Virus record (IMG/VR): IMGVR_UViG_3300025840_004398
Origin: a virus
Lineage: Duplodnaviria; Caudoviricetes
Length of the DNA stretch: 64,000 nt
Reading direction: 5' to 3' (one strand)
In this document: one piece after another, positions 1-64,000 of the stretch
Layout: the number at the start of each line of letters is the position of its first letter
How positions within the stretch are numbered: position 1 is the stretch's first letter
Translations under genes and position numbers: made by a program
Notes under the pieces: generated by a model
What the model saw: only the letters and a program-made list of their open reading frames with translations
Told to the model about the DNA's origin: nothing
Databases searched by the model: none

Positions 1-804
1 AAAGGTGTTGAATATGCTGGTGAATTAGGATTACAAAACTCACGAGATTTATTTAAAATATTAGAGTGGAATAACCACAACAACATCAAAGTATTTCGTT
101 TATCATCAGATATGTTCCCTTGGGCATCTGAATATGGTATCGAGAACTCACCATACTACAAACGAATAGAAACTGTATTACAAGCATGTGGTCACTATGC
201 AAAAACACATGGTATTCGTATCACTTGTCATCCTGGTCCTTTCAACGTATTAGTATCACCCAACGAACGAGTGGTACAAAACACAATTACTGATTTAGAA
301 ATTCATGGTAAGATATTTGATATGTTAGGCCTTTCTCGTACACCTTACAACAAAATCAACATTCATTGTAATGGTGTGTATGGTGATAAGATTTCTGCTA
401 TGGATAGGTTCTGTAAGAACTTTGAGAGATTATCAGAATCAGTTAAAACACGCCTAACAGTAGAAAACGATGATAAGGGTACAATGTACTCAGTAAAAGA
501 TTTAATGTACATACACGAACGTATAGGGATTCCTATTGTGTTTGATTATCACCACCACAAATTCTGTACAGGTGATTTATCAGAACAAGAAGCATTAGAA
601 CTTGCTTTATCTACTTGGCCTGATGGTATCAAACCAATCGTACATTATTCAGAATCAAAAGCGTTACATGAAGAAAACGATAAACTTAAACCACAAGCAC
701 ATTCAGATTATATCAACGAGTTACCTAACTTATATGGTAATGATGTGGATGTGATGGTAGAGGCTAAGGCGAAGGAGTTATCAATCCTTCCTTTTATTAA
801 TTAA
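1..804 (+). CDS. uvsE: UV-damage endonuclease UvsE/UvdE (5'-truncated by window edge)
   Basis: The frame is open from base 1 (KGVEYAGELGLQNSRDLFKILEWN...FRLSSDMFP). Family motifs: HPGPFNVL, NIHCNG, RLTVENDD, IPIVFDYHHH, HYSES, AHSDY, MVEAKAKE. Confidence 0.92.
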   Translation, partial: KGVEYAGELGLQNSRDLFKILEWNNHNNIKVFRLSSDMFPWASEYGIENSPYYKRIETVLQACGHYAKTHGIRITCHPGPFNVLVSPNERVVQNTITDLEIHGKIFDMLGLSRTPYNKINIHCNGVYGDKISAMDRFCKNFERLSESVKTRLTVENDDKGTMYSVKDLMYIHERIGIPIVFDYHHHKFCTGDLSEQEALELALSTWPDGIKPIVHYSESKALHEENDKLKPQAHSDYINELPNLYGNDVDVMVEAKAKELSILPFIN

Positions 805-816
805 AAATAGGAGATT

Positions 817-972
817 ATGATGAACAGAGTTTTAAGAATGTTTAAATCGAGTATTGCTCGTAGAAAACGTAGAGAATTAAAAGAACTTAAAGAAGAGTTA
901 CAAGAAAGAAAATATAAAAAAGCACGCAACCTTCGTAAAAAACATCAAAAGATAAAGGGTAAAAAAGAATGA
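817..972 (+). CDS. small very basic (K/R-rich) hypothetical protein, 51 aa
   Basis: Manual translation MMNRVLRMFKSSIARRKRRELKELKEELQERKYKKARNLRKKHQKIKGKKE. AGGAG lies just upstream, and the stop overlaps the next ATG (ATGA). Not in the ORF track. Confidence 0.65.
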   Translation: MMNRVLRMFKSSIARRKRRELKELKEELQERKYKKARNLRKKHQKIKGKKE

Positions 973-1109
973 CAGAAGATGATAAAAAATACAGACAAGG
1001 TAGAAGTAAAAGACAAGTAGAAGAAAATGAACGTATAATGTTCATATCTTCTATTTGTTTAGGAACTACCTTATTGGGAATTATAATTTTTGGTTTACTT
1101 AATGGGTAA
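969..1109 (+). CDS. small single-pass membrane protein, 46 aa
   Basis: Manual translation MTEDDKKYRQGRSKRQVEENERIMFISSICLGTTLLGIIIFGLLNG, with a hydrophobic C-terminal helix. Coupled to both neighbours by overlapping stop/start. Confidence 0.6.
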   Translation: MTEDDKKYRQGRSKRQVEENERIMFISSICLGTTLLGIIIFGLLNG

Positions 1110-1317
1110 TTTAAATGCAAGTGTACCTGTCGTAGTAGTACATAAAGGCCCTAGAAAAAACTCTAAAGTTCAATTAGAGATATTTAATAACATTAGACCT
1201 GATGATATCATCGATGGTAATAAACGAAAACCATACATTCCACACGAGAACGAAATACTCGAACTTGGGTGGGGTGAAACTTTTATAGAAAAATATAAAA
1301 AGAAGTATAAACTTTGA
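1102..1317 (+). CDS. hypothetical protein
   Basis: Track ORF 1090-1317; the in-frame ATG at 1102 (MGNLNASVPVV) overlaps the previous stop and is the likelier start. Confidence 0.6.
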   Translation: MGNLNASVPVVVVHKGPRKNSKVQLEIFNNIRPDDIIDGNKRKPYIPHENEILELGWGETFIEKYKKKYKL

Positions 1318-2696
1318 AGTTACGAGAAAATCAAATAGAACCAGTTGCAATTGGTGTGGAGTTTTTTAGAACTCCTAAAATGAAACCTTCGATTATCGTT
1401 GCCCCAACGGCATTCGGTAAATCGATTGTTATCGCTGCCATTGCAAAGGAACTAGGTGAGAAACTTCTCGTACTCCAACCATCTAAAGAACTGTTAGAAC
1501 AGAACTATAATAAATTTGTTACACTTGGTGGTGAGGCATCAATATACTCAGCATCAATGGGTAGTAAAGAATTAGGTGATGTAACTTATGCAACGATTGG
1601 TTCAATAATCAACATTGCACATCAGTTCAAAGAGATGGGGGTCAGTAAAATCATCATAGATGAGTGTGATAGGTATCCGAGAGATAAATCGGGACAACTC
1701 CGTAGATTCGTAGACGGTATGAAAGCAACTCATGTACTTGGTTTAACTGCAACCCCCTTAAAATTGCAAACCAACATGGGAGATACAGGCCCATTTTCAA
1801 AGTTGGTAATGTTAACGAATCGTTCTAAACATGGAGTGTTCTTTAAATACATTCTTCATGTTTCTCAGATTCAAGACATTGTAAAGTTAGGTTATTGGAC
1901 ACCGTTAGAGTATCAATCTTATGATTTCGATACTGGTGCTTTAGTTTATAATTCTTCTGGTGCTGAATATACTTCTGATTCTATTGCTCGTTCTTATGAA
2001 AACCAAAACATTGGTAATAAGATTGTAAAGAAGATTGAAGAAGTATATGATAGAAAATCTATTTTAGTTGCAGTACCAACAATAGAACAAGCAACAGAAC
2101 TTGCAAAAAAGATTCCACAAGCAGCAGTAGTTCATGGTGGTACACCAAAGACAGAACGAGATAGAATAATCGAAGAATTTAGAAACCAACAGATACGAGT
2201 TATTGTACAAGTAAATGTGTTAACAGTTGGTTTCGATTACCCTGAATTAGATTGTTTGATTACAGGTAGACCAACCGCATCAATTTCTTGGTGGTATCAA
2301 TTCGTTGGTAGAGGGACTCGTATCCACCCAAATAAAAAAGATTGTTTAGTTGTTGATTTTGTGGGTTCAGTAGAAAAGTTTGGTAAGGTTGAAGAACTAT
2401 ACTATAAAGATACTGGTGGTGAAGAATGGGAATTATTTGGTGAGGGTAAAAAACAAATCACAGGTATCCCAATGCACGAAATCGGAGTACACTTGGAAGG
2501 AGGTATTAATCTTGCAGAAAAAACCAACGAAGATGGTGATATAGAAAAAGTTTATATGACCTTTGGTAAATATAAAGGTAAACCAGTTGCATCAATACCA
2601 CCTTATTACAGAAAGTGGTTAATTGATAATATTACTTGGGGTCCTTGGAACATAAAAGTAAAAGAAGAAATAGAAAGGTTGGCAAATATAAAATGA
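1314..2696 (+). CDS. superfamily-2 DNA helicase (UvsW/RadD-like) with C-terminal FGKYKG module
   Basis: Walker A APTAFGKS, IIDECD, GLTATP, VLTVGFDYP, QFVGRGTR; C-terminal MTFGKYKGKPVASIPPYYRKWL (DUF3820-like). TTG start. Confidence 0.9.
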   Translation: MKLRENQIEPVAIGVEFFRTPKMKPSIIVAPTAFGKSIVIAAIAKELGEKLLVLQPSKELLEQNYNKFVTLGGEASIYSASMGSKELGDVTYATIGSIINIAHQFKEMGVSKIIIDECDRYPRDKSGQLRRFVDGMKATHVLGLTATPLKLQTNMGDTGPFSKLVMLTNRSKHGVFFKYILHVSQIQDIVKLGYWTPLEYQSYDFDTGALVYNSSGAEYTSDSIARSYENQNIGNKIVKKIEEVYDRKSILVAVPTIEQATELAKKIPQAAVVHGGTPKTERDRIIEEFRNQQIRVIVQVNVLTVGFDYPELDCLITGRPTASISWWYQFVGRGTRIHPNKKDCLVVDFVGSVEKFGKVEELYYKDTGGEEWELFGEGKKQITGIPMHEIGVHLEGGINLAEKTNEDGDIEKVYMTFGKYKGKPVASIPPYYRKWLIDNITWGPWNIKVKEEIERLANIK

Positions 2697-3958
2697 GTTT
2701 AGATAAATCAAAATTAAATAAAGATACTTTTTGTATGGCTCCTTGGATAGAGGCTCATTTTAGTGTACAAAAAAATATACTTCCTTGTTGTATATACAAT
2801 ATGGATTATTCTTTTGGTAATCTGAATAATTCGGATGATGTAGTTGAGATATACAACAGTGATATAGCTAAAGAAGTTAGAAAAAGTTTATTTAATGGAA
2901 TAAAACACGAGGCTTGTAAATCATGTTGGTTATCTGAAGAAATTTCAACAAATGATAGTTACAGAATAAACCACAATAAAATGTATAAAAGATTTATAAA
3001 TGAATCTTTAGAAAATACAAACGAAGATTTTTCTTTAAAAAAAGTAACACTTAGACGATTGGATATTAGATTTGATAATAAGTGTAATTTAAAATGTAGA
3101 ATATGTACTGCTGAATATTCTACTTCTTGGTATTCTGATAATAAAGAAATTCAGAAAAGAACTAAACATTTAGGACATATCGATTTGTCAGGAAATATTT
3201 ATAAACAAACTGTAAGTGAAAATGTTTATTCTTTTATATTATCACAACTTACAAATGTAGATGAAATATTTTTTGCAGGAGGAGAACCACTTATACAAGA
3301 TAAACACTACGAAATTTTAAATAAATTAATAGATTTAGGAATTTCTAAAAATGTAGCGATAACATATAATACCAATTTTACTAAATTAAAATATAGAGAT
3401 TATGATGTATTGGATATATGGAAAAACTTCAGAGTAGTTAATGTATGTGCTAGCTTAGATGACTCTCATGAAAGGGGAGAATTTCAACGTAAAAATATGG
3501 TTTGGGAAGATGTAATAAATAATGTAAAGTTATTAAAAGAAAAAGGAACACCAAATATATCCTTTTCAATAATACCCACACTATCATCTCTTAATGTTTA
3601 TAATTTACCAAATTTCCACAAAGAATGGATAGAATTGGGATATATAACTTATAATGATTTTTTTGTAAATATACTATGGGGACCTGATTGGTATGATGTG
3701 AAAAACTTACCAAATAAAAATAAAAAAGAGGTGATTAAAATATATCAAGATTATATAAATTATTTACAAGAAATAGAAAATTCAGAAGTTAGTGTAGAAG
3801 AATTTAAAAAATGTATATCGTATATTAAAAAAGAAGGACATACAGAAAAAATGGAAGCTTTTGAAAATTTCAACAAAACACTTGATGAATTAAGAAATGA
3901 AAATTTATTAAAAGTACTTCCTGAGTATAAAAACCTATATATAAAAAATGTCATTTAG
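2693..3958 (+). CDS. radical SAM protein with N-terminal twitch/SPASM-like module
   Basis: N-terminal FCMAPW...PCC...CKSCW, then CNLKCRIC (CxxxCxxC) and FAGGEPL. ATG 2693 overlaps the helicase stop. Confidence 0.88.
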   Translation: MSLDKSKLNKDTFCMAPWIEAHFSVQKNILPCCIYNMDYSFGNLNNSDDVVEIYNSDIAKEVRKSLFNGIKHEACKSCWLSEEISTNDSYRINHNKMYKRFINESLENTNEDFSLKKVTLRRLDIRFDNKCNLKCRICTAEYSTSWYSDNKEIQKRTKHLGHIDLSGNIYKQTVSENVYSFILSQLTNVDEIFFAGGEPLIQDKHYEILNKLIDLGISKNVAITYNTNFTKLKYRDYDVLDIWKNFRVVNVCASLDDSHERGEFQRKNMVWEDVINNVKLLKEKGTPNISFSIIPTLSSLNVYNLPNFHKEWIELGYITYNDFFVNILWGPDWYDVKNLPNKNKKEVIKIYQDYINYLQEIENSEVSVEEFKKCISYIKKEGHTEKMEAFENFNKTLDELRNENLLKVLPEYKNLYIKNVI

Positions 3959-5156
3959 AGAAAAATCAAGATTCTTAACAAAAGAGGCCGAATTTAAAAG
4001 AAATAAACAAAAAACCTTACTTCATTTTGAATTGTCAAATAAATGCAATTCTCAATGTCCTGGATGTCCGCGATACTTTTTAAATACACCAGTTATAAAT
4101 CCGGCTTTAACATTGTCTGAAGTAAAATATGAAGATTTTGTAAAATGGATTCCTGAATATATATTACAAACAGCTTCTAAAATAAACATATGTGGTGGTC
4201 ATGGAGACCCAATATTATGTACAGATTTAATTAAAATACTTGAGTACATAAAAATAAATTTAGGACAATCTGGGTTTGTTGAGATAAGAACAAACGGTGG
4301 AACACGAAGTGAGAAATTTTGGAAAACACTTGCAGAAATATCTAATAACAGAATTGTATTAATTTTTAGTGTAGATGGTTTAGAAGATACAAATCACAAG
4401 TATAGAAGAAATGTAAAGTGGAATGTTCTTGAAAAGAACATAAAAACCTTTACCGAAAATGGAGGTATTGGGTTTCAAGAATGTTTACTTTTTAAACACA
4501 ATGAACACCAAAAAGATGAAATAAAAAAATGGAATTCTGAAATTGGACTAAAGGAAGTTACATTTAAAAGACCAATCGGTTTTGATAACTATGTGGACAA
4601 AAAGTCAAAACCCATGCCAGTTTACGACAATTGGGGGGATATAGATTACTTAATTGAGCCTGCTAATGAATATATACCCGATGGTTTTGTTTATGATAAA
4701 AATGATTTTGAAAGAAATTTACCCTTTATAGACAAAGCTAAAAAATCGTGCGATTTTAATCCAGATGAAATTAATTATGATAATTATTTACACTTTAATG
4801 ATGTAGAAATTAAATGTAAATCCATCACAGATAATAGTGTTGAGTATTATATGAACACACATGGAACTCTATATCCTTGTTGTTATATTCCCACTCATGA
4901 AAATATAAAAGTACCAATTGATGAAATAAAACAAATTAGAAAAATATTGGATAATTCCAATAATCAATATAATTTAAATTATAACTCCTTTGAAAATATA
5001 ATTGATTTGTTTGATAATAATTTAGTTCCAACTTGGGACAAAAAAGTTGAAGATGGAAAGTGCTTATATTGCTCAAGACAGTGTGGAGTTGATAAATCTA
5101 TACAAGACCTATTTGTAGATGGTCCTCCTGATTATTTATTGAAATCAATAATATGA
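3948..5156 (+). CDS. radical SAM protein with C-terminal twitch/SPASM-like module
   Basis: ELSNKCNSQCPGC, CGGHGDP, RTNGG, FSVDGLEDTN; C-terminal KCK...LYPCCY...CLYCSRQC. Confidence 0.88.
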   Translation: MSFREKSRFLTKEAEFKRNKQKTLLHFELSNKCNSQCPGCPRYFLNTPVINPALTLSEVKYEDFVKWIPEYILQTASKINICGGHGDPILCTDLIKILEYIKINLGQSGFVEIRTNGGTRSEKFWKTLAEISNNRIVLIFSVDGLEDTNHKYRRNVKWNVLEKNIKTFTENGGIGFQECLLFKHNEHQKDEIKKWNSEIGLKEVTFKRPIGFDNYVDKKSKPMPVYDNWGDIDYLIEPANEYIPDGFVYDKNDFERNLPFIDKAKKSCDFNPDEINYDNYLHFNDVEIKCKSITDNSVEYYMNTHGTLYPCCYIPTHENIKVPIDEIKQIRKILDNSNNQYNLNYNSFENIIDLFDNNLVPTWDKKVEDGKCLYCSRQCGVDKSIQDLFVDGPPDYLLKSII

Positions 5157-5830
5157 AAAATATATGGTTTTTTGGAGATAGTTTTACAGATGGAACTCAA
5201 TGTAATCCTGGTGATGAATACTATGAAACTTATGCTGAATTGGTTAGTGAAAAATGGACAACTATCGTTTCACGAGAAATGGAAGGTATTGAAAAATTAA
5301 AATCACTACCAGCATGTTCAGTACATTACATTTTAAAAGAGTTAATACTAAATTTAAGTAAATTTAAAAAAGATGATATAGTAATTTTATCTGGTACTAT
5401 AATTGAAAGATTGGATACCTATGCCAATTGGCATAAAAATGAAAAAGAACTTTCAAAAGATATTAGGAATAAAATAATATCTAAACCAATTATGTATGAA
5501 TTATTAGAAGAAAAAAAATACTCTGATATTATTTCATTAAAACGTAGAGTAAATTTATTAGAATATATGGAGCACAATATATTCCCATATGTACAATATA
5601 TAAAAAAAGACTTTGAAGAACAGATATATTCTATAAAACATGAATTAATAAAAAGAGGAGTTGATTTTTTTTATTGGGAACATTCTGATGTATATAAATT
5701 CGAATCAATAGAAAAAGAAACAAATGGTAAAATCAAAGATGGTCATTTCAGTTGGAAAGGCCACAAAGATTTTGCAAAATATTTTTTAACAGAATATGTT
5801 AAATTACCCAAATATATAAATTTAATATAA
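5153..5830 (+). CDS. SGNH/GDSL-like hydrolase or acyltransferase
   Basis: N-terminal WFFGDSFT block; C-terminal DGHFSWKGH. Confidence 0.6.
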   Translation: MKNIWFFGDSFTDGTQCNPGDEYYETYAELVSEKWTTIVSREMEGIEKLKSLPACSVHYILKELILNLSKFKKDDIVILSGTIIERLDTYANWHKNEKELSKDIRNKIISKPIMYELLEEKKYSDIISLKRRVNLLEYMEHNIFPYVQYIKKDFEEQIYSIKHELIKRGVDFFYWEHSDVYKFESIEKETNGKIKDGHFSWKGHKDFAKYFLTEYVKLPKYINLI

Positions 5831-5837
5831 TTTAATT

Positions 5838-6005
5838 ATGCAAAGTTTAAAACTATATGAGTTGAAAATAGAACAACTCGAAAAAGAAAATAAAGACCTT
5901 AAACAACAACTTGAAAAACAAGAGTTAATAAAAGAAGGTTATAAAGAAGAAATTTCTAAGTGGAATAAAAAATATAAAGATTTAAAAAATCAAATGATAA
6001 AATGA
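5838..6005 (+). CDS. small coiled-coil hypothetical protein, 55 aa
   Basis: Manual translation MQSLKLYELKIEQLEKENKDLKQQLEKQELIKEGYKEEISKWNKKYKDLKNQMIK; stop overlaps the next ATG. Confidence 0.55.
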   Translation: MQSLKLYELKIEQLEKENKDLKQQLEKQELIKEGYKEEISKWNKKYKDLKNQMIK

Positions 6006-6130
6006 CACCACACGATATAAAACAAATTCAAAGAGAATTATCATTACTTAAAATGAAAGAAGTAATTACGATAAACGATAAATACAGAATACAAAAATTA
6101 CAACAATTATTAGACGAAAATTATGATTAG
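6002..6130 (+). CDS. small hypothetical protein, 42 aa
   Basis: Manual translation MTPHDIKQIQRELSLLKMKEVITINDKYRIQKLQQLLDENYD; overlaps the metK start. Confidence 0.5.
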   Translation: MTPHDIKQIQRELSLLKMKEVITINDKYRIQKLQQLLDENYD

Positions 6131-7085
6131 AACAGCAGAATGTGTATCACCGATGCACCCAGATAAGATGTGTGATAGAATATCAGACACTCTTTTAGAT
6201 TTATATTTAGAACAAGACCCTAACTCACGAGTAGCAATTGAAACTTGTGGTGGTATGGGTGAAGTTTATATAACAGGAGAAGTTACTTCAAATGCAAATG
6301 TATCTGAAGAAAAAATTACCGAAGTAGTTAAAGAAATTGTGAAGGATGATGTTATCGTTCTTATAAACCTTAACTCACAATCACCAGAGATTGCAAATGG
6401 AGTTGATACTGGTGGTGCAGGAGACCAAGGAATTATGACTGGTTATGCTTGTAGAGAAAACGAACAACTACTACCACAAGAATATTTCCTTGCAAGAGAA
6501 CTCAACAAATTCATTTTTGAGAAGTTTCCTTTTGATGGTAAAACTCAAATCACTTTAGATAGAAATAGAATCAGAGCAGTTGCCTCTTTTCAGAAAGCAC
6601 CCACTACTGAACTATACACTTTGGTAACCGATTTCTTCAAAGAATACCCACAATACACTTTACAAGAAATCCATTGTAATCCTGCGGGTGATTGGAACAT
6701 TGGAGGATTTACTGCGGATGCAGGATTAACTGGTAGAAAACTTGCAGTAGATAATTATGGTCCTCGTATCCCAATCGGTGGAGGTGCGTTTAGTGGTAAA
6801 GACTCAACCAAAGTTGATAGAAGTGCTGCCTACATGGCTCGTAGAGTTGCAGTAGATATCTTAGAACAAAATCAAGAAGCACAAGAAGTATTCATTCAAC
6901 TCGCTTATGCAATTGGATATGACCAACCACTTCAGGCAACTGCAGTAATCGATGGAGTAGAAACTCCAATCGAAGGATATGATTTATCACCAAAAGGAAT
7001 TATCGAATTTTTAGATTTAAGAAAACCAATCTTTGCAGAAACCGCAAAGTTTGGACATATGGGTGCAGGATTTTCTTGGAAATAA
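6123..7085 (+). CDS. metK: S-adenosylmethionine synthetase (compact, 320 aa)
   Basis: ECVSPMHPDKMCDRISD, GAGDQGIMTGYA, ADAGLTGRKLAVDNYG, GGGAFSGKDSTKVDRSAAYMAR. Confidence 0.96.
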   Translation: MIRTAECVSPMHPDKMCDRISDTLLDLYLEQDPNSRVAIETCGGMGEVYITGEVTSNANVSEEKITEVVKEIVKDDVIVLINLNSQSPEIANGVDTGGAGDQGIMTGYACRENEQLLPQEYFLARELNKFIFEKFPFDGKTQITLDRNRIRAVASFQKAPTTELYTLVTDFFKEYPQYTLQEIHCNPAGDWNIGGFTADAGLTGRKLAVDNYGPRIPIGGGAFSGKDSTKVDRSAAYMARRVAVDILEQNQEAQEVFIQLAYAIGYDQPLQATAVIDGVETPIEGYDLSPKGIIEFLDLRKPIFAETAKFGHMGAGFSWK

Positions 7086-7086
7086 A

Positions 7087-7118
7087 TTTGGAAATATAAA
7101 AAATTATTCGTATCTTTG
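7087..7118 (+). promoter_or_regulatory. Bacteroidota housekeeping-sigma promoter (-33 TTTG / -7 TAnnTTTG)
   Basis: TTTG 7087-7090, 20-nt spacer, TATCTTTG 7111-7118, 19 nt before ATG 7138. Confidence 0.85.
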
Positions 7119-7137
7119 TATAACAAAACTATAATAA

Positions 7138-7608
7138 ATGAAAAAGTATAAAGTTATTTTAATTAGTGGAGGATTTGACCCTGTTCATAGAGGACACATC
7201 GAATGTATTAATAATGCCAAAGAACTTGCTGATGAAGTTTGGATTGGTCTTAATAACGATAGATGGTTACAACAGAAAAAAGGTAAAGCATTTATGAACG
7301 AAAAAGAAAGACATTTTATAATGAGTAATCTTAAAAATGTTGATTGGGTTTATATAATGAATCCCAAAGACTACGAAGATAAAACTGCAATTGATTTCAT
7401 AGAACAAGCTAGATTAAAATATATCAAAGAAAATGGTGAATTACCAAAAGGTGTAATGGCATTTGGTAATGGTGGTGATAGAACAGAAACTACAACACCA
7501 GAAAATGATACTTGTAATGGATTTGGAATTGATTCAGTATGGGGATTGGGAGAAAAAGTACAATCTTCATCTTGGTTATTAGAAAAGTATTTAAATATTG
7601 CAGAATAA
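7138..7608 (+). CDS. cytidylyltransferase-like (HIGH-family nucleotidyltransferase)
   Basis: ISGGFDPVHRGH, GLNNDRWL..KKG, FGNGGDRT, EKVQSSSWLL. Confidence 0.88.
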   Translation: MKKYKVILISGGFDPVHRGHIECINNAKELADEVWIGLNNDRWLQQKKGKAFMNEKERHFIMSNLKNVDWVYIMNPKDYEDKTAIDFIEQARLKYIKENGELPKGVMAFGNGGDRTETTTPENDTCNGFGIDSVWGLGEKVQSSSWLLEKYLNIAE

Positions 7609-7847
7609 TGAATATAGAACAATTAGTAAAAGATTATCCCAACGATATGGAGTTGGGTGGGAAGATTAGAGAACTCTATTGGAAAGGTAGAGAGAACTTT
7701 GATACTCTAAAAGAAAAAATGAAAGATGCAAAAATCTTTGAATCACCAGATGGAGGTAAAACTGTTTATGTTCGTGGGTGGGGTGAAGATGTTTCTTCAA
7801 GAAAAAAAGTTACAACACAATTAAATTTATTCGATGAGGCTAATTAA
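7608..7847 (+). CDS. hypothetical protein
   Basis: Start MNIEQLVKDYPNDMELG at 7608 overlaps the previous TAA; contains FESPDGGKTVY. Confidence 0.7.
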   Translation: MNIEQLVKDYPNDMELGGKIRELYWKGRENFDTLKEKMKDAKIFESPDGGKTVYVRGWGEDVSSRKKVTTQLNLFDEAN

Positions 7848-8448
7848 AGACCCAAATAAGTTGAGAAAACCATTGGAACCAAAACCAATGACTCAAGAAC
7901 AGATTGATGAAATATCAACAACTCTATTAACAGAACTTACAAAACATGGTGGTATAGGATTATCTGCAAACCAAATAGGTTTAGATGTTCGTGCCTGTGT
8001 AATCAATGTAAAAGAACCTTTGGTACTAATAAACCCAATCGTTACAGAAGTATCAAAAGATACCGTTGCATATGTAGAACAATGTTTATCATTAGATAAA
8101 ACAATGAAGAAACCTGTCAAGACTGTAAGACATAAATCATTTACAGTTGAGTGTGATAATTTAGGAACTGTTATCTTTTCACCAGACCAAAAAGAACCTT
8201 GGAAGGATTCTAATGAATTCTTTTCAGATGAGGGGTTATTAGAGTGTGTTTGTGCACAACACGAACTAGACCACCTTAATGGGGTTCTAATCACCGATAA
8301 AATCAGAAGATATACAACAACAGTTGTATCAACTAAAAAGTATGGTAGAAACGATAGAGTAATGGTAAAACTTGCTAATGGAGATACTGAATTTATGAAG
8401 TATAAAAAGGCACAACCTTTACTTTCACAAGGAGCAGAAATCCTCTAA
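7834..8448 (+). CDS. def: peptide deformylase
   Basis: Motif 1 GIGLSANQIG, motif 2 EQCLS, motif 3 QHELDHLNG. Confidence 0.92.
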   Translation: MRLIKDPNKLRKPLEPKPMTQEQIDEISTTLLTELTKHGGIGLSANQIGLDVRACVINVKEPLVLINPIVTEVSKDTVAYVEQCLSLDKTMKKPVKTVRHKSFTVECDNLGTVIFSPDQKEPWKDSNEFFSDEGLLECVCAQHELDHLNGVLITDKIRRYTTTVVSTKKYGRNDRVMVKLANGDTEFMKYKKAQPLLSQGAEIL

Positions 8449-8461
8449 AAAATTTGTAAAA

Positions 8462-8725
8462 ATGGGAAAACTTATATTTAGATATACAGATGAACTCGTA
8501 GAAGATATACGAGAAGCAAAAGAAATTGAACTCACCGTACCAGATGATATGGATATCAATGAGTTTAAAGTTATGTGTGTAAGAATGGCATCTGCTATGG
8601 GATATCAAGAAAAATCTATCCAAAAATCATTTGGAGATTTGGTTTTCGGTGATGAAGATGTAAACACATTAAAGGAATTATTAGATGAACTTAACATCAA
8701 AAGAAACAATCAAGAATTTGAATGA
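8462..8725 (+). CDS. hypothetical protein
   Basis: ORF in the operon with genome-typical codon usage. Confidence 0.65.
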   Translation: MGKLIFRYTDELVEDIREAKEIELTVPDDMDINEFKVMCVRMASAMGYQEKSIQKSFGDLVFGDEDVNTLKELLDELNIKRNNQEFE

Positions 8726-8975
8726 ACGCCTATTTACTCAATCAGCAGTTATTGAAACCCTCTGTGAATTGTTGATTAGTAAAGAAGTGGTTACACATGA
8801 TGAGTTAGAAAATCTCATTTACAATAATATAGAAACTCGAAAAGACGAGTTAAAAGAACTAACAAAAAAACTCAAACCAACTAAGATACAAATCTCAGTT
8901 GAAGATGAGTTTAATAATGCATTTGATGAGGGTCTAATGGAGGGAATGTACTTCGGTCCAATTGGTGAATGTTAA
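8685..8975 (+). CDS. hypothetical acidic protein
   Basis: ORF overlaps the previous gene by 41 nt; ends MYFGPIGEC. Confidence 0.65.
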   Translation: MNLTSKETIKNLNERLFTQSAVIETLCELLISKEVVTHDELENLIYNNIETRKDELKELTKKLKPTKIQISVEDEFNNAFDEGLMEGMYFGPIGEC

Positions 8976-8991
8976 GATAACTTAATATTTA

Positions 8992-9023
8992 TTTGGATAT
9001 ATAAGATATTTTTCGTATCTTTG
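8992..9023 (+). promoter_or_regulatory. Bacteroidota housekeeping-sigma promoter
   Basis: TTTG 8992-8995, 20-nt spacer, TATCTTTG 9016-9023, upstream of ATG 9052. Confidence 0.85.
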
Positions 9024-9051
9024 TAAAAGTATTATCCCAAAAGGAGAAACT

Positions 9052-9636
9052 ATGAAAAAATATAATGTAATAGGACTTGTATCCCTTATATCATTAATAC
9101 TGATGAGTTTTACAAGTTATATAATGAGAGATTCTGTTGAAACAACAATCCTCAAAGCAAAACCAATAGTAACGATAGAACCTACTATTGAAATTAAACC
9201 AATCAAAATTGAAATTGACCAAACACAAATGTTCTTAGATGCAATCGGAATGAGAGAATCATCAAACCGATACGATGTTGTGAACAAATGGGGATATATG
9301 GGAAAATATCAATTTGGAAGAAGAACTCTTAAATCATTGGGTTACGATATAACAAAAAAAGAGTTTTTGAATTCACCAATACTACAAGAAAGAGCAATGT
9401 TAGATTTACTAAATCACAATAAGAAAATTTTACAGAAGTATATAAATTATTGGGATGGTAAAAAAATCAATGGTACTATAATTACCGAAAGTGGTATCTT
9501 AGCAGCTGCACATCTTGCAGGACCTGGTAATGTTAAAAGATTCCTTAAAGAAGGAAAAGAATTTAAAGATGGCAATGGTACAAAACTTACAAGATACCTT
9601 ACCTTATTTAGCGGTTATGAAATAAATATCGATTAA
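9052..9636 (+). CDS. lysozyme/lytic-transglycosylase-like protein with N-terminal membrane anchor (candidate endolysin)
   Basis: Hydrophobic N-terminus; FLDAIGMRESSNRYDVVNKWGYMGKYQFG (ES catalytic motif) and ESGILAAAHLAGPG, which I recognise from a Flavobacteriaceae family. Confidence 0.75.
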   Translation: MKKYNVIGLVSLISLILMSFTSYIMRDSVETTILKAKPIVTIEPTIEIKPIKIEIDQTQMFLDAIGMRESSNRYDVVNKWGYMGKYQFGRRTLKSLGYDITKKEFLNSPILQERAMLDLLNHNKKILQKYINYWDGKKINGTIITESGILAAAHLAGPGNVKRFLKEGKEFKDGNGTKLTRYLTLFSGYEINID

Positions 9637-9637
9637 T

Positions 9638-9913
9638 ATGTTAGAACTATTTACAACCTATAATATCATTATTGGTATTTCGGTTATCACAAATGTTATA
9701 TTATTGGTAGGTGTTAGAAACCTACTTAGACAGAACGAACAGTTGGAAGATAGATTAGTTGAAACCAATGATTTCGTAAAGAATAAAGTAGAAGCATCAC
9801 TTGATAGAATGAGACAATTAGATTTCAAACAAGCCTTTGAAAAAGATGATGAAGTTGGTGTAACTTTCCAAGAATTAAAAAAAGTAGTTGAAGAACTAAA
9901 CAACGACCTATAA
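9638..9913 (+). CDS. N-terminal TM plus coiled-coil protein (possible lysis accessory)
   Basis: IIIGISVITNVILLVGV TM helix followed by a heptad-rich region; adjacent to the muramidase-like gene. Confidence 0.55.
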   Translation: MLELFTTYNIIIGISVITNVILLVGVRNLLRQNEQLEDRLVETNDFVKNKVEASLDRMRQLDFKQAFEKDDEVGVTFQELKKVVEELNNDL

Positions 9914-9914
9914 T

Positions 9915-10688
9915 ATGGCCAAACAAAGAAGAAAAAAATCCAAAATATATTTTGGTACTCCTGCACAAGAAGCAATCATAGAATACAACAAATCAAAAGA
10001 CCCAGCAGAAAGGTCTAAGATTTACGAAACAAGAATTAAATATCCTTTTGAAAAACTTGCAGAAAATGTTTTAAACACATTTAAATTTACTTACTTTGAT
10101 GTTCCTAAGAAAGATATACAAACAGAAGTAGTTTCTACAATGGTAGAAAAAATGCATATGTTTAAAGAAGGTAAGGGGAGAGCGTTTTCATACTTTACTA
10201 TTATTGCAAAAAACCATCTTATCTTAAAAAATAATGGAAATTATAAAAGGTGGAAACAAAATTCACTTCTTTCAGAGATGCCAGAAACTTGGAATCCTGA
10301 AAATGATTTTGAAGTAGTACAAGAGAATAATGAGTTTAAAGAATTTAAATATATGATGATTGCATATTGGGATAGAAATTTAAACTCCGTATTTACAAAG
10401 AAAAGAGATTTACAAATTGCTGATGCCGTATTAGAATTATTTAGACGAAGTGACCATATAGAAAACTTTAATAAAAAACATCTATACCTACTTATAAGAG
10501 AGATGACTGATTGTAAAACTCACTACATCACCAAAGTTGTAAATGTAATGAAACAACATCAGAAAAAAATGTTAAATGAGTATCTTGAACATGGTGAGTT
10601 TAAAGAACCAAATAGAAAACCATTTTGGCAAAAACCAACTCAAGAAGATGAGGGTGAGAACCCATATTTAGATAACGAATTTTTATAG
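9915..10688 (+). CDS. phage sigma factor, T4 gp55-like (late transcription)
   Basis: Region-2-like pattern FEKLAENVLNTFKF...IQTEVVSTMVEKMHMFKEGKGRAFSYFTIIAKN parallels gp55/sigma70 region 2.1-2.4. Confidence 0.65.
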   Translation: MAKQRRKKSKIYFGTPAQEAIIEYNKSKDPAERSKIYETRIKYPFEKLAENVLNTFKFTYFDVPKKDIQTEVVSTMVEKMHMFKEGKGRAFSYFTIIAKNHLILKNNGNYKRWKQNSLLSEMPETWNPENDFEVVQENNEFKEFKYMMIAYWDRNLNSVFTKKRDLQIADAVLELFRRSDHIENFNKKHLYLLIREMTDCKTHYITKVVNVMKQHQKKMLNEYLEHGEFKEPNRKPFWQKPTQEDEGENPYLDNEFL

Positions 10689-10694
10689 AAAAAA

Positions 10695-12401
10695 ATGAAA
10701 GGTTATATTTTAGGAATATCGTGTGGATATCACGATAGTGCAGCTGCACTGATTAAAGATGGAAAAGTTTTAGGAGCGGTAGAAGAAGAAAGATTTACTG
10801 GTATAAAACACGATTCATCTTTTCCTATTAATACAATCCAATGGTTATACAAAGAATTCAAAATAGAAGGTGAGGATATAGAATCAGTTGCTTTCTATGA
10901 TAATCCCAAAACCAAATTAGATAGAATACAAAAATCTCTTAAACGAGGACCTATATCTCAATATTTTAATCGTGGTAAAATTCTAAAAAGAAATAAAATA
11001 AAATACGATACTTTTGAAAAACAAATTTATGGTATTACACATACCAACGTAAATATATTTTATTCAGACCACCACCTTTCACACGCATCATATTCCTTTT
11101 ACACATCTCCATATGATAGAGCATCTATTCTTTCGGTAGATGGAGTTGGTGAATGGGAAACAACCACTCTTTGGTATGGTGAAGGAAATAAGATTTCAAA
11201 AATACAACAGATTAACTTCCCACATTCACTTGGGATGTTATATTCAGCCTTTACTGCTTTCTTAGGTTTCAAACCAAACGAAGGTGAGTACAAAGTTATG
11301 GGTTTGGCTCCATATGGTGACCCAAAAACGTTTCTTAATAAATTTAGGAAACTATATACCCTCACAGATGATGGTGGATTCGAACTGAATATGGAATACT
11401 TTACATATGATTGGTCAGATACTCATATGTTTAACGAGAAGTTGGGACAACTCTTGGGTATTCCAAATCGGTTACCTGAAGATAATTTAAATCAACCTCA
11501 CAAAGATTTATCAGCAACTCTACAACACGAATACGAATTTCTATTCTTTAGATTAGTAAATAGATTATTCGCAGTTCGTTCATCTAACAATTTATGTTTG
11601 AGTGGTGGATGTGCATACAATGGAACTGCAAATGGAAAGATATTAGAGAAATCAAACTTTAAGAATGTTTGGATTCCACCTGCTCCATCTGATGCTGGTT
11701 CTGCTATCGGTGCCGCACTTCATGTTTATTTCGAAATGGGGGGAACTCAAAAGGTAGATAACACAACTCCTTATCTTGGTCCTCACTACAAAAACGAAGA
11801 TGTAGAAAAGGCTTTAGAAGAAATGGATGTAGATGTTTGGTTCGAAAAGAAATCACATTCAGAAATAATTCCTTTAATCTCAAAAGAAATCACAGAAGGA
11901 AATGTAGTAGGTTGGTTTGAAGGTAAAATGGAATTTGGTTCTCGTGCATTAGGAAATCGTTCTATTTTAGCAAATCCATGTGACCCACAAATGAAATCAA
12001 GGGTAAATCGAGTAATTAAAAAGAGAGAAGGATTCAGACCCTTTGCTCCAATGGTAAAGTTAGAAGAACAAACAAAATACTTTGATTATAAAAAAGAAGT
12101 TCCTTATATGAATCAAGTGGTAAAGGTAAAAGAAGAGCATCAATCTAAATTACCAGCAATCACTCATGTTGATGGTTCTGCAAGAATTCAATCAGTTACC
12201 AAAAGACAACATAAGAGAATCTACGAACTTCTCACACAACTTCACAAAGATAATGGATATCCAATAGTTCTCAACACTTCATTCAATTTAAAAGACCAAA
12301 CAATGGTTTTAGACCCAAGAACTGCAATCGAAACTTTCTTAGATTGTGAAATGGATACTTTAGTAATTCACAATTATATTATAAAGAAAAAGATTTTATA
12401 A
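10695..12401 (+). CDS. carbamoyltransferase (NodU/CmcH/TobZ family)
   Basis: GISCGYHDSAAAL, EEERFTGIKH, HHLSHA, DGVGE, GGCAYN, RALGNRSILANP, RPFAP, NTSFN. Confidence 0.93.
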   Translation: MKGYILGISCGYHDSAAALIKDGKVLGAVEEERFTGIKHDSSFPINTIQWLYKEFKIEGEDIESVAFYDNPKTKLDRIQKSLKRGPISQYFNRGKILKRNKIKYDTFEKQIYGITHTNVNIFYSDHHLSHASYSFYTSPYDRASILSVDGVGEWETTTLWYGEGNKISKIQQINFPHSLGMLYSAFTAFLGFKPNEGEYKVMGLAPYGDPKTFLNKFRKLYTLTDDGGFELNMEYFTYDWSDTHMFNEKLGQLLGIPNRLPEDNLNQPHKDLSATLQHEYEFLFFRLVNRLFAVRSSNNLCLSGGCAYNGTANGKILEKSNFKNVWIPPAPSDAGSAIGAALHVYFEMGGTQKVDNTTPYLGPHYKNEDVEKALEEMDVDVWFEKKSHSEIIPLISKEITEGNVVGWFEGKMEFGSRALGNRSILANPCDPQMKSRVNRVIKKREGFRPFAPMVKLEEQTKYFDYKKEVPYMNQVVKVKEEHQSKLPAITHVDGSARIQSVTKRQHKRIYELLTQLHKDNGYPIVLNTSFNLKDQTMVLDPRTAIETFLDCEMDTLVIHNYIIKKKIL

Positions 12402-12403
12402 GA

Positions 12404-12540
12404 TATTTATGATTATAGAAGGGATGGAAAAAACTTTTAAAGTTCGTTAGTTTAGAAACACTACTAGCATCCATATGATACCCTAATCGTAATTCAAAAT
12501 GATTCGATAGAAACCCACCAATAGGTGGGTTTGGTTTTTT
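12404..12540 (+). ncRNA. candidate small structured RNA (promoter-like motif to intrinsic terminator, no ORF longer than 13 aa)
   Basis: TATTTATG at 12404, local stems (GGATG/CATCC, GATTA..GGG/CCC.TAATC, ATCG/CGAT) and a terminator at 12511-12540. No family recognised. Confidence 0.35.
12511..12540 (+). terminator. intrinsic terminator
   Basis: AAACCCACC-AATA-GGTGGGTTT followed by a T-run. Confidence 0.85.
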
Positions 12541-12559
12541 ATATAAATTCCACTTTAAC

Positions 12560-12597
12560 TTAACACTAAATTAACATTACATAACATTTTCTTAACA
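12560..12597 (+). repeat. four helically phased TTAACA direct repeats (OmpR/PhoB-type operator candidate)
   Basis: TTAACA 12560, TTAACA 12571, ATAACA 12581, TTAACA 12592; spacing 11/10/11 bp. Confidence 0.7.
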
Positions 12598-12603
12598 TTG
12601 GTG

Positions 12604-12611
12604 TATTTATA
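12604..12611 (+). promoter_or_regulatory. TATTTATA candidate phage late promoter
   Basis: The same octamer precedes the ATGs at 12628, 13480, 15769, 27692, 29628, 30790, 37252, 46062, 47192 and (minus strand) 37167. Confidence 0.6.
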
Positions 12612-12627
12612 ATAAAGAGGAATACCT

Positions 12628-12960
12628 ATGAGAACACAACATTTACTTTTAGTAAAAATGGTTAAGATAGTGTGTATTCTTTTATTAGCACTATTTAGTA
12701 CACCAATTTTCTCCCAAACTTCAGAAGGAGAAATAAAAAAGTACAAACAAGATTGTCAAACAGGTTACTTCATCAAGAAAGATGGTAAATGGTTAAGACA
12801 TGGTATATGGAAACATCACTATGCATCTGCCGAGTATGACAATGGACAAATGGTTTGGATTGAATTAAAAGATGGTAGAAAGTTTACCTCAGAACAAATC
12901 AAAATCAAACAATTAGAATTAAAGATTGCGAGATTAGAAGAAAGAATCGCATCTAACTAA
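12628..12960 (+). CDS. putative secreted protein with Sec signal peptide
   Basis: GAGG upstream; ...KIVCILLLALFSTPIFS|QTSEG signal peptide followed by Gln; C-terminal coiled coil. Confidence 0.65.
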   Translation: MRTQHLLLVKMVKIVCILLLALFSTPIFSQTSEGEIKKYKQDCQTGYFIKKDGKWLRHGIWKHHYASAEYDNGQMVWIELKDGRKFTSEQIKIKQLELKIARLEERIASN

Positions 12961-12965
12961 AATCT

Positions 12966-12994
12966 AAAACCCACCAACTCGGTGGGTTTTTTTT
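12966..12994 (+). terminator. intrinsic terminator
   Basis: AAAACCCACC-AACTC-GGTGGGTTTT plus T-run. Confidence 0.88.
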
Positions 12995-13148
12995 CATATA
13001 TATTTTATTAAATACAAACGATAATTGAGGATTCCATATATATTAGCTAATTTTTTTATGGACTTTTCATAGTTATTTGATGGATATCCCAATGTTTTGT
13101 AATATGAAAAAGTTATAGATTGCTTAACCAAAACAAAGGAGATAATTT

Positions 13149-13385
13149 ATGGAATTTCTAAAAAAGATTGGCTCTTGGGCTAACTCATTAACAGAAATTG
13201 GTATAAGTATCATCGCTCTTGGAGTAGTATTAGAAGTACTATTCAAAGGTGCAACGATTCCTTTCTGGCCAGATAACTCAGTAGTAGATAATCTAATGAG
13301 TATTTTGGGTGGATTGAGTAATGAAGGACTACTTGGTTTAGTAGGAGCATTCATTTTATACCACATCCTTAAAAACAAATCATAA
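13149..13385 (+). CDS. small two-TM membrane protein
   Basis: AAGGAG upstream; two hydrophobic segments (LTEIGISIIALGVVLEVLF; GLLGLVGAFILYHIL). Confidence 0.75.
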   Translation: MEFLKKIGSWANSLTEIGISIIALGVVLEVLFKGATIPFWPDNSVVDNLMSILGGLSNEGLLGLVGAFILYHILKNKS

Positions 13386-13413
13386 GGACTCAACTTCCAT
13401 AAGCGCGTTGGAT

Positions 13414-13441
13414 AAAAACCTCACTTCGGTGAGGTTTTTTT
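13414..13441 (+). terminator. intrinsic terminator (UUCG loop)
   Basis: AAAAACCTCAC-TTCG-GTGAGGTTTTT. Confidence 0.9.
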
Positions 13442-13449
13442 ATTCAGTA

Positions 13450-13457
13450 TATTTATA
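13450..13457 (+). promoter_or_regulatory. TATTTATA candidate late promoter
   Basis: Immediately after the terminator, 30 nt before ATG 13480 that opens the structural module. Confidence 0.6.
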
Positions 13458-13479
13458 TACAACATAATGTATAAAAATC

Positions 13480-13890
13480 ATGAGTACAGATTTTGAATTA
13501 TTTCCAGGAAAGAATCTAAGTGGATTGTTCAAGGATATCTACGATAACCAACAAAACAAGAAACAAAGAATCTCAGAACTGATTGCTGAAATGAAGAAGG
13601 TAATCAGACACGCAGGTGATATGGCAGTTATTGGACCAATCATCAAAGATTTAGTTGATACCTCAGTAAAGAACGATGATGCTTTAATCAAGATGGCAGC
13701 AATTGCTCAACGTATCATTGGTGCACAACACAAAGCAGAAGGAGATAGTGGATTCCTTTCTGATGAAGAAAAAGAACAACTTCTAAAACAATTAGATGAA
13801 ACCATCGCAGAAGTGGCCGATGAACAAGATTTAAAGGTTGATGAACTTACAAACGAAATAGAAGAATTAAAACAAAAGGTAGGTAAGTAA
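13480..13890 (+). CDS. hypothetical helical protein at the head of the structural module
   Basis: Helical/coiled-coil ORF following the TATTTATA motif. Confidence 0.7.
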   Translation: MSTDFELFPGKNLSGLFKDIYDNQQNKKQRISELIAEMKKVIRHAGDMAVIGPIIKDLVDTSVKNDDALIKMAAIAQRIIGAQHKAEGDSGFLSDEEKEQLLKQLDETIAEVADEQDLKVDELTNEIEELKQKVGK

Positions 13891-13891
13891 C

Positions 13892-15145
13892 ATGGCAAAA
13901 GAAATATTAGTACAGTCCTATAAAAATAAATCAACAAATAAAAAGAGCAGAACTAGTAGTGTAACTGGAATAGTTATAGATGTTATATTAGATGATGATA
14001 CTTCTCCTGACTTATCAATAAATGATACTGATAATTTTTCCACTAGTAAAGATACTAGATTTGTTGGATGTGTTCTTGTTAAAAAAACTAAAAGTTTAGA
14101 ATCTTCTTTTAAATATACAGGAGAACCAATTCCCCCTTTTAATACAGACGAGGACCTTCCTTTAAAAAATGAAGAAGTTGAGTTAATAAAGTTAGGAAAT
14201 AGTTTATATTACAAACGATTAAATTCAACCGACTTAAATGTTGGAAATGCATTTGAAGGGAAAACAACAAGAAGTTTTAAGGCAGATGAAAAAGAATCTC
14301 CATCTGGTGACTATTCATCAACCTCCTCTACTGGTACTTCAAAATCATCTGCAACAGATAATGATGAAAAAATAGGTAAGTATTTTGAACCTACCCAAGT
14401 AAATAGATTATTAAAATATGAAGGTGATAAAATAATTGAATCTAGATTTGGACAATCTATTAGATTTAGTGGATACAATAATCAAGATGAAGAATTGTCA
14501 CCAACTATTATAATAAGAAATAGACAAAACTCTGAAAGTTTATCTAAATTAAAAAGATTTGATTCTGTTGAAGAAGATGTAAATAAAGATGGTTCAACGA
14601 TATTACTTTCATCTAACAAATATAAAATCGATTTTCAACCTGGCACTGTTGATGATGGTGGTTCGTCTGATTTTGAAACAAATCCAATTAACTTTGAATT
14701 ACCACAAGAATATACAGGATTTGACCAAATGTTGTTATCATCTGAAAGAATTATCTTATCTGCTAAATCACAAGAGATGATTTTCTTCTCAAAAGGAAAT
14801 TATGGATTTATATCAGATGGTAAGTTTACGATAGATAATGGTAATGGTGGTGCTGATTTAGATTTTGGTGATGATGTAAATATTACTACTGATAGAAACA
14901 ATGGGAATTTTTCAGTAAATACAGGTAATGGCAATATCTTACTTAATACTGATAATACCAATGAAGCGATTGTTAGAGGTAACACTCTTGTAGATTTACT
15001 TACTCAACTTATAGATGCAATAAATCAACAAACTTTCAATACACCATCAGGACCAACGGCATTAGGACCGAATAACAGAGCAACCTTTAATGATATTAAA
15101 TCTAAACTTAGAGATGCTCTATCAACTTTAAACTTTACGGAGTAA
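13892..15145 (+). CDS. probable baseplate central spike (T4 gp5/VgrG-like)
   Basis: N-terminal OB-fold-like GIVIDVILD; GDKIIESRFGQSIRFS; beta-helix-like G/D/N-rich C-terminus ending ..TPSGPTA..; lies upstream of the gp25-like gene. Confidence 0.55.
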   Translation: MAKEILVQSYKNKSTNKKSRTSSVTGIVIDVILDDDTSPDLSINDTDNFSTSKDTRFVGCVLVKKTKSLESSFKYTGEPIPPFNTDEDLPLKNEEVELIKLGNSLYYKRLNSTDLNVGNAFEGKTTRSFKADEKESPSGDYSSTSSTGTSKSSATDNDEKIGKYFEPTQVNRLLKYEGDKIIESRFGQSIRFSGYNNQDEELSPTIIIRNRQNSESLSKLKRFDSVEEDVNKDGSTILLSSNKYKIDFQPGTVDDGGSSDFETNPINFELPQEYTGFDQMLLSSERIILSAKSQEMIFFSKGNYGFISDGKFTIDNGNGGADLDFGDDVNITTDRNNGNFSVNTGNGNILLNTDNTNEAIVRGNTLVDLLTQLIDAINQQTFNTPSGPTALGPNNRATFNDIKSKLRDALSTLNFTE

Positions 15146-15148
15146 AAG

Positions 15149-15721
15149 ATGTCTTGGAATAGTTTTAAATCCATTATGAATGCTTATATGAGTAATCCGA
15201 ATGGAGTAAAATCCAAAGAAGATTTTGCCAAACAATTTACTCAGGCATATGATTCTGCAATGATTACTGGTTCTGTTGTTACTCGTGGTTTTGGTGGGTT
15301 TCCTCTTCCAATTCAAAAAGGAAATAAAGAGTTAATGGAAACTATGGTAGTTCTTGCTTGTTCAATAGCATTGACTAAAAAAGATAGACATACTTTCATA
15401 AAAGATTTAGGTAAGGCAGTATTGGGATATTGGGGTGGAGCAACCTTACAATTAATACCACCATCGATTCCAGCCGTAGGTTCATTTCAAAATATAGCAG
15501 CAACAACGGCAGTGGTTTCTAATGCGGGTACTTGGCCAGAAACACCACCAGAATTCCCAACAGATGATAGTGGTAAATTTTTAGATTTATTTATTGCATA
15601 TGCAACAACACACCTAACAACAGTTCAAGCAATTGTATCTACAACATCATTATATCCTGGTTTTCCATTATTACCACCATCTCCTGGTGTTGTAACTCTG
15701 ACTGGATATCAATTACCATAA
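15149..15721 (+). CDS. hypothetical virion protein
   Basis: ORF in the baseplate operon with a Pro/Gly/Thr-rich C-terminus. Confidence 0.6.
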   Translation: MSWNSFKSIMNAYMSNPNGVKSKEDFAKQFTQAYDSAMITGSVVTRGFGGFPLPIQKGNKELMETMVVLACSIALTKKDRHTFIKDLGKAVLGYWGGATLQLIPPSIPAVGSFQNIAATTAVVSNAGTWPETPPEFPTDDSGKFLDLFIAYATTHLTTVQAIVSTTSLYPGFPLLPPSPGVVTLTGYQLP

Positions 15722-15735
15722 AACTAACAAAGATA

Positions 15736-15743
15736 TATTTATA
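15736..15743 (+). promoter_or_regulatory. TATTTATA candidate late promoter
   Basis: Intergenic, 33 nt before ATG 15769. Confidence 0.6.
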
Positions 15744-15768
15744 TTAAGATAAAAGGAAATTTTACAAA

Positions 15769-16338
15769 ATGGATAACAAACAACTTATAAAAGTAATAAA
15801 AGCACTAGTGGAAGTTGAAGTAGCAAAGAAACATGAAAAGTTTCTTAAAGAACAATTTCCAGCAATACTTGATGAAGCCGTTAAAGGTAAAATGAAAACT
15901 TTGAAAAAAACCACACCAACAAATGTGGTGAGTGAAGAAGTAGACCCCTTTGAAGTGGCAAATCAAGTATTACAAAATGAAAGACAAGAACAACCAAAAA
16001 GACAATTCACTAAAAATGAAGCGTTAAATGAAGTTCTAAATCAAACAAAACCATTCACTAAAGAACAAAGAGCGGGTGGAACACAAGTTAAATCTGTATT
16101 AGATTCATTTCAACCAGTAAATGAAAGTATGGATAAAACAGTTGAGTTTACTCAAGGAGGAGCAGGAGCTGGTTTAGATGGAATGAGAGCTTCAATGGCA
16201 TCACAAATGGGTTATGGTGACCTACAAACAAGTGGTGGAGCTAAAAAAAGTGGATTGGGTGTTCAGACAGGATTACCAGCTTTAGATAGAGTTTTAAACA
16301 GAGATAACTCTGAATTAGTTAAAAGATTTAAAAGATAA
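15769..16338 (+). CDS. hypothetical protein
   Basis: Long ORF following a TATTTATA motif. Confidence 0.7.
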   Translation: MDNKQLIKVIKALVEVEVAKKHEKFLKEQFPAILDEAVKGKMKTLKKTTPTNVVSEEVDPFEVANQVLQNERQEQPKRQFTKNEALNEVLNQTKPFTKEQRAGGTQVKSVLDSFQPVNESMDKTVEFTQGGAGAGLDGMRASMASQMGYGDLQTSGGAKKSGLGVQTGLPALDRVLNRDNSELVKRFKR

Positions 16339-16457
16339 TGATTGAAGGTTTAATCATATTAGTAATGTTAGGTGTTTCTGTATTTACACTTACCAAAAGT
16401 TTAAAGAAAAAGGCTTATGGTGAATGTGGATGTGGGAAGTGCCAATGTGGAGGATAA
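16338..16457 (+). CDS. 39-aa membrane peptide with Cys-rich tail (resembles FeoB-associated Cys-rich membrane protein)
   Basis: Manual translation MIEGLIILVMLGVSVFTLTKSLKKKAYGECGCGKCQCGG. TAATG coupling to the upstream gene; fills the gap exactly. Confidence 0.7.
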   Translation: MIEGLIILVMLGVSVFTLTKSLKKKAYGECGCGKCQCGG

Positions 16458-16460
16458 TAA

Positions 16461-16889
16461 GTGGCTTACGAGTTAGGTAGAAAAGTTGTATTAGATACAG
16501 AAGAGTTTGACTCTTATGCATATGGCATTTCATCGCCAACAAAAAGAGGTAATGTTATGTTTGAACAAACATTTACTTCATTTGAAGCTGCTAAATCAAA
16601 TCTTCGTAATTTGTTACTAACAAGACAAGGTGAGAGAGTAATGCAACCTGAATTTGGAACAGGATTACACGAACTTTTATTTGGTCAAATTGATGAAGAT
16701 TTTGAAACAAATATACAAACTACACTAACTGATAGTGTTAGTTTTTGGTTACCTTATATTACTATTGATGAAATAACAATAGAAGCGACTGATGAAATGA
16801 AAGATAAAAACCAAGTTGGTTTAGAGGTTTCTTTTAAGGTTGGAACAGACGAACAAATAAGTACATTAGGAATAACGTTTCAGGGGTAA
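16461..16889 (+). CDS. baseplate wedge protein, gp25/GPW-like
   Basis: AAKSNLRNLLLTRQGERVMQPEFGTGL...LTDSVSFWLPYITI. Confidence 0.88.
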   Translation: MAYELGRKVVLDTEEFDSYAYGISSPTKRGNVMFEQTFTSFEAAKSNLRNLLLTRQGERVMQPEFGTGLHELLFGQIDEDFETNIQTTLTDSVSFWLPYITIDEITIEATDEMKDKNQVGLEVSFKVGTDEQISTLGITFQG

Positions 16890-16892
16890 AAA

Positions 16893-18908
16893 ATGGCTTT
16901 AAACGCAAGAAATAATACAAGTGGTAGAAATATAAATTATCTTAATAAAGATTTTAATCAATTTAGAGATAATCTTGTTGAATACGCCAAAACGTATTTC
17001 CCACAAACATATACAGATTTTAATGAATCATCACCAGGTATGATGTTTATAGAAATGGCATCTTACTTAGGTGATGTACTTTCTTATTATATAGATGATA
17101 CTTTAAAAGAATCTTTTATAACAACCGCAACTGATAGGGAGAACATAGTGGCCTTATCAAACATAATGGGATATAAACCAAAAGTTACATCACCAGCGAT
17201 TACAACTATTTCTGTATATCAACTGGTACCAAGTAAACTTAAAAGTGGTCAAAATACAGAATACGAACCTGATAGTAGATTTTACTTGAGAATAAAAGAA
17301 GGTATGTTGGTAGAATCAACTGAAAGTGGAGTCACATTTAGGACTTCTGAATTGGTTGATTTTAATGAATCTTATGATAGAGAAATTTCAATTTATCAAA
17401 GAGATGAAAATGGAAAACCTGAATTCTATCTTGTAAAAAAACAGGTTAAAGCTTTGTCTGGTCTTTTAAAAACAGTAGAAGTTACTGCAAACGCTTCTGA
17501 TTCATTTCAAACATTCACTCTTGGTGAAACTAATATAATCAACATTCATGATGTTAGAGATTCAAATGGAAACAAGTGGTATGAAGTTCCTTATCTTGCA
17601 CAAGAATCGGTTTATATAGATTATCCAAATACAGAACAATATGACAAAGACTTATCTCAATTTAAAGATTCTGTTTCAAACATATTAAAAGTATTAAAGA
17701 CTTCAAGAAGATTTGTAAAACAAATAAATCCTGATAATACAACATCAATAGTATTTGGAGGAGGAACCGCTTCTGATGATGAAACTTTAATACCTAATTT
17801 TAAAAATGTTGGTTTGGGATTGAATTCTTCTATTGATAGATTAAATGACTCATTTGACCCATCAAACTTTTTAAAAACAAAATCATATGGTCAATCCCCA
17901 AGTGGAACTATGACAATTTCATATTTAGTTGGTGGTGGGATTGATTCAAATGTATCCAAAGGACAACTTGTTAAAATAGAATCAATTTCTTATGATGATG
18001 ATGACGGTATATTCACACCAAGTGAATTGAGTTTATATAAATTTTGCAAATCCTCGGTTGCAGTAGACAACGAAATTCCAGCAACAGGTGGGAGAGGTCC
18101 TGAAACTATAAATGAGATACGAGAGAATTCATTAGCAATGTTTGGTTCTCAAAATAGAGCGGTAACTCGTAAAGATTATCAAGTAAGAGTACTGTCTTTA
18201 CCTGGAAAATATGGTGGTGTTGCAAAGGCATATTGTGCACCTGATGGGGAGTTGGATAATAATTCTCCTTCCTCAATATTATCAAATCCACAATCCCTAC
18301 AACAATTTTCTGATTTGGTTATTTCTTTAAAAGAAAAAGACTTATCAGAATCACAAATACAAGAAGAAATAAATAAATTTTTAGTTGGTAAAAAATCTAA
18401 CTTAGATGAAAAAAATAACCCATTTGCTATCAATTTATATCTACTTGGATATGATAATAATAACAAATTAACTAATCTAAACAGAGCAGTTAAAGAAAAC
18501 GTAAAAACTTATTTAGGTGAGTATAGACTTTTAACTGATGGACTAAATATTTTAGATGGATTCATAATAAATATTGGAGTTGATTTTGAAATAAGAGTGT
18601 ATAGTGGATATAATAATAGACAAGTAATGACCTCTTGTATAAGAGAAATAAAACAATTTTTTAATATTAATAATTGGGGATTCAATACACCTATAAATTT
18701 ATCTGAATTAGAATTGGTAATTGCTGGAGTTGAGGGAGTACAATCTGTTCCAAAATGTGACGTTACTAATAAATGTGGTGGAAATTATTCAAATGTTAAA
18801 TATAATATTTCAGCGGCAACTAAAAACAAATTAGTTTACCCATCACTTGACCCATCGGTATTTGAATTAAAATTTCCTGATAAGGACATAAAGGGGAGGG
18901 TTGTATAA
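16893..18908 (+). CDS. baseplate wedge protein, T4 gp6/P2 gpJ-like
   Basis: YLNKDFNQFRDNL..YAKTYFP..DFNESSPGMMFIEM; GGRGPETINEIR...QNRAVTRKDY. Confidence 0.85.
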   Translation: MALNARNNTSGRNINYLNKDFNQFRDNLVEYAKTYFPQTYTDFNESSPGMMFIEMASYLGDVLSYYIDDTLKESFITTATDRENIVALSNIMGYKPKVTSPAITTISVYQLVPSKLKSGQNTEYEPDSRFYLRIKEGMLVESTESGVTFRTSELVDFNESYDREISIYQRDENGKPEFYLVKKQVKALSGLLKTVEVTANASDSFQTFTLGETNIINIHDVRDSNGNKWYEVPYLAQESVYIDYPNTEQYDKDLSQFKDSVSNILKVLKTSRRFVKQINPDNTTSIVFGGGTASDDETLIPNFKNVGLGLNSSIDRLNDSFDPSNFLKTKSYGQSPSGTMTISYLVGGGIDSNVSKGQLVKIESISYDDDDGIFTPSELSLYKFCKSSVAVDNEIPATGGRGPETINEIRENSLAMFGSQNRAVTRKDYQVRVLSLPGKYGGVAKAYCAPDGELDNNSPSSILSNPQSLQQFSDLVISLKEKDLSESQIQEEINKFLVGKKSNLDEKNNPFAINLYLLGYDNNNKLTNLNRAVKENVKTYLGEYRLLTDGLNILDGFIINIGVDFEIRVYSGYNNRQVMTSCIREIKQFFNINNWGFNTPINLSELELVIAGVEGVQSVPKCDVTNKCGGNYSNVKYNISAATKNKLVYPSLDPSVFELKFPDKDIKGRVV

Positions 18909-19966
18909 TGTATCACTTTGTAACAGCATCCAAAGATGCAACGATTTACTTACAACAACCAACTCAGAATACTGGCTTGGATGAAATCTTAGAAGTTTCT
19001 AAAACTTATTATGGAAACTTAAAAGATGTTGCTCATTCACTTATTAAATTTGATACAACTCAATTATCAACTTTAATTACAAGTGGTGAGGTAACCATGT
19101 CATCTGCCGAATTAATCCTTCGAGAGTGTGAATCAAGTGAAATTCCGTTGGATTATACAATTTATGCATATCAAGTTTCTCAATCATGGGATATGGGAAT
19201 TGGAACTCGCTTTGATGATATTACAACAGATGGAGTTTCTTGGAATAAAAGAACAACAACTGACAATTGGTTGGGTAATGATTTCGCCGAAGGAACTTCT
19301 GGTTCATTCAATGGTAAGGGTGGTGTTTGGTACACTGGTTCGGTTGCAACACAATCATTCTCATACGAAACATCTGATATTGAAATGGATGTATTAGAAC
19401 CAATGAATACTTGGTTAAGTGGTTCAATTCCAAATGAAGGTTGGATTTTAAAACACGATTCTGCAGTAGAAAATGATACAGATGATTATGGTCAATTAAA
19501 ATTCTTTTCAAAAGAAACAAATACTATTTACCAACCTAAATTAAGAATTGGTTGGGATGATTCTTCGTTCTCTACTGGCTCTTTAACAGAACTTACCGCT
19601 GATGATATTCATGTAACATTCAAAAGATTAAAGACCAGATACAAGCGTGGAAGTAAACCTGAAATCAGAGTTTTCGGTAGAGAGAAGTATCCTCTCAAAA
19701 CATACACCAATCAATACTCTTACACAGATGTAAAATATTTACCATCATCTACTTATTACCAAATAAAAGATATAGTAACAGAAGATGTGATTGTACCGTT
19801 TGGAGATTATACAAAAGTTTCGTGTGATTCAAATGGTAACTTCTTTAAACTCGATTTAACAAATTGGGAATATCAACGAGATTATTATATTGAAATTAAA
19901 GTAGATAGAAATGGTGTAATCGAATATTTCGAAGATAAGGATTTAACTTTCACAATAGAGAAATAA
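18908..19966 (+). CDS. virion protein with DNRLRE/CBM96-like beta-sandwich
   Basis: SKDATIY..LEV..SLIKFD..SAELIL..VSQSWD pattern; located in the baseplate operon. Confidence 0.5.
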   Translation: MYHFVTASKDATIYLQQPTQNTGLDEILEVSKTYYGNLKDVAHSLIKFDTTQLSTLITSGEVTMSSAELILRECESSEIPLDYTIYAYQVSQSWDMGIGTRFDDITTDGVSWNKRTTTDNWLGNDFAEGTSGSFNGKGGVWYTGSVATQSFSYETSDIEMDVLEPMNTWLSGSIPNEGWILKHDSAVENDTDDYGQLKFFSKETNTIYQPKLRIGWDDSSFSTGSLTELTADDIHVTFKRLKTRYKRGSKPEIRVFGREKYPLKTYTNQYSYTDVKYLPSSTYYQIKDIVTEDVIVPFGDYTKVSCDSNGNFFKLDLTNWEYQRDYYIEIKVDRNGVIEYFEDKDLTFTIEK

Positions 19967-19969
19967 TAA

Positions 19970-21148
19970 ATGGCAATTGATAATCAATTTAGAATTAATG
20001 AACTCATAAGTAGTGGTTCCGGAGCTATCGTATCAAAAGATAGTATCACTGGAAATCATACCTTTGTGCAAGGTTCTAAAACAATTGTTCTTGGAAAATC
20101 AGAAGGTGGACAAGCTCCATATACACACTTAAAAGGTGAAAGAGATGGGGAGCAGACTGGTAGAATTGAAAAACCAAAATATAACGAAGAAGAGTTAATA
20201 AAGGCAGTTGATACTAAAGTTGATGAATTAATTGGACCTCCAAAGAAACCACAACCTGATGTAGTTCCAAGACCTGTATATGAAGATTTAAGAAGATTAT
20301 ACAACGAAGCCTTAGCTGAAATATCAAGATTAGAAAACTTAGTTAGTGAATTAGAATCAAGAATTGCACAGCTTGAAGCTGAGAATGAGGCTCTTAAAAT
20401 AGAAAACGATTCATTACAATTAAGAACCTCAACTGCGGAAAATGAGGCACAGTCTGCTAATCAAAGATATGGAGATTTATTAAAAGATTTTTCAAACGCT
20501 ATTGTAAAAGGAACACGAGATGCAATAGAAAGGGTATCATTAAAAGCACAAGTAGAAGGTTTAAGAGCACAGAAAGAAACTCTAAGAGAACAATTAAAAT
20601 CTCTTAACCTGATAATTGGTCAGTTACAAGCACAAGTAGAAGCCGAACAAGTTAGACAAGCTGCATCTGAAGCCCTTGAAGGTGTAGTTGGAACATATGA
20701 GCAAAAAACAAATACAGGTTGGAAACTACCTCAGTCTGAAATTAAAAAACAAGATAAACAACTTTATCTTGAAATATGGACTAGAAATAATAAGAATGAT
20801 ATTAGAGTTGTTCAAGGAACCGCTATTAACGTTTATAACTTCAATGAAGAAGAACCACAGACGTTTACTGCGTCAAGTAATGTTTCATGGTTAAGAGTTG
20901 GAGGACCAATTACAGTTCAGCCACGAGAAGGAAATGAAGCTGGTAAAGGTTATATAGGAGTTCAATGGTCAAAAGGACCAAGAACGTCTAAGAGAAAACA
21001 AGAAATACCTGGTACAGTTACAATAACCGCTTCTCCAAGTGGAGAACAACACACTATATCAGCTATTATGTTTAAAGAGGTACAAAGATTAAATAAAGAT
21101 TTTACACAAGGTAGTACACGAAGTGCTGCTGGTTCGGAGAAAAGTTAA
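19970..21148 (+). CDS. coiled-coil virion protein with C-terminal BACON/Ig-like domain
   Basis: Long heptad region, then FTASSNVSWLRV...GTVTITAS. Confidence 0.55.
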   Translation: MAIDNQFRINELISSGSGAIVSKDSITGNHTFVQGSKTIVLGKSEGGQAPYTHLKGERDGEQTGRIEKPKYNEEELIKAVDTKVDELIGPPKKPQPDVVPRPVYEDLRRLYNEALAEISRLENLVSELESRIAQLEAENEALKIENDSLQLRTSTAENEAQSANQRYGDLLKDFSNAIVKGTRDAIERVSLKAQVEGLRAQKETLREQLKSLNLIIGQLQAQVEAEQVRQAASEALEGVVGTYEQKTNTGWKLPQSEIKKQDKQLYLEIWTRNNKNDIRVVQGTAINVYNFNEEEPQTFTASSNVSWLRVGGPITVQPREGNEAGKGYIGVQWSKGPRTSKRKQEIPGTVTITASPSGEQHTISAIMFKEVQRLNKDFTQGSTRSAAGSEKS

Positions 21149-21151
21149 TAG

Positions 21152-22720
21152 ATGGCAATTAGTAATTTTAAAAATATAGAAAATACCAAAGGATATTTTG
21201 TCAATGATAGTGATAGAAAAATCTTTGAGAGAGAAGTCTCCAAGGGTTATTTTGGTATGAATATAGGAGATATTATTGAGTTTGTCATATATGATTCAAA
21301 TGATAACATATTACCTCAAGAATCAAGTGGTGGTAAATATGTAAGGTACATAGAATACAACGATGATTCTGAAAAGAAATACTTTGGTAAAGTTCAAAAA
21401 AATAAAACAACATTAAAATCAAACGATTCCGATGAGTTCTTTATTGATACTGAAAAACTAATTACGGAAGCTGGATATAAGAATGGTGTTTTCAAGACTC
21501 AAATATCTCTCTTAAATAGAAGGCTCGGTTCTGAAGATAGAGAGAATGATAAAGTGTGGATACATGAAATTGCTCCCTCTAGAACTGAAATAAGAGTATT
21601 GCCAACAATTGATGATAAAACTGGTAAACCGAATTCTGATTTGGAAGAAAGATATAATTGTTTTATAAATGAAAAAACATTTTACTCAGATTTATCTCCT
21701 TTTATCGATTCTTTTGTTGAACAATTTGATGTAGAAAAGGTTATACGAGATTTTTTAATTTCTAAGGGGGATGTTAAATCTGGACAATCTTACATTAGTT
21801 TAATTAGAGATGAATTTAAAATAGAAAGTTTTGATTTGTTAATTCAACAAATAAGGGATAGATTTATAAAATCTGTTAATTATTATAAACAAAATAGAGA
21901 TTCTAATATTTTATCTAATAACTACGGCCAACCATTAGGAAATACAAAAGGTATTTGTACTGATGTAAATAATATTCTATATGATATTATTAATATAGTA
22001 GGTAATTGTGTTGAATATTCATTGCCAAAAAGAAATGTTCGTTCTGAAAATTCTTTAACCATAGAACAACAAGAAAGTTTAGATAAGGTAAATGATATAT
22101 TAAAAACAGTAACAAGTAATTCCAAATATACATCTACAATACCATCCTCAGTATCCGCTAAAATAGTTGGATGTAAGAACCCATCGGCATCAAATTATAA
22201 TCCTGATGCAGATATACATGATGAGGGATTGTGTGTTTTTATTGAAAAACCACAACCTAAACCACAACCTAAACCACAACCTAAATTACAACCCAAACCA
22301 CGACCTAAACCAGTGGTAATACCACCAAAACCAAAACCTAAACCAGTGGTAATACCAAAACCAAAGGTTGACCCTGATTTCATATTAAATGATTCGGTTG
22401 AGTTTACAAGAGAGGTATTGTCAGAACCAGGTGGTTTAGATAGAACGGGATTGAGAGAAAGATATGATACTGGTGATTATGGACCATTAGCTGCTATTTT
22501 AGAGGAACAGTCAACTCCGATAGTAACTTATACACCACCGGTAGTAAACACACCAATATCAGTTGGTTCTAGATTTTTAAATCCAATTAGTGATACTACA
22601 ACAGTAAGTGGTAGAGCTACCGCCTTGAATAGTGGTCGAAGTCCTTTGACTGAAGAACCGAATTTGTTTAATGAAAGAATAGTTACATCCCAAAAAAGAT
22701 TTTTAAAAGATAGATTTTAA
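21152..22720 (+). CDS. virion protein with a GCxxPxAxNY motif and Pro/Lys linker
   Basis: GCKNPSASNYNPDADIHDEGLC followed by (KPQP)n. Confidence 0.6.
   Translation: MAISNFKNIENTKGYFVNDSDRKIFEREVSKGYFGMNIGDIIEFVIYDSNDNILPQESSGGKYVRYIEYNDDSEKKYFGKVQKNKTTLKSNDSDEFFIDTEKLITEAGYKNGVFKTQISLLNRRLGSEDRENDKVWIHEIAPSRTEIRVLPTIDDKTGKPNSDLEERYNCFINEKTFYSDLSPFIDSFVEQFDVEKVIRDFLISKGDVKSGQSYISLIRDEFKIESFDLLIQQIRDRFIKSVNYYKQNRDSNILSNNYGQPLGNTKGICTDVNNILYDIINIVGNCVEYSLPKRNVRSENSLTIEQQESLDKVNDILKTVTSNSKYTSTIPSSVSAKIVGCKNPSASNYNPDADIHDEGLCVFIEKPQPKPQPKPQPKLQPKPRPKPVVIPPKPKPKPVVIPKPKVDPDFILNDSVEFTREVLSEPGGLDRTGLRERYDTGDYGPLAAILEEQSTPIVTYTPPVVNTPISVGSRFLNPISDTTTVSGRATALNSGRSPLTEEPNLFNERIVTSQKRFLKDRF
22247..22366 (+). 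repeat. coding tandem repeat (AAACCACAACCT)n giving KPQP/KPVVIP
   Basis: Three exact 12-nt units at 22247-22282, two degenerate units, then two AAACCAGTGGTAATACCA copies. Confidence 0.9.
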
Positions 22721-22733
22721 ATAGGAATAAAAA

Positions 22734-25700
22734 ATGGCAGCACCAAACCGCAGGGGTAATTTTAATGGAGAAAAAGTAGGAGAATGGACCTGGTCAGATG
22801 TGACCGGTACATGGCTCAACCTTGGTGGTATTGCTAATCTTGGTAGTAATATCAGTATTACAAATCCATATAGCGAGGCATTTGAAAAACTATCATATAA
22901 TTTAGAAAGAAGTAATATTGCTGTTGATGTTGCAACTTCTCTTAGAGAACAAATGGGCGATTTAAGTGGAGTTGGTAGAGGAATACAAAACCTACAAGCA
23001 ATATATGGTGGAGGTACAACAAACGCCATTTCCATTATTTCTAAACCATATGATATAAAAGTAAATGTTCTCATAAGGAGAAGTCTTTTTAGGGGAGACG
23101 TTCATATTAATGGTTCTTTAAATAATAATACTACTAAAATATATAATGTCAAGGAGCTTTCTAGTACTCTAACATATGATATAAGGGAGAGTGGTAAAAA
23201 AACAAAAGAATCTTATAAAGTATATAGTAGACAAGTTAGTAACATAGGTGGATATCCTACTACCAAATGGGTGGTTTATGTTGATAAGTATATTAATGGT
23301 GTATTCAATTCTAAAAAAACATATGATAAAGATGGTGATTTGGTTATTTTAGAATTTGATACTTCTATTTGGGATACTCCTCCTGTAACCAAAGCCTCAC
23401 CTGTAATTAGTGATGTTAACGATACTTTGGAAACAATTTTAGAACCAACTACAAGTGAACCAATTATAAGAAGAGCTTCAGGTGCAACTGTAAAATTATC
23501 AAGACCATCTATATCAGTATCACCATCATCAACCTCTTATAATTTAAATGATAGTGGTGTTAATATTAGTTGGAATACTACAAACGCAAAATCAGTAAAT
23601 TTCACTTTAGGAAAAGTTAAAAGAACTTTAGGTACTCGTGGTTCATTAACGTTAAGACCTTCCGATTTTCCAAACGGAGCGGGTCAATATACTGCGTATT
23701 TACAACCAGTTGGAGATGGTGGTAGTGGTGATGTGGGTAAGGTTGTTCTAAATGTATTACAAAAAACCACACTTCCTGGTCCTGACATTACCCATATTAC
23801 TTATCCTCAGAATATTATTGGTAAAGATTTCCAAGGGTATGATGTTGATTTTAGAATAGACTGGGCTTCTGTTAATACTGATTGGGTAGATGTTTATGTT
23901 GGTAAAAAATCAAATTCCAATGGATTGGCTTCTAAAAAATCCCCACAGGGTTCTTTGACATTAAACATATCAGATGTTCTTAAAAAAGCAGAAGATAGAT
24001 TATCGGAAGATACTGATGTTGTACAATTTAAATTAATTTTAATTCCATATAACGACCAAGGTGACCAAACAGTAAGTGGTAAGGAAGAAGAAATTTTAAT
24101 TAATTTTGATAAAGGTAATCTTAAACTTCGTAGAGGAGATGTTGTAAGAGATATTAGGGAATCAATTAAGAAACAATTTAATACCGATATTCTAAAAAAT
24201 CAATCTTCAAAATATCTAACTCACATATTACACATAGGAGATGCGGATAATAAGTTAATATCTACATGGGGAATTGATAAAGAAACTTTTTCTGAATATA
24301 GAGTTGTTGATGAGATGACGGGTAGAGAAGAAAAAGTAAAAGAAGTAAAAACTCTTGTACTAAAACTTTATGAACCATTACCAAAAGATATACAACCAAA
24401 CCAACAAGTTTGGATTTCTAAAATAGAATCAATACCAATTATTGAACAAATAACAGTAATTGACGAGGGGGGTGACGATTGTATTGTATTACAACCAAAT
24501 TTAAATGATAAATTTGTTGATAATGTTGGTTTACAAATTTACGATGATTTAATATCAAGTGGTTCTGCAACCTCAACTAATATTATTAATGAAATAGTTA
24601 GTTCTTCTGGTTTTAATTTAGATAAATTAGACATACAGTTTGTTTCTGAATCTGTTTCATTAGTTGGTTCAGAAGAAACAGGATATGTTTACCAAAAATC
24701 GGGTGAAACTTATGCATGGAATAATTTTGTAAAATATTCATCTGCATCGGAAAGGGTACAAAACTTTTGGTATAAATTAGAACTTATTGAGTTTTATGAT
24801 AATAAATTAGAATTGATTACATCTGGTTCTGATTTCACATCTTCTATATCTTTATTAAACGAAAAAAATAGAATAGAACGAAAGAAAAATGAAGTAACAC
24901 TTGGTTTTGATGCATTTGAAAAATGGTTGTACACAAGTTCATCTGTTGATGGTCTTACATATCCAGGTGCAGGTCAGATAACACTATCATCTTCTACGGA
25001 TTCTGATTCTACCGCTTGGTATGAGGGGATTTACAGTTCTGCTCAAAATTATGATAAATACAACACATCAAGACTAGTAAATAACTTACCATCTCATGTT
25101 CAAAACGAAGATGTTGGTCAAGAGTTTGTTCTGTTCTTTGACATGATAGGTCAGCATTTTGATATTCTTTGGTTATATACTAAAGAATTTTCTAAAAGCA
25201 AAAAAATTGAACATAAACAAAAATTTGGAATTAAAGATGAGTTTATATACCAAATGTTAGAATCTCTTGGTTGGGATGCTGATTTAGGTGTTCAATCACA
25301 GGCCTTGTGGGAATATGCTTTTGGTAAATCGAGTGATTCTTCGGTAGAAAGATTAACAAGTGGAAAAGATAGACAAAATCAGGTTTGGAGAAGAATTCTA
25401 AATAACTTACCATACCTTTTAAAACACAAGGGTACAAAAAGAGCACTTCATGCTTTAATGTCTTGTTATGGTGTTCCTGCTTCATTACTAACGGTAATGG
25501 AGTTCGGTGGACCAAAAGACGTTACTCAATCCGGTACAAGTAATTTCACTTATGAGGATAGAACTGCATCTATTAATATAAGTGGGTCTGCTTCCATAAC
25601 GATACCTTGGAAAACACATACATCGGATTATCCAAACTCTGTTGAAATAAGATTAAATACTCAAGAAAGACAAGACCAACAAATAATTAGTGGTTCTAAT

Positions 25701-27626
25701 TGGTCATTAGATGTTTTAAAGGATACCGGCTCATTGGCTACGTTCCAACTAACTGTTGGTTCTGTTTCCTCTTCAACTCAACCAATACCATTCTTCAATG
25801 ATGAGTACACTCAAATTGTTGTAAATAGAGTAACTGGTAGTAGTGGTGATGAATTTACTCTTTATGCAAAAGAGGCATTCCAAGAAAGAATTAGAAACGA
25901 GGTATCAACTACATTATCCGCAACAACAAAAGCGTGGACAAGTGGTAGTGAAATTAAAATTGGTGGAAGTACATTTAATGGTTCGGTTGATGAATTTCGT
26001 TTATGGAAAATTCCATTAGATGAGGTAAATATTGACAACCATACTTTGTTACCTGATGCTATTGATGGTACATCCCCTTCCGCGTCAACCGAAGATTTAA
26101 TTTTAAGACATGACTTCGAATATCCAAAAAACAGAAATACTGATACTGAAATTAAAAACGTATCAATAACAAGAACATATAGTACTGGTTCAATTGCAAG
26201 TGGATTTGATAGTGTTGCTATGTATCCATATCAATATACTCCATATGATAGAACAGTAACCGCAAAAGTTCCTTCAAGTGGATTTAATCTTAATAACAAA
26301 TTAAGATTTGAGTCTCAATATGAATTGGGAGAAACAAATGTATTATCGGCTACATCAAGTATTGATTTATCATATCGTTCTCGTTCAACCAAAAAGTCAT
26401 TTGATAAATCACCAATTGATTCTGATAAATTAGGATTATTTTTCTCTCCAATTAAAGAGATTAATATGGATATCCTAAAATCAGTAGGTCCTTTAAATAT
26501 TGATGATTACATAGGAGACCCATCTGACAATTATAATGATACATATTCTTCATTGGAAACATTTAGAAATTATTATTTCGAAAGATTTAATTTAAATTTC
26601 AATGAATATGTTCAGTTAGTTCGTTATATAGAACGAGGGTTGTTTGACCAACTCGAATCCCTTGTACCAGCAAGAGCTAAAGTTGCAAAAGGTTTACTTT
26701 TTGAACCACATATCTTAGAGAGAAGTAAAACTAAATGGACAAAACCAACAGGTGATGAAAATTACCATGAAACTGTTATTAACACTACTGAAGATACAAT
26801 AGTAACATCAGACAATCCACAATACTTAGCTTTAGTATCTGCTTCTGAAGATACTAAACTTAATGTAGATACTCCATTCTATGATGGACACATTAGTGAA
26901 TCGGATGATACGAGAGTTTCTACTGAAATTTTAAACTATGATGGAACATACTCATCTTTTGATGATACTTCTTTAAGTGGAGTAATTACAAGAAATAGTG
27001 GCTCTACTATGGGAGGATTTGAGATATTTATAGATGCCAAACTAACTGGCTCTGCAAATGCATTCTATGACTCAACTACATTCCAACAAGTAGGTGGATT
27101 CGGTCCTGAAGATTTAGCCGTGGCTGGATTTGGTTTATATGGTAGTGGTTCTCATGCTATTAGAACACGATTTGATTTATATGGGAATATAGTTAAAGAT
27201 AGAATTAAAGTTTTTAAAGTAAAAGAATCTTATACTGAATACGAAAGACAACAAGTTAGTGGTTGGCCTAAAACAACTGGTTCGAATGACCAAGTTGCTT
27301 ATGATGTTGTTGGAGTAGAAAAATATAGAACAAAAGTTACTATACTACCATTTTTAGATTCAAATGGTTCTGAATCAACTGATATTACATCAGGTGGTAA
27401 TATTGTAGAAGTTACACCTTTAAACGGAACATTTTCAACTCATTATAGAATAGTAGAAGATTTAACAAGTGGATTAGAAAATTCATTCTTTAATGGTTCA
27501 AAACAAACAAGCGGAACTACCTTAGATGGTGGTTCACCTGTACAAACATTTACTACTAATCCTAACACACTTAGAGTTAATGATAGTGGTAGAGGTAGTG
27601 GTGAACCAATTTTAGAGGTAGATTAA
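22734..27626 (+). CDS. large baseplate protein (gp7/P2 gpI-like core) with Ig-like and LamG-like domains
   Basis: WRRILNNLPYLLKHKGTKRAL (gpI-type KGT motif); LamG-like FNGSVDEFRLW; Ig-like SISVSPS..ISWNTTNAKSV. Confidence 0.6.
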   Translation: MAAPNRRGNFNGEKVGEWTWSDVTGTWLNLGGIANLGSNISITNPYSEAFEKLSYNLERSNIAVDVATSLREQMGDLSGVGRGIQNLQAIYGGGTTNAISIISKPYDIKVNVLIRRSLFRGDVHINGSLNNNTTKIYNVKELSSTLTYDIRESGKKTKESYKVYSRQVSNIGGYPTTKWVVYVDKYINGVFNSKKTYDKDGDLVILEFDTSIWDTPPVTKASPVISDVNDTLETILEPTTSEPIIRRASGATVKLSRPSISVSPSSTSYNLNDSGVNISWNTTNAKSVNFTLGKVKRTLGTRGSLTLRPSDFPNGAGQYTAYLQPVGDGGSGDVGKVVLNVLQKTTLPGPDITHITYPQNIIGKDFQGYDVDFRIDWASVNTDWVDVYVGKKSNSNGLASKKSPQGSLTLNISDVLKKAEDRLSEDTDVVQFKLILIPYNDQGDQTVSGKEEEILINFDKGNLKLRRGDVVRDIRESIKKQFNTDILKNQSSKYLTHILHIGDADNKLISTWGIDKETFSEYRVVDEMTGREEKVKEVKTLVLKLYEPLPKDIQPNQQVWISKIESIPIIEQITVIDEGGDDCIVLQPNLNDKFVDNVGLQIYDDLISSGSATSTNIINEIVSSSGFNLDKLDIQFVSESVSLVGSEETGYVYQKSGETYAWNNFVKYSSASERVQNFWYKLELIEFYDNKLELITSGSDFTSSISLLNEKNRIERKKNEVTLGFDAFEKWLYTSSSVDGLTYPGAGQITLSSSTDSDSTAWYEGIYSSAQNYDKYNTSRLVNNLPSHVQNEDVGQEFVLFFDMIGQHFDILWLYTKEFSKSKKIEHKQKFGIKDEFIYQMLESLGWDADLGVQSQALWEYAFGKSSDSSVERLTSGKDRQNQVWRRILNNLPYLLKHKGTKRALHALMSCYGVPASLLTVMEFGGPKDVTQSGTSNFTYEDRTASINISGSASITIPWKTHTSDYPNSVEIRLNTQERQDQQIISGSNWSLDVLKDTGSLATFQLTVGSVSSSTQPIPFFNDEYTQIVVNRVTGSSGDEFTLYAKEAFQERIRNEVSTTLSATTKAWTSGSEIKIGGSTFNGSVDEFRLWKIPLDEVNIDNHTLLPDAIDGTSPSASTEDLILRHDFEYPKNRNTDTEIKNVSITRTYSTGSIASGFDSVAMYPYQYTPYDRTVTAKVPSSGFNLNNKLRFESQYELGETNVLSATSSIDLSYRSRSTKKSFDKSPIDSDKLGLFFSPIKEINMDILKSVGPLNIDDYIGDPSDNYNDTYSSLETFRNYYFERFNLNFNEYVQLVRYIERGLFDQLESLVPARAKVAKGLLFEPHILERSKTKWTKPTGDENYHETVINTTEDTIVTSDNPQYLALVSASEDTKLNVDTPFYDGHISESDDTRVSTEILNYDGTYSSFDDTSLSGVITRNSGSTMGGFEIFIDAKLTGSANAFYDSTTFQQVGGFGPEDLAVAGFGLYGSGSHAIRTRFDLYGNIVKDRIKVFKVKESYTEYERQQVSGWPKTTGSNDQVAYDVVGVEKYRTKVTILPFLDSNGSESTDITSGGNIVEVTPLNGTFSTHYRIVEDLTSGLENSFFNGSKQTSGTTLDGGSPVQTFTTNPNTLRVNDSGRGSGEPILEVD

Positions 27627-27658
27627 TAAAAGAAAATAATTAAAAATTATAAATGTTA

Positions 27659-27666
27659 TATTTATA
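27659..27666 (+). promoter_or_regulatory. TATTTATA candidate late promoter
   Basis: 33 nt before ATG 27692. Confidence 0.6.
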
Positions 27667-27691
27667 TATTGAATAACAAGAGGAATAAATT

Positions 27692-28321
27692 ATGGCTTAT
27701 TTAGATAATTCAACAATTACCGTAGATGCAATTCTTACTAAAAAGGGTAGAGAAAAACTTGCAGCCGGTCAAGGTTTAAACATTACAAAGTTTGCTTTGG
27801 GTGATGATGAGGTAGATTACACTCTATACGAACCAGCACATCCAAAAGGTTCTGCATATTATGATGCAGCAATTAGAGCAATCCCAATCACAGAAGCTTC
27901 ACCAGATGAAACTCAAGTATTAAAATACAAATTGGTAACTTTACCAAAAGGAACAAAGAAGATTCCAAAAGTAGAATTTGGTGTTCCGAATATTTCGGTG
28001 AACCAAACTTCAGGTCAAGTTGCTTTATCACCAACTACATCCCCAAGTGGAAATTCACAAGCAGGATATACAGTAGTTCTTTCAAACAAAAACGCTGGTT
28101 CTGTAATTGGTGAAGGAGCGGGAGCTGGAAGTGGAACTGTACCAGTATTCTTAGGAGATGAAATTACAACAACTGCAGCAGTAGAAACGGGTCTTACATT
28201 TACATTTATTCCTAACCCAAATATTACTACTACTATTAAGACAACATTGACTGTATATGGTAACGAAACAGGTGGTTCACAAACTATTCCTGTTACGGTA
28301 ACCTATGTACAACCAACATAA
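27692..28321 (+). CDS. virion protein resembling the N-terminal half of the tail-collar/fibre-attachment (DUF3751-like) domain
   Basis: ILTKKGREKLAAGQGLNITKFALGDD. Confidence 0.5.
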   Translation: MAYLDNSTITVDAILTKKGREKLAAGQGLNITKFALGDDEVDYTLYEPAHPKGSAYYDAAIRAIPITEASPDETQVLKYKLVTLPKGTKKIPKVEFGVPNISVNQTSGQVALSPTTSPSGNSQAGYTVVLSNKNAGSVIGEGAGAGSGTVPVFLGDEITTTAAVETGLTFTFIPNPNITTTIKTTLTVYGNETGGSQTIPVTVTYVQPT

Positions 28322-28340
28322 TAAAGAGGAACAATAAAAG

Positions 28341-29552
28341 ATGGCACAAATAACAGGACAAGCAGGAGTAAATTTATCTACCGAATTAGCTAATTATTTA
28401 TCAGCTAATCAAGGTAACCTCACTTCTGAACAATTAAGTCAAATTATCAATAACTATTTGACTGGTGGTGATAAATTAGCCACTCAGGGTGGTTCAGTAA
28501 CACAAGGAATCTATAAAAGATTTGGTGAATTTGACCAAGTAACTGGAAAAGTTGAAGTGGTAACTACTGGTTTGTGGAGTGGAGATACTGGTAGTTTAAC
28601 TACTTTCTATACTTCATCTGCTCAAGTATCCGCTGCAAGTGGAGATTATTACTATAATGTTTATAATACCGCAGAAACTTCATCAGTACAATTCGCAGTT
28701 GCATATGGACATAGATTGGGTAGTGGTTCGGTATCATTAGCTAATAATGATAATTCAACAGTGGCTACAAAAGCAACTTACGCACAATACAAACAAATTT
28801 TATTAGAACAAGATGATTCTCAATTTACATTTTTCTCATCTTCTGCAGCGGGAACTCATGATTCGGATGCCATCTATGTAATCAATGTTGCTCGAGCAAG
28901 ATACAAAGAAAAAATGGATGCAGGAAACTGGACACTTTGTTTAAGTGGTTCTAATGGTGTTTCTTATTTCATTGATGATAGTGGTAAGAAATTCGATGAT
29001 ACGGTTGGTAAAGCTGGTAGAGTGTTTAATGTGGTAAGTGGTTCTCTTAACTTAGGAACTGAAAATGCTGCAACTGTTAATACTGCAACTGCTTCTAACG
29101 GACAAGGATTTGGATTGTTCTATCCAGACCAAGGTCTTATCGTACTTAACCCAGCCGCTATATCTAATGTAGTTGGTTCTGAACTTTCACCTTCGGATAG
29201 TGTAACTGTTGAACAAGAAAACCATAAATTACTATGGAATTCTATTAAATTAGGAGCGGGTTCATCTACCAATCCAGGATTTGAAGCTCGTAGAACTGAA
29301 AATGTTTCTACATCTCATTATTTTGTAAGAGCAACAAACAGAGAATTTAATTATTCAAATAACCCCTCATTCGTAACAGGTTCGGATGGAACATTTGCAG
29401 AATCTACTTTTGAGAAAGACCCAAAAACTTTCATCACAACGGTAGGACTTTATTCTGATGCAAATGAACTTATCGCGGTAGCTAAAACTTCACAACCAAT
29501 TGCTAAATCATTTGATAAAGAAGTATTAATCAAAGTAAAACTTGATTTTTAA
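28341..29552 (+). CDS. virion structural protein with C-terminal DUF3751-like half-domain
   Basis: Ends FITTVGLYSDANELIAVAKTSQPIAK..IKVKLDF. Confidence 0.55.
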   Translation: MAQITGQAGVNLSTELANYLSANQGNLTSEQLSQIINNYLTGGDKLATQGGSVTQGIYKRFGEFDQVTGKVEVVTTGLWSGDTGSLTTFYTSSAQVSAASGDYYYNVYNTAETSSVQFAVAYGHRLGSGSVSLANNDNSTVATKATYAQYKQILLEQDDSQFTFFSSSAAGTHDSDAIYVINVARARYKEKMDAGNWTLCLSGSNGVSYFIDDSGKKFDDTVGKAGRVFNVVSGSLNLGTENAATVNTATASNGQGFGLFYPDQGLIVLNPAAISNVVGSELSPSDSVTVEQENHKLLWNSIKLGAGSSTNPGFEARRTENVSTSHYFVRATNREFNYSNNPSFVTGSDGTFAESTFEKDPKTFITTVGLYSDANELIAVAKTSQPIAKSFDKEVLIKVKLDF

Positions 29553-29571
29553 TCTAACTTAACCTATGAAC

Positions 29572-29595
29572 AACCCCACTTCGGTGGGGTTTTTT
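29572..29595 (+). terminator. intrinsic terminator (UUCG loop)
   Basis: AACCCCAC-TTCG-GTGGGGTT plus T-run. Confidence 0.9.
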
Positions 29596-29604
29596 GTTTC
29601 CATA

Positions 29605-29612
29605 TATTTATA
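29605..29612 (+). promoter_or_regulatory. TATTTATA candidate late promoter
   Basis: Directly after the terminator, 23 nt before ATG 29628. Confidence 0.6.
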
Positions 29613-29627
29613 TAGAGGAATTATCGT

Positions 29628-30758
29628 ATGTTAAAATCAATACCAAAATCAAATATATCTCATAGGAGTTTTAAAGTCTATAAGAGATTTACAGCAGACC
29701 AATCAGTTTATCCGGTAATAAAGGCATATTCTGAGGATGGGGTGTTTGATTCCGATACATTCACTAAAGATGAAGGTGTATATGTTCATTTGATTTATAA
29801 ATCAATTGAAAAAAAATATTATACTGATAATGGTTTATTAAACAATTATGGTTTAACTAATAAAAATCGTACATTTGCGGAAGAACGAGAATTTGGTGAT
29901 ACTATTTATGTAATAAAAATAAATCAATCAAAATTTGGTGAGAGAATCAAACCAGGTTCTTTAGACATTACAGATACAGATAGAAACATTACATATATAG
30001 ATAGTGGTGATGGTAGATTGACAAGTTCTTCTCCAACTTATGTTATAACAAGTTTAGATGTTGAAAATGGAACATTGACTTTATCGATAGATGGTAATGA
30101 TGTCATTTTAACAGTTACTTCAATTGATTTGGAAACAGGTGCTGCAATTTTGACCTATGGTTCTTCTACTGATACTGAATTTATATCTATTATTGATTTT
30201 GAAAATGATACAATTACTTTTACTGCTGAACTTCAGTTTGGTAGTTTGCAATTTCCAAGACAAGATTTTGGAAATATATTTTACTCAGATGGTTTAATTG
30301 TATTTACAGAACTTGATGTTGATTTAGAAAATTATGAAATAGAATATAGAGCAACACAAACAATACACGAAACCGAAGTTTTACTTGAAGCAAAATCAGG
30401 CGAATTTAATTTCTCACAAAACCCATCTGCTGTTGATGTTACACTTAGTGGTTCGTATGATTTTACTACAACCGCAATTACAAATGTATCACCTGCTAAA
30501 ACAGTTAAAATTAAAGAAGTTTTAGATATATCACAAAAAACATCTTATGATGGTTCATATGGTTCTAATACTGGCTCTTGGGATGATTATGATAATTATA
30601 AAATTACAGACCCAACTGGTTCATATTTAGCTCCGTTTGTAACAACTATTGGGTTATATGATAACGAAGGTAATATGATTGCGGTAGCTAAATTACCTCA
30701 ACCAATTAAGAATTTACCAGATTATGATGTGAACTTTATTGTTCGTTTTGATACTTAG
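29628..30758 (+). CDS. virion structural protein, paralogous C-terminus to 28341-29552
   Basis: Ends FVTTIGLYDNEGNMIAVAKLPQPIK..FIVRFDT. Confidence 0.55.
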   Translation: MLKSIPKSNISHRSFKVYKRFTADQSVYPVIKAYSEDGVFDSDTFTKDEGVYVHLIYKSIEKKYYTDNGLLNNYGLTNKNRTFAEEREFGDTIYVIKINQSKFGERIKPGSLDITDTDRNITYIDSGDGRLTSSSPTYVITSLDVENGTLTLSIDGNDVILTVTSIDLETGAAILTYGSSTDTEFISIIDFENDTITFTAELQFGSLQFPRQDFGNIFYSDGLIVFTELDVDLENYEIEYRATQTIHETEVLLEAKSGEFNFSQNPSAVDVTLSGSYDFTTTAITNVSPAKTVKIKEVLDISQKTSYDGSYGSNTGSWDDYDNYKITDPTGSYLAPFVTTIGLYDNEGNMIAVAKLPQPIKNLPDYDVNFIVRFDT

Positions 30759-30762
30759 AACA

Positions 30763-30770
30763 TATTTATA
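30763..30770 (+). promoter_or_regulatory. TATTTATA candidate late promoter
   Basis: 27 nt before ATG 30790. Confidence 0.6.
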
Positions 30771-30789
30771 CTAAAAGAGGAAGATTATT

Positions 30790-30975
30790 ATGGCTTCAAT
30801 TAAAGACTTATACGACAAATCAGATTTTTCTAAATATCCATTGGGTACTAAATTAGACAAAACACCAATCGAAGCGGATGGTGGTAAAGATTTGTCTAAA
30901 GATGAAAAGGCTCTTGAAAAAGCAAGAGGAGCTAAATTAAATCTGAAAAAATACTCAGATTCGGTTCAATACTAA
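30790..30975 (+). CDS. small hypothetical protein (likely virion)
   Basis: Has its own TATTTATA motif and GAGG; 61 aa. Confidence 0.7.
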   Translation: MASIKDLYDKSDFSKYPLGTKLDKTPIEADGGKDLSKDEKALEKARGAKLNLKKYSDSVQY

Positions 30976-30986
30976 ACCAATCACTT

Positions 30987-31556
30987 TTGAGTTTATTAAT
31001 CAATCATTTTAACAAATGGGGGTTTGTTCATATACCAAAAACTGGTGGAACAACAATATCTACTGTGCTTAGAACTCAACCAAATACAGAAGTGTTGGAT
31101 TCTCACAATTCTATAAATAAATTATCTGATATAAATGGATATTATATATTTTCTTGTGTTAGAAATCCTTTTACAAGATTAGCTTCTACATATTATCACG
31201 AATGTAGAAAATCACAACAAATACCCTTTTCTAATTTTTTAAAAGAGATAGACAAGAATTATATATTATATCTTCCCCAAAGTTATTATTTAAAAACCGG
31301 TAAGGAACTTAATCAAAATATATCGTACATTTGTAGGTACGAAAATTTTATAAACGATTTTAAAAATGTACTTGATAAATTAAATATATCGAGTCAAATT
31401 CCTCACCTAAATCGTAATCCAATTTATGATAGACATCCAAACTTAAATCAAGAACAATATTATAAGTTTTTGTATCAAGAGGAGTGGATGAAAGATTGGG
31501 TACGAGAAAGGTACGAAGATGATTTCAAAATTTTTAACTATGACATGGACATATAA
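30987..31556 (+). CDS. PAPS-dependent sulfotransferase (Sulfotransfer_2 family)
   Basis: 5'-PSB loop FVHIPKTGGTTI; 3'-PB VRNPFTRLASTY; YICRYENF; C-terminal YEDDFKIFNY. TTG start. Confidence 0.85.
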   Translation: MSLLINHFNKWGFVHIPKTGGTTISTVLRTQPNTEVLDSHNSINKLSDINGYYIFSCVRNPFTRLASTYYHECRKSQQIPFSNFLKEIDKNYILYLPQSYYLKTGKELNQNISYICRYENFINDFKNVLDKLNISSQIPHLNRNPIYDRHPNLNQEQYYKFLYQEEWMKDWVRERYEDDFKIFNYDMDI

Positions 31557-32010
31557 AGGAAAACTAATAACTGAATTATCAGACATGCCCGAAGATGTAT
31601 TTGGGTTTATTTACAAAATAACAAATGGTAAAACTGATGAATACTATATTGGAAAAAAACAAGTAGTTTCAGTTCGTAAAAGAAATTTCGGTAAAAAAGA
31701 AATTGCTGCTCTTGAAGATAAGAGAATGAAAAAATACGAAATGGTTACCAAAGAATCTGATTGGAAAACATATCGTTCATCCAATGGAACAGTAAGAATG
31801 TGGTTTCACGAAAATGATAAAGCTCTTAAAGAAGATAGAAGAGATGATATCAATGACCAACTAAAATTAGAGATACTTCATTTTTGTTCAAATAAAAAAT
31901 CACTTACATATTACGAACTACAAGAACAGTTTGCACATAATGTTCTTGCTGATGAAAATTCACTAAACGATAATCTTCTTGGAAAATTTTTTCGAAAAGA
32001 TTTGGAATAA
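31540..32010 (+). CDS. GIY-YIG family endonuclease (Seg-like, free-standing)
   Basis: FGFIYKIT...YYIGKKQ, WKTYRSS; likely start MTWTYKG at 31540. Confidence 0.75.
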   Translation: MTWTYKGKLITELSDMPEDVFGFIYKITNGKTDEYYIGKKQVVSVRKRNFGKKEIAALEDKRMKKYEMVTKESDWKTYRSSNGTVRMWFHENDKALKEDRRDDINDQLKLEILHFCSNKKSLTYYELQEQFAHNVLADENSLNDNLLGKFFRKDLE

Positions 32011-32032
32011 TGGAAAATTTTTCGTATATTTG
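32001..32032 (+). promoter_or_regulatory. Bacteroidota housekeeping-sigma promoter
   Basis: TTTG 32001-32004, 20-nt spacer, TATATTTG 32025-32032. Confidence 0.75.
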
Positions 32033-32089
32033 TATGTAACCCATTTTATAATAAAAAATATTTTATACTTTTATAAAATTTAAAAATAA

Positions 32090-32121
32090 TTTGGATAATT
32101 AAAATATTATTCGTATCTTTG
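32090..32121 (+). promoter_or_regulatory. Bacteroidota housekeeping-sigma promoter
   Basis: TTTG 32090-32093, 20-nt spacer, TATCTTTG 32114-32121, before the primase ATG 32141. Confidence 0.85.
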
Positions 32122-32140
32122 TATCAAGTAAAAAGTAACC

Positions 32141-33082
32141 ATGCTTGCACATCACGATAAACAACAAGTTATAAACATCTTAGATGATGTCTTAGGACCA
32201 GGTACATCCATGAAAGGGGATGAACAAGCACATTACTGTCCTTTCTGTCATCATCACAAGAAAAAGTTACAGATAAACATACAGACACAAAAGTGGCACT
32301 GTTGGGTTTGTGATTCCAAAGGAAAACGAATCCAAAGTTTACTTAGAAGATTGCACGTTGATTCTCATAAGTTAAAAAAGATATACGAGATTTACGGTGA
32401 TGATTATGTTGTATATAGTAATAATACCGAAGATGAAAAGGTAGAGTTAAGGTTACCTAACGAGTTTCGTTCACTATTAGAAGAACCAAAGGGATTAAAC
32501 CCAACGTTCAGAAAGGTGAAAGAGTATGCACGAAAGAGAGGTATTACTCAAGGGGATATCAAACGTTATAACATTGGTTATTGCGATTCTGGTCATTATG
32601 CCAATCGTATTATTATTCCAAGTTATGATAACGATAATCGACTCAATTACTTCATCGCACGTTCTGTATTCGATGAGGAAAAATTTAAGTATAAGAATCC
32701 GCCAGTTTCGAAAAACGTTATCATGTTCGAAAACCAAATAAACTGGCAAGAACCTATTACCTTAGTAGAGGGAGTATTTGATGCAATGGCTGTGAAGAGA
32801 AATGCAATCCCTCTACTTGGTAAATTTATTCCAAAAACTTTAAACGATACTATATATAAAAAGGAAGTTAAAAGTATCAACATCTTACTTGATGAGGATG
32901 CACAAGACCAAGCGTTATATTACACTATGCAATTCCAAAATCAAGGAATCACTACAAGAAACATAAAACCATCAGATAAAGATGCTGGTGAAATGGGATT
33001 CTCCCAAGTTAATACAATTCTAAAAGAATCAAAACAAACAGGATTCGGTGATATTATATCACAAAAATTAAAAGGGTTATGA
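32141..33082 (+). CDS. DNA primase (DnaG-type zinc finger plus TOPRIM)
   Basis: CPFCHHH..WHCWVC zinc ribbon; LVEGVFDAMAV; LLDEDA. Confidence 0.92.
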   Translation: MLAHHDKQQVINILDDVLGPGTSMKGDEQAHYCPFCHHHKKKLQINIQTQKWHCWVCDSKGKRIQSLLRRLHVDSHKLKKIYEIYGDDYVVYSNNTEDEKVELRLPNEFRSLLEEPKGLNPTFRKVKEYARKRGITQGDIKRYNIGYCDSGHYANRIIIPSYDNDNRLNYFIARSVFDEEKFKYKNPPVSKNVIMFENQINWQEPITLVEGVFDAMAVKRNAIPLLGKFIPKTLNDTIYKKEVKSINILLDEDAQDQALYYTMQFQNQGITTRNIKPSDKDAGEMGFSQVNTILKESKQTGFGDIISQKLKGL

Positions 33083-33861
33083 ATAGATTAGTTGCGTATG
33101 GTTGCTCTTGGACAGAGGGAGAGGGTGCTGATGTTTCGATTGAATCAACTTTATCTGCAAATGAAAAAAGAAAGTTTAGAAATGAACATTCTTGGCCAAA
33201 ACTTCTTGCAGATAAGTTAGAAATACCTTTGATTATAAATAAAGGTATTAGTGGTAATTCTAACAGAAAAATGTTTAATGATATTATAAAAGATGTTGAG
33301 TCTGGTAATATCACATCTTCTGATTTTGTGTGTATAATGTTTTCATCTTCTCTACGAGATTATGTTCCATTTTTACCAGATGGAGAATGGATTTCTTGGT
33401 CAGTTAAACATTTATTACAAACACCTGATAGATTTTATCATAGTTATGATGAACATGGTGTTTCTCGTTCTTTTAATGAATTCTTATCAAATTATAAAAA
33501 ATATTTTGTTACTAATTTATTTTCACAAAACTACTATAACATAGTAAATCAAAATTATATAATTTTTTTACAACAAATGTTTTCTCATTATAAGATAAAG
33601 TATATTATGTCAGAGGGATTAGAGTTGATGGTGGATGGTGTAAATAAATTAGATGATAAGACTCACTTAATAAATTATAAAAACTATTTTGGTAATGGAA
33701 ATTTAACTTTTAGAACATTTCTAAATACTTTAAAAAGAAATGATATTTGGGAAAAATTAGAAAATTACCAAGAAATAGCAACACAACATCCAAATAAAGA
33801 AGGATATAGAATTATATCAGATGAATTATATAAGTTCATCAACAAAAATAATATTTTATGA
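33079..33861 (+). CDS. SGNH/GDSL-like protein
   Basis: VAYGCSWTEG, NKGISGNSN, QHPNKEGY. Confidence 0.6.
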   Translation: MNRLVAYGCSWTEGEGADVSIESTLSANEKRKFRNEHSWPKLLADKLEIPLIINKGISGNSNRKMFNDIIKDVESGNITSSDFVCIMFSSSLRDYVPFLPDGEWISWSVKHLLQTPDRFYHSYDEHGVSRSFNEFLSNYKKYFVTNLFSQNYYNIVNQNYIIFLQQMFSHYKIKYIMSEGLELMVDGVNKLDDKTHLINYKNYFGNGNLTFRTFLNTLKRNDIWEKLENYQEIATQHPNKEGYRIISDELYKFINKNNIL

Positions 33862-36800
33862 TAATAAACAAGATTTACCATCTTGCAGATTTACACATTC
33901 GAAATCTCCAAAGGCACAAAGAATATAGACTAGTATTCAAAAAGTTCCTCAAACAAGTTAAAGAAGATAAGATAGAAGATTCTATCATTTATATAGCGGG
34001 TGATATTGCTCATGCTAAAACAGAGATGTCACCAGAACTCGTACAAGAAATCTCTTGGTTTCTAACTGAGTGCTCTAAACTTAGAGAAACTGTGTTAATC
34101 ACAGGTAATCACGATTGTAACTTAAATAACTCACACAGATTAGATGTTCTTACACCGATTATTGACAACCTTAAAAATGATAGGATTCATTATCTTAGAG
34201 ATACTGGCACTTATCATATTCATAACCTTACTTTTGTTGTCTACTCCATTCTTGATGACAAAGAAAACTGGCCCAAGGGAAATGATATAGAAGGAGAAAA
34301 CAAAATTGTTTTATTCCATGGACCAGTAAACAAAGCACAGACCGATATTGGTTATACCGTATCATCCAACTCATTCCAAGTGGATATGTTTGATGGATTT
34401 GATATGGCCCTTTTAGGAGATATACACAAACGACAAACTTTTGGTGAAGGTTATGAGTGGGTTGCCTATGCGGGTTCAATGATTCAACAGAATCATGGAG
34501 AACTACTCGAAAATCATGGTTACTTATTATGGGATGTACCCACTCGCACCTTTACTGAACACCATATCCATAATGATTATGGATTTCTAACAGTTGATGT
34601 TGTTGATGGTGAAATACCACAATGGGTATATGATGAAGTTGGTACTAAACTTCCAAAGTTCCCTAGATTAAGGTTAAGGTTTACTAATACTGAAGCAAGT
34701 GATATGAAACGATGTATCACCGAACTTAAAAAGTTATTTAAAGTTGCAGAAGTTACGGTTACAAGAACAGATACCATAGGTCAATTAAAAACCAACACTA
34801 AGGTAAACAAAAACATCGTTGGTGATGTTAAAGATGAAACATTCCAAAACTCTTTAATTAGAGATTACTTAGAACGTCAGTATCTATTGGATTCAGATGA
34901 ATTGGATAAGATTGCAGAAATCAATAAAGAACTCAATACACAAATAGATACATCTGATATTGCTGGTAACATTTTATGGACACCCAAGACCTTTGAGTTC
35001 TCTAATATGTTTTCTTATGGTGAAGATAACCTAATCAGATTTGATAAAGCACAAGGAATCATGGGTATCTTTGCTCCCAATGCTTCAGGTAAATCCTCAA
35101 TGTGGGATGCACTCTCTTTCTGTATCTATGATAAAACTTCTCGTACTAATGTAGCAAAGAACGTTTTAAACAATCGTAAAGATAAGTTTTATTGTAAGTT
35201 TAATTTCGAGATAGATGGGGTAGATTATTTCATTGAAAGAACTGCTAAGTATGTTAGAAAGAAAACTGCAGTAAAGGTAGATGTAAACTTCTGGTCTGAA
35301 AGTGGTGGTATCATTACTTCACTCAATGGAGAACAAAGAAGAGATACAAACCAAAATATTGAAAAGTATTTAGGTAAGTTTGAAGATTTTGTTTTAACTG
35401 CACTATCTCTACAAGGAAACAATGCACTCTTTATTGATAAATCACAAAGTGAGAGAAAAGAGATACTCTCACAATTTATTGGAGTAGATATCTTTGATAA
35501 GTTGTATCAAAGAGCAAGTGATGAGAATAGGGATAATGCAACACTTATCAGAAAATTCAAGTCCGATGATTTTACGACAAAGTTAGCGGAAATCGACACA
35601 CAACTTAAAACCGACAAAAACGAATACAAACTTTTGGAGATGTCTCAAAAGGCTCTGAAAGAAGAAGATGATATCCTTAATAGACAGATTATTAAACTAA
35701 ACGAGAAAATCGTAAAGTTAAATGCGGATAGTGGTGTTTCGATAGATGAGTTAGAAAAAAGATTGAATAACCTCGAATCCAAAAAGGGAGAACTTGAAAC
35801 CACAAAACAATCTATACAAGAAAGAATCGAATATCGTGAGGAATTACAAATTACCCTTGATGAAATCCTTGACCAATTCGATGAAGAAGATTTAGAAGTT
35901 GGGATTAAAAATTTAAAAGATTCAAAAGATAGATTAAGAGATGTAGAATCAACGATAGATAAATTGCAAGTAAAGTTAGATTCTTTGTATGAAAGAAAAG
36001 AACATTTAGATTCTCACAAATATAATGAAGAATGTGATATCTGTATAGAAAACTCTCAAACAATATTAGAACAAAAAGAAAAGGTAGATTTTGATATAAA
36101 AGAATATGAATCTATATTACAAAAAGAAAATGAATCGAAATTACATTTTAATTTAGATATTGAAACTTTATCCAAATACGAAGAAGAATGGGAAAAATAT
36201 CAAGATGCTAAAGATAAAGAAGATAAACTCGATAGAGAGATTTCTCAACTTATTAACAAGTTATCAACAACAGAAACAGAAGAAATTCGTTTAGATACTC
36301 AAGTTACACAACAAAAACAACTAATTGATGAGTATTACAAGAACGAAGAACAAATAAAAACCAATAAAGAAATTCGAGAACAAATAACCGCAGTACGAGA
36401 AAAACAAAGTGGTGTTAAAGATGAATTAAAACGAATAAATTCAGATGTTCTAAAATTAAATGGTAAAGTATCTGCTCTTCAAAACCAAAAAGAAACAATA
36501 GAAGATAGAATCCAAGAAGTTAAGAATTTAGAAGAACAATCTAAGTTATTCGATTATTATCTAAACGCACTTGGTAAAGATGGTGTAAGTTACGAACTCA
36601 TCGAAAAATCACTACCAATGATTGAAGGTGAAGTAAATAACATCTTAGCACAAATCGTAGAGTTTGGAATGCAGTTAGAAATTGATGGTAAGAACATTAA
36701 TGCGTATTTAGTGTATGGAGACCAACGATGGAGTTTGGAAATGTGTAGTGGTATGGAGAGGTTTATTAGTGGTCTTGCAATCCGAGTTGCTTTAATCAAT

Positions 36801-37016
36801 GTATGTAATCTCCCCAGACCTAATTTCCTTGTGATAGATGAAGGTTTCGGTACTTTGGATAGTGAGAACCTACAATCCTTATTTATGTTGTTTACATACC
36901 TTAAAACTCAGTTTGATTTCGTAATGGTAATCTCACACATCGATTCGATGAGAGATGTTGTAGATGGTCTTATTGAAATTAAAAAAGTAAATGGATTTTC
37001 AAACGTTAAGTTCTAA
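33858..37016 (+). CDS. fused Mre11/SbcD nuclease - Rad50/SbcC ATPase (T4 gp47-gp46-like)
   Basis: LADLHIR, AGDIAH, GNHD, LGDIHK phosphoesterase motifs; Walker A APNASGKSS; zinc hook CDIC; signature CSGMERF; Walker B VIDEGFGTLD. Confidence 0.93.
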   Translation: MIINKIYHLADLHIRNLQRHKEYRLVFKKFLKQVKEDKIEDSIIYIAGDIAHAKTEMSPELVQEISWFLTECSKLRETVLITGNHDCNLNNSHRLDVLTPIIDNLKNDRIHYLRDTGTYHIHNLTFVVYSILDDKENWPKGNDIEGENKIVLFHGPVNKAQTDIGYTVSSNSFQVDMFDGFDMALLGDIHKRQTFGEGYEWVAYAGSMIQQNHGELLENHGYLLWDVPTRTFTEHHIHNDYGFLTVDVVDGEIPQWVYDEVGTKLPKFPRLRLRFTNTEASDMKRCITELKKLFKVAEVTVTRTDTIGQLKTNTKVNKNIVGDVKDETFQNSLIRDYLERQYLLDSDELDKIAEINKELNTQIDTSDIAGNILWTPKTFEFSNMFSYGEDNLIRFDKAQGIMGIFAPNASGKSSMWDALSFCIYDKTSRTNVAKNVLNNRKDKFYCKFNFEIDGVDYFIERTAKYVRKKTAVKVDVNFWSESGGIITSLNGEQRRDTNQNIEKYLGKFEDFVLTALSLQGNNALFIDKSQSERKEILSQFIGVDIFDKLYQRASDENRDNATLIRKFKSDDFTTKLAEIDTQLKTDKNEYKLLEMSQKALKEEDDILNRQIIKLNEKIVKLNADSGVSIDELEKRLNNLESKKGELETTKQSIQERIEYREELQITLDEILDQFDEEDLEVGIKNLKDSKDRLRDVESTIDKLQVKLDSLYERKEHLDSHKYNEECDICIENSQTILEQKEKVDFDIKEYESILQKENESKLHFNLDIETLSKYEEEWEKYQDAKDKEDKLDREISQLINKLSTTETEEIRLDTQVTQQKQLIDEYYKNEEQIKTNKEIREQITAVREKQSGVKDELKRINSDVLKLNGKVSALQNQKETIEDRIQEVKNLEEQSKLFDYYLNALGKDGVSYELIEKSLPMIEGEVNNILAQIVEFGMQLEIDGKNINAYLVYGDQRWSLEMCSGMERFISGLAIRVALINVCNLPRPNFLVIDEGFGTLDSENLQSLFMLFTYLKTQFDFVMVISHIDSMRDVVDGLIEIKKVNGFSNVKF

Positions 37017-37167
37017 CCTTTAATACATTATCAGGTTTAGGAGTACCTACCTTTTGTTTAATAAGAGTTTCAACCAACCCACTTAATTTATACCCATGTT
37101 CCTTGCAATAATCTTGTAAGAGTTCATGGGTTTCTTTTTTTATCTGAATTGTGGTATATTTTCTCAT
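37006..37167 (-). CDS. ribbon-helix-helix (Arc/CopG/MetJ-like) DNA-binding protein, 53 aa
   Basis: Manual translation MRKYTTIQIKKETHELLQDYCKEHGYKLSGLVETLIKQKVGTPKPDNVLKVRT: beta strand YTTIQI, helix A, Gly turn, helix B. Absent from the ORF track. Confidence 0.8.
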   Translation of the reverse strand: MRKYTTIQIKKETHELLQDYCKEHGYKLSGLVETLIKQKVGTPKPDNVLKVRT

Positions 37168-37196
37168 TCTATAACTTTCTATGTATTTCTATATAT
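37167..37196. repeat. three TTCTAT direct repeats at exact 10-bp period (operator candidate)
   Basis: TTCTATAACT-TTCTATGTAT-TTCTATATAT. Confidence 0.75.
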
Positions 37197-37231
37197 AAAT
37201 ACTTTATAAGTTTTTTTTAAACATATTTATA
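37194..37231. promoter_or_regulatory. back-to-back TATTTATA motifs (divergent promoters)
   Basis: TATAAATA 37194-37201 reads TATTTATA on the minus strand toward the RHH gene; TATTTATA 37224-37231 faces ATG 37252. Confidence 0.65.
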
Positions 37232-37251
37232 TAGGTAATTGGAGATAATTA

Positions 37252-40200
37252 ATGGCTATAATAAAATCTTTTGCTTCTTTTCAGAACTTATCAAACTATC
37301 AAGTATATGTTAATGATACAGAATCAAATTCTGAATATTTTAGAATTACCGAGTTTCAAGAAACGTTTACTGGTGGTAAAAATGGATTCTTAATTGAAGG
37401 TTCTGATTATTTAAAAGAAACAACAGAAGTTAAAATTGAAATATTAGATGTAGAGGGTAATCCTATATACTTCGAACCTGGTGATGGTATTCCTGAATAT
37501 TATGAAGGAAACTCTAAATTGGTTTCTGTTCATGTATATGATGATACTCCAATTGGTATTGGTAAAATTACTATTTTAGGAGAGCTTAAAGATTGGAACA
37601 ACAATGGACTTCGTTCACCAATACCTTCCGAATGGAGAGGTATATATAATGTCAAGTGGGAAAGACAATTTAATATTAATAAAAATCTTTCCAACGAAAC
37701 TATTGTAAGATTTTACAAAAGACCAATAGTTTCAATTACAGAATTGGTAAAACCAATTTTTTCAAAAACAATAGAAACTGTAACGGATAATTCGAGTACT
37801 GTTACAGGTGTTCCTCAAATTCCATCTCTTAATACTGATATATCTTCTTGGAGAGCTGGAACGAACTTTAAATTAATAAGAAGTAGTGGTTCTTGGGATA
37901 GAGATGTAGATGAAAATATAATAACAGTATCTTTGGATGATGGTACTACCTATACACCAAGAATTATTGAAGTTTTAAACGATAGAGAAGTTCTTGTAGA
38001 TGTTCCATATACTGAAGATTCGTTAGTCAAATCTTTTGTATCACAATCTTATTCTGTAACTTATACTGATTTTCAAAATGAAACTATTGGTGAAACATCA
38101 TTGACGGGTTCTTTTGCAAAAATAAACATGACTCAACTTAAAACATTCGTTGGAGATGTTGCAAGAGTAAAGGTGTTTAGAAAATCAAGAAATGCAGTAG
38201 GTGATTTTCAATTTGTACAGGAGTCTAAATTAGAATCAAGTGAATTACTTAGAGATGTAACTACAACGTCTAACACAGAATTGTCTTATGGTAGATTTGA
38301 TGAAACAAATTTATCTACATATTGGATATCATCATCTGCAGACCACCCAATATCAGTAGACTCATCAGTTTTATCTCAGGCGGTAAAAGTTGATTATAAT
38401 GATGATAGTGGAAGTGTACAAAAATTAATAACTTCTCAGTCTTTTGATATATCAAAAGATGTAGAATATACTCTTTCATTTAAAACTTTATTAAACGGAA
38501 CTCCCTCTACATCAAAAACTTTAAAGGCATATTTTAGTGGTTCGTTTTTAAATGGTGATGGTAATAATAGTTCCTTTACACAATCTTTTGTTGATATCGA
38601 GGGAACTTCAATATACAAAACAAGACAAAATATTTCTGAAAATTTATTGGCTGAACGAACCATTTCTGATGTAAAACTTGTATTTGAGTTTAAAGGAGAT
38701 GATTGGTATATTTCTAACGCTTCTTTAAAAAATGCACAAGATACATCTTTTTCACCTGATGAATTTACTTTAATACAAGATATACCAAGAAAAACTGCAT
38801 CTGAAACATTTGATTTTAGATTTGAGTTTTACGATATAAATAATAACTATATACCAGTCGATGTAACTGCGGTCGGTGTATTTGATGGTGGTAATGATTT
38901 CCCATCAAGTGGAAAATTACTAACCTTTGAATCGGATAGAAATGCGTTTAGATTCTCAAGTGGTTCTATTGCTAGTCCTATAAATCAAACTATTCAATTT
39001 AAAACAACACAAAATAATTTAACTGGTTCCATATTATTTACATCCCAAGCTTTTGACGTTGGTGGAAATTTAATTACATCTCAATCATATCATGATAGTG
39101 GTGCTTTAGTATATGGTTCAAATTGGACAGGTTCTTACCCTGGTTTATTAACCAATATAACATCAGCTGGTTCTTTGGTTACAATATCTAATTTTAGTGG
39201 TAGTTTAGATACTCAGAATGTTCCTTCTGAAAGTATAATTAGGGTAGGTTCTATTGTTTATACCGCTTCATTAGAAAATTTACAAGAGTTTGAAACGGTA
39301 TATCGTTTAGAAGATGGTGATAATGCACCTCAACTTATCGTAACTTCTAACGCAAACCAATTCATATATGAACCAACAACTCTTTCACCAAAACCAAGTG
39401 GACAAAGTATAACTGTAAGGGCACAAAGGAAAAACTTAGCTTCTTTGGTAACACCCCTCACTGTTAATAGTGGGAGTATTGCGCCTCTAACTTATGTGGA
39501 TACTGTAAATGGAATTGATACATATACCATTTCTGCATTACAATTTTCAGAATCATTTCACGCAAACTCATTTGATGAGGTAACTTATTCGTTTACTGGT
39601 TCTGATGTATTTGGTAATCAACAAACAGACGAGATTACACTTTCTAAGGTTATTAATTTTGATGGTGTGTCTATTGTTCTTTCAAATGAATCAACTGCCT
39701 TTCCCGCAAATTCAACGGGTGAAGTGGTTGGTGGATTTGATGCATCAAGTGGTTCGGTTCAAATGTATATTGGTGGAACTCAAATTCAACATGATGATGA
39801 AATTGGTGGAAGAACAAAAAATACATTTAATATAACATCATCAATTGGTACGAATGTAACACCAACAGATACTACACCAAATACTTCAGATTATTCTATT
39901 TCTGATTTTGAAACAACAAAAGATAGTGGTTCTTTATTACTTACTATTGATTATTTGGCCGGTGATAACTCAACAACTCAATCATTTCAAAAGGTTGTAT
40001 CTTATACAAAAGCCAAAAAAGCATCACCAACTGTTGCTGCTTTTCTTTCACCACAATCACAGACAATAGATTCTGGTTCTACTGTATCTCCTATAACACT
40101 AAGTGTTACTGAGGGAATATCTTCACTAACATCTGTTAATACAAATCCATCAAGTAATTCGTCATACTCGGCATCGATAGATAATTCAAATTGGAGTTGG

Positions 40201-42816
40201 AATTATTCAACAGAAACATTTACAAGAACAGGAAGTCCATCTTTGGGTGAAAGTGGTAGTGTTAATGTAACATATATAGATTCCGAAGGTCAGGGTAATA
40301 CAATTAATTTAGAATTTTCAGTTGGTGTTTCGAAACAAGGTCGAGATGGTGCTGGAGCCGCTAACATTGAATTTTTTCCACAAAGTCAACAACTTATAGT
40401 AGATATAGATGGAAATTATACACCAGACCCCCCTTCACCTGTAAGTATGTCTGTTATTCAAGGTGGAAGTGAGTACACATATGTTCCTTACGATGGTTCG
40501 TCTGTTACTTCTACTTTATCTAGCAATTCTACATATACAATTACAAATGTTCAAAATGGTCAGTATACATCAAACGGACATATACAACCTTCCTCTCCTA
40601 TTTCTAACTCACCTTATGTTACTTCATTTGGAGTAACGTATAAGGATAATGATGGGAGTATATCGGATACTATTACTAAAAAACATTACATAAACATCGT
40701 TGCTGATGGTTCAACGGGACCTGGTATCGTATTTACCGGTCCTTGGGTGAGTTCACGGGTTTATCAATATGATATATCAAATGGGAGACGAGATGCGGTG
40801 TTATATGGTGGTAGATATTATGCTACTTTACAATCTGGAGCTGGAAACACTCCGGCTCAAGGAGGAACTTCGTATTGGCAAGATTTGGGTACTGAAGATT
40901 TCTTTGTTGCCGCTAAAATTGGTATATTTGAAGAATCATTCATTCAAGAAACCTTAAATATAGGTTCAAACAATAGTGGTGCTTTATCTGCTGCAAATAT
41001 AACACTAAGGGGAGGTACTCAATATCCATATATGTCTATTGGACAGTCTGCAAACGTAGGCTCTCAAGGATATGCGGTGGGTGATGGTATTTTTATAGGA
41101 GCAGATACAGATGGTGCTTATAAAATGTCTATGGAAAATAGTGTTAGTGGAAACTATATAAAATGGACAGGAAGTGAACTAGATATAAGAGGAAAAATAA
41201 CAGCTACCTCCGGACAGATATTATCAGGTGTTACGATTGGTGGTACTGATGTGGATAATCTTCTTTTTGATGGTGATGCAGCTGCAGATGTTAATGCAAA
41301 TACCACAACCATAGAGGGTGATAAGATACGAACCGGTAATATTCAATCGAATTCTTATAGTGGTGTAACAAATGGTAGTGCATTTGCAACTAGTGGAACC
41401 AATATAAATTTAACAGATGGTACGTTTACATCACCTTCTTTTAGAATAGATTCGGTGGGTGATGCATATTTTGCAGGAAATATTTCTGCTGGAGCAAATA
41501 TTACGGGTGCTAGTATTAATGGTGGTACTGTAACAGGTACAACCTTTAGTGGTGCGACGGGTACATTTAGTGGAAACATTACTTCCGATACTGGTAATAT
41601 TGGAGGATGGACAATTGCAGGTAATCAAATTTATAGAACAAATGAAATTTATCTAAATGCAAACAGACCTGCTATTGAGGTTCATGATGGAACTACTATT
41701 CGTGTTGATATAAACTCTGCAGCAGCATTATCTCCAAGAGGTTCAACATCAGCGGGTAGTGTTACTGTAACAGAATCAGGTGGTACTGACCAATACACAG
41801 CATTACAAAGTTTTAGTAACCAATATACCTTTAGTGGAACATTAAATGAAACTTATGATGGAGGTACAATTAGTACATCAGGATTAAGTGGACAAACCTT
41901 AACATTTGCATATGGTGGAATCGATTCCCAAACAAGTACTTCTGATAGAAGTTTACAAGCTTGGTTAGATTTAAATAATATTGGAGGTAATACTTCTACT
42001 TATTACATAACTGTGGGTCAAGCTTATTTTGATGCATATGTAAAACTTGAGTTAGTAGATAGTGGTAATAACATAGCAGCATCTTTTACTCAATATATAT
42101 TTAATGGAACTTCAGCGGATTTGGTGGGTAGTACCCAAGGACAAACTAATGTACAACGAAATATGTATGCTACACCGAGTTCCCTTGGTCCTCAATCAAC
42201 AACTTTTACCGCAAATGGTGGAACTTATACTGTTAGAGCTAGAGTTTATTGTTCTTTTACTGTTGACCTTTATGCAAGTTCATTTAACCCAAGTGGGTAT
42301 ATAGCTGATTTAACAATTGATGTAAAAACGGCAGGATATTCGAACGCACGAGTTTTTAAAGAAGTATCTTATTCTGAATTGAATGGTGGGGGATTACAGG
42401 TTATTAGAACCACTACTGAATTTGTTAAGATGGATAGAACCTCAACTGGTACGATGTTGGAAGTTGGTGGTAATATAACTGCTACTGGTAACATTACCGC
42501 GTATTACTCATCTGATAAAAGATTAAAAGATAATTTAATTCCTATTCAAAATCCATTTGATAAAATAAACAAAATTGGTGGATATGAATTTGATTGGAAG
42601 CCGGAATATGAAGAAGTACATAACTCAAAAGGACATGATGTTGGTGTGATTGCACAAGAAATTGAAACATCAATGCCAGAATTAGTTGGTAAGATGCATG
42701 GTGGGTATATGGGTGTAAAATATGAAAAATTAACTGTATATCTTTTAGAAGCTGTAAAAAATCTAAATAATAGATTGATTGAACTTGAAGAAGAAAATAA
42801 AAAATTAAAAGGATAA
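37252..42816 (+). CDS. giant tail fibre/spike protein with C-terminal intramolecular chaperone (peptidase S74)
   Basis: SDKRLKDNL..KIGGYEFDW..GVIAQEIE..PELV..coiled coil; CBM5/12-like GPWVSSRVY..AVLYGGRYY..SYWQ; S/T/G-rich beta-helical region. Confidence 0.85.
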   Translation: MAIIKSFASFQNLSNYQVYVNDTESNSEYFRITEFQETFTGGKNGFLIEGSDYLKETTEVKIEILDVEGNPIYFEPGDGIPEYYEGNSKLVSVHVYDDTPIGIGKITILGELKDWNNNGLRSPIPSEWRGIYNVKWERQFNINKNLSNETIVRFYKRPIVSITELVKPIFSKTIETVTDNSSTVTGVPQIPSLNTDISSWRAGTNFKLIRSSGSWDRDVDENIITVSLDDGTTYTPRIIEVLNDREVLVDVPYTEDSLVKSFVSQSYSVTYTDFQNETIGETSLTGSFAKINMTQLKTFVGDVARVKVFRKSRNAVGDFQFVQESKLESSELLRDVTTTSNTELSYGRFDETNLSTYWISSSADHPISVDSSVLSQAVKVDYNDDSGSVQKLITSQSFDISKDVEYTLSFKTLLNGTPSTSKTLKAYFSGSFLNGDGNNSSFTQSFVDIEGTSIYKTRQNISENLLAERTISDVKLVFEFKGDDWYISNASLKNAQDTSFSPDEFTLIQDIPRKTASETFDFRFEFYDINNNYIPVDVTAVGVFDGGNDFPSSGKLLTFESDRNAFRFSSGSIASPINQTIQFKTTQNNLTGSILFTSQAFDVGGNLITSQSYHDSGALVYGSNWTGSYPGLLTNITSAGSLVTISNFSGSLDTQNVPSESIIRVGSIVYTASLENLQEFETVYRLEDGDNAPQLIVTSNANQFIYEPTTLSPKPSGQSITVRAQRKNLASLVTPLTVNSGSIAPLTYVDTVNGIDTYTISALQFSESFHANSFDEVTYSFTGSDVFGNQQTDEITLSKVINFDGVSIVLSNESTAFPANSTGEVVGGFDASSGSVQMYIGGTQIQHDDEIGGRTKNTFNITSSIGTNVTPTDTTPNTSDYSISDFETTKDSGSLLLTIDYLAGDNSTTQSFQKVVSYTKAKKASPTVAAFLSPQSQTIDSGSTVSPITLSVTEGISSLTSVNTNPSSNSSYSASIDNSNWSWNYSTETFTRTGSPSLGESGSVNVTYIDSEGQGNTINLEFSVGVSKQGRDGAGAANIEFFPQSQQLIVDIDGNYTPDPPSPVSMSVIQGGSEYTYVPYDGSSVTSTLSSNSTYTITNVQNGQYTSNGHIQPSSPISNSPYVTSFGVTYKDNDGSISDTITKKHYINIVADGSTGPGIVFTGPWVSSRVYQYDISNGRRDAVLYGGRYYATLQSGAGNTPAQGGTSYWQDLGTEDFFVAAKIGIFEESFIQETLNIGSNNSGALSAANITLRGGTQYPYMSIGQSANVGSQGYAVGDGIFIGADTDGAYKMSMENSVSGNYIKWTGSELDIRGKITATSGQILSGVTIGGTDVDNLLFDGDAAADVNANTTTIEGDKIRTGNIQSNSYSGVTNGSAFATSGTNINLTDGTFTSPSFRIDSVGDAYFAGNISAGANITGASINGGTVTGTTFSGATGTFSGNITSDTGNIGGWTIAGNQIYRTNEIYLNANRPAIEVHDGTTIRVDINSAAALSPRGSTSAGSVTVTESGGTDQYTALQSFSNQYTFSGTLNETYDGGTISTSGLSGQTLTFAYGGIDSQTSTSDRSLQAWLDLNNIGGNTSTYYITVGQAYFDAYVKLELVDSGNNIAASFTQYIFNGTSADLVGSTQGQTNVQRNMYATPSSLGPQSTTFTANGGTYTVRARVYCSFTVDLYASSFNPSGYIADLTIDVKTAGYSNARVFKEVSYSELNGGGLQVIRTTTEFVKMDRTSTGTMLEVGGNITATGNITAYYSSDKRLKDNLIPIQNPFDKINKIGGYEFDWKPEYEEVHNSKGHDVGVIAQEIETSMPELVGKMHGGYMGVKYEKLTVYLLEAVKNLNNRLIELEEENKKLKG

Positions 42817-42819
42817 GAA

Positions 42820-45800
42820 ATGCCATTACCAAGCGAAGGTGAATTGAGTATAAAGGATTTACAACAAGAGGCAACCATACCAGATGGTAATACGAATACT
42901 TTTGTTGAAATGGCAGAAGTATATGATATTGATAACTTCAACGTAAATTCACCTCAGGATATTGTACTTGCCGATGATTTTTATGGAGAAGAAGTAAACC
43001 TAACCGCTACATCTATTACATTAAATCCAACTTTATTAACATTTCCTTCGTCTGGTGGTAATCTTACAACTAATTTGAGTTTAAATGGGTTTGCTTTAAT
43101 GGTTGGTAAACCAGGTTGGTTAACAACAGAAAAAACTTATCTTAAAACATCAGATGCGGGTTCAATACAATTTACGGCAACTGAAAATAGTTTTTTAGGT
43201 GCTTCTCCCAGAAGTAAATCCATTCAGTTTATAGGACAAAGTTCCAATGTTTATGGAACGTTAATTGTATCCCAAAGTGGAAATCCAGTTGAAATATCAT
43301 TAACTCCATCAAATTCACAAACAATTGCAGCCAACACAACAACATTTACTCAAGATGTTACAGTAACAAATCCTTTGGAGGTTTTTGGTTCTGTAACTGG
43401 TAGTGGGTTTACTTTATCTTCACCATCAGTAACTAATCTTGGAAGTACAAGTAGATATCGATTTACTTTAACTCAGAGTGTAAATACAGGTGGTGTTAGA
43501 CAAGCTGAATTAAATTTTGATATTACTGGTTCAAATTTTATACAACAAAGAAGTGTCACACACACCCAATCAGCATTTGCCGCAAATGTAAGTGTATCAC
43601 CTACATCATTTGATTTTAATATTAATGGAGAAACTAAATTATTTGTAGTAACCGCAAATACTGATTGGGAAGTTTTTACAAGTGGAGGTGATTCTACTGC
43701 ATTCGAAACATCCATTACATCAGTTAGTTCTGGATTTTCTACCACAACAAAAAATGGTACAGGTAATGGAACAAATCAAACTTATAATGTTTGGGTAAAG
43801 GTAGGTAATAATAGTGCGGGTGGTACAAATGATAGGAGTACTACATTAGTAGTAAGAGAAAGACCTTGGAGTGGTGGTGGTGCTTTTGGAAATGCATCAT
43901 TAACACAAGATGGAAATCCATTACCATCGTTTACATACGCCAATGCGCAGGTTAGTGGGTTTTCAGTTGCAACTAATGGTGCAGTAACTGCACCTACTTC
44001 TGCTAATGGAACTCCAATATCAGTTACATATAGTACTGGATATAGTAACGGAAGTTTTCCTGCTCCTGTGTCTAGTAATACAACAAGATATGCTTATGTA
44101 AATGCTACTGTTCCTTCTACTGGGTATTCAAATTCCGGTGGTACTGTATCAGGTACTGAATCAGCTACACAATTAGTTCCTCAAGAATTTATAACAATTG
44201 CATCAAGTACAGGTACAGGTGTGTCTGGTCAAGGAGAAAATTTTCAGATTACTGTTGATACTGAAGATTCTTTAAGTACTCAATGGACTGCAGAAATATC
44301 ATATGCAAATCCATCCAATAGTTCTAATTGGGTACAGCTCGCTGCAGGTGCACAGGGAACTGGAGATGGTTATTTTTTCGTAACGGTCTCTGGTAACTAT
44401 TCTGGTCAACCAGGATACAACGGTTCAACACGATATTTTGATATTAGAGTTTATAAGAATAATGATTATTATGGTCTTTTTGATTCTATATCCTTTAGCC
44501 AGTCTACTGGTACACCTCCTGTAGCGAAACCAACATTTTCAGTAACACCTTCTTCTGCTTCTTGGACATACTCTCAATCGGGTACAGGAGCTGCTAAAAT
44601 ATTTACTGCTGCGTATACAGGTGGAAACCCACCAACATCGGTTAGTTTTTATATATCTGGTACTTATTTTGCATTGAAACAATATGACCAAAATGTACCC
44701 TTAGCATTTACTGGACCGCCATGGGTTGCACAGGCAACAAACACAAGTGGTATTTCATCATACAGTGTTCAAGTCTACCCTGTAAATCAAAATAGTAATG
44801 TTGCTGATAATACTGAAAGTATGTCAGTTAGTATGGGTAATTCTGGTGGGAGTAATTCGGTATCGGTTCCTCTTACTCATTCAGGTCAAAGAACATGGAG
44901 TGTATCTCCAACATCAATAACTGTTGATTATTCAACTGGTAATTCTACTGTTACACTAACTACAAATTTAAGTTGGTCAGCTGTTTTAGACCCTGGAAGT
45001 TATTCATCATTTGCGTTGTCGGGTGGTAATAGTCAAACTGGTACAGGTAATAAATCTTTTTTGATTACAAGGGGAACTAATAATAGGTCAGCTGATGTAA
45101 CGGGTACACTAACACTAACCTCAACAACCTCAGGTACCAGCGAATCAACAACAATTAGTTTAACACAAAACCCTGAACCTCCTGATTTGCAGTTAGGAAT
45201 TAACACAAGTACTACTTCTACTACTGCTTTATATCAAATAACCCCCTCAACAAATGGCCAATCATATTCTTTATATGTAAAACACGACCCATCCCGTAGT
45301 GGAACTGTTACTTTTAGTATTACTTATGAAAATAGTCCTCATGTTGGATTGGCTACTTATTCAGCAACAACATCAGGAGCTGGGGGGAATGTGATTACCG
45401 CAACCGTTTCTGGAACGAATGTTATTCGATATCTTAACTTTGCTTCAAACCCAACTAATAGTACCCGAGAGGCGATTACACGAATATCATCTAATATAGC
45501 TTCAAATACAATTCAAATAAATTCATCATATGGTTCGGGTGGTGCTGAGTGTATATTAAAGGGAACAAAAGTAAAATTAGCAGATGGTAGTTTGATTAAC
45601 GTTGAAGAACTTAATATAGGTCAAATCTTATTTAGTAAGTTGGTTGATACGATGCCAATAAAAAATGAAGAGGATGCATTATCTTGGGTATCCGAAGATT
45701 TATCAATATCAGATGATGAAGTTTCTTTAGTTGGAATGACCCTTTATAAAGTTGAAAATATTTATAATTTTAATAGTGGGTTGATAAAAACAACACCCGA

Positions 45801-46023
45801 CCATTTACATTTTGTTAAAAAACAAAATTTATATCAAGTTGTAAAAGCTCAAAGTGTTTTCGTGGGAGATTACCTAATAAAAGAAGATGGTACAGAAGTT
45901 GAAATAATATCGAAAATATTAGAAACAGGATATTATACTGTTTATAAATTAGATGTAGAGGAAAATGATTTATTTATAGCTAATGGATTAATAACACATA
46001 ACGCTAAAGGAATAGAGGTGTAA
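42820..46023 (+). CDS. fibre-associated adhesin: BACON-like domain array plus C-terminal Hint domain
   Basis: N-terminus MPLPSEGELSIKDL; repeated VSPTS..(G)..VTLTTN..W units; Hint from CILKGTKV (45550) through TPDH to FIANGLITHN (46002), then AKGIEV-stop. Confidence 0.8.
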   Translation: MPLPSEGELSIKDLQQEATIPDGNTNTFVEMAEVYDIDNFNVNSPQDIVLADDFYGEEVNLTATSITLNPTLLTFPSSGGNLTTNLSLNGFALMVGKPGWLTTEKTYLKTSDAGSIQFTATENSFLGASPRSKSIQFIGQSSNVYGTLIVSQSGNPVEISLTPSNSQTIAANTTTFTQDVTVTNPLEVFGSVTGSGFTLSSPSVTNLGSTSRYRFTLTQSVNTGGVRQAELNFDITGSNFIQQRSVTHTQSAFAANVSVSPTSFDFNINGETKLFVVTANTDWEVFTSGGDSTAFETSITSVSSGFSTTTKNGTGNGTNQTYNVWVKVGNNSAGGTNDRSTTLVVRERPWSGGGAFGNASLTQDGNPLPSFTYANAQVSGFSVATNGAVTAPTSANGTPISVTYSTGYSNGSFPAPVSSNTTRYAYVNATVPSTGYSNSGGTVSGTESATQLVPQEFITIASSTGTGVSGQGENFQITVDTEDSLSTQWTAEISYANPSNSSNWVQLAAGAQGTGDGYFFVTVSGNYSGQPGYNGSTRYFDIRVYKNNDYYGLFDSISFSQSTGTPPVAKPTFSVTPSSASWTYSQSGTGAAKIFTAAYTGGNPPTSVSFYISGTYFALKQYDQNVPLAFTGPPWVAQATNTSGISSYSVQVYPVNQNSNVADNTESMSVSMGNSGGSNSVSVPLTHSGQRTWSVSPTSITVDYSTGNSTVTLTTNLSWSAVLDPGSYSSFALSGGNSQTGTGNKSFLITRGTNNRSADVTGTLTLTSTTSGTSESTTISLTQNPEPPDLQLGINTSTTSTTALYQITPSTNGQSYSLYVKHDPSRSGTVTFSITYENSPHVGLATYSATTSGAGGNVITATVSGTNVIRYLNFASNPTNSTREAITRISSNIASNTIQINSSYGSGGAECILKGTKVKLADGSLINVEELNIGQILFSKLVDTMPIKNEEDALSWVSEDLSISDDEVSLVGMTLYKVENIYNFNSGLIKTTPDHLHFVKKQNLYQVVKAQSVFVGDYLIKEDGTEVEIISKILETGYYTVYKLDVEENDLFIANGLITHNAKGIEV

Positions 46024-46039
46024 AATTTATAATAATATA

Positions 46040-46047
46040 TATTTATA
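46040..46047 (+). promoter_or_regulatory. TATTTATA candidate late promoter
   Basis: 22 nt before ATG 46062. Confidence 0.6.
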
Positions 46048-46061
46048 TAAAAGGTTGTGTA

Positions 46062-47111
46062 ATGGGAAAAGTAATACTAGTAACAACAGGATGTGGTAAT
46101 ACTGTTGTAGGTGGGGCAGATATATGGGTTAATAATTTTTTAAAAGAAGTGTGGACTAAACTTGATAATAAAAAAAATTATAAACTCCTTATAGATTCGA
46201 AAAGACCGAATTCTTTCGAAGAAAAAAGTTTACCAAAAGGAATTGACTTTAATTTTCATCATGAAAATCCTGAAAAAACGGATGAGTGGTGTAAGTCTGC
46301 TTCTTGGATTCACTTCCTACATCCACATTATCATCCACGACCTCACTTACTAAAGTATGAAGATAAATTTGGAATATGCTTTGTTCATGCATATCCAAGA
46401 GATATGAAATCCATTATAAACAATCTACCTGAAATAAGTAAATTACAACTATCTACAAGTGTAGATGAAAAATGGTATGATGAATTTCTTTTAACTTGCA
46501 AGAGAAGAATATGGATTGGGTTGAATTCCAAAACCACATTATTTAAAAATTTTCCAAATTATACATATCTTTTACCTAACTACTATGAGTTTAGAGGACC
46601 TGCATCTCTGACAACAAATGTTTCTAATGGTGCGGTTGGATATGCCGCTAGAATAGAAACAAGAAAGTGTTTTCATTGGATGCATGGAATAAATGAAGGA
46701 TTTGCCTTGACTAGCTCAAGGGATGTTGAAAATTTAAAATCAGTCACTAGATTTACATTTAAAACAACCGATGTTTATGAGTGGAATCCAAATATACACA
46801 AAGCTTTCATGACTAAAAATTGGGGAATTTTTCATGGAGCATATTTTAGAGAACCATTTGGTTATTCTATTTTTGAAGCAGTAGATTATGGAAAAATACC
46901 AATAATAAACACAGATTGGGCACCAGAAGTTGATTACAAATATCGAGCATCAACGAAAAACGAATTTGATAATTCTATTAAACAAATTTTAAAAGATTCT
47001 CAGCAAACTCGTGTAGAAGAAAGAAATAAGTTGATTCAATTTATGAAAAAATTCGATAACAAAAAAGAATGGGTTGACCAAATTCGTTCACAACTTTTAT
47101 CTTTTTATTAA
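46062..47111 (+). CDS. GT-B glycosyltransferase (GT4-like)
   Basis: VGGADIWV N-terminal motif; REPFGYSIFEAV (EX7E). Confidence 0.75.
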   Translation: MGKVILVTTGCGNTVVGGADIWVNNFLKEVWTKLDNKKNYKLLIDSKRPNSFEEKSLPKGIDFNFHHENPEKTDEWCKSASWIHFLHPHYHPRPHLLKYEDKFGICFVHAYPRDMKSIINNLPEISKLQLSTSVDEKWYDEFLLTCKRRIWIGLNSKTTLFKNFPNYTYLLPNYYEFRGPASLTTNVSNGAVGYAARIETRKCFHWMHGINEGFALTSSRDVENLKSVTRFTFKTTDVYEWNPNIHKAFMTKNWGIFHGAYFREPFGYSIFEAVDYGKIPIINTDWAPEVDYKYRASTKNEFDNSIKQILKDSQQTRVEERNKLIQFMKKFDNKKEWVDQIRSQLLSFY

Positions 47112-47139
47112 ATTTATTTACGTTTCATATATTTTTATA

Positions 47140-47147
47140 TATTTATA
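47140..47147 (+). promoter_or_regulatory. TATTTATA candidate late promoter heading the modification operon
   Basis: Followed by a G5-TA-G6 tract and ATG 47192. Confidence 0.55.
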
Positions 47148-47191
47148 TACAAGGGGGTAGGGGGGTTAGTTATAAGCACTAAAAACAAAAA

Positions 47192-47971
47192 ATGAGTATT
47201 CTTAATAAAGATTTTATAAAAGACTTTATAACCCATAACTTAAGCACTAAGGTTGATTCGAATGGAAAGGAATATACCGAACACACTCCAATCAAGTATA
47301 GATGGACTCATGGTGCAACTGAATATAGTTTGGGTGATGGATTATTAGTTTATTCTGTAATCCACTATCTTCGTGCCAAAGTTTGTGTATGTCTTGGAAG
47401 TGGTGGGGGATTCATTCCAAGAATAATGACTCAATCGAGGTTTGACCTTTTTGATGCAAAAATATTTGAAGGGAACAATGATATAAATTGGGGAGATATA
47501 GGTTCAACTTATTTGGTAGATGCTGATAATGGTGTTGGTGGTTTTACTGATTGGACTGATGAAAATTCTTATTATAGAAAACACTTTGACCCAAGATTAC
47601 TTCTAACAACTACCGAAGAAGCATATTACAACTTTTTCGTAAAAGAAGATATTAAAATTGATTACCTTCACATAGATGCTGGACATACATACGAGGATGT
47701 AAAAAATGATTTTGAATTATATTCTCAATTACTTCAACCACATGGTATAATTTCAATTCACGATACTGATTCATCATTTGAAAAAGAACATATAGTAACC
47801 GCGGATATTAGAGATGGATATCACCAAGAATATGCCGAAGGACCTTCTAAACTAATTAAAGAATTAAAAGAAAATAAAGATTGGGAAGTATTTAACTTTT
47901 TCAATAATGGTATATTTAAAAGTAAACCAGCATCAACAGGTCTAACATTCGTTCAAAGATGCAAAATATAA
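47192..47971 (+). CDS. class I SAM-dependent methyltransferase (Methyltransf_24-like)
   Basis: VCLGSGGGF motif I; IDYLHIDAGHTYEDV..D; GIISIHDT. Confidence 0.85.
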   Translation: MSILNKDFIKDFITHNLSTKVDSNGKEYTEHTPIKYRWTHGATEYSLGDGLLVYSVIHYLRAKVCVCLGSGGGFIPRIMTQSRFDLFDAKIFEGNNDINWGDIGSTYLVDADNGVGGFTDWTDENSYYRKHFDPRLLLTTTEEAYYNFFVKEDIKIDYLHIDAGHTYEDVKNDFELYSQLLQPHGIISIHDTDSSFEKEHIVTADIRDGYHQEYAEGPSKLIKELKENKDWEVFNFFNNGIFKSKPASTGLTFVQRCKI

Positions 47972-48801
47972 ATTTGGTTACAGTTGTAGGACACAATACT
48001 ACACTTCTTCCCCATATGTTAAATCATTATAAAGATATCGTTGATGATATCTATGTTGTTGTTTACAGACAACACGAACTAGATGGTATTTTAGAAGATG
48101 TAATCAATCTTGGTATTGAACCTTACAAAGTAGTTACAGAACCAAAGTTTAATTGGGAACGAGTAACCGAATTATATAACGAAGTTAAACAAACCAAGCC
48201 CGATGAATGGTGGGTGGTTTCGGATGACGATGAGTTCCACATTTACCCCAAACCAATCAGAGAAATGATTAATGAGTGTGAGGAAAATGGTTGGGAGTTT
48301 ATTACAGGTGGATTCCTCGATAGGATAGGAGAGGGGGGAGAGTTTCCTTTAGTAGAAAAGGATACTAATATTTGGGAAAAGTTCCCACTTGCAGGATTTT
48401 TTAGATTTCCTATGAGTGGGGCAATGCCTAACAAATGTTGTATAATGAAAGGTTCAGTTGATGTAACACCAGGTCAACACTTTGCTGTGATTGGTGATAC
48501 CGATACTTGGAGAGAACGAGGATGGAATCATCCTAAAAGATATCCTATTGAAAACGGATTTGTTCAAGTTCACCACTTCAAGTGGGACTCAACTGTTTTA
48601 AAGAGGCTTAAAGAAGTTTCGGAAACAAAAGAAGATTATACATATTGGAAAGAATATCGTAAAATGTATAGAGGGATACAACTAAACGATTGGAAAATTG
48701 ATGTTGATAATCCTGAATTTAGGTTACAAAAAATGATTCGTAAGAATTATAGTGAGTATGGTGAATGGCAAGAACTCACTAATGTTATAATCAATATATG
48801 A
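47959..48801 (+). CDS. GT-A glycosyltransferase (GT2-like, Glyco_tranf_2_4 type)
   Basis: LLPHMLNHY..IYVV; WWVVSDDDEF (DxD); HHFKW. Confidence 0.75.
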   Translation: MQNINLVTVVGHNTTLLPHMLNHYKDIVDDIYVVVYRQHELDGILEDVINLGIEPYKVVTEPKFNWERVTELYNEVKQTKPDEWWVVSDDDEFHIYPKPIREMINECEENGWEFITGGFLDRIGEGGEFPLVEKDTNIWEKFPLAGFFRFPMSGAMPNKCCIMKGSVDVTPGQHFAVIGDTDTWRERGWNHPKRYPIENGFVQVHHFKWDSTVLKRLKEVSETKEDYTYWKEYRKMYRGIQLNDWKIDVDNPEFRLQKMIRKNYSEYGEWQELTNVIINI

Positions 48802-50267
48802 AAGATAAATTAGCAATCATACTTCCATTTAGAGATAGACAAGACCACTTGGATGTCTTTGTACCACATATGCACGAGTTCCTCAAAGATAAAGGAATAG
48901 ACTATACTATTTTTATTGCCGAACAAACCGATGATAGACCTTTCAATTATGGTAAACTATGTAATGTAGTTACCAAAGAAATTGGTGAGGAATATACTTA
49001 CTTTGCTTTTCATGATATTGATATGTTACCTATTTCAGATGATTGTGATTATTCGTATCCAGACGAACCAACTCATTTATCAACTAATGTAGAATCACAC
49101 GAGAATAAATTACCTTACCCACAATATTTCGGTGGTGTTGTTTTAATTAATCGAGAAGATTTTGAAAACGCAAATGGGTATTCAAATGAATATTGGGGTT
49201 ATGGTTTTGAAGATTTAGATTTATTGAGAAGATTAGAAAAAAGTGGTGCTTATCTCGAAAAATTTTATGATTCAAATCAAACATATAACGAATATGATGA
49301 GAATGATATTTTACCATATCGTATAGAAAATGTAAAAATTATAAATAAGAAAATAACAAATAAATTACACACAATACAGTTAAATAAAAATGATAGAATT
49401 TATTCGGTTCAAAATAAAAAAATGAAATCATTGACGTCTGGTAGTTTTACTATAACTTTATGGTTTAATGATATAGACAGTGAGCTTAGAGATAAAAATA
49501 TATTTTCATTTGAAGGATGTGATATGGGTGTGTTTTTATCTAATGGGAAGTATATTATATCACAGATTTGGGATAATAAAGAAAATAATTACGAAACATC
49601 TTTACCATATTACAAAGATAAATGGAATTTTATTATATTGTCATATGATAACAAAACAAAAAATCTTACATTATCGTTAAATAACAAATACATTAATACA
49701 TTGGATTTACCATCTAAATTTGAAATATTTGACTACTCCGATAAAAAAATTAAAATATCAGATTTAGAAACTGAAATTCAAATAGCGAATGTCATAATAT
49801 TTGACCAACTATTAGACGATACCATAAAAACTGAATTATACTATAATGGGGTTGAATCTCTATCTAATATAATTGATATTAAAAAAATAGAACCAACAAA
49901 CATAATATTATTTAAATCCACTTATGGTAAAAATTTTTTTATAGATAATGGTAAATATGGAAACCATTTACAGTTTTTTGGAAACCCATCATCCGATACT
50001 TATAGTATTTCACTAACAGATGAATTGTATTTGCCTTTTAGAATTGAAGGTAAATATAAATCACTTTCACACGACAATGACGATAACATTATAGATAGAT
50101 ACTATGAATATAATCCTGATGTTGAAGAAAATGCAGATATTTTCTTTCATGAAGTTTTAACTAATGAGTTGGATTATAAATCAATAGGATTGAATTCATT
50201 AAAATATGAATCAGTAAAAGAAAAAAACGAAGAATTAAATTATATTTCATTTAAAATTGTTACATAA
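48798..50267 (+). CDS. GT7 (beta-1,4-galactosyltransferase-like) with internal LamG-like domain, paralogue 1
   Basis: IILPFRDR, PFNYGKLCN, FHDIDMLP, YFGGV, YWGYGFEDLD, then a ~260-aa insert, then KSLSH...GLNSLKY. Confidence 0.88.
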   Translation: MKDKLAIILPFRDRQDHLDVFVPHMHEFLKDKGIDYTIFIAEQTDDRPFNYGKLCNVVTKEIGEEYTYFAFHDIDMLPISDDCDYSYPDEPTHLSTNVESHENKLPYPQYFGGVVLINREDFENANGYSNEYWGYGFEDLDLLRRLEKSGAYLEKFYDSNQTYNEYDENDILPYRIENVKIINKKITNKLHTIQLNKNDRIYSVQNKKMKSLTSGSFTITLWFNDIDSELRDKNIFSFEGCDMGVFLSNGKYIISQIWDNKENNYETSLPYYKDKWNFIILSYDNKTKNLTLSLNNKYINTLDLPSKFEIFDYSDKKIKISDLETEIQIANVIIFDQLLDDTIKTELYYNGVESLSNIIDIKKIEPTNIILFKSTYGKNFFIDNGKYGNHLQFFGNPSSDTYSISLTDELYLPFRIEGKYKSLSHDNDDNIIDRYYEYNPDVEENADIFFHEVLTNELDYKSIGLNSLKYESVKEKNEELNYISFKIVT

Positions 50268-50268
50268 G

Positions 50269-50502
50269 ATGACAGAAGAACAATTCAAACAATTGATGGA
50301 GGTTCTAAACGATATACTCGAATCAACTCAGAATATTGAAGATGCAATCTACGATGCAAACTTCAAAGAACACAATGAGAAAGTAGAGTGGAATCTATGG
50401 GAAATCCATAACTTAGCAAAAATTAAATTTAAAGGTTCAGAAAATAGACCATCACGAGATGCAGAGAGAACGCAGGAATCGGAGGAAAGTTCAGAATCAT
50501 AA
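50269..50502 (+). CDS. small acidic hypothetical protein
   Basis: Start MTEEQFKQ at 50269; 3' end overlaps the next ORF by 44 nt. Confidence 0.6.
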   Translation: MTEEQFKQLMEVLNDILESTQNIEDAIYDANFKEHNEKVEWNLWEIHNLAKIKFKGSENRPSRDAERTQESEESSES

Positions 50503-51898
50503 ATTAGGTATTATAGTTCCATACAGAGATAGACCTCAACAACTAAAGAGGTTCGTCAAACATATGGGAGAATATCTAACTGATTTGGACTATCAAATAT
50601 TCATCATCGAACAATCAGATGGTAAGCCATTTAATCGTGGTAAACTTCTGAATATTGGATACAAATTCGCATGCGATAATGGATGTGATTATTTTGTATT
50701 TCATGATGTTGATATGTTACCTGAGGATGTAGATTATTCTTATTCAGATAAACCTTTACATTTAGCAACTCACTTACAAGAACACGATTACGAAACCACA
50801 TTCTTTGATTACTTTGGTGGAGTAACTATGTTCAACAAAGAAGATTTCGAATTGATAAACGGATTCTCCAACGAATATTGGGGTTGGGGATTCGAAGATG
50901 ATGACCTACTGATTAGATGTATTGAATCTGATTTAGAAATAGATAAAGAGTGTATTCAAAAAGAATATGATATTACTGAATATGAGTCTTTTAAATTCAA
51001 TGGTACAAGTTCATTTATAAAAATTAAATCGGATGATAGTAAATTATTAGAAGATAGTTTTACCTTATCTGTTCTCGTAAAACCAGAAAATATTTTACTC
51101 AATGAAAACAAAGAATATGATGAGTTTCCAATATTAGTAATACCTGGATATGACATTGGGTTCTTTTACGATTCATTTAGAAGATTTAGATGCCAGATTT
51201 ATGATAAAAATAAAAAACCATATTCTATAACATCAGATATTATAGGAGAATCTTGGTTACATTTAACGATGACGTATGAAGATAGAAAACTATCATTGTA
51301 TATTGACGGTAAACTATATAACACAATTATAACCGATGATGATTTAATAGAAATATCAAGTGATATTATTTTTGTAGGTACATCGAGTGATGTGAAAACA
51401 AATAATAATTTCTTTTATGGATTAATATCAAATGTTGAGGCTTACGAAATATCACTTGTAAAAGATGAGGTTTATGAAATATATAAAAATTCAAAATATC
51501 CTAAGATTAGAAATTTTGGAAAATTTTATGCATCTGAATACTTGGTAAATCATATTTTACCTGAAAATTCTAATGAAGAATATTGTATAGATTTATCTGG
51601 TAATGGTAAAGTAGAATTAAATGATGTTGGTATAATAAAATTAAAGAATAATCAAAAAACTTTTTTACCAAAGCCGTATCGTAGAAACTCAAGATTTAAA
51701 TCATTAGTTCATAAATCAAATTCTTCTGTTGGAAATAAATGGATTCATGGTGAAACACGAAAAAATCAATTAAAATATTACAACAAAATAAGACAACATG
51801 AAGTAGATTTTAGAATAGATGGACTGAATACATTGCGATATAAATTGGTAAAGGAAAAAGAAAATAAAAAAGTAAAACAAATATCAGTAGAGTTATGA
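50459..51898 (+). CDS. GT7 with internal LamG-like domain, paralogue 2 (start uncertain)
   Basis: IIVPYRDR, PFNRGKLLNIG, FHDVDMLP, YFGGV, YWGWGFEDDDL, insert, KSLVH...DGLNTLRY. Confidence 0.9.
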   Translation: MQRERRNRRKVQNHKLGIIVPYRDRPQQLKRFVKHMGEYLTDLDYQIFIIEQSDGKPFNRGKLLNIGYKFACDNGCDYFVFHDVDMLPEDVDYSYSDKPLHLATHLQEHDYETTFFDYFGGVTMFNKEDFELINGFSNEYWGWGFEDDDLLIRCIESDLEIDKECIQKEYDITEYESFKFNGTSSFIKIKSDDSKLLEDSFTLSVLVKPENILLNENKEYDEFPILVIPGYDIGFFYDSFRRFRCQIYDKNKKPYSITSDIIGESWLHLTMTYEDRKLSLYIDGKLYNTIITDDDLIEISSDIIFVGTSSDVKTNNNFFYGLISNVEAYEISLVKDEVYEIYKNSKYPKIRNFGKFYASEYLVNHILPENSNEEYCIDLSGNGKVELNDVGIIKLKNNQKTFLPKPYRRNSRFKSLVHKSNSSVGNKWIHGETRKNQLKYYNKIRQHEVDFRIDGLNTLRYKLVKEKENKKVKQISVEL

Positions 51899-52305
51899 GT
51901 GAAACACCAGAAATAGGAATAATTGCAGGTAACTTTGATGTTCTACATCCTGGTTATCTAAAGATGTTTCAAGAAATTGAAAATCATTGTGAAAAACTAT
52001 TTATATTATTACACGATGACCCAACCATTGAAAGACCACATAAGAAAAAACCAATTCTTTCGGTAAACGAAAGAAGAGAGATGTTAAAACAGTTTACATG
52101 GCACCACACTATACTTACTTATAATACAGAAGAAGAACTTCTGTTCTTAATTAAAAGTATAGACCCTGATATAAGATTCTTAGGAGATGATTATGTAGAT
52201 AAATCTTATACAGGTGATAATTTAGGAATACAAGTTCATTGGATAAATCGTTCACATGGTTGGAGTACCACAAAATTTAAACAAGCAATTGCAGATTCAA
52301 TATGA
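51895..52305 (+). CDS. cytidylyltransferase (TagD/RfaE-C-like)
   Basis: IAGNFDVLHPGY, KPILSVNERREML, GDDY, RSHGWSTT. Confidence 0.88.
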   Translation: MSETPEIGIIAGNFDVLHPGYLKMFQEIENHCEKLFILLHDDPTIERPHKKKPILSVNERREMLKQFTWHHTILTYNTEEELLFLIKSIDPDIRFLGDDYVDKSYTGDNLGIQVHWINRSHGWSTTKFKQAIADSI

Positions 52306-53750
52306 AATTAGGAGTTTGTGTACCATATAGAAATAGAGAAGCACACTTAAAAGAGTTTGTACCAAGAGTTGGTAAATATCTTGAAGAACAAGGTATAGAA
52401 TATTGTATGTACTTTGGACATCAAGTTGATGACAAACTTTTTAACAGAGGAGCAATGAAAAACATTGCAGCTAAACACGCATTTGAAGATGGGTGTGATT
52501 ATATAGTTTGGCATGATATAGATATGATACCACAAAAAGATGGAGGTGCAGACTATTCATATCCAAAAGAAAATCCAATTCATATAGCTACAAACATTTC
52601 ACAAATGAATTACAAACTAAAGTATGAAGAATATTTTGGTGGTGCTGTTTTATTTACCAAGGAACAAGTTGAAAAAACCAATGGTTATTCTAATGATTAT
52701 TGGGATTGGGGAATGGAAGATGATGATTTGTTTTGGAGATGTGTATTGGAAGGATACGCCAACGATACTTACATGGATTTTACAGAAGAACCACAATCAT
52801 ATCTATCTTTCAATGGAACCAATTCGTATGTTCACATACCATGTACAAGACCATTAAGAAACTTAACTTCTCGTTCACACACCATTTCAGTTTTAGTTCG
52901 TGCTCACCAACAAGAAGAAAAAGTTCCAATTTGGTTAGTTGGTGACGAAGAAAGACAATTCTGTGAATATCCCATTCTTAGGAGACCTGGATTTGATTAC
53001 GGATTAAGTTATAATAATTCTAGAGCTTACACCTCCCAACTTTGGAACAACCAAAGAGAACATCTTTATCAATGGATGAAAAGATATGAAAATCAATGGA
53101 GTTGGGTAACACTTGTAGTAAACGACAATAATATTCATTTCTATATGAATGGTAAAGAATCAGACGCACGATGGGGTACTGGGACTCAATCACCTCTTCA
53201 TTTTGAAGGTTCTTTAAAAAGATATGGAAATGTTGACTATTATTTAGGAACAACAACATCTGTAAAGGAAGGAGATGTGTCAAAATGGTTCAAAGGAGAT
53301 ATTGCAGATGTTAGAATGTGGAATAGAGCTTTAACATCGGAAGAAGTTAAAGAAATTTCAAAAACCATTATAGACGATAGTTTAGTAATTCATTATGATT
53401 TTTCAGATGGAACCGCAAAGGATTTAAGTGGTAGAGAAAATCATGGAACTCAATATAATTGTGAAATTAATAGTGGAAGTATAAAATTACCACATACAAT
53501 CGTTCCCCATAGAAAACCCGGTAGATTAGAATGTTTAGACCATGAAGATGAGGGTTTGGTAGTTGACAAACAAGGTATTATGAAATGGGCTAAGGGTGAA
53601 ACTACTGCTAGAAACGAAAGAAGATTTGTTAAACAGATGCAGGCTGGTGAATGGGACTATAAGTCCGATGGAATAAATTCACTTAAATATAATTTAGTCA
53701 GTATAGAAGAAATAACAGATAAGGCTAAATTTATAAATGTTACTTTATGA
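52302..53750 (+). CDS. GT7 with internal LamG-like domain, paralogue 3
   Basis: VCVPYRNR, LFNRGAMKN, WHDIDMIP, YFGGA, YWDWGMEDDDL; LamG (FKGDIADVRMWNRALTSEEV); ECLDH...DGINSLKY. Confidence 0.9.
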   Translation: MKLGVCVPYRNREAHLKEFVPRVGKYLEEQGIEYCMYFGHQVDDKLFNRGAMKNIAAKHAFEDGCDYIVWHDIDMIPQKDGGADYSYPKENPIHIATNISQMNYKLKYEEYFGGAVLFTKEQVEKTNGYSNDYWDWGMEDDDLFWRCVLEGYANDTYMDFTEEPQSYLSFNGTNSYVHIPCTRPLRNLTSRSHTISVLVRAHQQEEKVPIWLVGDEERQFCEYPILRRPGFDYGLSYNNSRAYTSQLWNNQREHLYQWMKRYENQWSWVTLVVNDNNIHFYMNGKESDARWGTGTQSPLHFEGSLKRYGNVDYYLGTTTSVKEGDVSKWFKGDIADVRMWNRALTSEEVKEISKTIIDDSLVIHYDFSDGTAKDLSGRENHGTQYNCEINSGSIKLPHTIVPHRKPGRLECLDHEDEGLVVDKQGIMKWAKGETTARNERRFVKQMQAGEWDYKSDGINSLKYNLVSIEEITDKAKFINVTL

Positions 53751-55129
53751 GTACATTTCAAGATATAAAAAATAAACTTGATGGAGTTGGTTGTGGTTTT
53801 TGTTTAGCAAAATGGACACAAGTCACTATGCATTTACACAATGGATTAACACATTCCTGTCACCACCCATCACCTCATAAAATACCTTTAAGAGAGATAG
53901 AAAGAAATCCTACCGCCCTTCACAACACAAGATTTAAAAAATCAGCTAGAAGGGAAATGTTATCCAACGAAAGACCAAAGGAGTGTGATTATTGTTGGAA
54001 TGTGGAGGATAATTCGGAAAGATTTTCAGATAGGGTATTAAAATCTTCAGAACCCTGGTCAATTGTGGATTTTGAAAAAATTAAATCATCTTCTTTTAGA
54101 GACAACTTCAATCCAAGGTACGTTGAAGTTTCTTTTTCTAACACTTGTAATTTTAAGTGCTCATATTGTTCTCCTTTATTTTCATCAAAATGGATGGAAG
54201 AAGTAAAACAATTAGGACCATACCCCACAAGTGATAAATTCGGCAGACTTGATGTATTAAAAGAAGAAAACAAAATACCATATCTACAATCTGAACATAA
54301 CCCATATGTAGAAGCATTTTGGAAATGGTGGCCTAATTTATATCGTGATTTGCATACTTTTCGAATTACTGGTGGAGAACCACTTTTATCAAAAGACACT
54401 TGGAAAGTTTTGGATTATATTATAGAAGAACCAAATCCAAATAAAAAGTTAAATCTTTCAATAAATACCAACTTAGGAATACCTGATAATTTATTTAATA
54501 AATTTATAGAAAAAATAGATAAGATTATATCTGAAGATAGGGTAAATGAATTTATAGTTTATACTTCATGTGATACTTGGGGAGAACAGGCGGAATATAT
54601 ACGAAACGGATTGGAGTTTAATAGATTTTGGGATAATATAAACATAATATTAGAAAAACTTCCAAAAGTTACTGTTGTTATAATGAGTACATATAATATG
54701 TTTTCACCATTTGGGTATAATAAACTACTTGAGGAAGTATACAAATTAAAAAAAGAATATGCCAATGATGAAAGATATTGGAATCATTCCATAATTTTAG
54801 ATACCGCATATCTAAGATATCCAAAACATCAAACAGTACAACTTTTAGATGATACTCACAAAGAAATAATAAGAAGTAATGCTGAATACGCATATTACCA
54901 TTCCTCACCTGTATTTACAAAATCAGAATTGGGATTTACTGGAGTTGAAATAAATAAAATTAAAAGAATTTATGATTGGTCTATATCAGAAATAGATAAT
55001 GAAATTTTAAACAGAGAAAGAAACAACTTTGTAAAGTTTGTTGATGCTCATGATAAGAGAAGGGGAACTAATTTTTTAAAAACATTTCCTGAGTTGGAAG
55101 ATTTATACTATAAAATAAAAAACAAATGA
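53747..55129 (+). CDS. radical SAM protein, N-terminal twitch-like module (CHH subtype)
   Basis: FCLAKW..SCHHP..ECDYCW; CNFKCSYC; ITGGEPLL; DKRRGTNFLKTFPEL. Confidence 0.9.
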   Translation: MSTFQDIKNKLDGVGCGFCLAKWTQVTMHLHNGLTHSCHHPSPHKIPLREIERNPTALHNTRFKKSARREMLSNERPKECDYCWNVEDNSERFSDRVLKSSEPWSIVDFEKIKSSSFRDNFNPRYVEVSFSNTCNFKCSYCSPLFSSKWMEEVKQLGPYPTSDKFGRLDVLKEENKIPYLQSEHNPYVEAFWKWWPNLYRDLHTFRITGGEPLLSKDTWKVLDYIIEEPNPNKKLNLSINTNLGIPDNLFNKFIEKIDKIISEDRVNEFIVYTSCDTWGEQAEYIRNGLEFNRFWDNINIILEKLPKVTVVIMSTYNMFSPFGYNKLLEEVYKLKKEYANDERYWNHSIILDTAYLRYPKHQTVQLLDDTHKEIIRSNAEYAYYHSSPVFTKSELGFTGVEINKIKRIYDWSISEIDNEILNRERNNFVKFVDAHDKRRGTNFLKTFPELEDLYYKIKNK

Positions 55130-55809
55130 TTATAGAAAAAGAAAAACCATGGTTATTGTGGCCAAGTAAATCTTCTCATGGGATATCAAAAGGAGACATA
55201 CAAAATGTTTTAGAAGGTCATGATGACTTTACTTTTAGTATGAGAATAAAAGTATTATCTAAAGAACCAAATAAAAGAACGATATTTTCAAAGTTACCTA
55301 ATTATATGGGTATAGATGTTGAAAACGAAAATAATAATATTTTATTTATTTGTACAATAAGAAAAGGTGATGTAGTTGAACCAAAGTATATTTTTTTAAA
55401 TGACACCCTTGGTTGGGATTGGAATTTTATTTCTATAAAATATTCAAAAAAATATAATCTAATAGTTTTAGATGTAAATGGTTCTATTTTACATGAACTT
55501 CAATTAAAAGAAGATGAATCAATAGAATCTTTTGATGATTCTCATTTTATATTTGGAGCTGGTAATTTTCCTCACAATGGATTTAATTTAAATTATTCTG
55601 AGTTTGATGTTGATTTTTTATGTATATCAAAAGAATATTTAGAACAAGACGATATCGAAACATTATATAAGAGTGAATCAACAGATAATAAAAATGTAAT
55701 TGGTTTGTATAATTTTAGTAAAAAAACCGATTATCAAATTTTTGATTTAACAAACAATTATAATCTAATACACAGAATGTTAGATTCAACTTCATATTTA
55801 AAAGAATGA
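55126..55809 (+). CDS. stand-alone LamG/concanavalin-like domain protein
   Basis: FTFSMRIKV..WNFISIKY..LDVNG..FIFGAG..IGLYNF..IFDLT parallels the GT7 inserts. Confidence 0.5.
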   Translation: MIIEKEKPWLLWPSKSSHGISKGDIQNVLEGHDDFTFSMRIKVLSKEPNKRTIFSKLPNYMGIDVENENNNILFICTIRKGDVVEPKYIFLNDTLGWDWNFISIKYSKKYNLIVLDVNGSILHELQLKEDESIESFDDSHFIFGAGNFPHNGFNLNYSEFDVDFLCISKEYLEQDDIETLYKSESTDNKNVIGLYNFSKKTDYQIFDLTNNYNLIHRMLDSTSYLKE

Positions 55810-57182
55810 AACACTACGAAAGTATAAAACATCAGTTAGATAGTGTATCTCCAAGTTTTTGTATAGCTAAGTGGGCTCAACTTACTTTGTATTTACAAAC
55901 GGGATACAACCATTCTTGTCACCACCCAACTCCACATAAAATTCCATTAGAAGAAGTTTTAGAAAATCCAAAGGCACTTCATAATACTCAGTTTAAAAAA
56001 GCTCAAATGAGAAAAATGTTGGAAGGTGAAAGACCTGCTGAATGTGAGTACTGTTGGAAAATAGAAGATTTGGGAAAAGGATATCTTAGTGATAGAGTCT
56101 ATAAATCAGCACATGAATTTTCACAAGAAAAGATAGAAGAAATTGTTACAAGAAAAACCGCTGATATTGAACCAAGTTATTTAGAAATTAGTTTTTCTAA
56201 CACCTGTAATCTTAAATGTGCGTATTGTTCACCTGATATATCTTCAACTTGGATGCAAGAAATAGAACAACATGGTGGTTATCCTACAACATCTAATTAT
56301 AATAATTTAGAGTGGTTTAAACAAAACCAAAAAATGCCATACAAACACTCGGAAGAAAATCCATATGTAGATGCCTTTTGGAAATGGTGGCCGGAACTAT
56401 CACCAAAATTACATACACTAAGGTTAACAGGTGGTGAACCACTTCTATCAAAAGATGTTTGGAAAATTATAGATAGTATTATAGAAAATCCAAATCCAAA
56501 GTTAGTTTTTTGTATAAACACAAACTTGTTAGTACCTGATAATTTAATTGATAAGTTAATTGAAAAATTAAATATACTTGATGGTAAATTAAAAGAGATA
56601 CAAATATTTTCTAGTGGTGAAGCAACAGGAAAATCAAATGAATACATTAGATTTGGAACTAATCATGAAAAGTGGAAGAAAAACTTTGAGAAAGTATTAT
56701 CTCAAACAAAAAATGTATTAGTTGCAAACATGACAACGGTAAACCTAACTAGTGTAAACACCTATTGTGATTTTATAAGGTATCTTTTAGATATGAGAAG
56801 TATTTATAACAAAGAAGTTACTTTTGATAAAGTACAATTTATGACCAACTATTTAAGATATCCTGAATTTTTGGCAATAACCTTATTAGATAATGAAACA
56901 AAAGATAAATTCAAATCAGACGTTGAAAAACTAATAGAAGAAAGAAAGTTTGGTAAATGGAAAGATACAGAATATGGGTATCTAACAAATGAACAAGTTG
57001 ACCAGTTGAATAGATTGATTGACCATATGTATAAAAATACATTTGAAGATGAAGAAAAGTTAAAAACTATTCGTAGAGATTTTTATTCATTTATTGTTGA
57101 ATACGACAAAAGAAGAAATACTAATTTTTTAGAAACTTTTCCTGAATTAGAAAAATTTTATAAGTTATGTCAAGAAGCTTAA
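55806..57182 (+). CDS. radical SAM protein, N-terminal twitch-like module (CHH subtype)
   Basis: FCIAKW..SCHHP..ECEYCW; CNLKCAYC; LTGGEPLL. Confidence 0.9.
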   Translation: MKHYESIKHQLDSVSPSFCIAKWAQLTLYLQTGYNHSCHHPTPHKIPLEEVLENPKALHNTQFKKAQMRKMLEGERPAECEYCWKIEDLGKGYLSDRVYKSAHEFSQEKIEEIVTRKTADIEPSYLEISFSNTCNLKCAYCSPDISSTWMQEIEQHGGYPTTSNYNNLEWFKQNQKMPYKHSEENPYVDAFWKWWPELSPKLHTLRLTGGEPLLSKDVWKIIDSIIENPNPKLVFCINTNLLVPDNLIDKLIEKLNILDGKLKEIQIFSSGEATGKSNEYIRFGTNHEKWKKNFEKVLSQTKNVLVANMTTVNLTSVNTYCDFIRYLLDMRSIYNKEVTFDKVQFMTNYLRYPEFLAITLLDNETKDKFKSDVEKLIEERKFGKWKDTEYGYLTNEQVDQLNRLIDHMYKNTFEDEEKLKTIRRDFYSFIVEYDKRRNTNFLETFPELEKFYKLCQEA

Positions 57183-58507
57183 AAGAAACATCAGATATAA
57201 TAAATTCAATATCCCCATCCTTTTGTGCAGCAAAATGGTATAACGTATCCATATGGTTGGGTAATGGAAGAACCGCTTCTTGTCATCATCCACTTGCTCA
57301 TTATATTCCAAAAATGGAATTAGACAAAAACCCCTCAGCAGTTCATAATACTAAATTTAAAAAAGAAAGAAGAAAGGAAATGCTTGAGGGAGTTAGACCC
57401 GATGAGTGTTCTTATTGTTGGACTGCCGAAGATGCTGCAAAAAAGAATGGAGAAGAAATATTTTCGGATAGAGTATATCAATCAGATAGATACACAACAG
57501 AAGAGATACTTGCTATAAAAGATATACCATGGACACGAGATGTAATTCCGAAAACAGTCGAATTGGCATTTGATAACCTATGTAACTTGGCGTGTTCTTA
57601 TTGTAATGCAGAATTTTCATCAACATGGGCAAGAGATATTGGAACAAAAGGGCCATATGAAGGAATGATAACATCTGGTGGAAAAACTTTTGAAAATGAT
57701 GGTTCTCACGCAATGCCATTTGGGAATAAAAACGAAGGAAACACTTATGTTGAAAAATTCTTTGAATGGTTTCCTATGATTAGAAGGGGACTGCAAGAAT
57801 TAAGAGTATCTGGTGGTGAACCATCTCGTTCACCTTCATTTTGGAGACTATTGGACATTTGTGATAACGATAACTTCGATTTCGCAGTAAATTCAAATTT
57901 AATTATGGATGAAGTCAGACTACAAAAATTAATAGACTCATCCGATAAATTTAAATCATTCGATATATATACTTCTGCTGAATGTGGTGGTAAATTACAA
58001 GAATTTGTAAGAGATGGATTTGATTGGAAACTGTGGGAAGATAATATGTGGAAAGTTGCCAATTCTGGTAAAATAAATGGACTACATATTATGATGACCG
58101 TATCTGTTTTGAGTGTATGGACTATTCATGAATTCTTAAAAATGATTATAGAATGGAGAAAAAAAATAGGACATAAAGAAATATTTTATATGTCCGTTAA
58201 TATAGCTAGATTCCCATCATTTCAAAATGTTAATATAATCGAACAAAGTATAAAAAACGAATTGGCAGATAAAATAGAATCTGCTCTAAATGAATCGAGA
58301 GAGTGGATGCATGAATGGGAACAAAATCACTATGAAAGATTGATTGTATATTTAAGAAACGTAGTTCAGTCATATGAAGATAAAGATACAATGGAAAATA
58401 AAAGAAGTGATTTTAAAAACTTTATACAACAATATTCTAAAAGAAGAAACAAACCACTTGATGAATATTTACCAGAAGAAACATTAACTTGGTTAAATAA
58501 TATCTAA
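57167..58507 (+). CDS. radical SAM protein, N-terminal twitch-like module (CHH subtype)
   Basis: FCAAKW..SCHHP..ECSYCW; CNLACSYC; VSGGEPS. Confidence 0.9.
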   Translation: MSRSLKETSDIINSISPSFCAAKWYNVSIWLGNGRTASCHHPLAHYIPKMELDKNPSAVHNTKFKKERRKEMLEGVRPDECSYCWTAEDAAKKNGEEIFSDRVYQSDRYTTEEILAIKDIPWTRDVIPKTVELAFDNLCNLACSYCNAEFSSTWARDIGTKGPYEGMITSGGKTFENDGSHAMPFGNKNEGNTYVEKFFEWFPMIRRGLQELRVSGGEPSRSPSFWRLLDICDNDNFDFAVNSNLIMDEVRLQKLIDSSDKFKSFDIYTSAECGGKLQEFVRDGFDWKLWEDNMWKVANSGKINGLHIMMTVSVLSVWTIHEFLKMIIEWRKKIGHKEIFYMSVNIARFPSFQNVNIIEQSIKNELADKIESALNESREWMHEWEQNHYERLIVYLRNVVQSYEDKDTMENKRSDFKNFIQQYSKRRNKPLDEYLPEETLTWLNNI

Positions 58508-58509
58508 CT

Positions 58510-59805
58510 ATGCAAAGAAAAGAAGAAAAACCTGGAGATAAAATATCACCTACATTTTGTATTTTACCTTGGATACATTTAAACACATGGCCCAATGGTA
58601 ACGTATATCCTTGTTGTCTTACTGATTGGAGAGAAGATATCGGCAACATGAAAGATAATACTCTTGAAGAGTTATGGAATGGTGATATCATGAAGGAAAT
58701 CCGAAGGTTTATGTTGGAAGGTAAAAAACATCATAGTTGTAGAAAATGTTTTCAACAAGAAGATTATGGATTGGATTCTACAAGAGAATCTTCCAATAGA
58801 CACTATGAACATCATATAGACACAATCACAAACAACACCACACCAGACGGATACAATAATGATTTTAAATTACTATATTGGGATTTCAGATTTTCTAATT
58901 TATGTAACTTTAAATGTAGAATGTGTGGTTCATTTCTTTCATCAAAATGGTATGAAGATGAAGTTAAAATATTCGGAGGGTCTGTATTACCTCAGGCAAT
59001 CATAAATGTTGATGATTATTCAAAAAAAGGAATTAAGTTTTACTTAGACAAGTTTATTGATGAGGTAGAAGAAATTTATTTTGCAGGAGGAGAACCTCTT
59101 TTGATGGATGAACATTATTATATTTTAGAAGAACTTACTAAAAAGAAAAATTTCGATGTAAGACTTAGATACAACACAAACTTAGGATTTTTAAAATTTA
59201 AAAAATGGGATAATTTAGAGCTTTGGAAACCATTTAAAGAAAGAAGTGATTTAAATGTAAATATTTTTGCATCAATTGATGCCTATGGACCAAGAGCGGA
59301 ATACTCAAGAAAAGGAACAAAATGGCCAACGATAGAAAATAATATAAAAAGATTAATTGAAGCCGGATTTAATTTTCATATTAGTTGTACTACAAATATA
59401 TTTAACGTATTTCATGTTCCTGATTTGGTAGATGAAATGATTCGAATTGGAGTTCCATATTATTCAATACAGTTAAATAATGTATTAACGAATCCAAATT
59501 ATTATCACATTAATATACTACCTAAAGAATTAAAAGATAAAGTTACTGAAAAATATAACAAACACTTGGATTCTATGGAATCTCATATTAGGGATGAATT
59601 TATTCCAAAATATGAAAGTATATTTAATTTTATGAATGAAGAGGTTGATGGTGATGTAGAAGAAATAAGAGTTGCTTTTAAAGAATTAACTGTAAAATTA
59701 GACAAGGGTAGAGAAGAAAACTTTGAAGAAGTTTTTCCAGAACTAAAAGAATGGTTTAATTCTATTAGAAAAGACGAAGATGAAACATGGAAAAAAATAT
59801 TATGA
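58510..59805 (+). CDS. radical SAM protein, N-terminal twitch-like module (CC subtype)
   Basis: FCILPW..PCC..CRKC; CNFKCRMC; FAGGEPLL. Confidence 0.9.
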   Translation: MQRKEEKPGDKISPTFCILPWIHLNTWPNGNVYPCCLTDWREDIGNMKDNTLEELWNGDIMKEIRRFMLEGKKHHSCRKCFQQEDYGLDSTRESSNRHYEHHIDTITNNTTPDGYNNDFKLLYWDFRFSNLCNFKCRMCGSFLSSKWYEDEVKIFGGSVLPQAIINVDDYSKKGIKFYLDKFIDEVEEIYFAGGEPLLMDEHYYILEELTKKKNFDVRLRYNTNLGFLKFKKWDNLELWKPFKERSDLNVNIFASIDAYGPRAEYSRKGTKWPTIENNIKRLIEAGFNFHISCTTNIFNVFHVPDLVDEMIRIGVPYYSIQLNNVLTNPNYYHINILPKELKDKVTEKYNKHLDSMESHIRDEFIPKYESIFNFMNEEVDGDVEEIRVAFKELTVKLDKGREENFEEVFPELKEWFNSIRKDEDETWKKIL

Positions 59806-61028
59806 TAGAAAAAAAGTACATATGTGACTTTCCATGGACTCAGTTATATAACACACCATCTGGTACCGTAACTCCATGTTGTGTATTTGGAGAACCAATA
59901 AAAAAGGATGATGGGACTCCATTTCTTTTACAAAAAGACTCTATTCAAGAAATATTTCAAAGTAATTATTTAAAAAATTTAAGAGAGTCATTTAACAGGG
60001 GTGAAAAACCAAATCATTGTGATTTTTGTTGGAAACAAGAAAACTTGGGATATGAAAGTAGGAGAATACAAAACAATCAGTTTCATAAAGACATGAATAT
60101 TGAAATTGATTACAACACTCATCCTGAATATCCAATAGAATATGAAGTAATATTATCAAACTCATGTAATTTAAAATGCAGAAGTTGTAATTCAATTTTA
60201 AGTACACAGTGGTTAAAAGAACAGAAGAAATTTACAAAGGATGAGTTAGAAATATTAGACATGCCCCCAATAGATTTATCTAATATCCAAGTGGGATATA
60301 AAGATTCAAAGTATATGACAGATATTTCCGAATGGGCTCCTCATGTTCGTAAAATTCAAACACTTGGTGGTGAACCTTTATATGGGGATACATGGAAATA
60401 TGTAATTGATTATTTGATTGAAAATGGCCACTCTAAACAAATATCATTAAGTATATCAACCAACGGCACTTTGTATGATGAGGAGTTTATAAAAAGATTG
60501 TGTGATAACTTTGAAAGTATAACCATCGGACTTAGTATAGATGGTCAAGGTCAAATATTCGAATTTCTAAGAAAAAACGGAAAATGGAATGAAGTTGAAG
60601 AAAATATTATAAATTATCAAACAAAGTTTTCAGATTATAAAAATTATGAACACTATTTTAGATTTACTGTTTCATGGATTAACGCTTTATTTATGCCTGA
60701 CTTTGAAAAATGGGTAAAAAATACAAATAGATTTTCTCCAACAAATTATGGAATTTTGTTTGAACCACATCATATGGCTTTATGGAATATTCCTACATTT
60801 TTTAAACAAAAAATAAAAGAAAAATTGGAATCTACTGAGTTCAAAGGAAACGAAAATAATATAAAATCTTTAATAGAATATATGTTTAGTAAATCACCAA
60901 CCGATTCTAGTATAAAAAATAGTTTTATAAAATTTAAAATTATTGATAAGTATAGAAATGAGAGCACATTGGATATTATAAAAAATATTGATTCTGAATT
61001 ATATAATTTTTACACAAGGATTACTTAA
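59802..61028 (+). CDS. radical SAM protein, N-terminal twitch-like module (CC subtype)
   Basis: ICDFPW..PCC..CDFCW; CNLKCRSC; LGGEPL. The ATGA overlap favours a start at 59802. Confidence 0.9.
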   Translation: MIEKKYICDFPWTQLYNTPSGTVTPCCVFGEPIKKDDGTPFLLQKDSIQEIFQSNYLKNLRESFNRGEKPNHCDFCWKQENLGYESRRIQNNQFHKDMNIEIDYNTHPEYPIEYEVILSNSCNLKCRSCNSILSTQWLKEQKKFTKDELEILDMPPIDLSNIQVGYKDSKYMTDISEWAPHVRKIQTLGGEPLYGDTWKYVIDYLIENGHSKQISLSISTNGTLYDEEFIKRLCDNFESITIGLSIDGQGQIFEFLRKNGKWNEVEENIINYQTKFSDYKNYEHYFRFTVSWINALFMPDFEKWVKNTNRFSPTNYGILFEPHHMALWNIPTFFKQKIKEKLESTEFKGNENNIKSLIEYMFSKSPTDSSIKNSFIKFKIIDKYRNESTLDIIKNIDSELYNFYTRIT

Positions 61029-62294
61029 ATGACACCAAAAAAAGAAAGATTTATATGTGATTTGCCATGGACACACCTAAGTGTTCATCCACATGGTAAT
61101 GCTTCTATTTGTTGTGTTGCTGACCACTCACACCCACAATCAACTGCTGCAGATAAAAACGAAAATGGTGAGTATGTTCATATTCATAAAATCACAAATG
61201 GAATTCCAAAAATTATAAATTCTGATACATATAAAGACATACGAAAGGCAATGATTGAAGGAGAACGACCTCCTGCTTGTTCTACTTGTTGGAAAGTTGA
61301 AGATGCTGGTGGTAGGTCTAAGAGAATTAGAGATTCGTATATTTTTCCCGATGTAGATAAAATAACAAAACCAGATGGTAGTATAGATGTAGACTTATCT
61401 AATATAGAAGTTCGTCTTGGTAACTATTGTAATTTAAAATGTAGAAGTTGTAATGCAGAATCATCAACAAGTTGGATTGATGATTACTATAAACTAAGAA
61501 ATAAAGTTCCATTACCAAGTGGATATGATAGACTTAAAAATTCAGAGCACGTTACATATGATTGGGTTGAAGATGAAAAGTTTTATGATGACTTAATAAA
61601 AAACTCACCAAACATTGAACAACTTCATATTAGTGGAGGGGAACCATTTTTAGTACCAAAACATTTTTATTTGTTAGACAAATTGATTGAAGATGGTTTG
61701 GCTGAAAATATAAAAATATTTTATATTACTAATGCTAATTATAACTTTGATAAACTAAGGCCAGCTTTGTATAAATTAACAAAATTCAAAGAGGTATATA
61801 TATCTTTTTCAGTAGATGATGTTGGGGATAGAAATACATACATAAGAAGTCTTAGTAATTGGAAATTAACAATAGATAATATTAAAAAGTTTGTAGATGA
61901 GTACCCCACATTTTGGTATACTGTTACTCAAACTTTAAATGCATTTAATTTTTTATATTTTGAGGAATTAACTCAATTTCTTGTAAAAGAAGGGTTGTAT
62001 AAATTTGATGGAAATGGCCATATAAAAAATATTATAACAAATCATGTTCATTCACCTGAATACCAAAATGCAACAGTACTTCCATTGGATGTAAGAAGAA
62101 GTAAAATAGACTCTGTAAAAGGATTAGTGGCTCCTCATTATTTTGAAGATATTCATGGAAGATATTATGATGCTAAGTCAAATAATCAAATGGAATTATT
62201 TAAGAAAGTTACAGATGAGGTAGATAAGGTAAGACGAGAATCCATATCCGAAATATTTCCAAAACTATATAAAGAAATTACAAATATATTATGA
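61029..62294 (+). CDS. radical SAM protein, N-terminal twitch-like module (CC subtype)
   Basis: ICDLPW..ICC..CSTCW; CNLKCRSC; ISGGEPF. Confidence 0.9.
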   Translation: MTPKKERFICDLPWTHLSVHPHGNASICCVADHSHPQSTAADKNENGEYVHIHKITNGIPKIINSDTYKDIRKAMIEGERPPACSTCWKVEDAGGRSKRIRDSYIFPDVDKITKPDGSIDVDLSNIEVRLGNYCNLKCRSCNAESSTSWIDDYYKLRNKVPLPSGYDRLKNSEHVTYDWVEDEKFYDDLIKNSPNIEQLHISGGEPFLVPKHFYLLDKLIEDGLAENIKIFYITNANYNFDKLRPALYKLTKFKEVYISFSVDDVGDRNTYIRSLSNWKLTIDNIKKFVDEYPTFWYTVTQTLNAFNFLYFEELTQFLVKEGLYKFDGNGHIKNIITNHVHSPEYQNATVLPLDVRRSKIDSVKGLVAPHYFEDIHGRYYDAKSNNQMELFKKVTDEVDKVRRESISEIFPKLYKEITNIL

Positions 62295-63520
62295 AACCAA
62301 CTAAAAGCGTAAGTTGTGTCCATGCTAAAAATGGATTAAGAGTTACAAACGATGGTTTTGTAATGCCTTGTTGTTATTATGACTATAAACATAGATTTAA
62401 AGACCGAAACGGAGACTACATAAAAACCGATGTTCATAGTATTAAAGATATGATGGAATCTCCTGACAGAAGGGACTTAATTAATTCTTTAGAAAATGGA
62501 ATAAAACATGAAGGTTGTAAAAGATGTTGGGTTGATGAAGATGTAAAGGGAGATAGTAAAAGATTAAGAGACTTAGAAACATTGGGTATGTTTTCTAAAG
62601 ATAACAATCAAGCTAAGTTCATAGAATTAAATCTTGGTATTACTTGTAATTTGGCTTGTAGAATGTGTAATGTTGGTGCATCAATTAAATGGATGAATGA
62701 GCATAGATTAGTATATGACACACCTGACCACTGGAAAGATGATGATAATTATAAAAAAGAAGTAAAGACTTTTTATAAAAGTTATGAGTACGATTCTATT
62801 TTTTGGGAAGAACTGCCAAAAATATTACCAGATGTAAAAACAATAGATATGTATGGTGGAGAACCAATGTTAATGAAAAAACAATGGGAGGTTTTACAGA
62901 TAGCGGTTGAAAAAGGATATTCAGAAAACATATCATTGCATTTCAATACAAATGGAACCATATATAATGATGCATATGTTGAAATACTAAAGAATTTTGG
63001 CCATGTTACATTTAGTTTTAGTATAGATGGTATTGGTAAAAGATTTGAATATATTAGACATCACGGTTCATGGGATGATGTAGATACTAAAGTTAGAAAA
63101 TGGATATCTCTTACAAAAGAAAATAAAAATTTTGAAATAGATTTGGCATATACCGTAACTAATTTAAATATTGGATTTATAGATGAAGTTGCAACATGGT
63201 GTTTTGCTAATAATGTAAGAATGTATTTAATAAACGTATCTGAACCAGAGTATTATTCTCCATACAATTTGCCAGTTGGTGCAAAAAATATGATTACTGA
63301 AAAAATGAATAAGTTTATTTCAAACAATAGATTTTTATCAAAAGAATTAATAAATGACATAAACGGCTCGGTAAATTTAATGAATTCTCAAAACTATAAT
63401 TTAGAAGAGTGGAGTAAATTTATAAAAGCAACTCAAATATTAGACAAATCTAGAAATCAAGATTTTATGAAAGCTTTCCCTGAGTTGGGGAAATATATAA
63501 ACACAAATTTATTTTTATGA
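62291..63520 (+). CDS. radical SAM protein, N-terminal twitch-like module (CC subtype)
   Basis: SCVHA..PCC..CKRCW; CNLACRMC; YGGEPM. Confidence 0.9.
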   Translation: MKPTKSVSCVHAKNGLRVTNDGFVMPCCYYDYKHRFKDRNGDYIKTDVHSIKDMMESPDRRDLINSLENGIKHEGCKRCWVDEDVKGDSKRLRDLETLGMFSKDNNQAKFIELNLGITCNLACRMCNVGASIKWMNEHRLVYDTPDHWKDDDNYKKEVKTFYKSYEYDSIFWEELPKILPDVKTIDMYGGEPMLMKKQWEVLQIAVEKGYSENISLHFNTNGTIYNDAYVEILKNFGHVTFSFSIDGIGKRFEYIRHHGSWDDVDTKVRKWISLTKENKNFEIDLAYTVTNLNIGFIDEVATWCFANNVRMYLINVSEPEYYSPYNLPVGAKNMITEKMNKFISNNRFLSKELINDINGSVNLMNSQNYNLEEWSKFIKATQILDKSRNQDFMKAFPELGKYINTNLFL

Positions 63521-64000
63521 ACAAAATACTCATTACAGGAGGAGCAGGTTACTTAGGTTCAATAATTACAGAAACACTTTTAGAAGGATGGAGAGAAGTT
63601 ACTGTATTAGATAACTTGATGCACAACCAAACATCAGTATCTATCTTTTCACATCAAAAAAACTTTAAGTTTGTTTATGGTGATGTAAGAGATAAAGAAT
63701 TACTAAAAGAATTAGTATTAGAACATGATGTGATTATTCCACTTGCAGCAATCGTTGGATTTCCTGCTTGTGAAAGAGATAAAGAATTAGCAACTCAGAT
63801 AAATTATGAGCACGTCAAGTTTGTATGTGAGTTAGCAAAAGAACATAATAAAAAGGTGGTTTATCCGAACACTAATAGTGGATACGGGATAGGAGAGAGT
63901 GGTGTTTGTACGGAGGAAAGTCCGCTAAACCCCATTTCCCATTATGGGAAAACCAAGGTAGAGGCAGAAAAAGAGGTACTTGGGATAGGAGGTATCTCTT
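63517..64000 (+). CDS. NAD-dependent NDP-sugar epimerase/dehydratase (extended SDR), 3'-truncated
   Basis: Manual translation MNKILITGGAGYLGS...VLDNL...GDVRD...LAAIVG...NTNSGYG...YGKTK (YxxxK); the frame runs off the window. Confidence 0.92.
   Translation, partial: MNKILITGGAGYLGSIITETLLEGWREVTVLDNLMHNQTSVSIFSHQKNFKFVYGDVRDKELLKELVLEHDVIIPLAAIVGFPACERDKELATQINYEHVKFVCELAKEHNKKVVYPNTNSGYGIGESGVCTEESPLNPISHYGKTKVEAEKEVLGIGGIS

Follow-up and report, generated by a model that had tools for sequence, protein, structure and literature searches.

Gene Content of the Locus

The window, a 64,000-nucleotide stretch of DNA from a virus (Duplodnaviria; Caudoviricetes) deposited as IMG/VR record IMGVR_UViG_3300025840_004398, contains three genes for proteins that combine a beta-1,4-galactosyltransferase-like core of family GT7 with a LamG domain. 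All three lie on the plus strand and encode p1 (48798..50267, 489 aa; identified by Pfam and AlphaFold2), p2 (50459..51898, 479 aa; Pfam, phmmer, and AlphaFold2) and p3 (52302..53750, 482 aa; Pfam and motifs). An earlier note made from the letters alone had reported these open reading frames with GT7 motifs in the order of the B4GALT enzymes, and both were recovered in the present analysis. The PxRxR-type motif reads PFRDR in p1, PYRDR in p2, and PYRNR in p3, and is followed by FNxG (FNYG in p1, FNRG in p2 and p3), a DxD metal motif present in all three proteins (DID, DVD, and DID, respectively) and YFGG. The catalytic loop contains EDLD in p1 and EDDD in p2 and p3, with the catalytic Asp kept throughout. 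The consensus WG(W/Y)GxED(D/L)D given in the earlier note describes p1 and p2, but in p3 its first half does not apply, as the sequence there is WDWGMEDDD. The metal-site His is found in KSLSH (p1), KSLVH (p2), and ECLDH (p3), and the C-terminal motif is GLNSLKY, DGLNTLRY, and DGINSLKY, respectively. Thus, p1 represents a divergent orthologous group (FNYG, EDLD, IGLN), p2 retains all catalytic motifs intact and p3 belongs to the most conserved group.

Profile searches identified both halves of the enzyme in each protein. Glyco_transf_7N was matched with 59.6-77.7 bits (E 3e-16 to 8e-22; Pfam gathering cut-off 27) and Glyco_transf_7C with 68.1-71.4 bits (E 5e-19 to 7e-20; cut-off 23), the latter match ending at profile position 61-67 of 78 in p1-p3. 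A search of the PDB with the family profile retrieved B4GALT1 at E 1e-45, a similarity that chance cannot account for, a phmmer search with p2 reached E 1e-31, and p3 aligns with p2 throughout its sequence. Judged from these matches and from the models of p1 and p2 described below, p1-p3 are GT-A glycosyltransferases of the GT7 (beta-1,4-galactosyltransferase) type, with predicted activity. They are soluble and cytoplasmic.

A LamG Domain Nested in the Catalytic Fold

The LamG inserts, all on the plus strand, were located at 49263..50039 in p1 (aa 156-414, delimited by alignment with insert-less homologues), 50948..51679 in p2 (aa 164-407, identified by structural and Pfam matches) and 52761..53510 in p3 (aa 154-403). 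Their lengths of 259, 244, and 250 aa, respectively, agree with the approximately 245-260 aa estimated earlier. Laminin_G_3 (cut-off 27.6) scores 52.8 bits in p2 (E 6e-14) and 54.8 bits in p3 (E 2e-14), where the match spans profile positions 1-151 of 151, while the p1 match of 27.6 bits (E 4e-6) equals the cut-off.

AlphaFold2 models were obtained for p1 (pLDDT 92.7) and p2 (pLDDT 91.7, pTM 0.87) and compared with known structures by VIA-align. Residues 8..479 of p2 superimpose on residues 174..398 of bovine B4GALT1 (Z 28.1, rmsd 2.8, 217 aligned), and residues 1..489 of p1 match B4GALT7 (Z 27.7) and B4GALT1 (Z 27.0; 178..398), with 211-212 residues aligned. Both alignments continue beyond the insert to the last residue of the model, and the GT7 fold is thus completed by the C-terminal segment. 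The His of KSLSH/KSLVH/ECLDH aligns with the Mn ligand His347 in the “RMIRH” strand of B4GALT1, as the earlier note had proposed for a metal-site residue. The inserts themselves resemble LamG and pentraxin structures: residues ~173-401 of p2 match the PAPP-A LamG domain (Z 22.5), 4dqa (Z 21.8), and pentraxins (Z 17-20), and residues ~187-408 of p1 match LamG domains with Z 20-21 (PAPP-A LamG Z 21.2, residues 189-408). The split GT7 match with a LamG/pentraxin jelly-roll in between, which had been expected from the sequence, is therefore found in both models. By alignment and model, the jelly-roll sits between the catalytic helix that starts with EDDD and the strand carrying the metal His. Since this helix is entered by the insert at its distal end, the LamG domain need not touch the active site.

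The nested arrangement, as opposed to a terminal fusion, is borne out by insert-less bacterial GT7-like proteins, because these align with both flanks. Nine insert-less proteins of ~220 aa cover the two flanks and leave one clean gap of about 250 columns. Proteins of this type, bacterial and metagenomic and 210-340 aa in length, are encoded for example in the chromosomes of Vibrio nomapromontoriensis and Steroidobacter agaridevorans. They share the compact core, match the family HMM in two parts (~3-150 and ~404-474) and show 40-57% identity in the N-terminal part, but they lack LamG, reside in cellular chromosomes and do not occur in triads. The AU test does not reject a single origin of the insert (p 0.76), and the likelihood is higher for the constrained tree. 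The phylogeny is thus compatible with LamG having entered a GT7 core of the insert-less bacterial type once, followed by duplication into three groups. Between these groups, the inserts have diverged faster (20-25% identity) than the cores (35-41%), which weaker constraint alone may explain.

Catalytic Residues and Orthologous Groups

The catalytic Asp of the bovine enzyme is Asp318 in the WGxEDDD loop. The metal site of bovine B4GALT1 consists of Asp254, His347, and Met344 (PMC7565966). The position of Met344 is occupied by Ser in p1 and p2 and by Cys in p3. Equivalents of B4GALT1 Tyr289 and Arg228/Glu317 are present in p2 and p3, and p1 carries Tyr at the position of Arg228 and Leu at that of Asp319.

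Orthologues of p2 keep the catalytic residues in 28/28 cases and those of p3 keep the motifs in 22/22. Among p1 orthologues, DxD is found in 26/28 and the metal His in 20/28, and the catalytic Asp is replaced by Trp or Tyr in 6/28, all from other phages. As some orthologues lose the catalytic Asp and His, p1 may lack catalytic activity in some members of the family. The p1 of the window retains DxD, the catalytic Asp and the His despite its clade-specific changes. The earlier note had singled out p1 as the deviant copy on account of EDLD, and this holds beyond the window: D148->L/I, R60->Y and D454->I are all typical of its orthologous group in general.

On sequence grounds, the p1, p2, and p3 positions are ancient orthologous groups. 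The p3 clade has a support of 100, and the gene order of the three groups is fixed, the number of label changes being at its minimum and equally low in 0/200 shuffles. A fixed order of three ancient groups fits non-redundant roles, although it falls short of proof.

Distribution and Relatives

The GT7-LamG set was found at no fewer than 541 loci in IMG/VR. Among 83 sources examined, 46 contain the triad and about 29 the p2+p3 pair. The carrier lineage consists of large uncultured aquatic (marine and freshwater) myoviruses and comprises hundreds of phages. The family has no match among GenBank phages or in PHROGs, a literature search found no paper on the enzyme set, and database entries are labeled “hypothetical” or, wrongly, “predicted peroxiredoxin.” Given this absence and mislabeling, a clear annotation of the family is useful in itself. 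The view that three copies in a phage are unusual applies to cultured phages only, as the triad is a common and conserved module in uncultured aquatic ones.

GT7 enzymes are textbook enzymes of the animal Golgi. The related claim that the family is mainly eukaryotic has to be qualified, since GT7-like cores are also carried by bacterial chromosomes and giant viruses. The Mimivirus LCMiAC01 galactosyltransferase, a Megaviridae GT7-like protein and a putative beta-1,4-galactosyltransferase of Aureococcus anophagefferens virus are viral GT7 cores with 32-37% identity over ~160 residues. They differ from the phage enzymes in that they belong to viruses of eukaryotes and align in the N-terminal core alone (about 162-170 columns), and no nested LamG is visible in the local matches.

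Compared with B4GALT1 and B4GALT7 (CAZy GT7), the phage enzymes share the GT-A fold (31-35% identity over 211-217 residues, Z 27-28) and the unchanged order of PxRxR, FNRxK, DxD, YFGG, WGxEDDD, metal His, and DGLNSLxY. Unlike these enzymes, they are cytoplasmic, lack the membrane anchor, the stem and an equivalent of bovine residues 130-173, carry a LamG domain of 244-259 aa after the catalytic helix and ahead of the His strand, replace Met344 by Ser or Cys and have a predicted activity.

The Surrounding Gene Cassette

The three genes are part of a plus-strand cassette whose members are joined by four-base start/stop overlaps. Upstream lie genes for a 349-aa unknown protein, a Methyltransf_24 methyltransferase and a 280-aa GT2-like protein (46062..48801, Pfam), the order of which is unchanged upstream of GT7-LamG genes in distant loci. 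A conserved 77-aa protein (50269..50502; HMM of 23 homologues), which belongs to no family in Pfam or NCBIfam, overlaps the start of p2. Between p2 and p3, a small cytidylyl/adenylyl-transferase-like nucleotidyltransferase (51895..52305; PF01467, E 6e-12) is an add-on that is missing in most other loci; it is nearest to rfaE domain II and TagD-like models, with scores under their cut-offs. Directly downstream of p3, as in other loci, follows a radical-SAM gene, here the first N-terminal-twitch enzyme (53747..55129; NF033640, E 7e-103) of seven twitch/SPASM-type radical-SAM enzymes in tandem. The cassette also encodes an epimerase with GalE as best match and further glycosyltransferases besides p1-p3.

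The cassette adjoins fibre genes, and the fibre proteins encoded upstream contain 23-27% Ser+Thr. Structural genes, the fibre gene at 37252 and the first two genes of the cassette are preceded, at a distance of 15-60 nt, by a TATTTATA element; 8/15 copies are at such positions (binomial p 1e-8). This context bears on the target of the enzymes. One alternative is that they alter a glycan of the host envelope (LPS, capsule, or S-layer glycan) during infection, for example for superinfection block or progeny release, with LamG recognizing the host polysaccharide. Carbohydrate binding is common among LamG domains, the insert-less relatives reside in bacterial chromosomes, one of them is called a glycosyltransferase involved in capsule biosynthesis by JGI, and O-antigen-type sugar-nucleotide enzymes are present (the epimerase and, in other loci, a dTDP-sugar isomerase and a TPP enzyme). 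Such remodeling is nevertheless considered unlikely: no cassette protein has a predicted membrane segment, no flippase, polymerase, or priming phosphoglycosyl transferase was found in the cassette or the other loci inspected, the cassette shares its location and upstream motif with fibre genes, and it is conserved across phages with probably different hosts.

The same location and motif, associated with structural rather than replication genes, argue against glycosylation of phage DNA (hypermodified bases) for evasion of host restriction. The enzymes would be in the right compartment, the cytoplasm, but no GT7 enzyme is known to act on DNA, and no base-hydroxymethylase or related gene lies within the cassette. 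Although multi-step DNA glycosylation is known in phages (Pyle et al., 2024, as cited in PMC12619734), this role appears highly improbable for the present set.

A pathway directed at a peptide would also be in keeping with the seven radical-SAM/twitch enzymes and the small conserved protein. In such a pathway, the GT7-LamG enzymes would glycosylate a RiPP-like or natural-product-like compound, either a peptide or a small molecule, with the 77-aa protein as precursor or carrier. Superfamily relatives of these radical-SAM enzymes often mature peptides, and an HMM places the 77-aa protein directly upstream of the p2-type gene in 82/83 sources. A complex prediction for p1 and the 77-aa protein gave an ipSAE of 0.57 against 0.00 for the best control (custom alignments, agreement of contacts between runs at least 63%, partner pLDDT at least 59). 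The ipSAE mark was reached by 58/80 solved complexes and 2/110 mismatches, but passing scores of 0.60 or less came from just 7/80 solved complexes and from both passing mismatches. The support is weak, and unless the pairing is likely beforehand, a pass of this kind is wrong more often than it is right. Moreover, one radical-SAM gene alone is constant in the minimal conserved cassette, the 77-aa protein shows no Cys-rich or repeat core of the kind usual in peptides modified by radical-SAM enzymes, and no protease or exporter was found in the cassette. A peptide product therefore seems rather improbable.

A further gene encodes a free-standing LamG-like protein (55126..55809). Aligned by hhalign, its family matches the GT7-LamG family with a probability of 99.7% (E 5e-26) at positions 177-399, that is, in the insert only, and homologues occupy the matching operon position in many loci. 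The retention of this protein could indicate that LamG does not read the acceptor but is a scaffold, which would hold the three enzymes and the free LamG together in one complex or anchor them on the particle under assembly. LamG/pentraxin folds often oligomerize, as in pentraxins, and B4GALT1 topology suggests that the insertion site is remote from the catalytic center. This explanation, to which only a small probability is assigned, differs from the one favored below solely in the role of the insert.

Proposed Function

The reading to which we lean, somewhat above even chance, is that the three GT7 enzymes assemble a glycan stepwise on a virion protein while their LamG inserts hold the acceptor. 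From sequence, p1-p3 are predicted to catalyze inverting beta-1,4 transfer from a UDP-sugar; donor, acceptor, order of action, and LamG role are proposed from homology and gene context. Each enzyme would be a metal-dependent, inverting transferase in which the metal is held by the DxD Asp and the His and the first Asp of EDDD acts as the base. The donor would be a UDP-hexose. In the case of p2 and p3 it is probably of the Gal type, given that both retain equivalents of Tyr289 and Arg228/Glu317 and that the cassette contains the GalE-like epimerase. For p1, the replacements of Arg228 and Asp319 suggest that donor or acceptor is probably different. The three enzymes would then attach successive sugars of one defined glycan, the inserts holding the acceptor, be it the glycan under construction or the protein to be modified. 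The likeliest target would be a co-produced virion protein, for instance one of the fibre proteins rich in Ser/Thr whose genes lie immediately upstream.

The proposed role of the insert can be likened to two known arrangements. In polypeptide GalNAc-transferases (GT27), a GT-A domain is combined with a lectin domain of the ricin type, which guides the selection of acceptors. If the proposal holds, the phage enzymes would share this combination, but the GT27 lectin domain is fused C-terminally instead of being nested, and both lectin fold and GT family differ. In lactose synthase, alpha-lactalbumin sets the acceptor specificity of B4GALT1 near the mobile loop after His347 (PMC7565966). Here, too, a second protein module controls a GT7 enzyme, though this modifier is separate and acts in trans, whereas the phage candidate would act in cis, possibly with the small partner. 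At the system level, the proposed function has an analog in mycobacteriophages, whose glycosyltransferases modify proteins of the capsid and tail (Freeman et al., 2023, as cited in PMC12619734). Those enzymes belong to other glycosyltransferase families, have no nested lectin domains and serve other hosts, and the virion target of the present cassette is putative.

A wider version of this proposal, which we put forward tentatively and with less confidence, is that this widespread lineage of large aquatic phages possesses a dedicated cytoplasmic system for protein glycosylation, in which the three GT7 enzymes with LamG “specifiers,” the 77-aa partner and the free LamG produce a defined, tailored glycan on the virion fibres. 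This glycan might be further methylated and modified by the radical-SAM enzymes. If true, such a system would represent a new way of programming acceptor specificity and an unrecognized, abundant form of virion glycosylation.

In evolutionary terms, a compact GT7 core of prokaryotic type has acquired a complete lectin-like domain inside its catalytic fold, and two or three specialized copies have been kept. If the inserts set acceptor specificity, these enzymes would form a natural set of modular glycosyltransferases whose specifier domains can be exchanged, and virion glycosylation would perhaps be common in abundant aquatic phages, which would bear on host recognition, grazing, and particle stickiness.

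Nested LamG Domains in Three GT7-Type Phage Proteins

The phage carries three beta-1,4-galactosyltransferase-like genes on the + strand, p1 (48798-50267, 489 aa), p2 (50459-51898, 479 aa) and p3 (52302-53750, 482 aa), whose products share 30-36% pairwise identity. All three proteins pass the curated Pfam thresholds for Glyco_transf_7N and Glyco_transf_7C; Laminin_G_3 is clearly matched by p2 and p3 and exactly at the cut-off by p1. The 7C match ends at profile position 61-67 of 78, which coincides with the start of the LamG match, and the LamG inserts span aa 156-414 of p1, aa 164-407 of p2 and aa 154-403 of p3. The GT7 motifs quoted in the earlier note were all found, and their spelling required a sole correction, WDWGMEDDD in p3. 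In the structure alignment, neither the membrane anchor nor the stem of the animal enzymes has a counterpart in the phage GT7-LamG proteins, and ~45 residues at the start of the animal catalytic domain are likewise missing from them.

The LamG domain is a true nested insertion, supported by three independent lines of evidence: sequence comparison with solved structures, insert-less relatives and structural models. In the comparison with solved structures, residues 10-166 of p2 match B4GALT1 with E 1e-31 alone and 1e-45 with the family profile, and residues 430-478 are collinear with the B4GALT1 C-terminus, this second piece being weak on its own. Nine metagenomic GT7-like proteins of ~220 aa match both flanks and leave a single clean gap of ~250 columns, situated between the helix after EDDD and the conserved RxGxFxSLxH strand. 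Similarly, in proteins of 210-340 aa from bacterial genomes, the match to the family HMM is divided between positions 3-150 and positions 404-474. Where the phage enzymes carry the insert, the insert-less relatives have a linker of 5-10 residues. The AlphaFold2 model of p2, built from a 61-row alignment (pLDDT 91.7, pTM 0.87), superimposes on bovine B4GALT1 with Z 28.1 and an rmsd of 2.8 Å over 217 aligned residues, model residues 8..479 covering chain residues 174..398. The p1 model (pLDDT 92.7) scores Z 27.7 against B4GALT7 and Z 27.0 against B4GALT1 over residues 1..489. With Foldseek alone, the alignment to B4GALT1 was confined to the first 154 residues, because the insert breaks the local alignment, and VIA-align was therefore used for a second look. 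The earlier proposal of a LamG domain inside the catalytic fold, with a C-terminal segment that resumes GT7, is borne out by the alignment of both flanks and by the p1 and p2 models; in the structure prediction that had been suggested as a check, both appear as GT7 folds split by LamG after the EDDD helix.

Along their whole length, the inserts of the p1 and p2 models superimpose collinearly on the PAPP-A LamG domain at Z 21-22.5, on the Bacteroides protein 4dqa at Z 20-22 and on pentraxins at Z 17-20. A DxSGxxNxG motif at the C-terminal end of the insert had raised the question of a circularly permuted LamG domain, which was ruled out because of this collinearity with solved LamG and pentraxin domains.

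Conservation of Catalytic Residues

Catalytic residues were mapped by alignments, and the numbering agrees with the mutant names in PDB titles (R228K, W314A, C342T and M344H); the R228K mutant of B4GALT1 has a crystal structure (PDB 1yro). In the window, p1, p2 and p3 all keep the DxD Asp (bovine Asp254), the His (His347), the first Asp of EDDD (Asp318) and the Tyr of YFGG (Tyr289). The small-loop Trp (Trp314) is kept in p2 and p3 and is Tyr in p1. Asp318 is the catalytic base of B4GALT1, and its Mn-site residues have been described as Asp254, His347 and Met344. These last three assignments are taken from the literature (PMC7565966). Across 78 non-redundant orthologues, p2 and p3 retain all mapped catalytic residues without exception, the Met344 position of p3 being a conserved Cys. 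Judged by these alignments, the catalytic machinery is intact in p2 and p3.

The p1 clade as a whole deviates, with Tyr for Arg at the Arg228 position, Leu or Ile for Asp at the Asp319 position, a variable residue at the Glu317 position and Ile for Asp in DGLN. Because the R228K substitution is reported to move the donor preference of B4GALT1 towards glucose, p1 of this phage is read as an enzyme that differs in its donor or acceptor rather than as a dead copy, and is deviant but probably active. In a freshwater p1 subclade of other phages, the catalytic Asp is replaced by Trp or Tyr and the metal His by Asn (L001:8189-9646 and its relatives L032, L034, L036, L043 and L053). These orthologues are likely pseudo-enzymes that retain the LamG insert.

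Distribution and Origin of the GT7-LamG Family

GT7-LamG proteins form a GT7 subfamily that is phage-specific, abundant and uncharacterised and that is marked by the nested LamG domain. The family comprises at least 2,885 clusters at 90% identity, all of them metagenomic and including Tara sequences, and at least 541 loci in IMG/VR. Its members are annotated as "hypothetical," and several carry the JGI name "predicted peroxiredoxin," a misannotation. The full architecture was found in only three MAG contigs among 185,579 species-representative genomes, one of which, binned as Flavobacteriaceae, measures 248 kb, the size of a phage genome. Neither DNA megablast of the region nor tblastn of p2 gave a match in 50,697 GenBank phage records. 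PHROGs holds no family for the GT7 core, and the LamG part alone weakly matches a "virion structural protein" family; BFVD contains no example of the architecture, and there the GT7 core matches giant-virus proteins only. In the AlphaFold DB, one cluster representative shows the same architecture (474 aa, TM 0.69, automatic name only). Full-text literature searches on GT7 in phages or viruses, on Laminin_G_3 with phage glycosyltransferases and on GT7 horizontal transfer turned up no account of this design. For moraphages, which are aquatic jumbo phages infecting Bacteroidota, four core glycosyltransferase orthogroups have been reported (PMC12619734). The earlier description of GT7 as mainly eukaryotic needs softening, because compact GT7-like cores also occur in bacteria and giant viruses.

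Among 83 inspected sources, full-length tandem copies number three in 46, two in 34 and one in 3. Five of the two-copy loci are cut by a contig end, and in the rest a p2-like gene has a p3 gene behind it. In one IMG/VR relative (L015:8001-9456), the p2 gene is present as two overlapping ORFs of 314 and 178 aa, a frameshift or sequencing error. On a maximum-likelihood tree, the genes fall into three groups according to their position (1, 2 or 3), and the label changes needed are as few as is possible, a count reached in none of 200 shuffles; p1 and p3 each form one side of a starred branch. Because the tree sorts the genes by position in this way, the triad of p1, p2 and p3 is, as judged from sequence, old and its order fixed. 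A tree restricted to core columns and rooted on insert-less proteins was used to address the origin of the insert. Since constraining the insert-less rows together gave a better likelihood than the free search, and the AU test does not reject the constrained tree (p 0.76), the data are compatible with a single insertion event.

A Small Protein Encoded Upstream of p2

A 77-aa protein (50269-50502, + strand) is encoded directly upstream of the p2-type gene and overlaps p2. Since its homologues begin at the Met of MTEEQ, the TTG at 50257 that is listed as the start is probably incorrect. Two helical stretches are predicted in the protein, which also has an acidic tail and invariant E-W...E...K...G...RP residues, and neither Pfam nor NCBIfam has a family for it. 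A tblastn impression that it is tied to p1 only was overturned by a profile search, which located it in 82 of the 83 sources, always before the p2-type gene. A complex prediction, run with p1 and not with p2, gave an ipSAE of 0.57 (best control 0.00), with at least 63% of contacts agreeing between runs, a partner pLDDT of at least 59 and alignments made for this analysis as input. Of 80 solved complexes, 58 reach the mark applied, as do 2 of 110 mismatches; scores of 0.60 or below are contributed by only 7 of the 80 solved complexes and by both mismatches that passed. The prediction thus lends weak support to binding of the 77-aa protein by p1.

Genomic Context and Possible Function

The window belongs to an AT-rich uncultured myovirus, whose baseplate wedge protein shares 38-41% identity with its counterparts in Microcystis phage Mel-JY01, Flavobacterium phage "immuto" and a 484-kb uncultured phage. 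On the upstream side of the enzymes, one gene (start 37252, + strand) encodes a 1,854-aa fibre that carries an S74 chaperone domain, and another (42820-46023, + strand) encodes a 1,067-aa protein rich in Ser and Thr (27% Ser+Thr). The latter ends in a Hint/intein-like module that starts with Cys-Ile-Leu-Lys and finishes with Thr-His-Asn (Pfam Intein_splicing E 2e-6, below the gathering score), and may be a self-cleaving fibre protein.

The T4-type late promoter TATAAATA was considered and showed no enrichment (20 found, 15 expected). Instead, the positioned motif is its complement-strand reading, TATTTATA, which lies 15-60 nt upstream of eight gene starts; such positions make up 3.4% of the window and contain 8 of its 15 copies (binomial p 1e-8). 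Copies on the + strand are located at 12604, 13450, 15736, 27659, 29605, 30763, 37224, 46040 and 47140, and among the genes preceded by the motif are baseplate-region and structural genes, the fibre gene that starts at 37252 and the two genes that open the cassette. The element (T/A)ATATTTATAT(A) is promoter-like.

The cassette runs from a 349-aa protein through a Methyltransf_24 methyltransferase, a GT2-like protein, p1, the 77-aa protein, p2, a small nucleotidyltransferase, p3, an N-terminal-twitch radical-SAM enzyme, a 227-aa protein and six radical-SAM enzymes to a GalE-like epimerase, with four-base overlaps joining most genes. This order recurs in distant marine and freshwater loci, there without the nucleotidyltransferase and with fewer radical-SAM genes. 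The head protein (46062-47111, + strand) is conserved, its counterparts in other loci being 337 aa long, and no family matches it, Pfam at E up to 10 yielding nothing usable; by eye, its C-terminal part gives the impression of a GT-B glycosyltransferase EX7E motif. In many loci, the free-standing LamG-like 227-aa protein (55126-55809, + strand) keeps its conserved place behind the first radical-SAM gene; its LamG domain is undetected by Pfam, and hhalign links its family to the insert portion only of the GT7-LamG family (99.7%, E 5e-26). The seven paralogous radical-SAM enzymes, encoded in a row (53747-63520, + strand), each carry an N-terminal twitch/SPASM module and match NF033640 at E 1e-81 to 4e-121. 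In the family's other loci, just one to three of these genes are retained. A glycosylated peptide or small molecule as the product of the cassette is distinctly unlikely.

No membrane segments are predicted among the cassette proteins. The three enzymes represent three ancient orthologous groups in a soluble, conserved cassette beside fibre genes, and in this setting remodelling of the host envelope by the enzymes is unlikely. The Ser/Thr-rich 1,067-aa protein is a candidate glycan acceptor. Glycosylation of DNA by the enzymes is very improbable. The inserts diverge faster than the cores, with identities of 20-25% versus 35-41% between groups and 29-51% versus 51-66% within groups. A scaffold role of LamG is quite unlikely. 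According to the preferred reading, which is plausible but unproven, p1, p2 and p3 would build one glycan in successive sugar additions, the acceptor would be read by the LamG inserts, and the target would be a virion protein.
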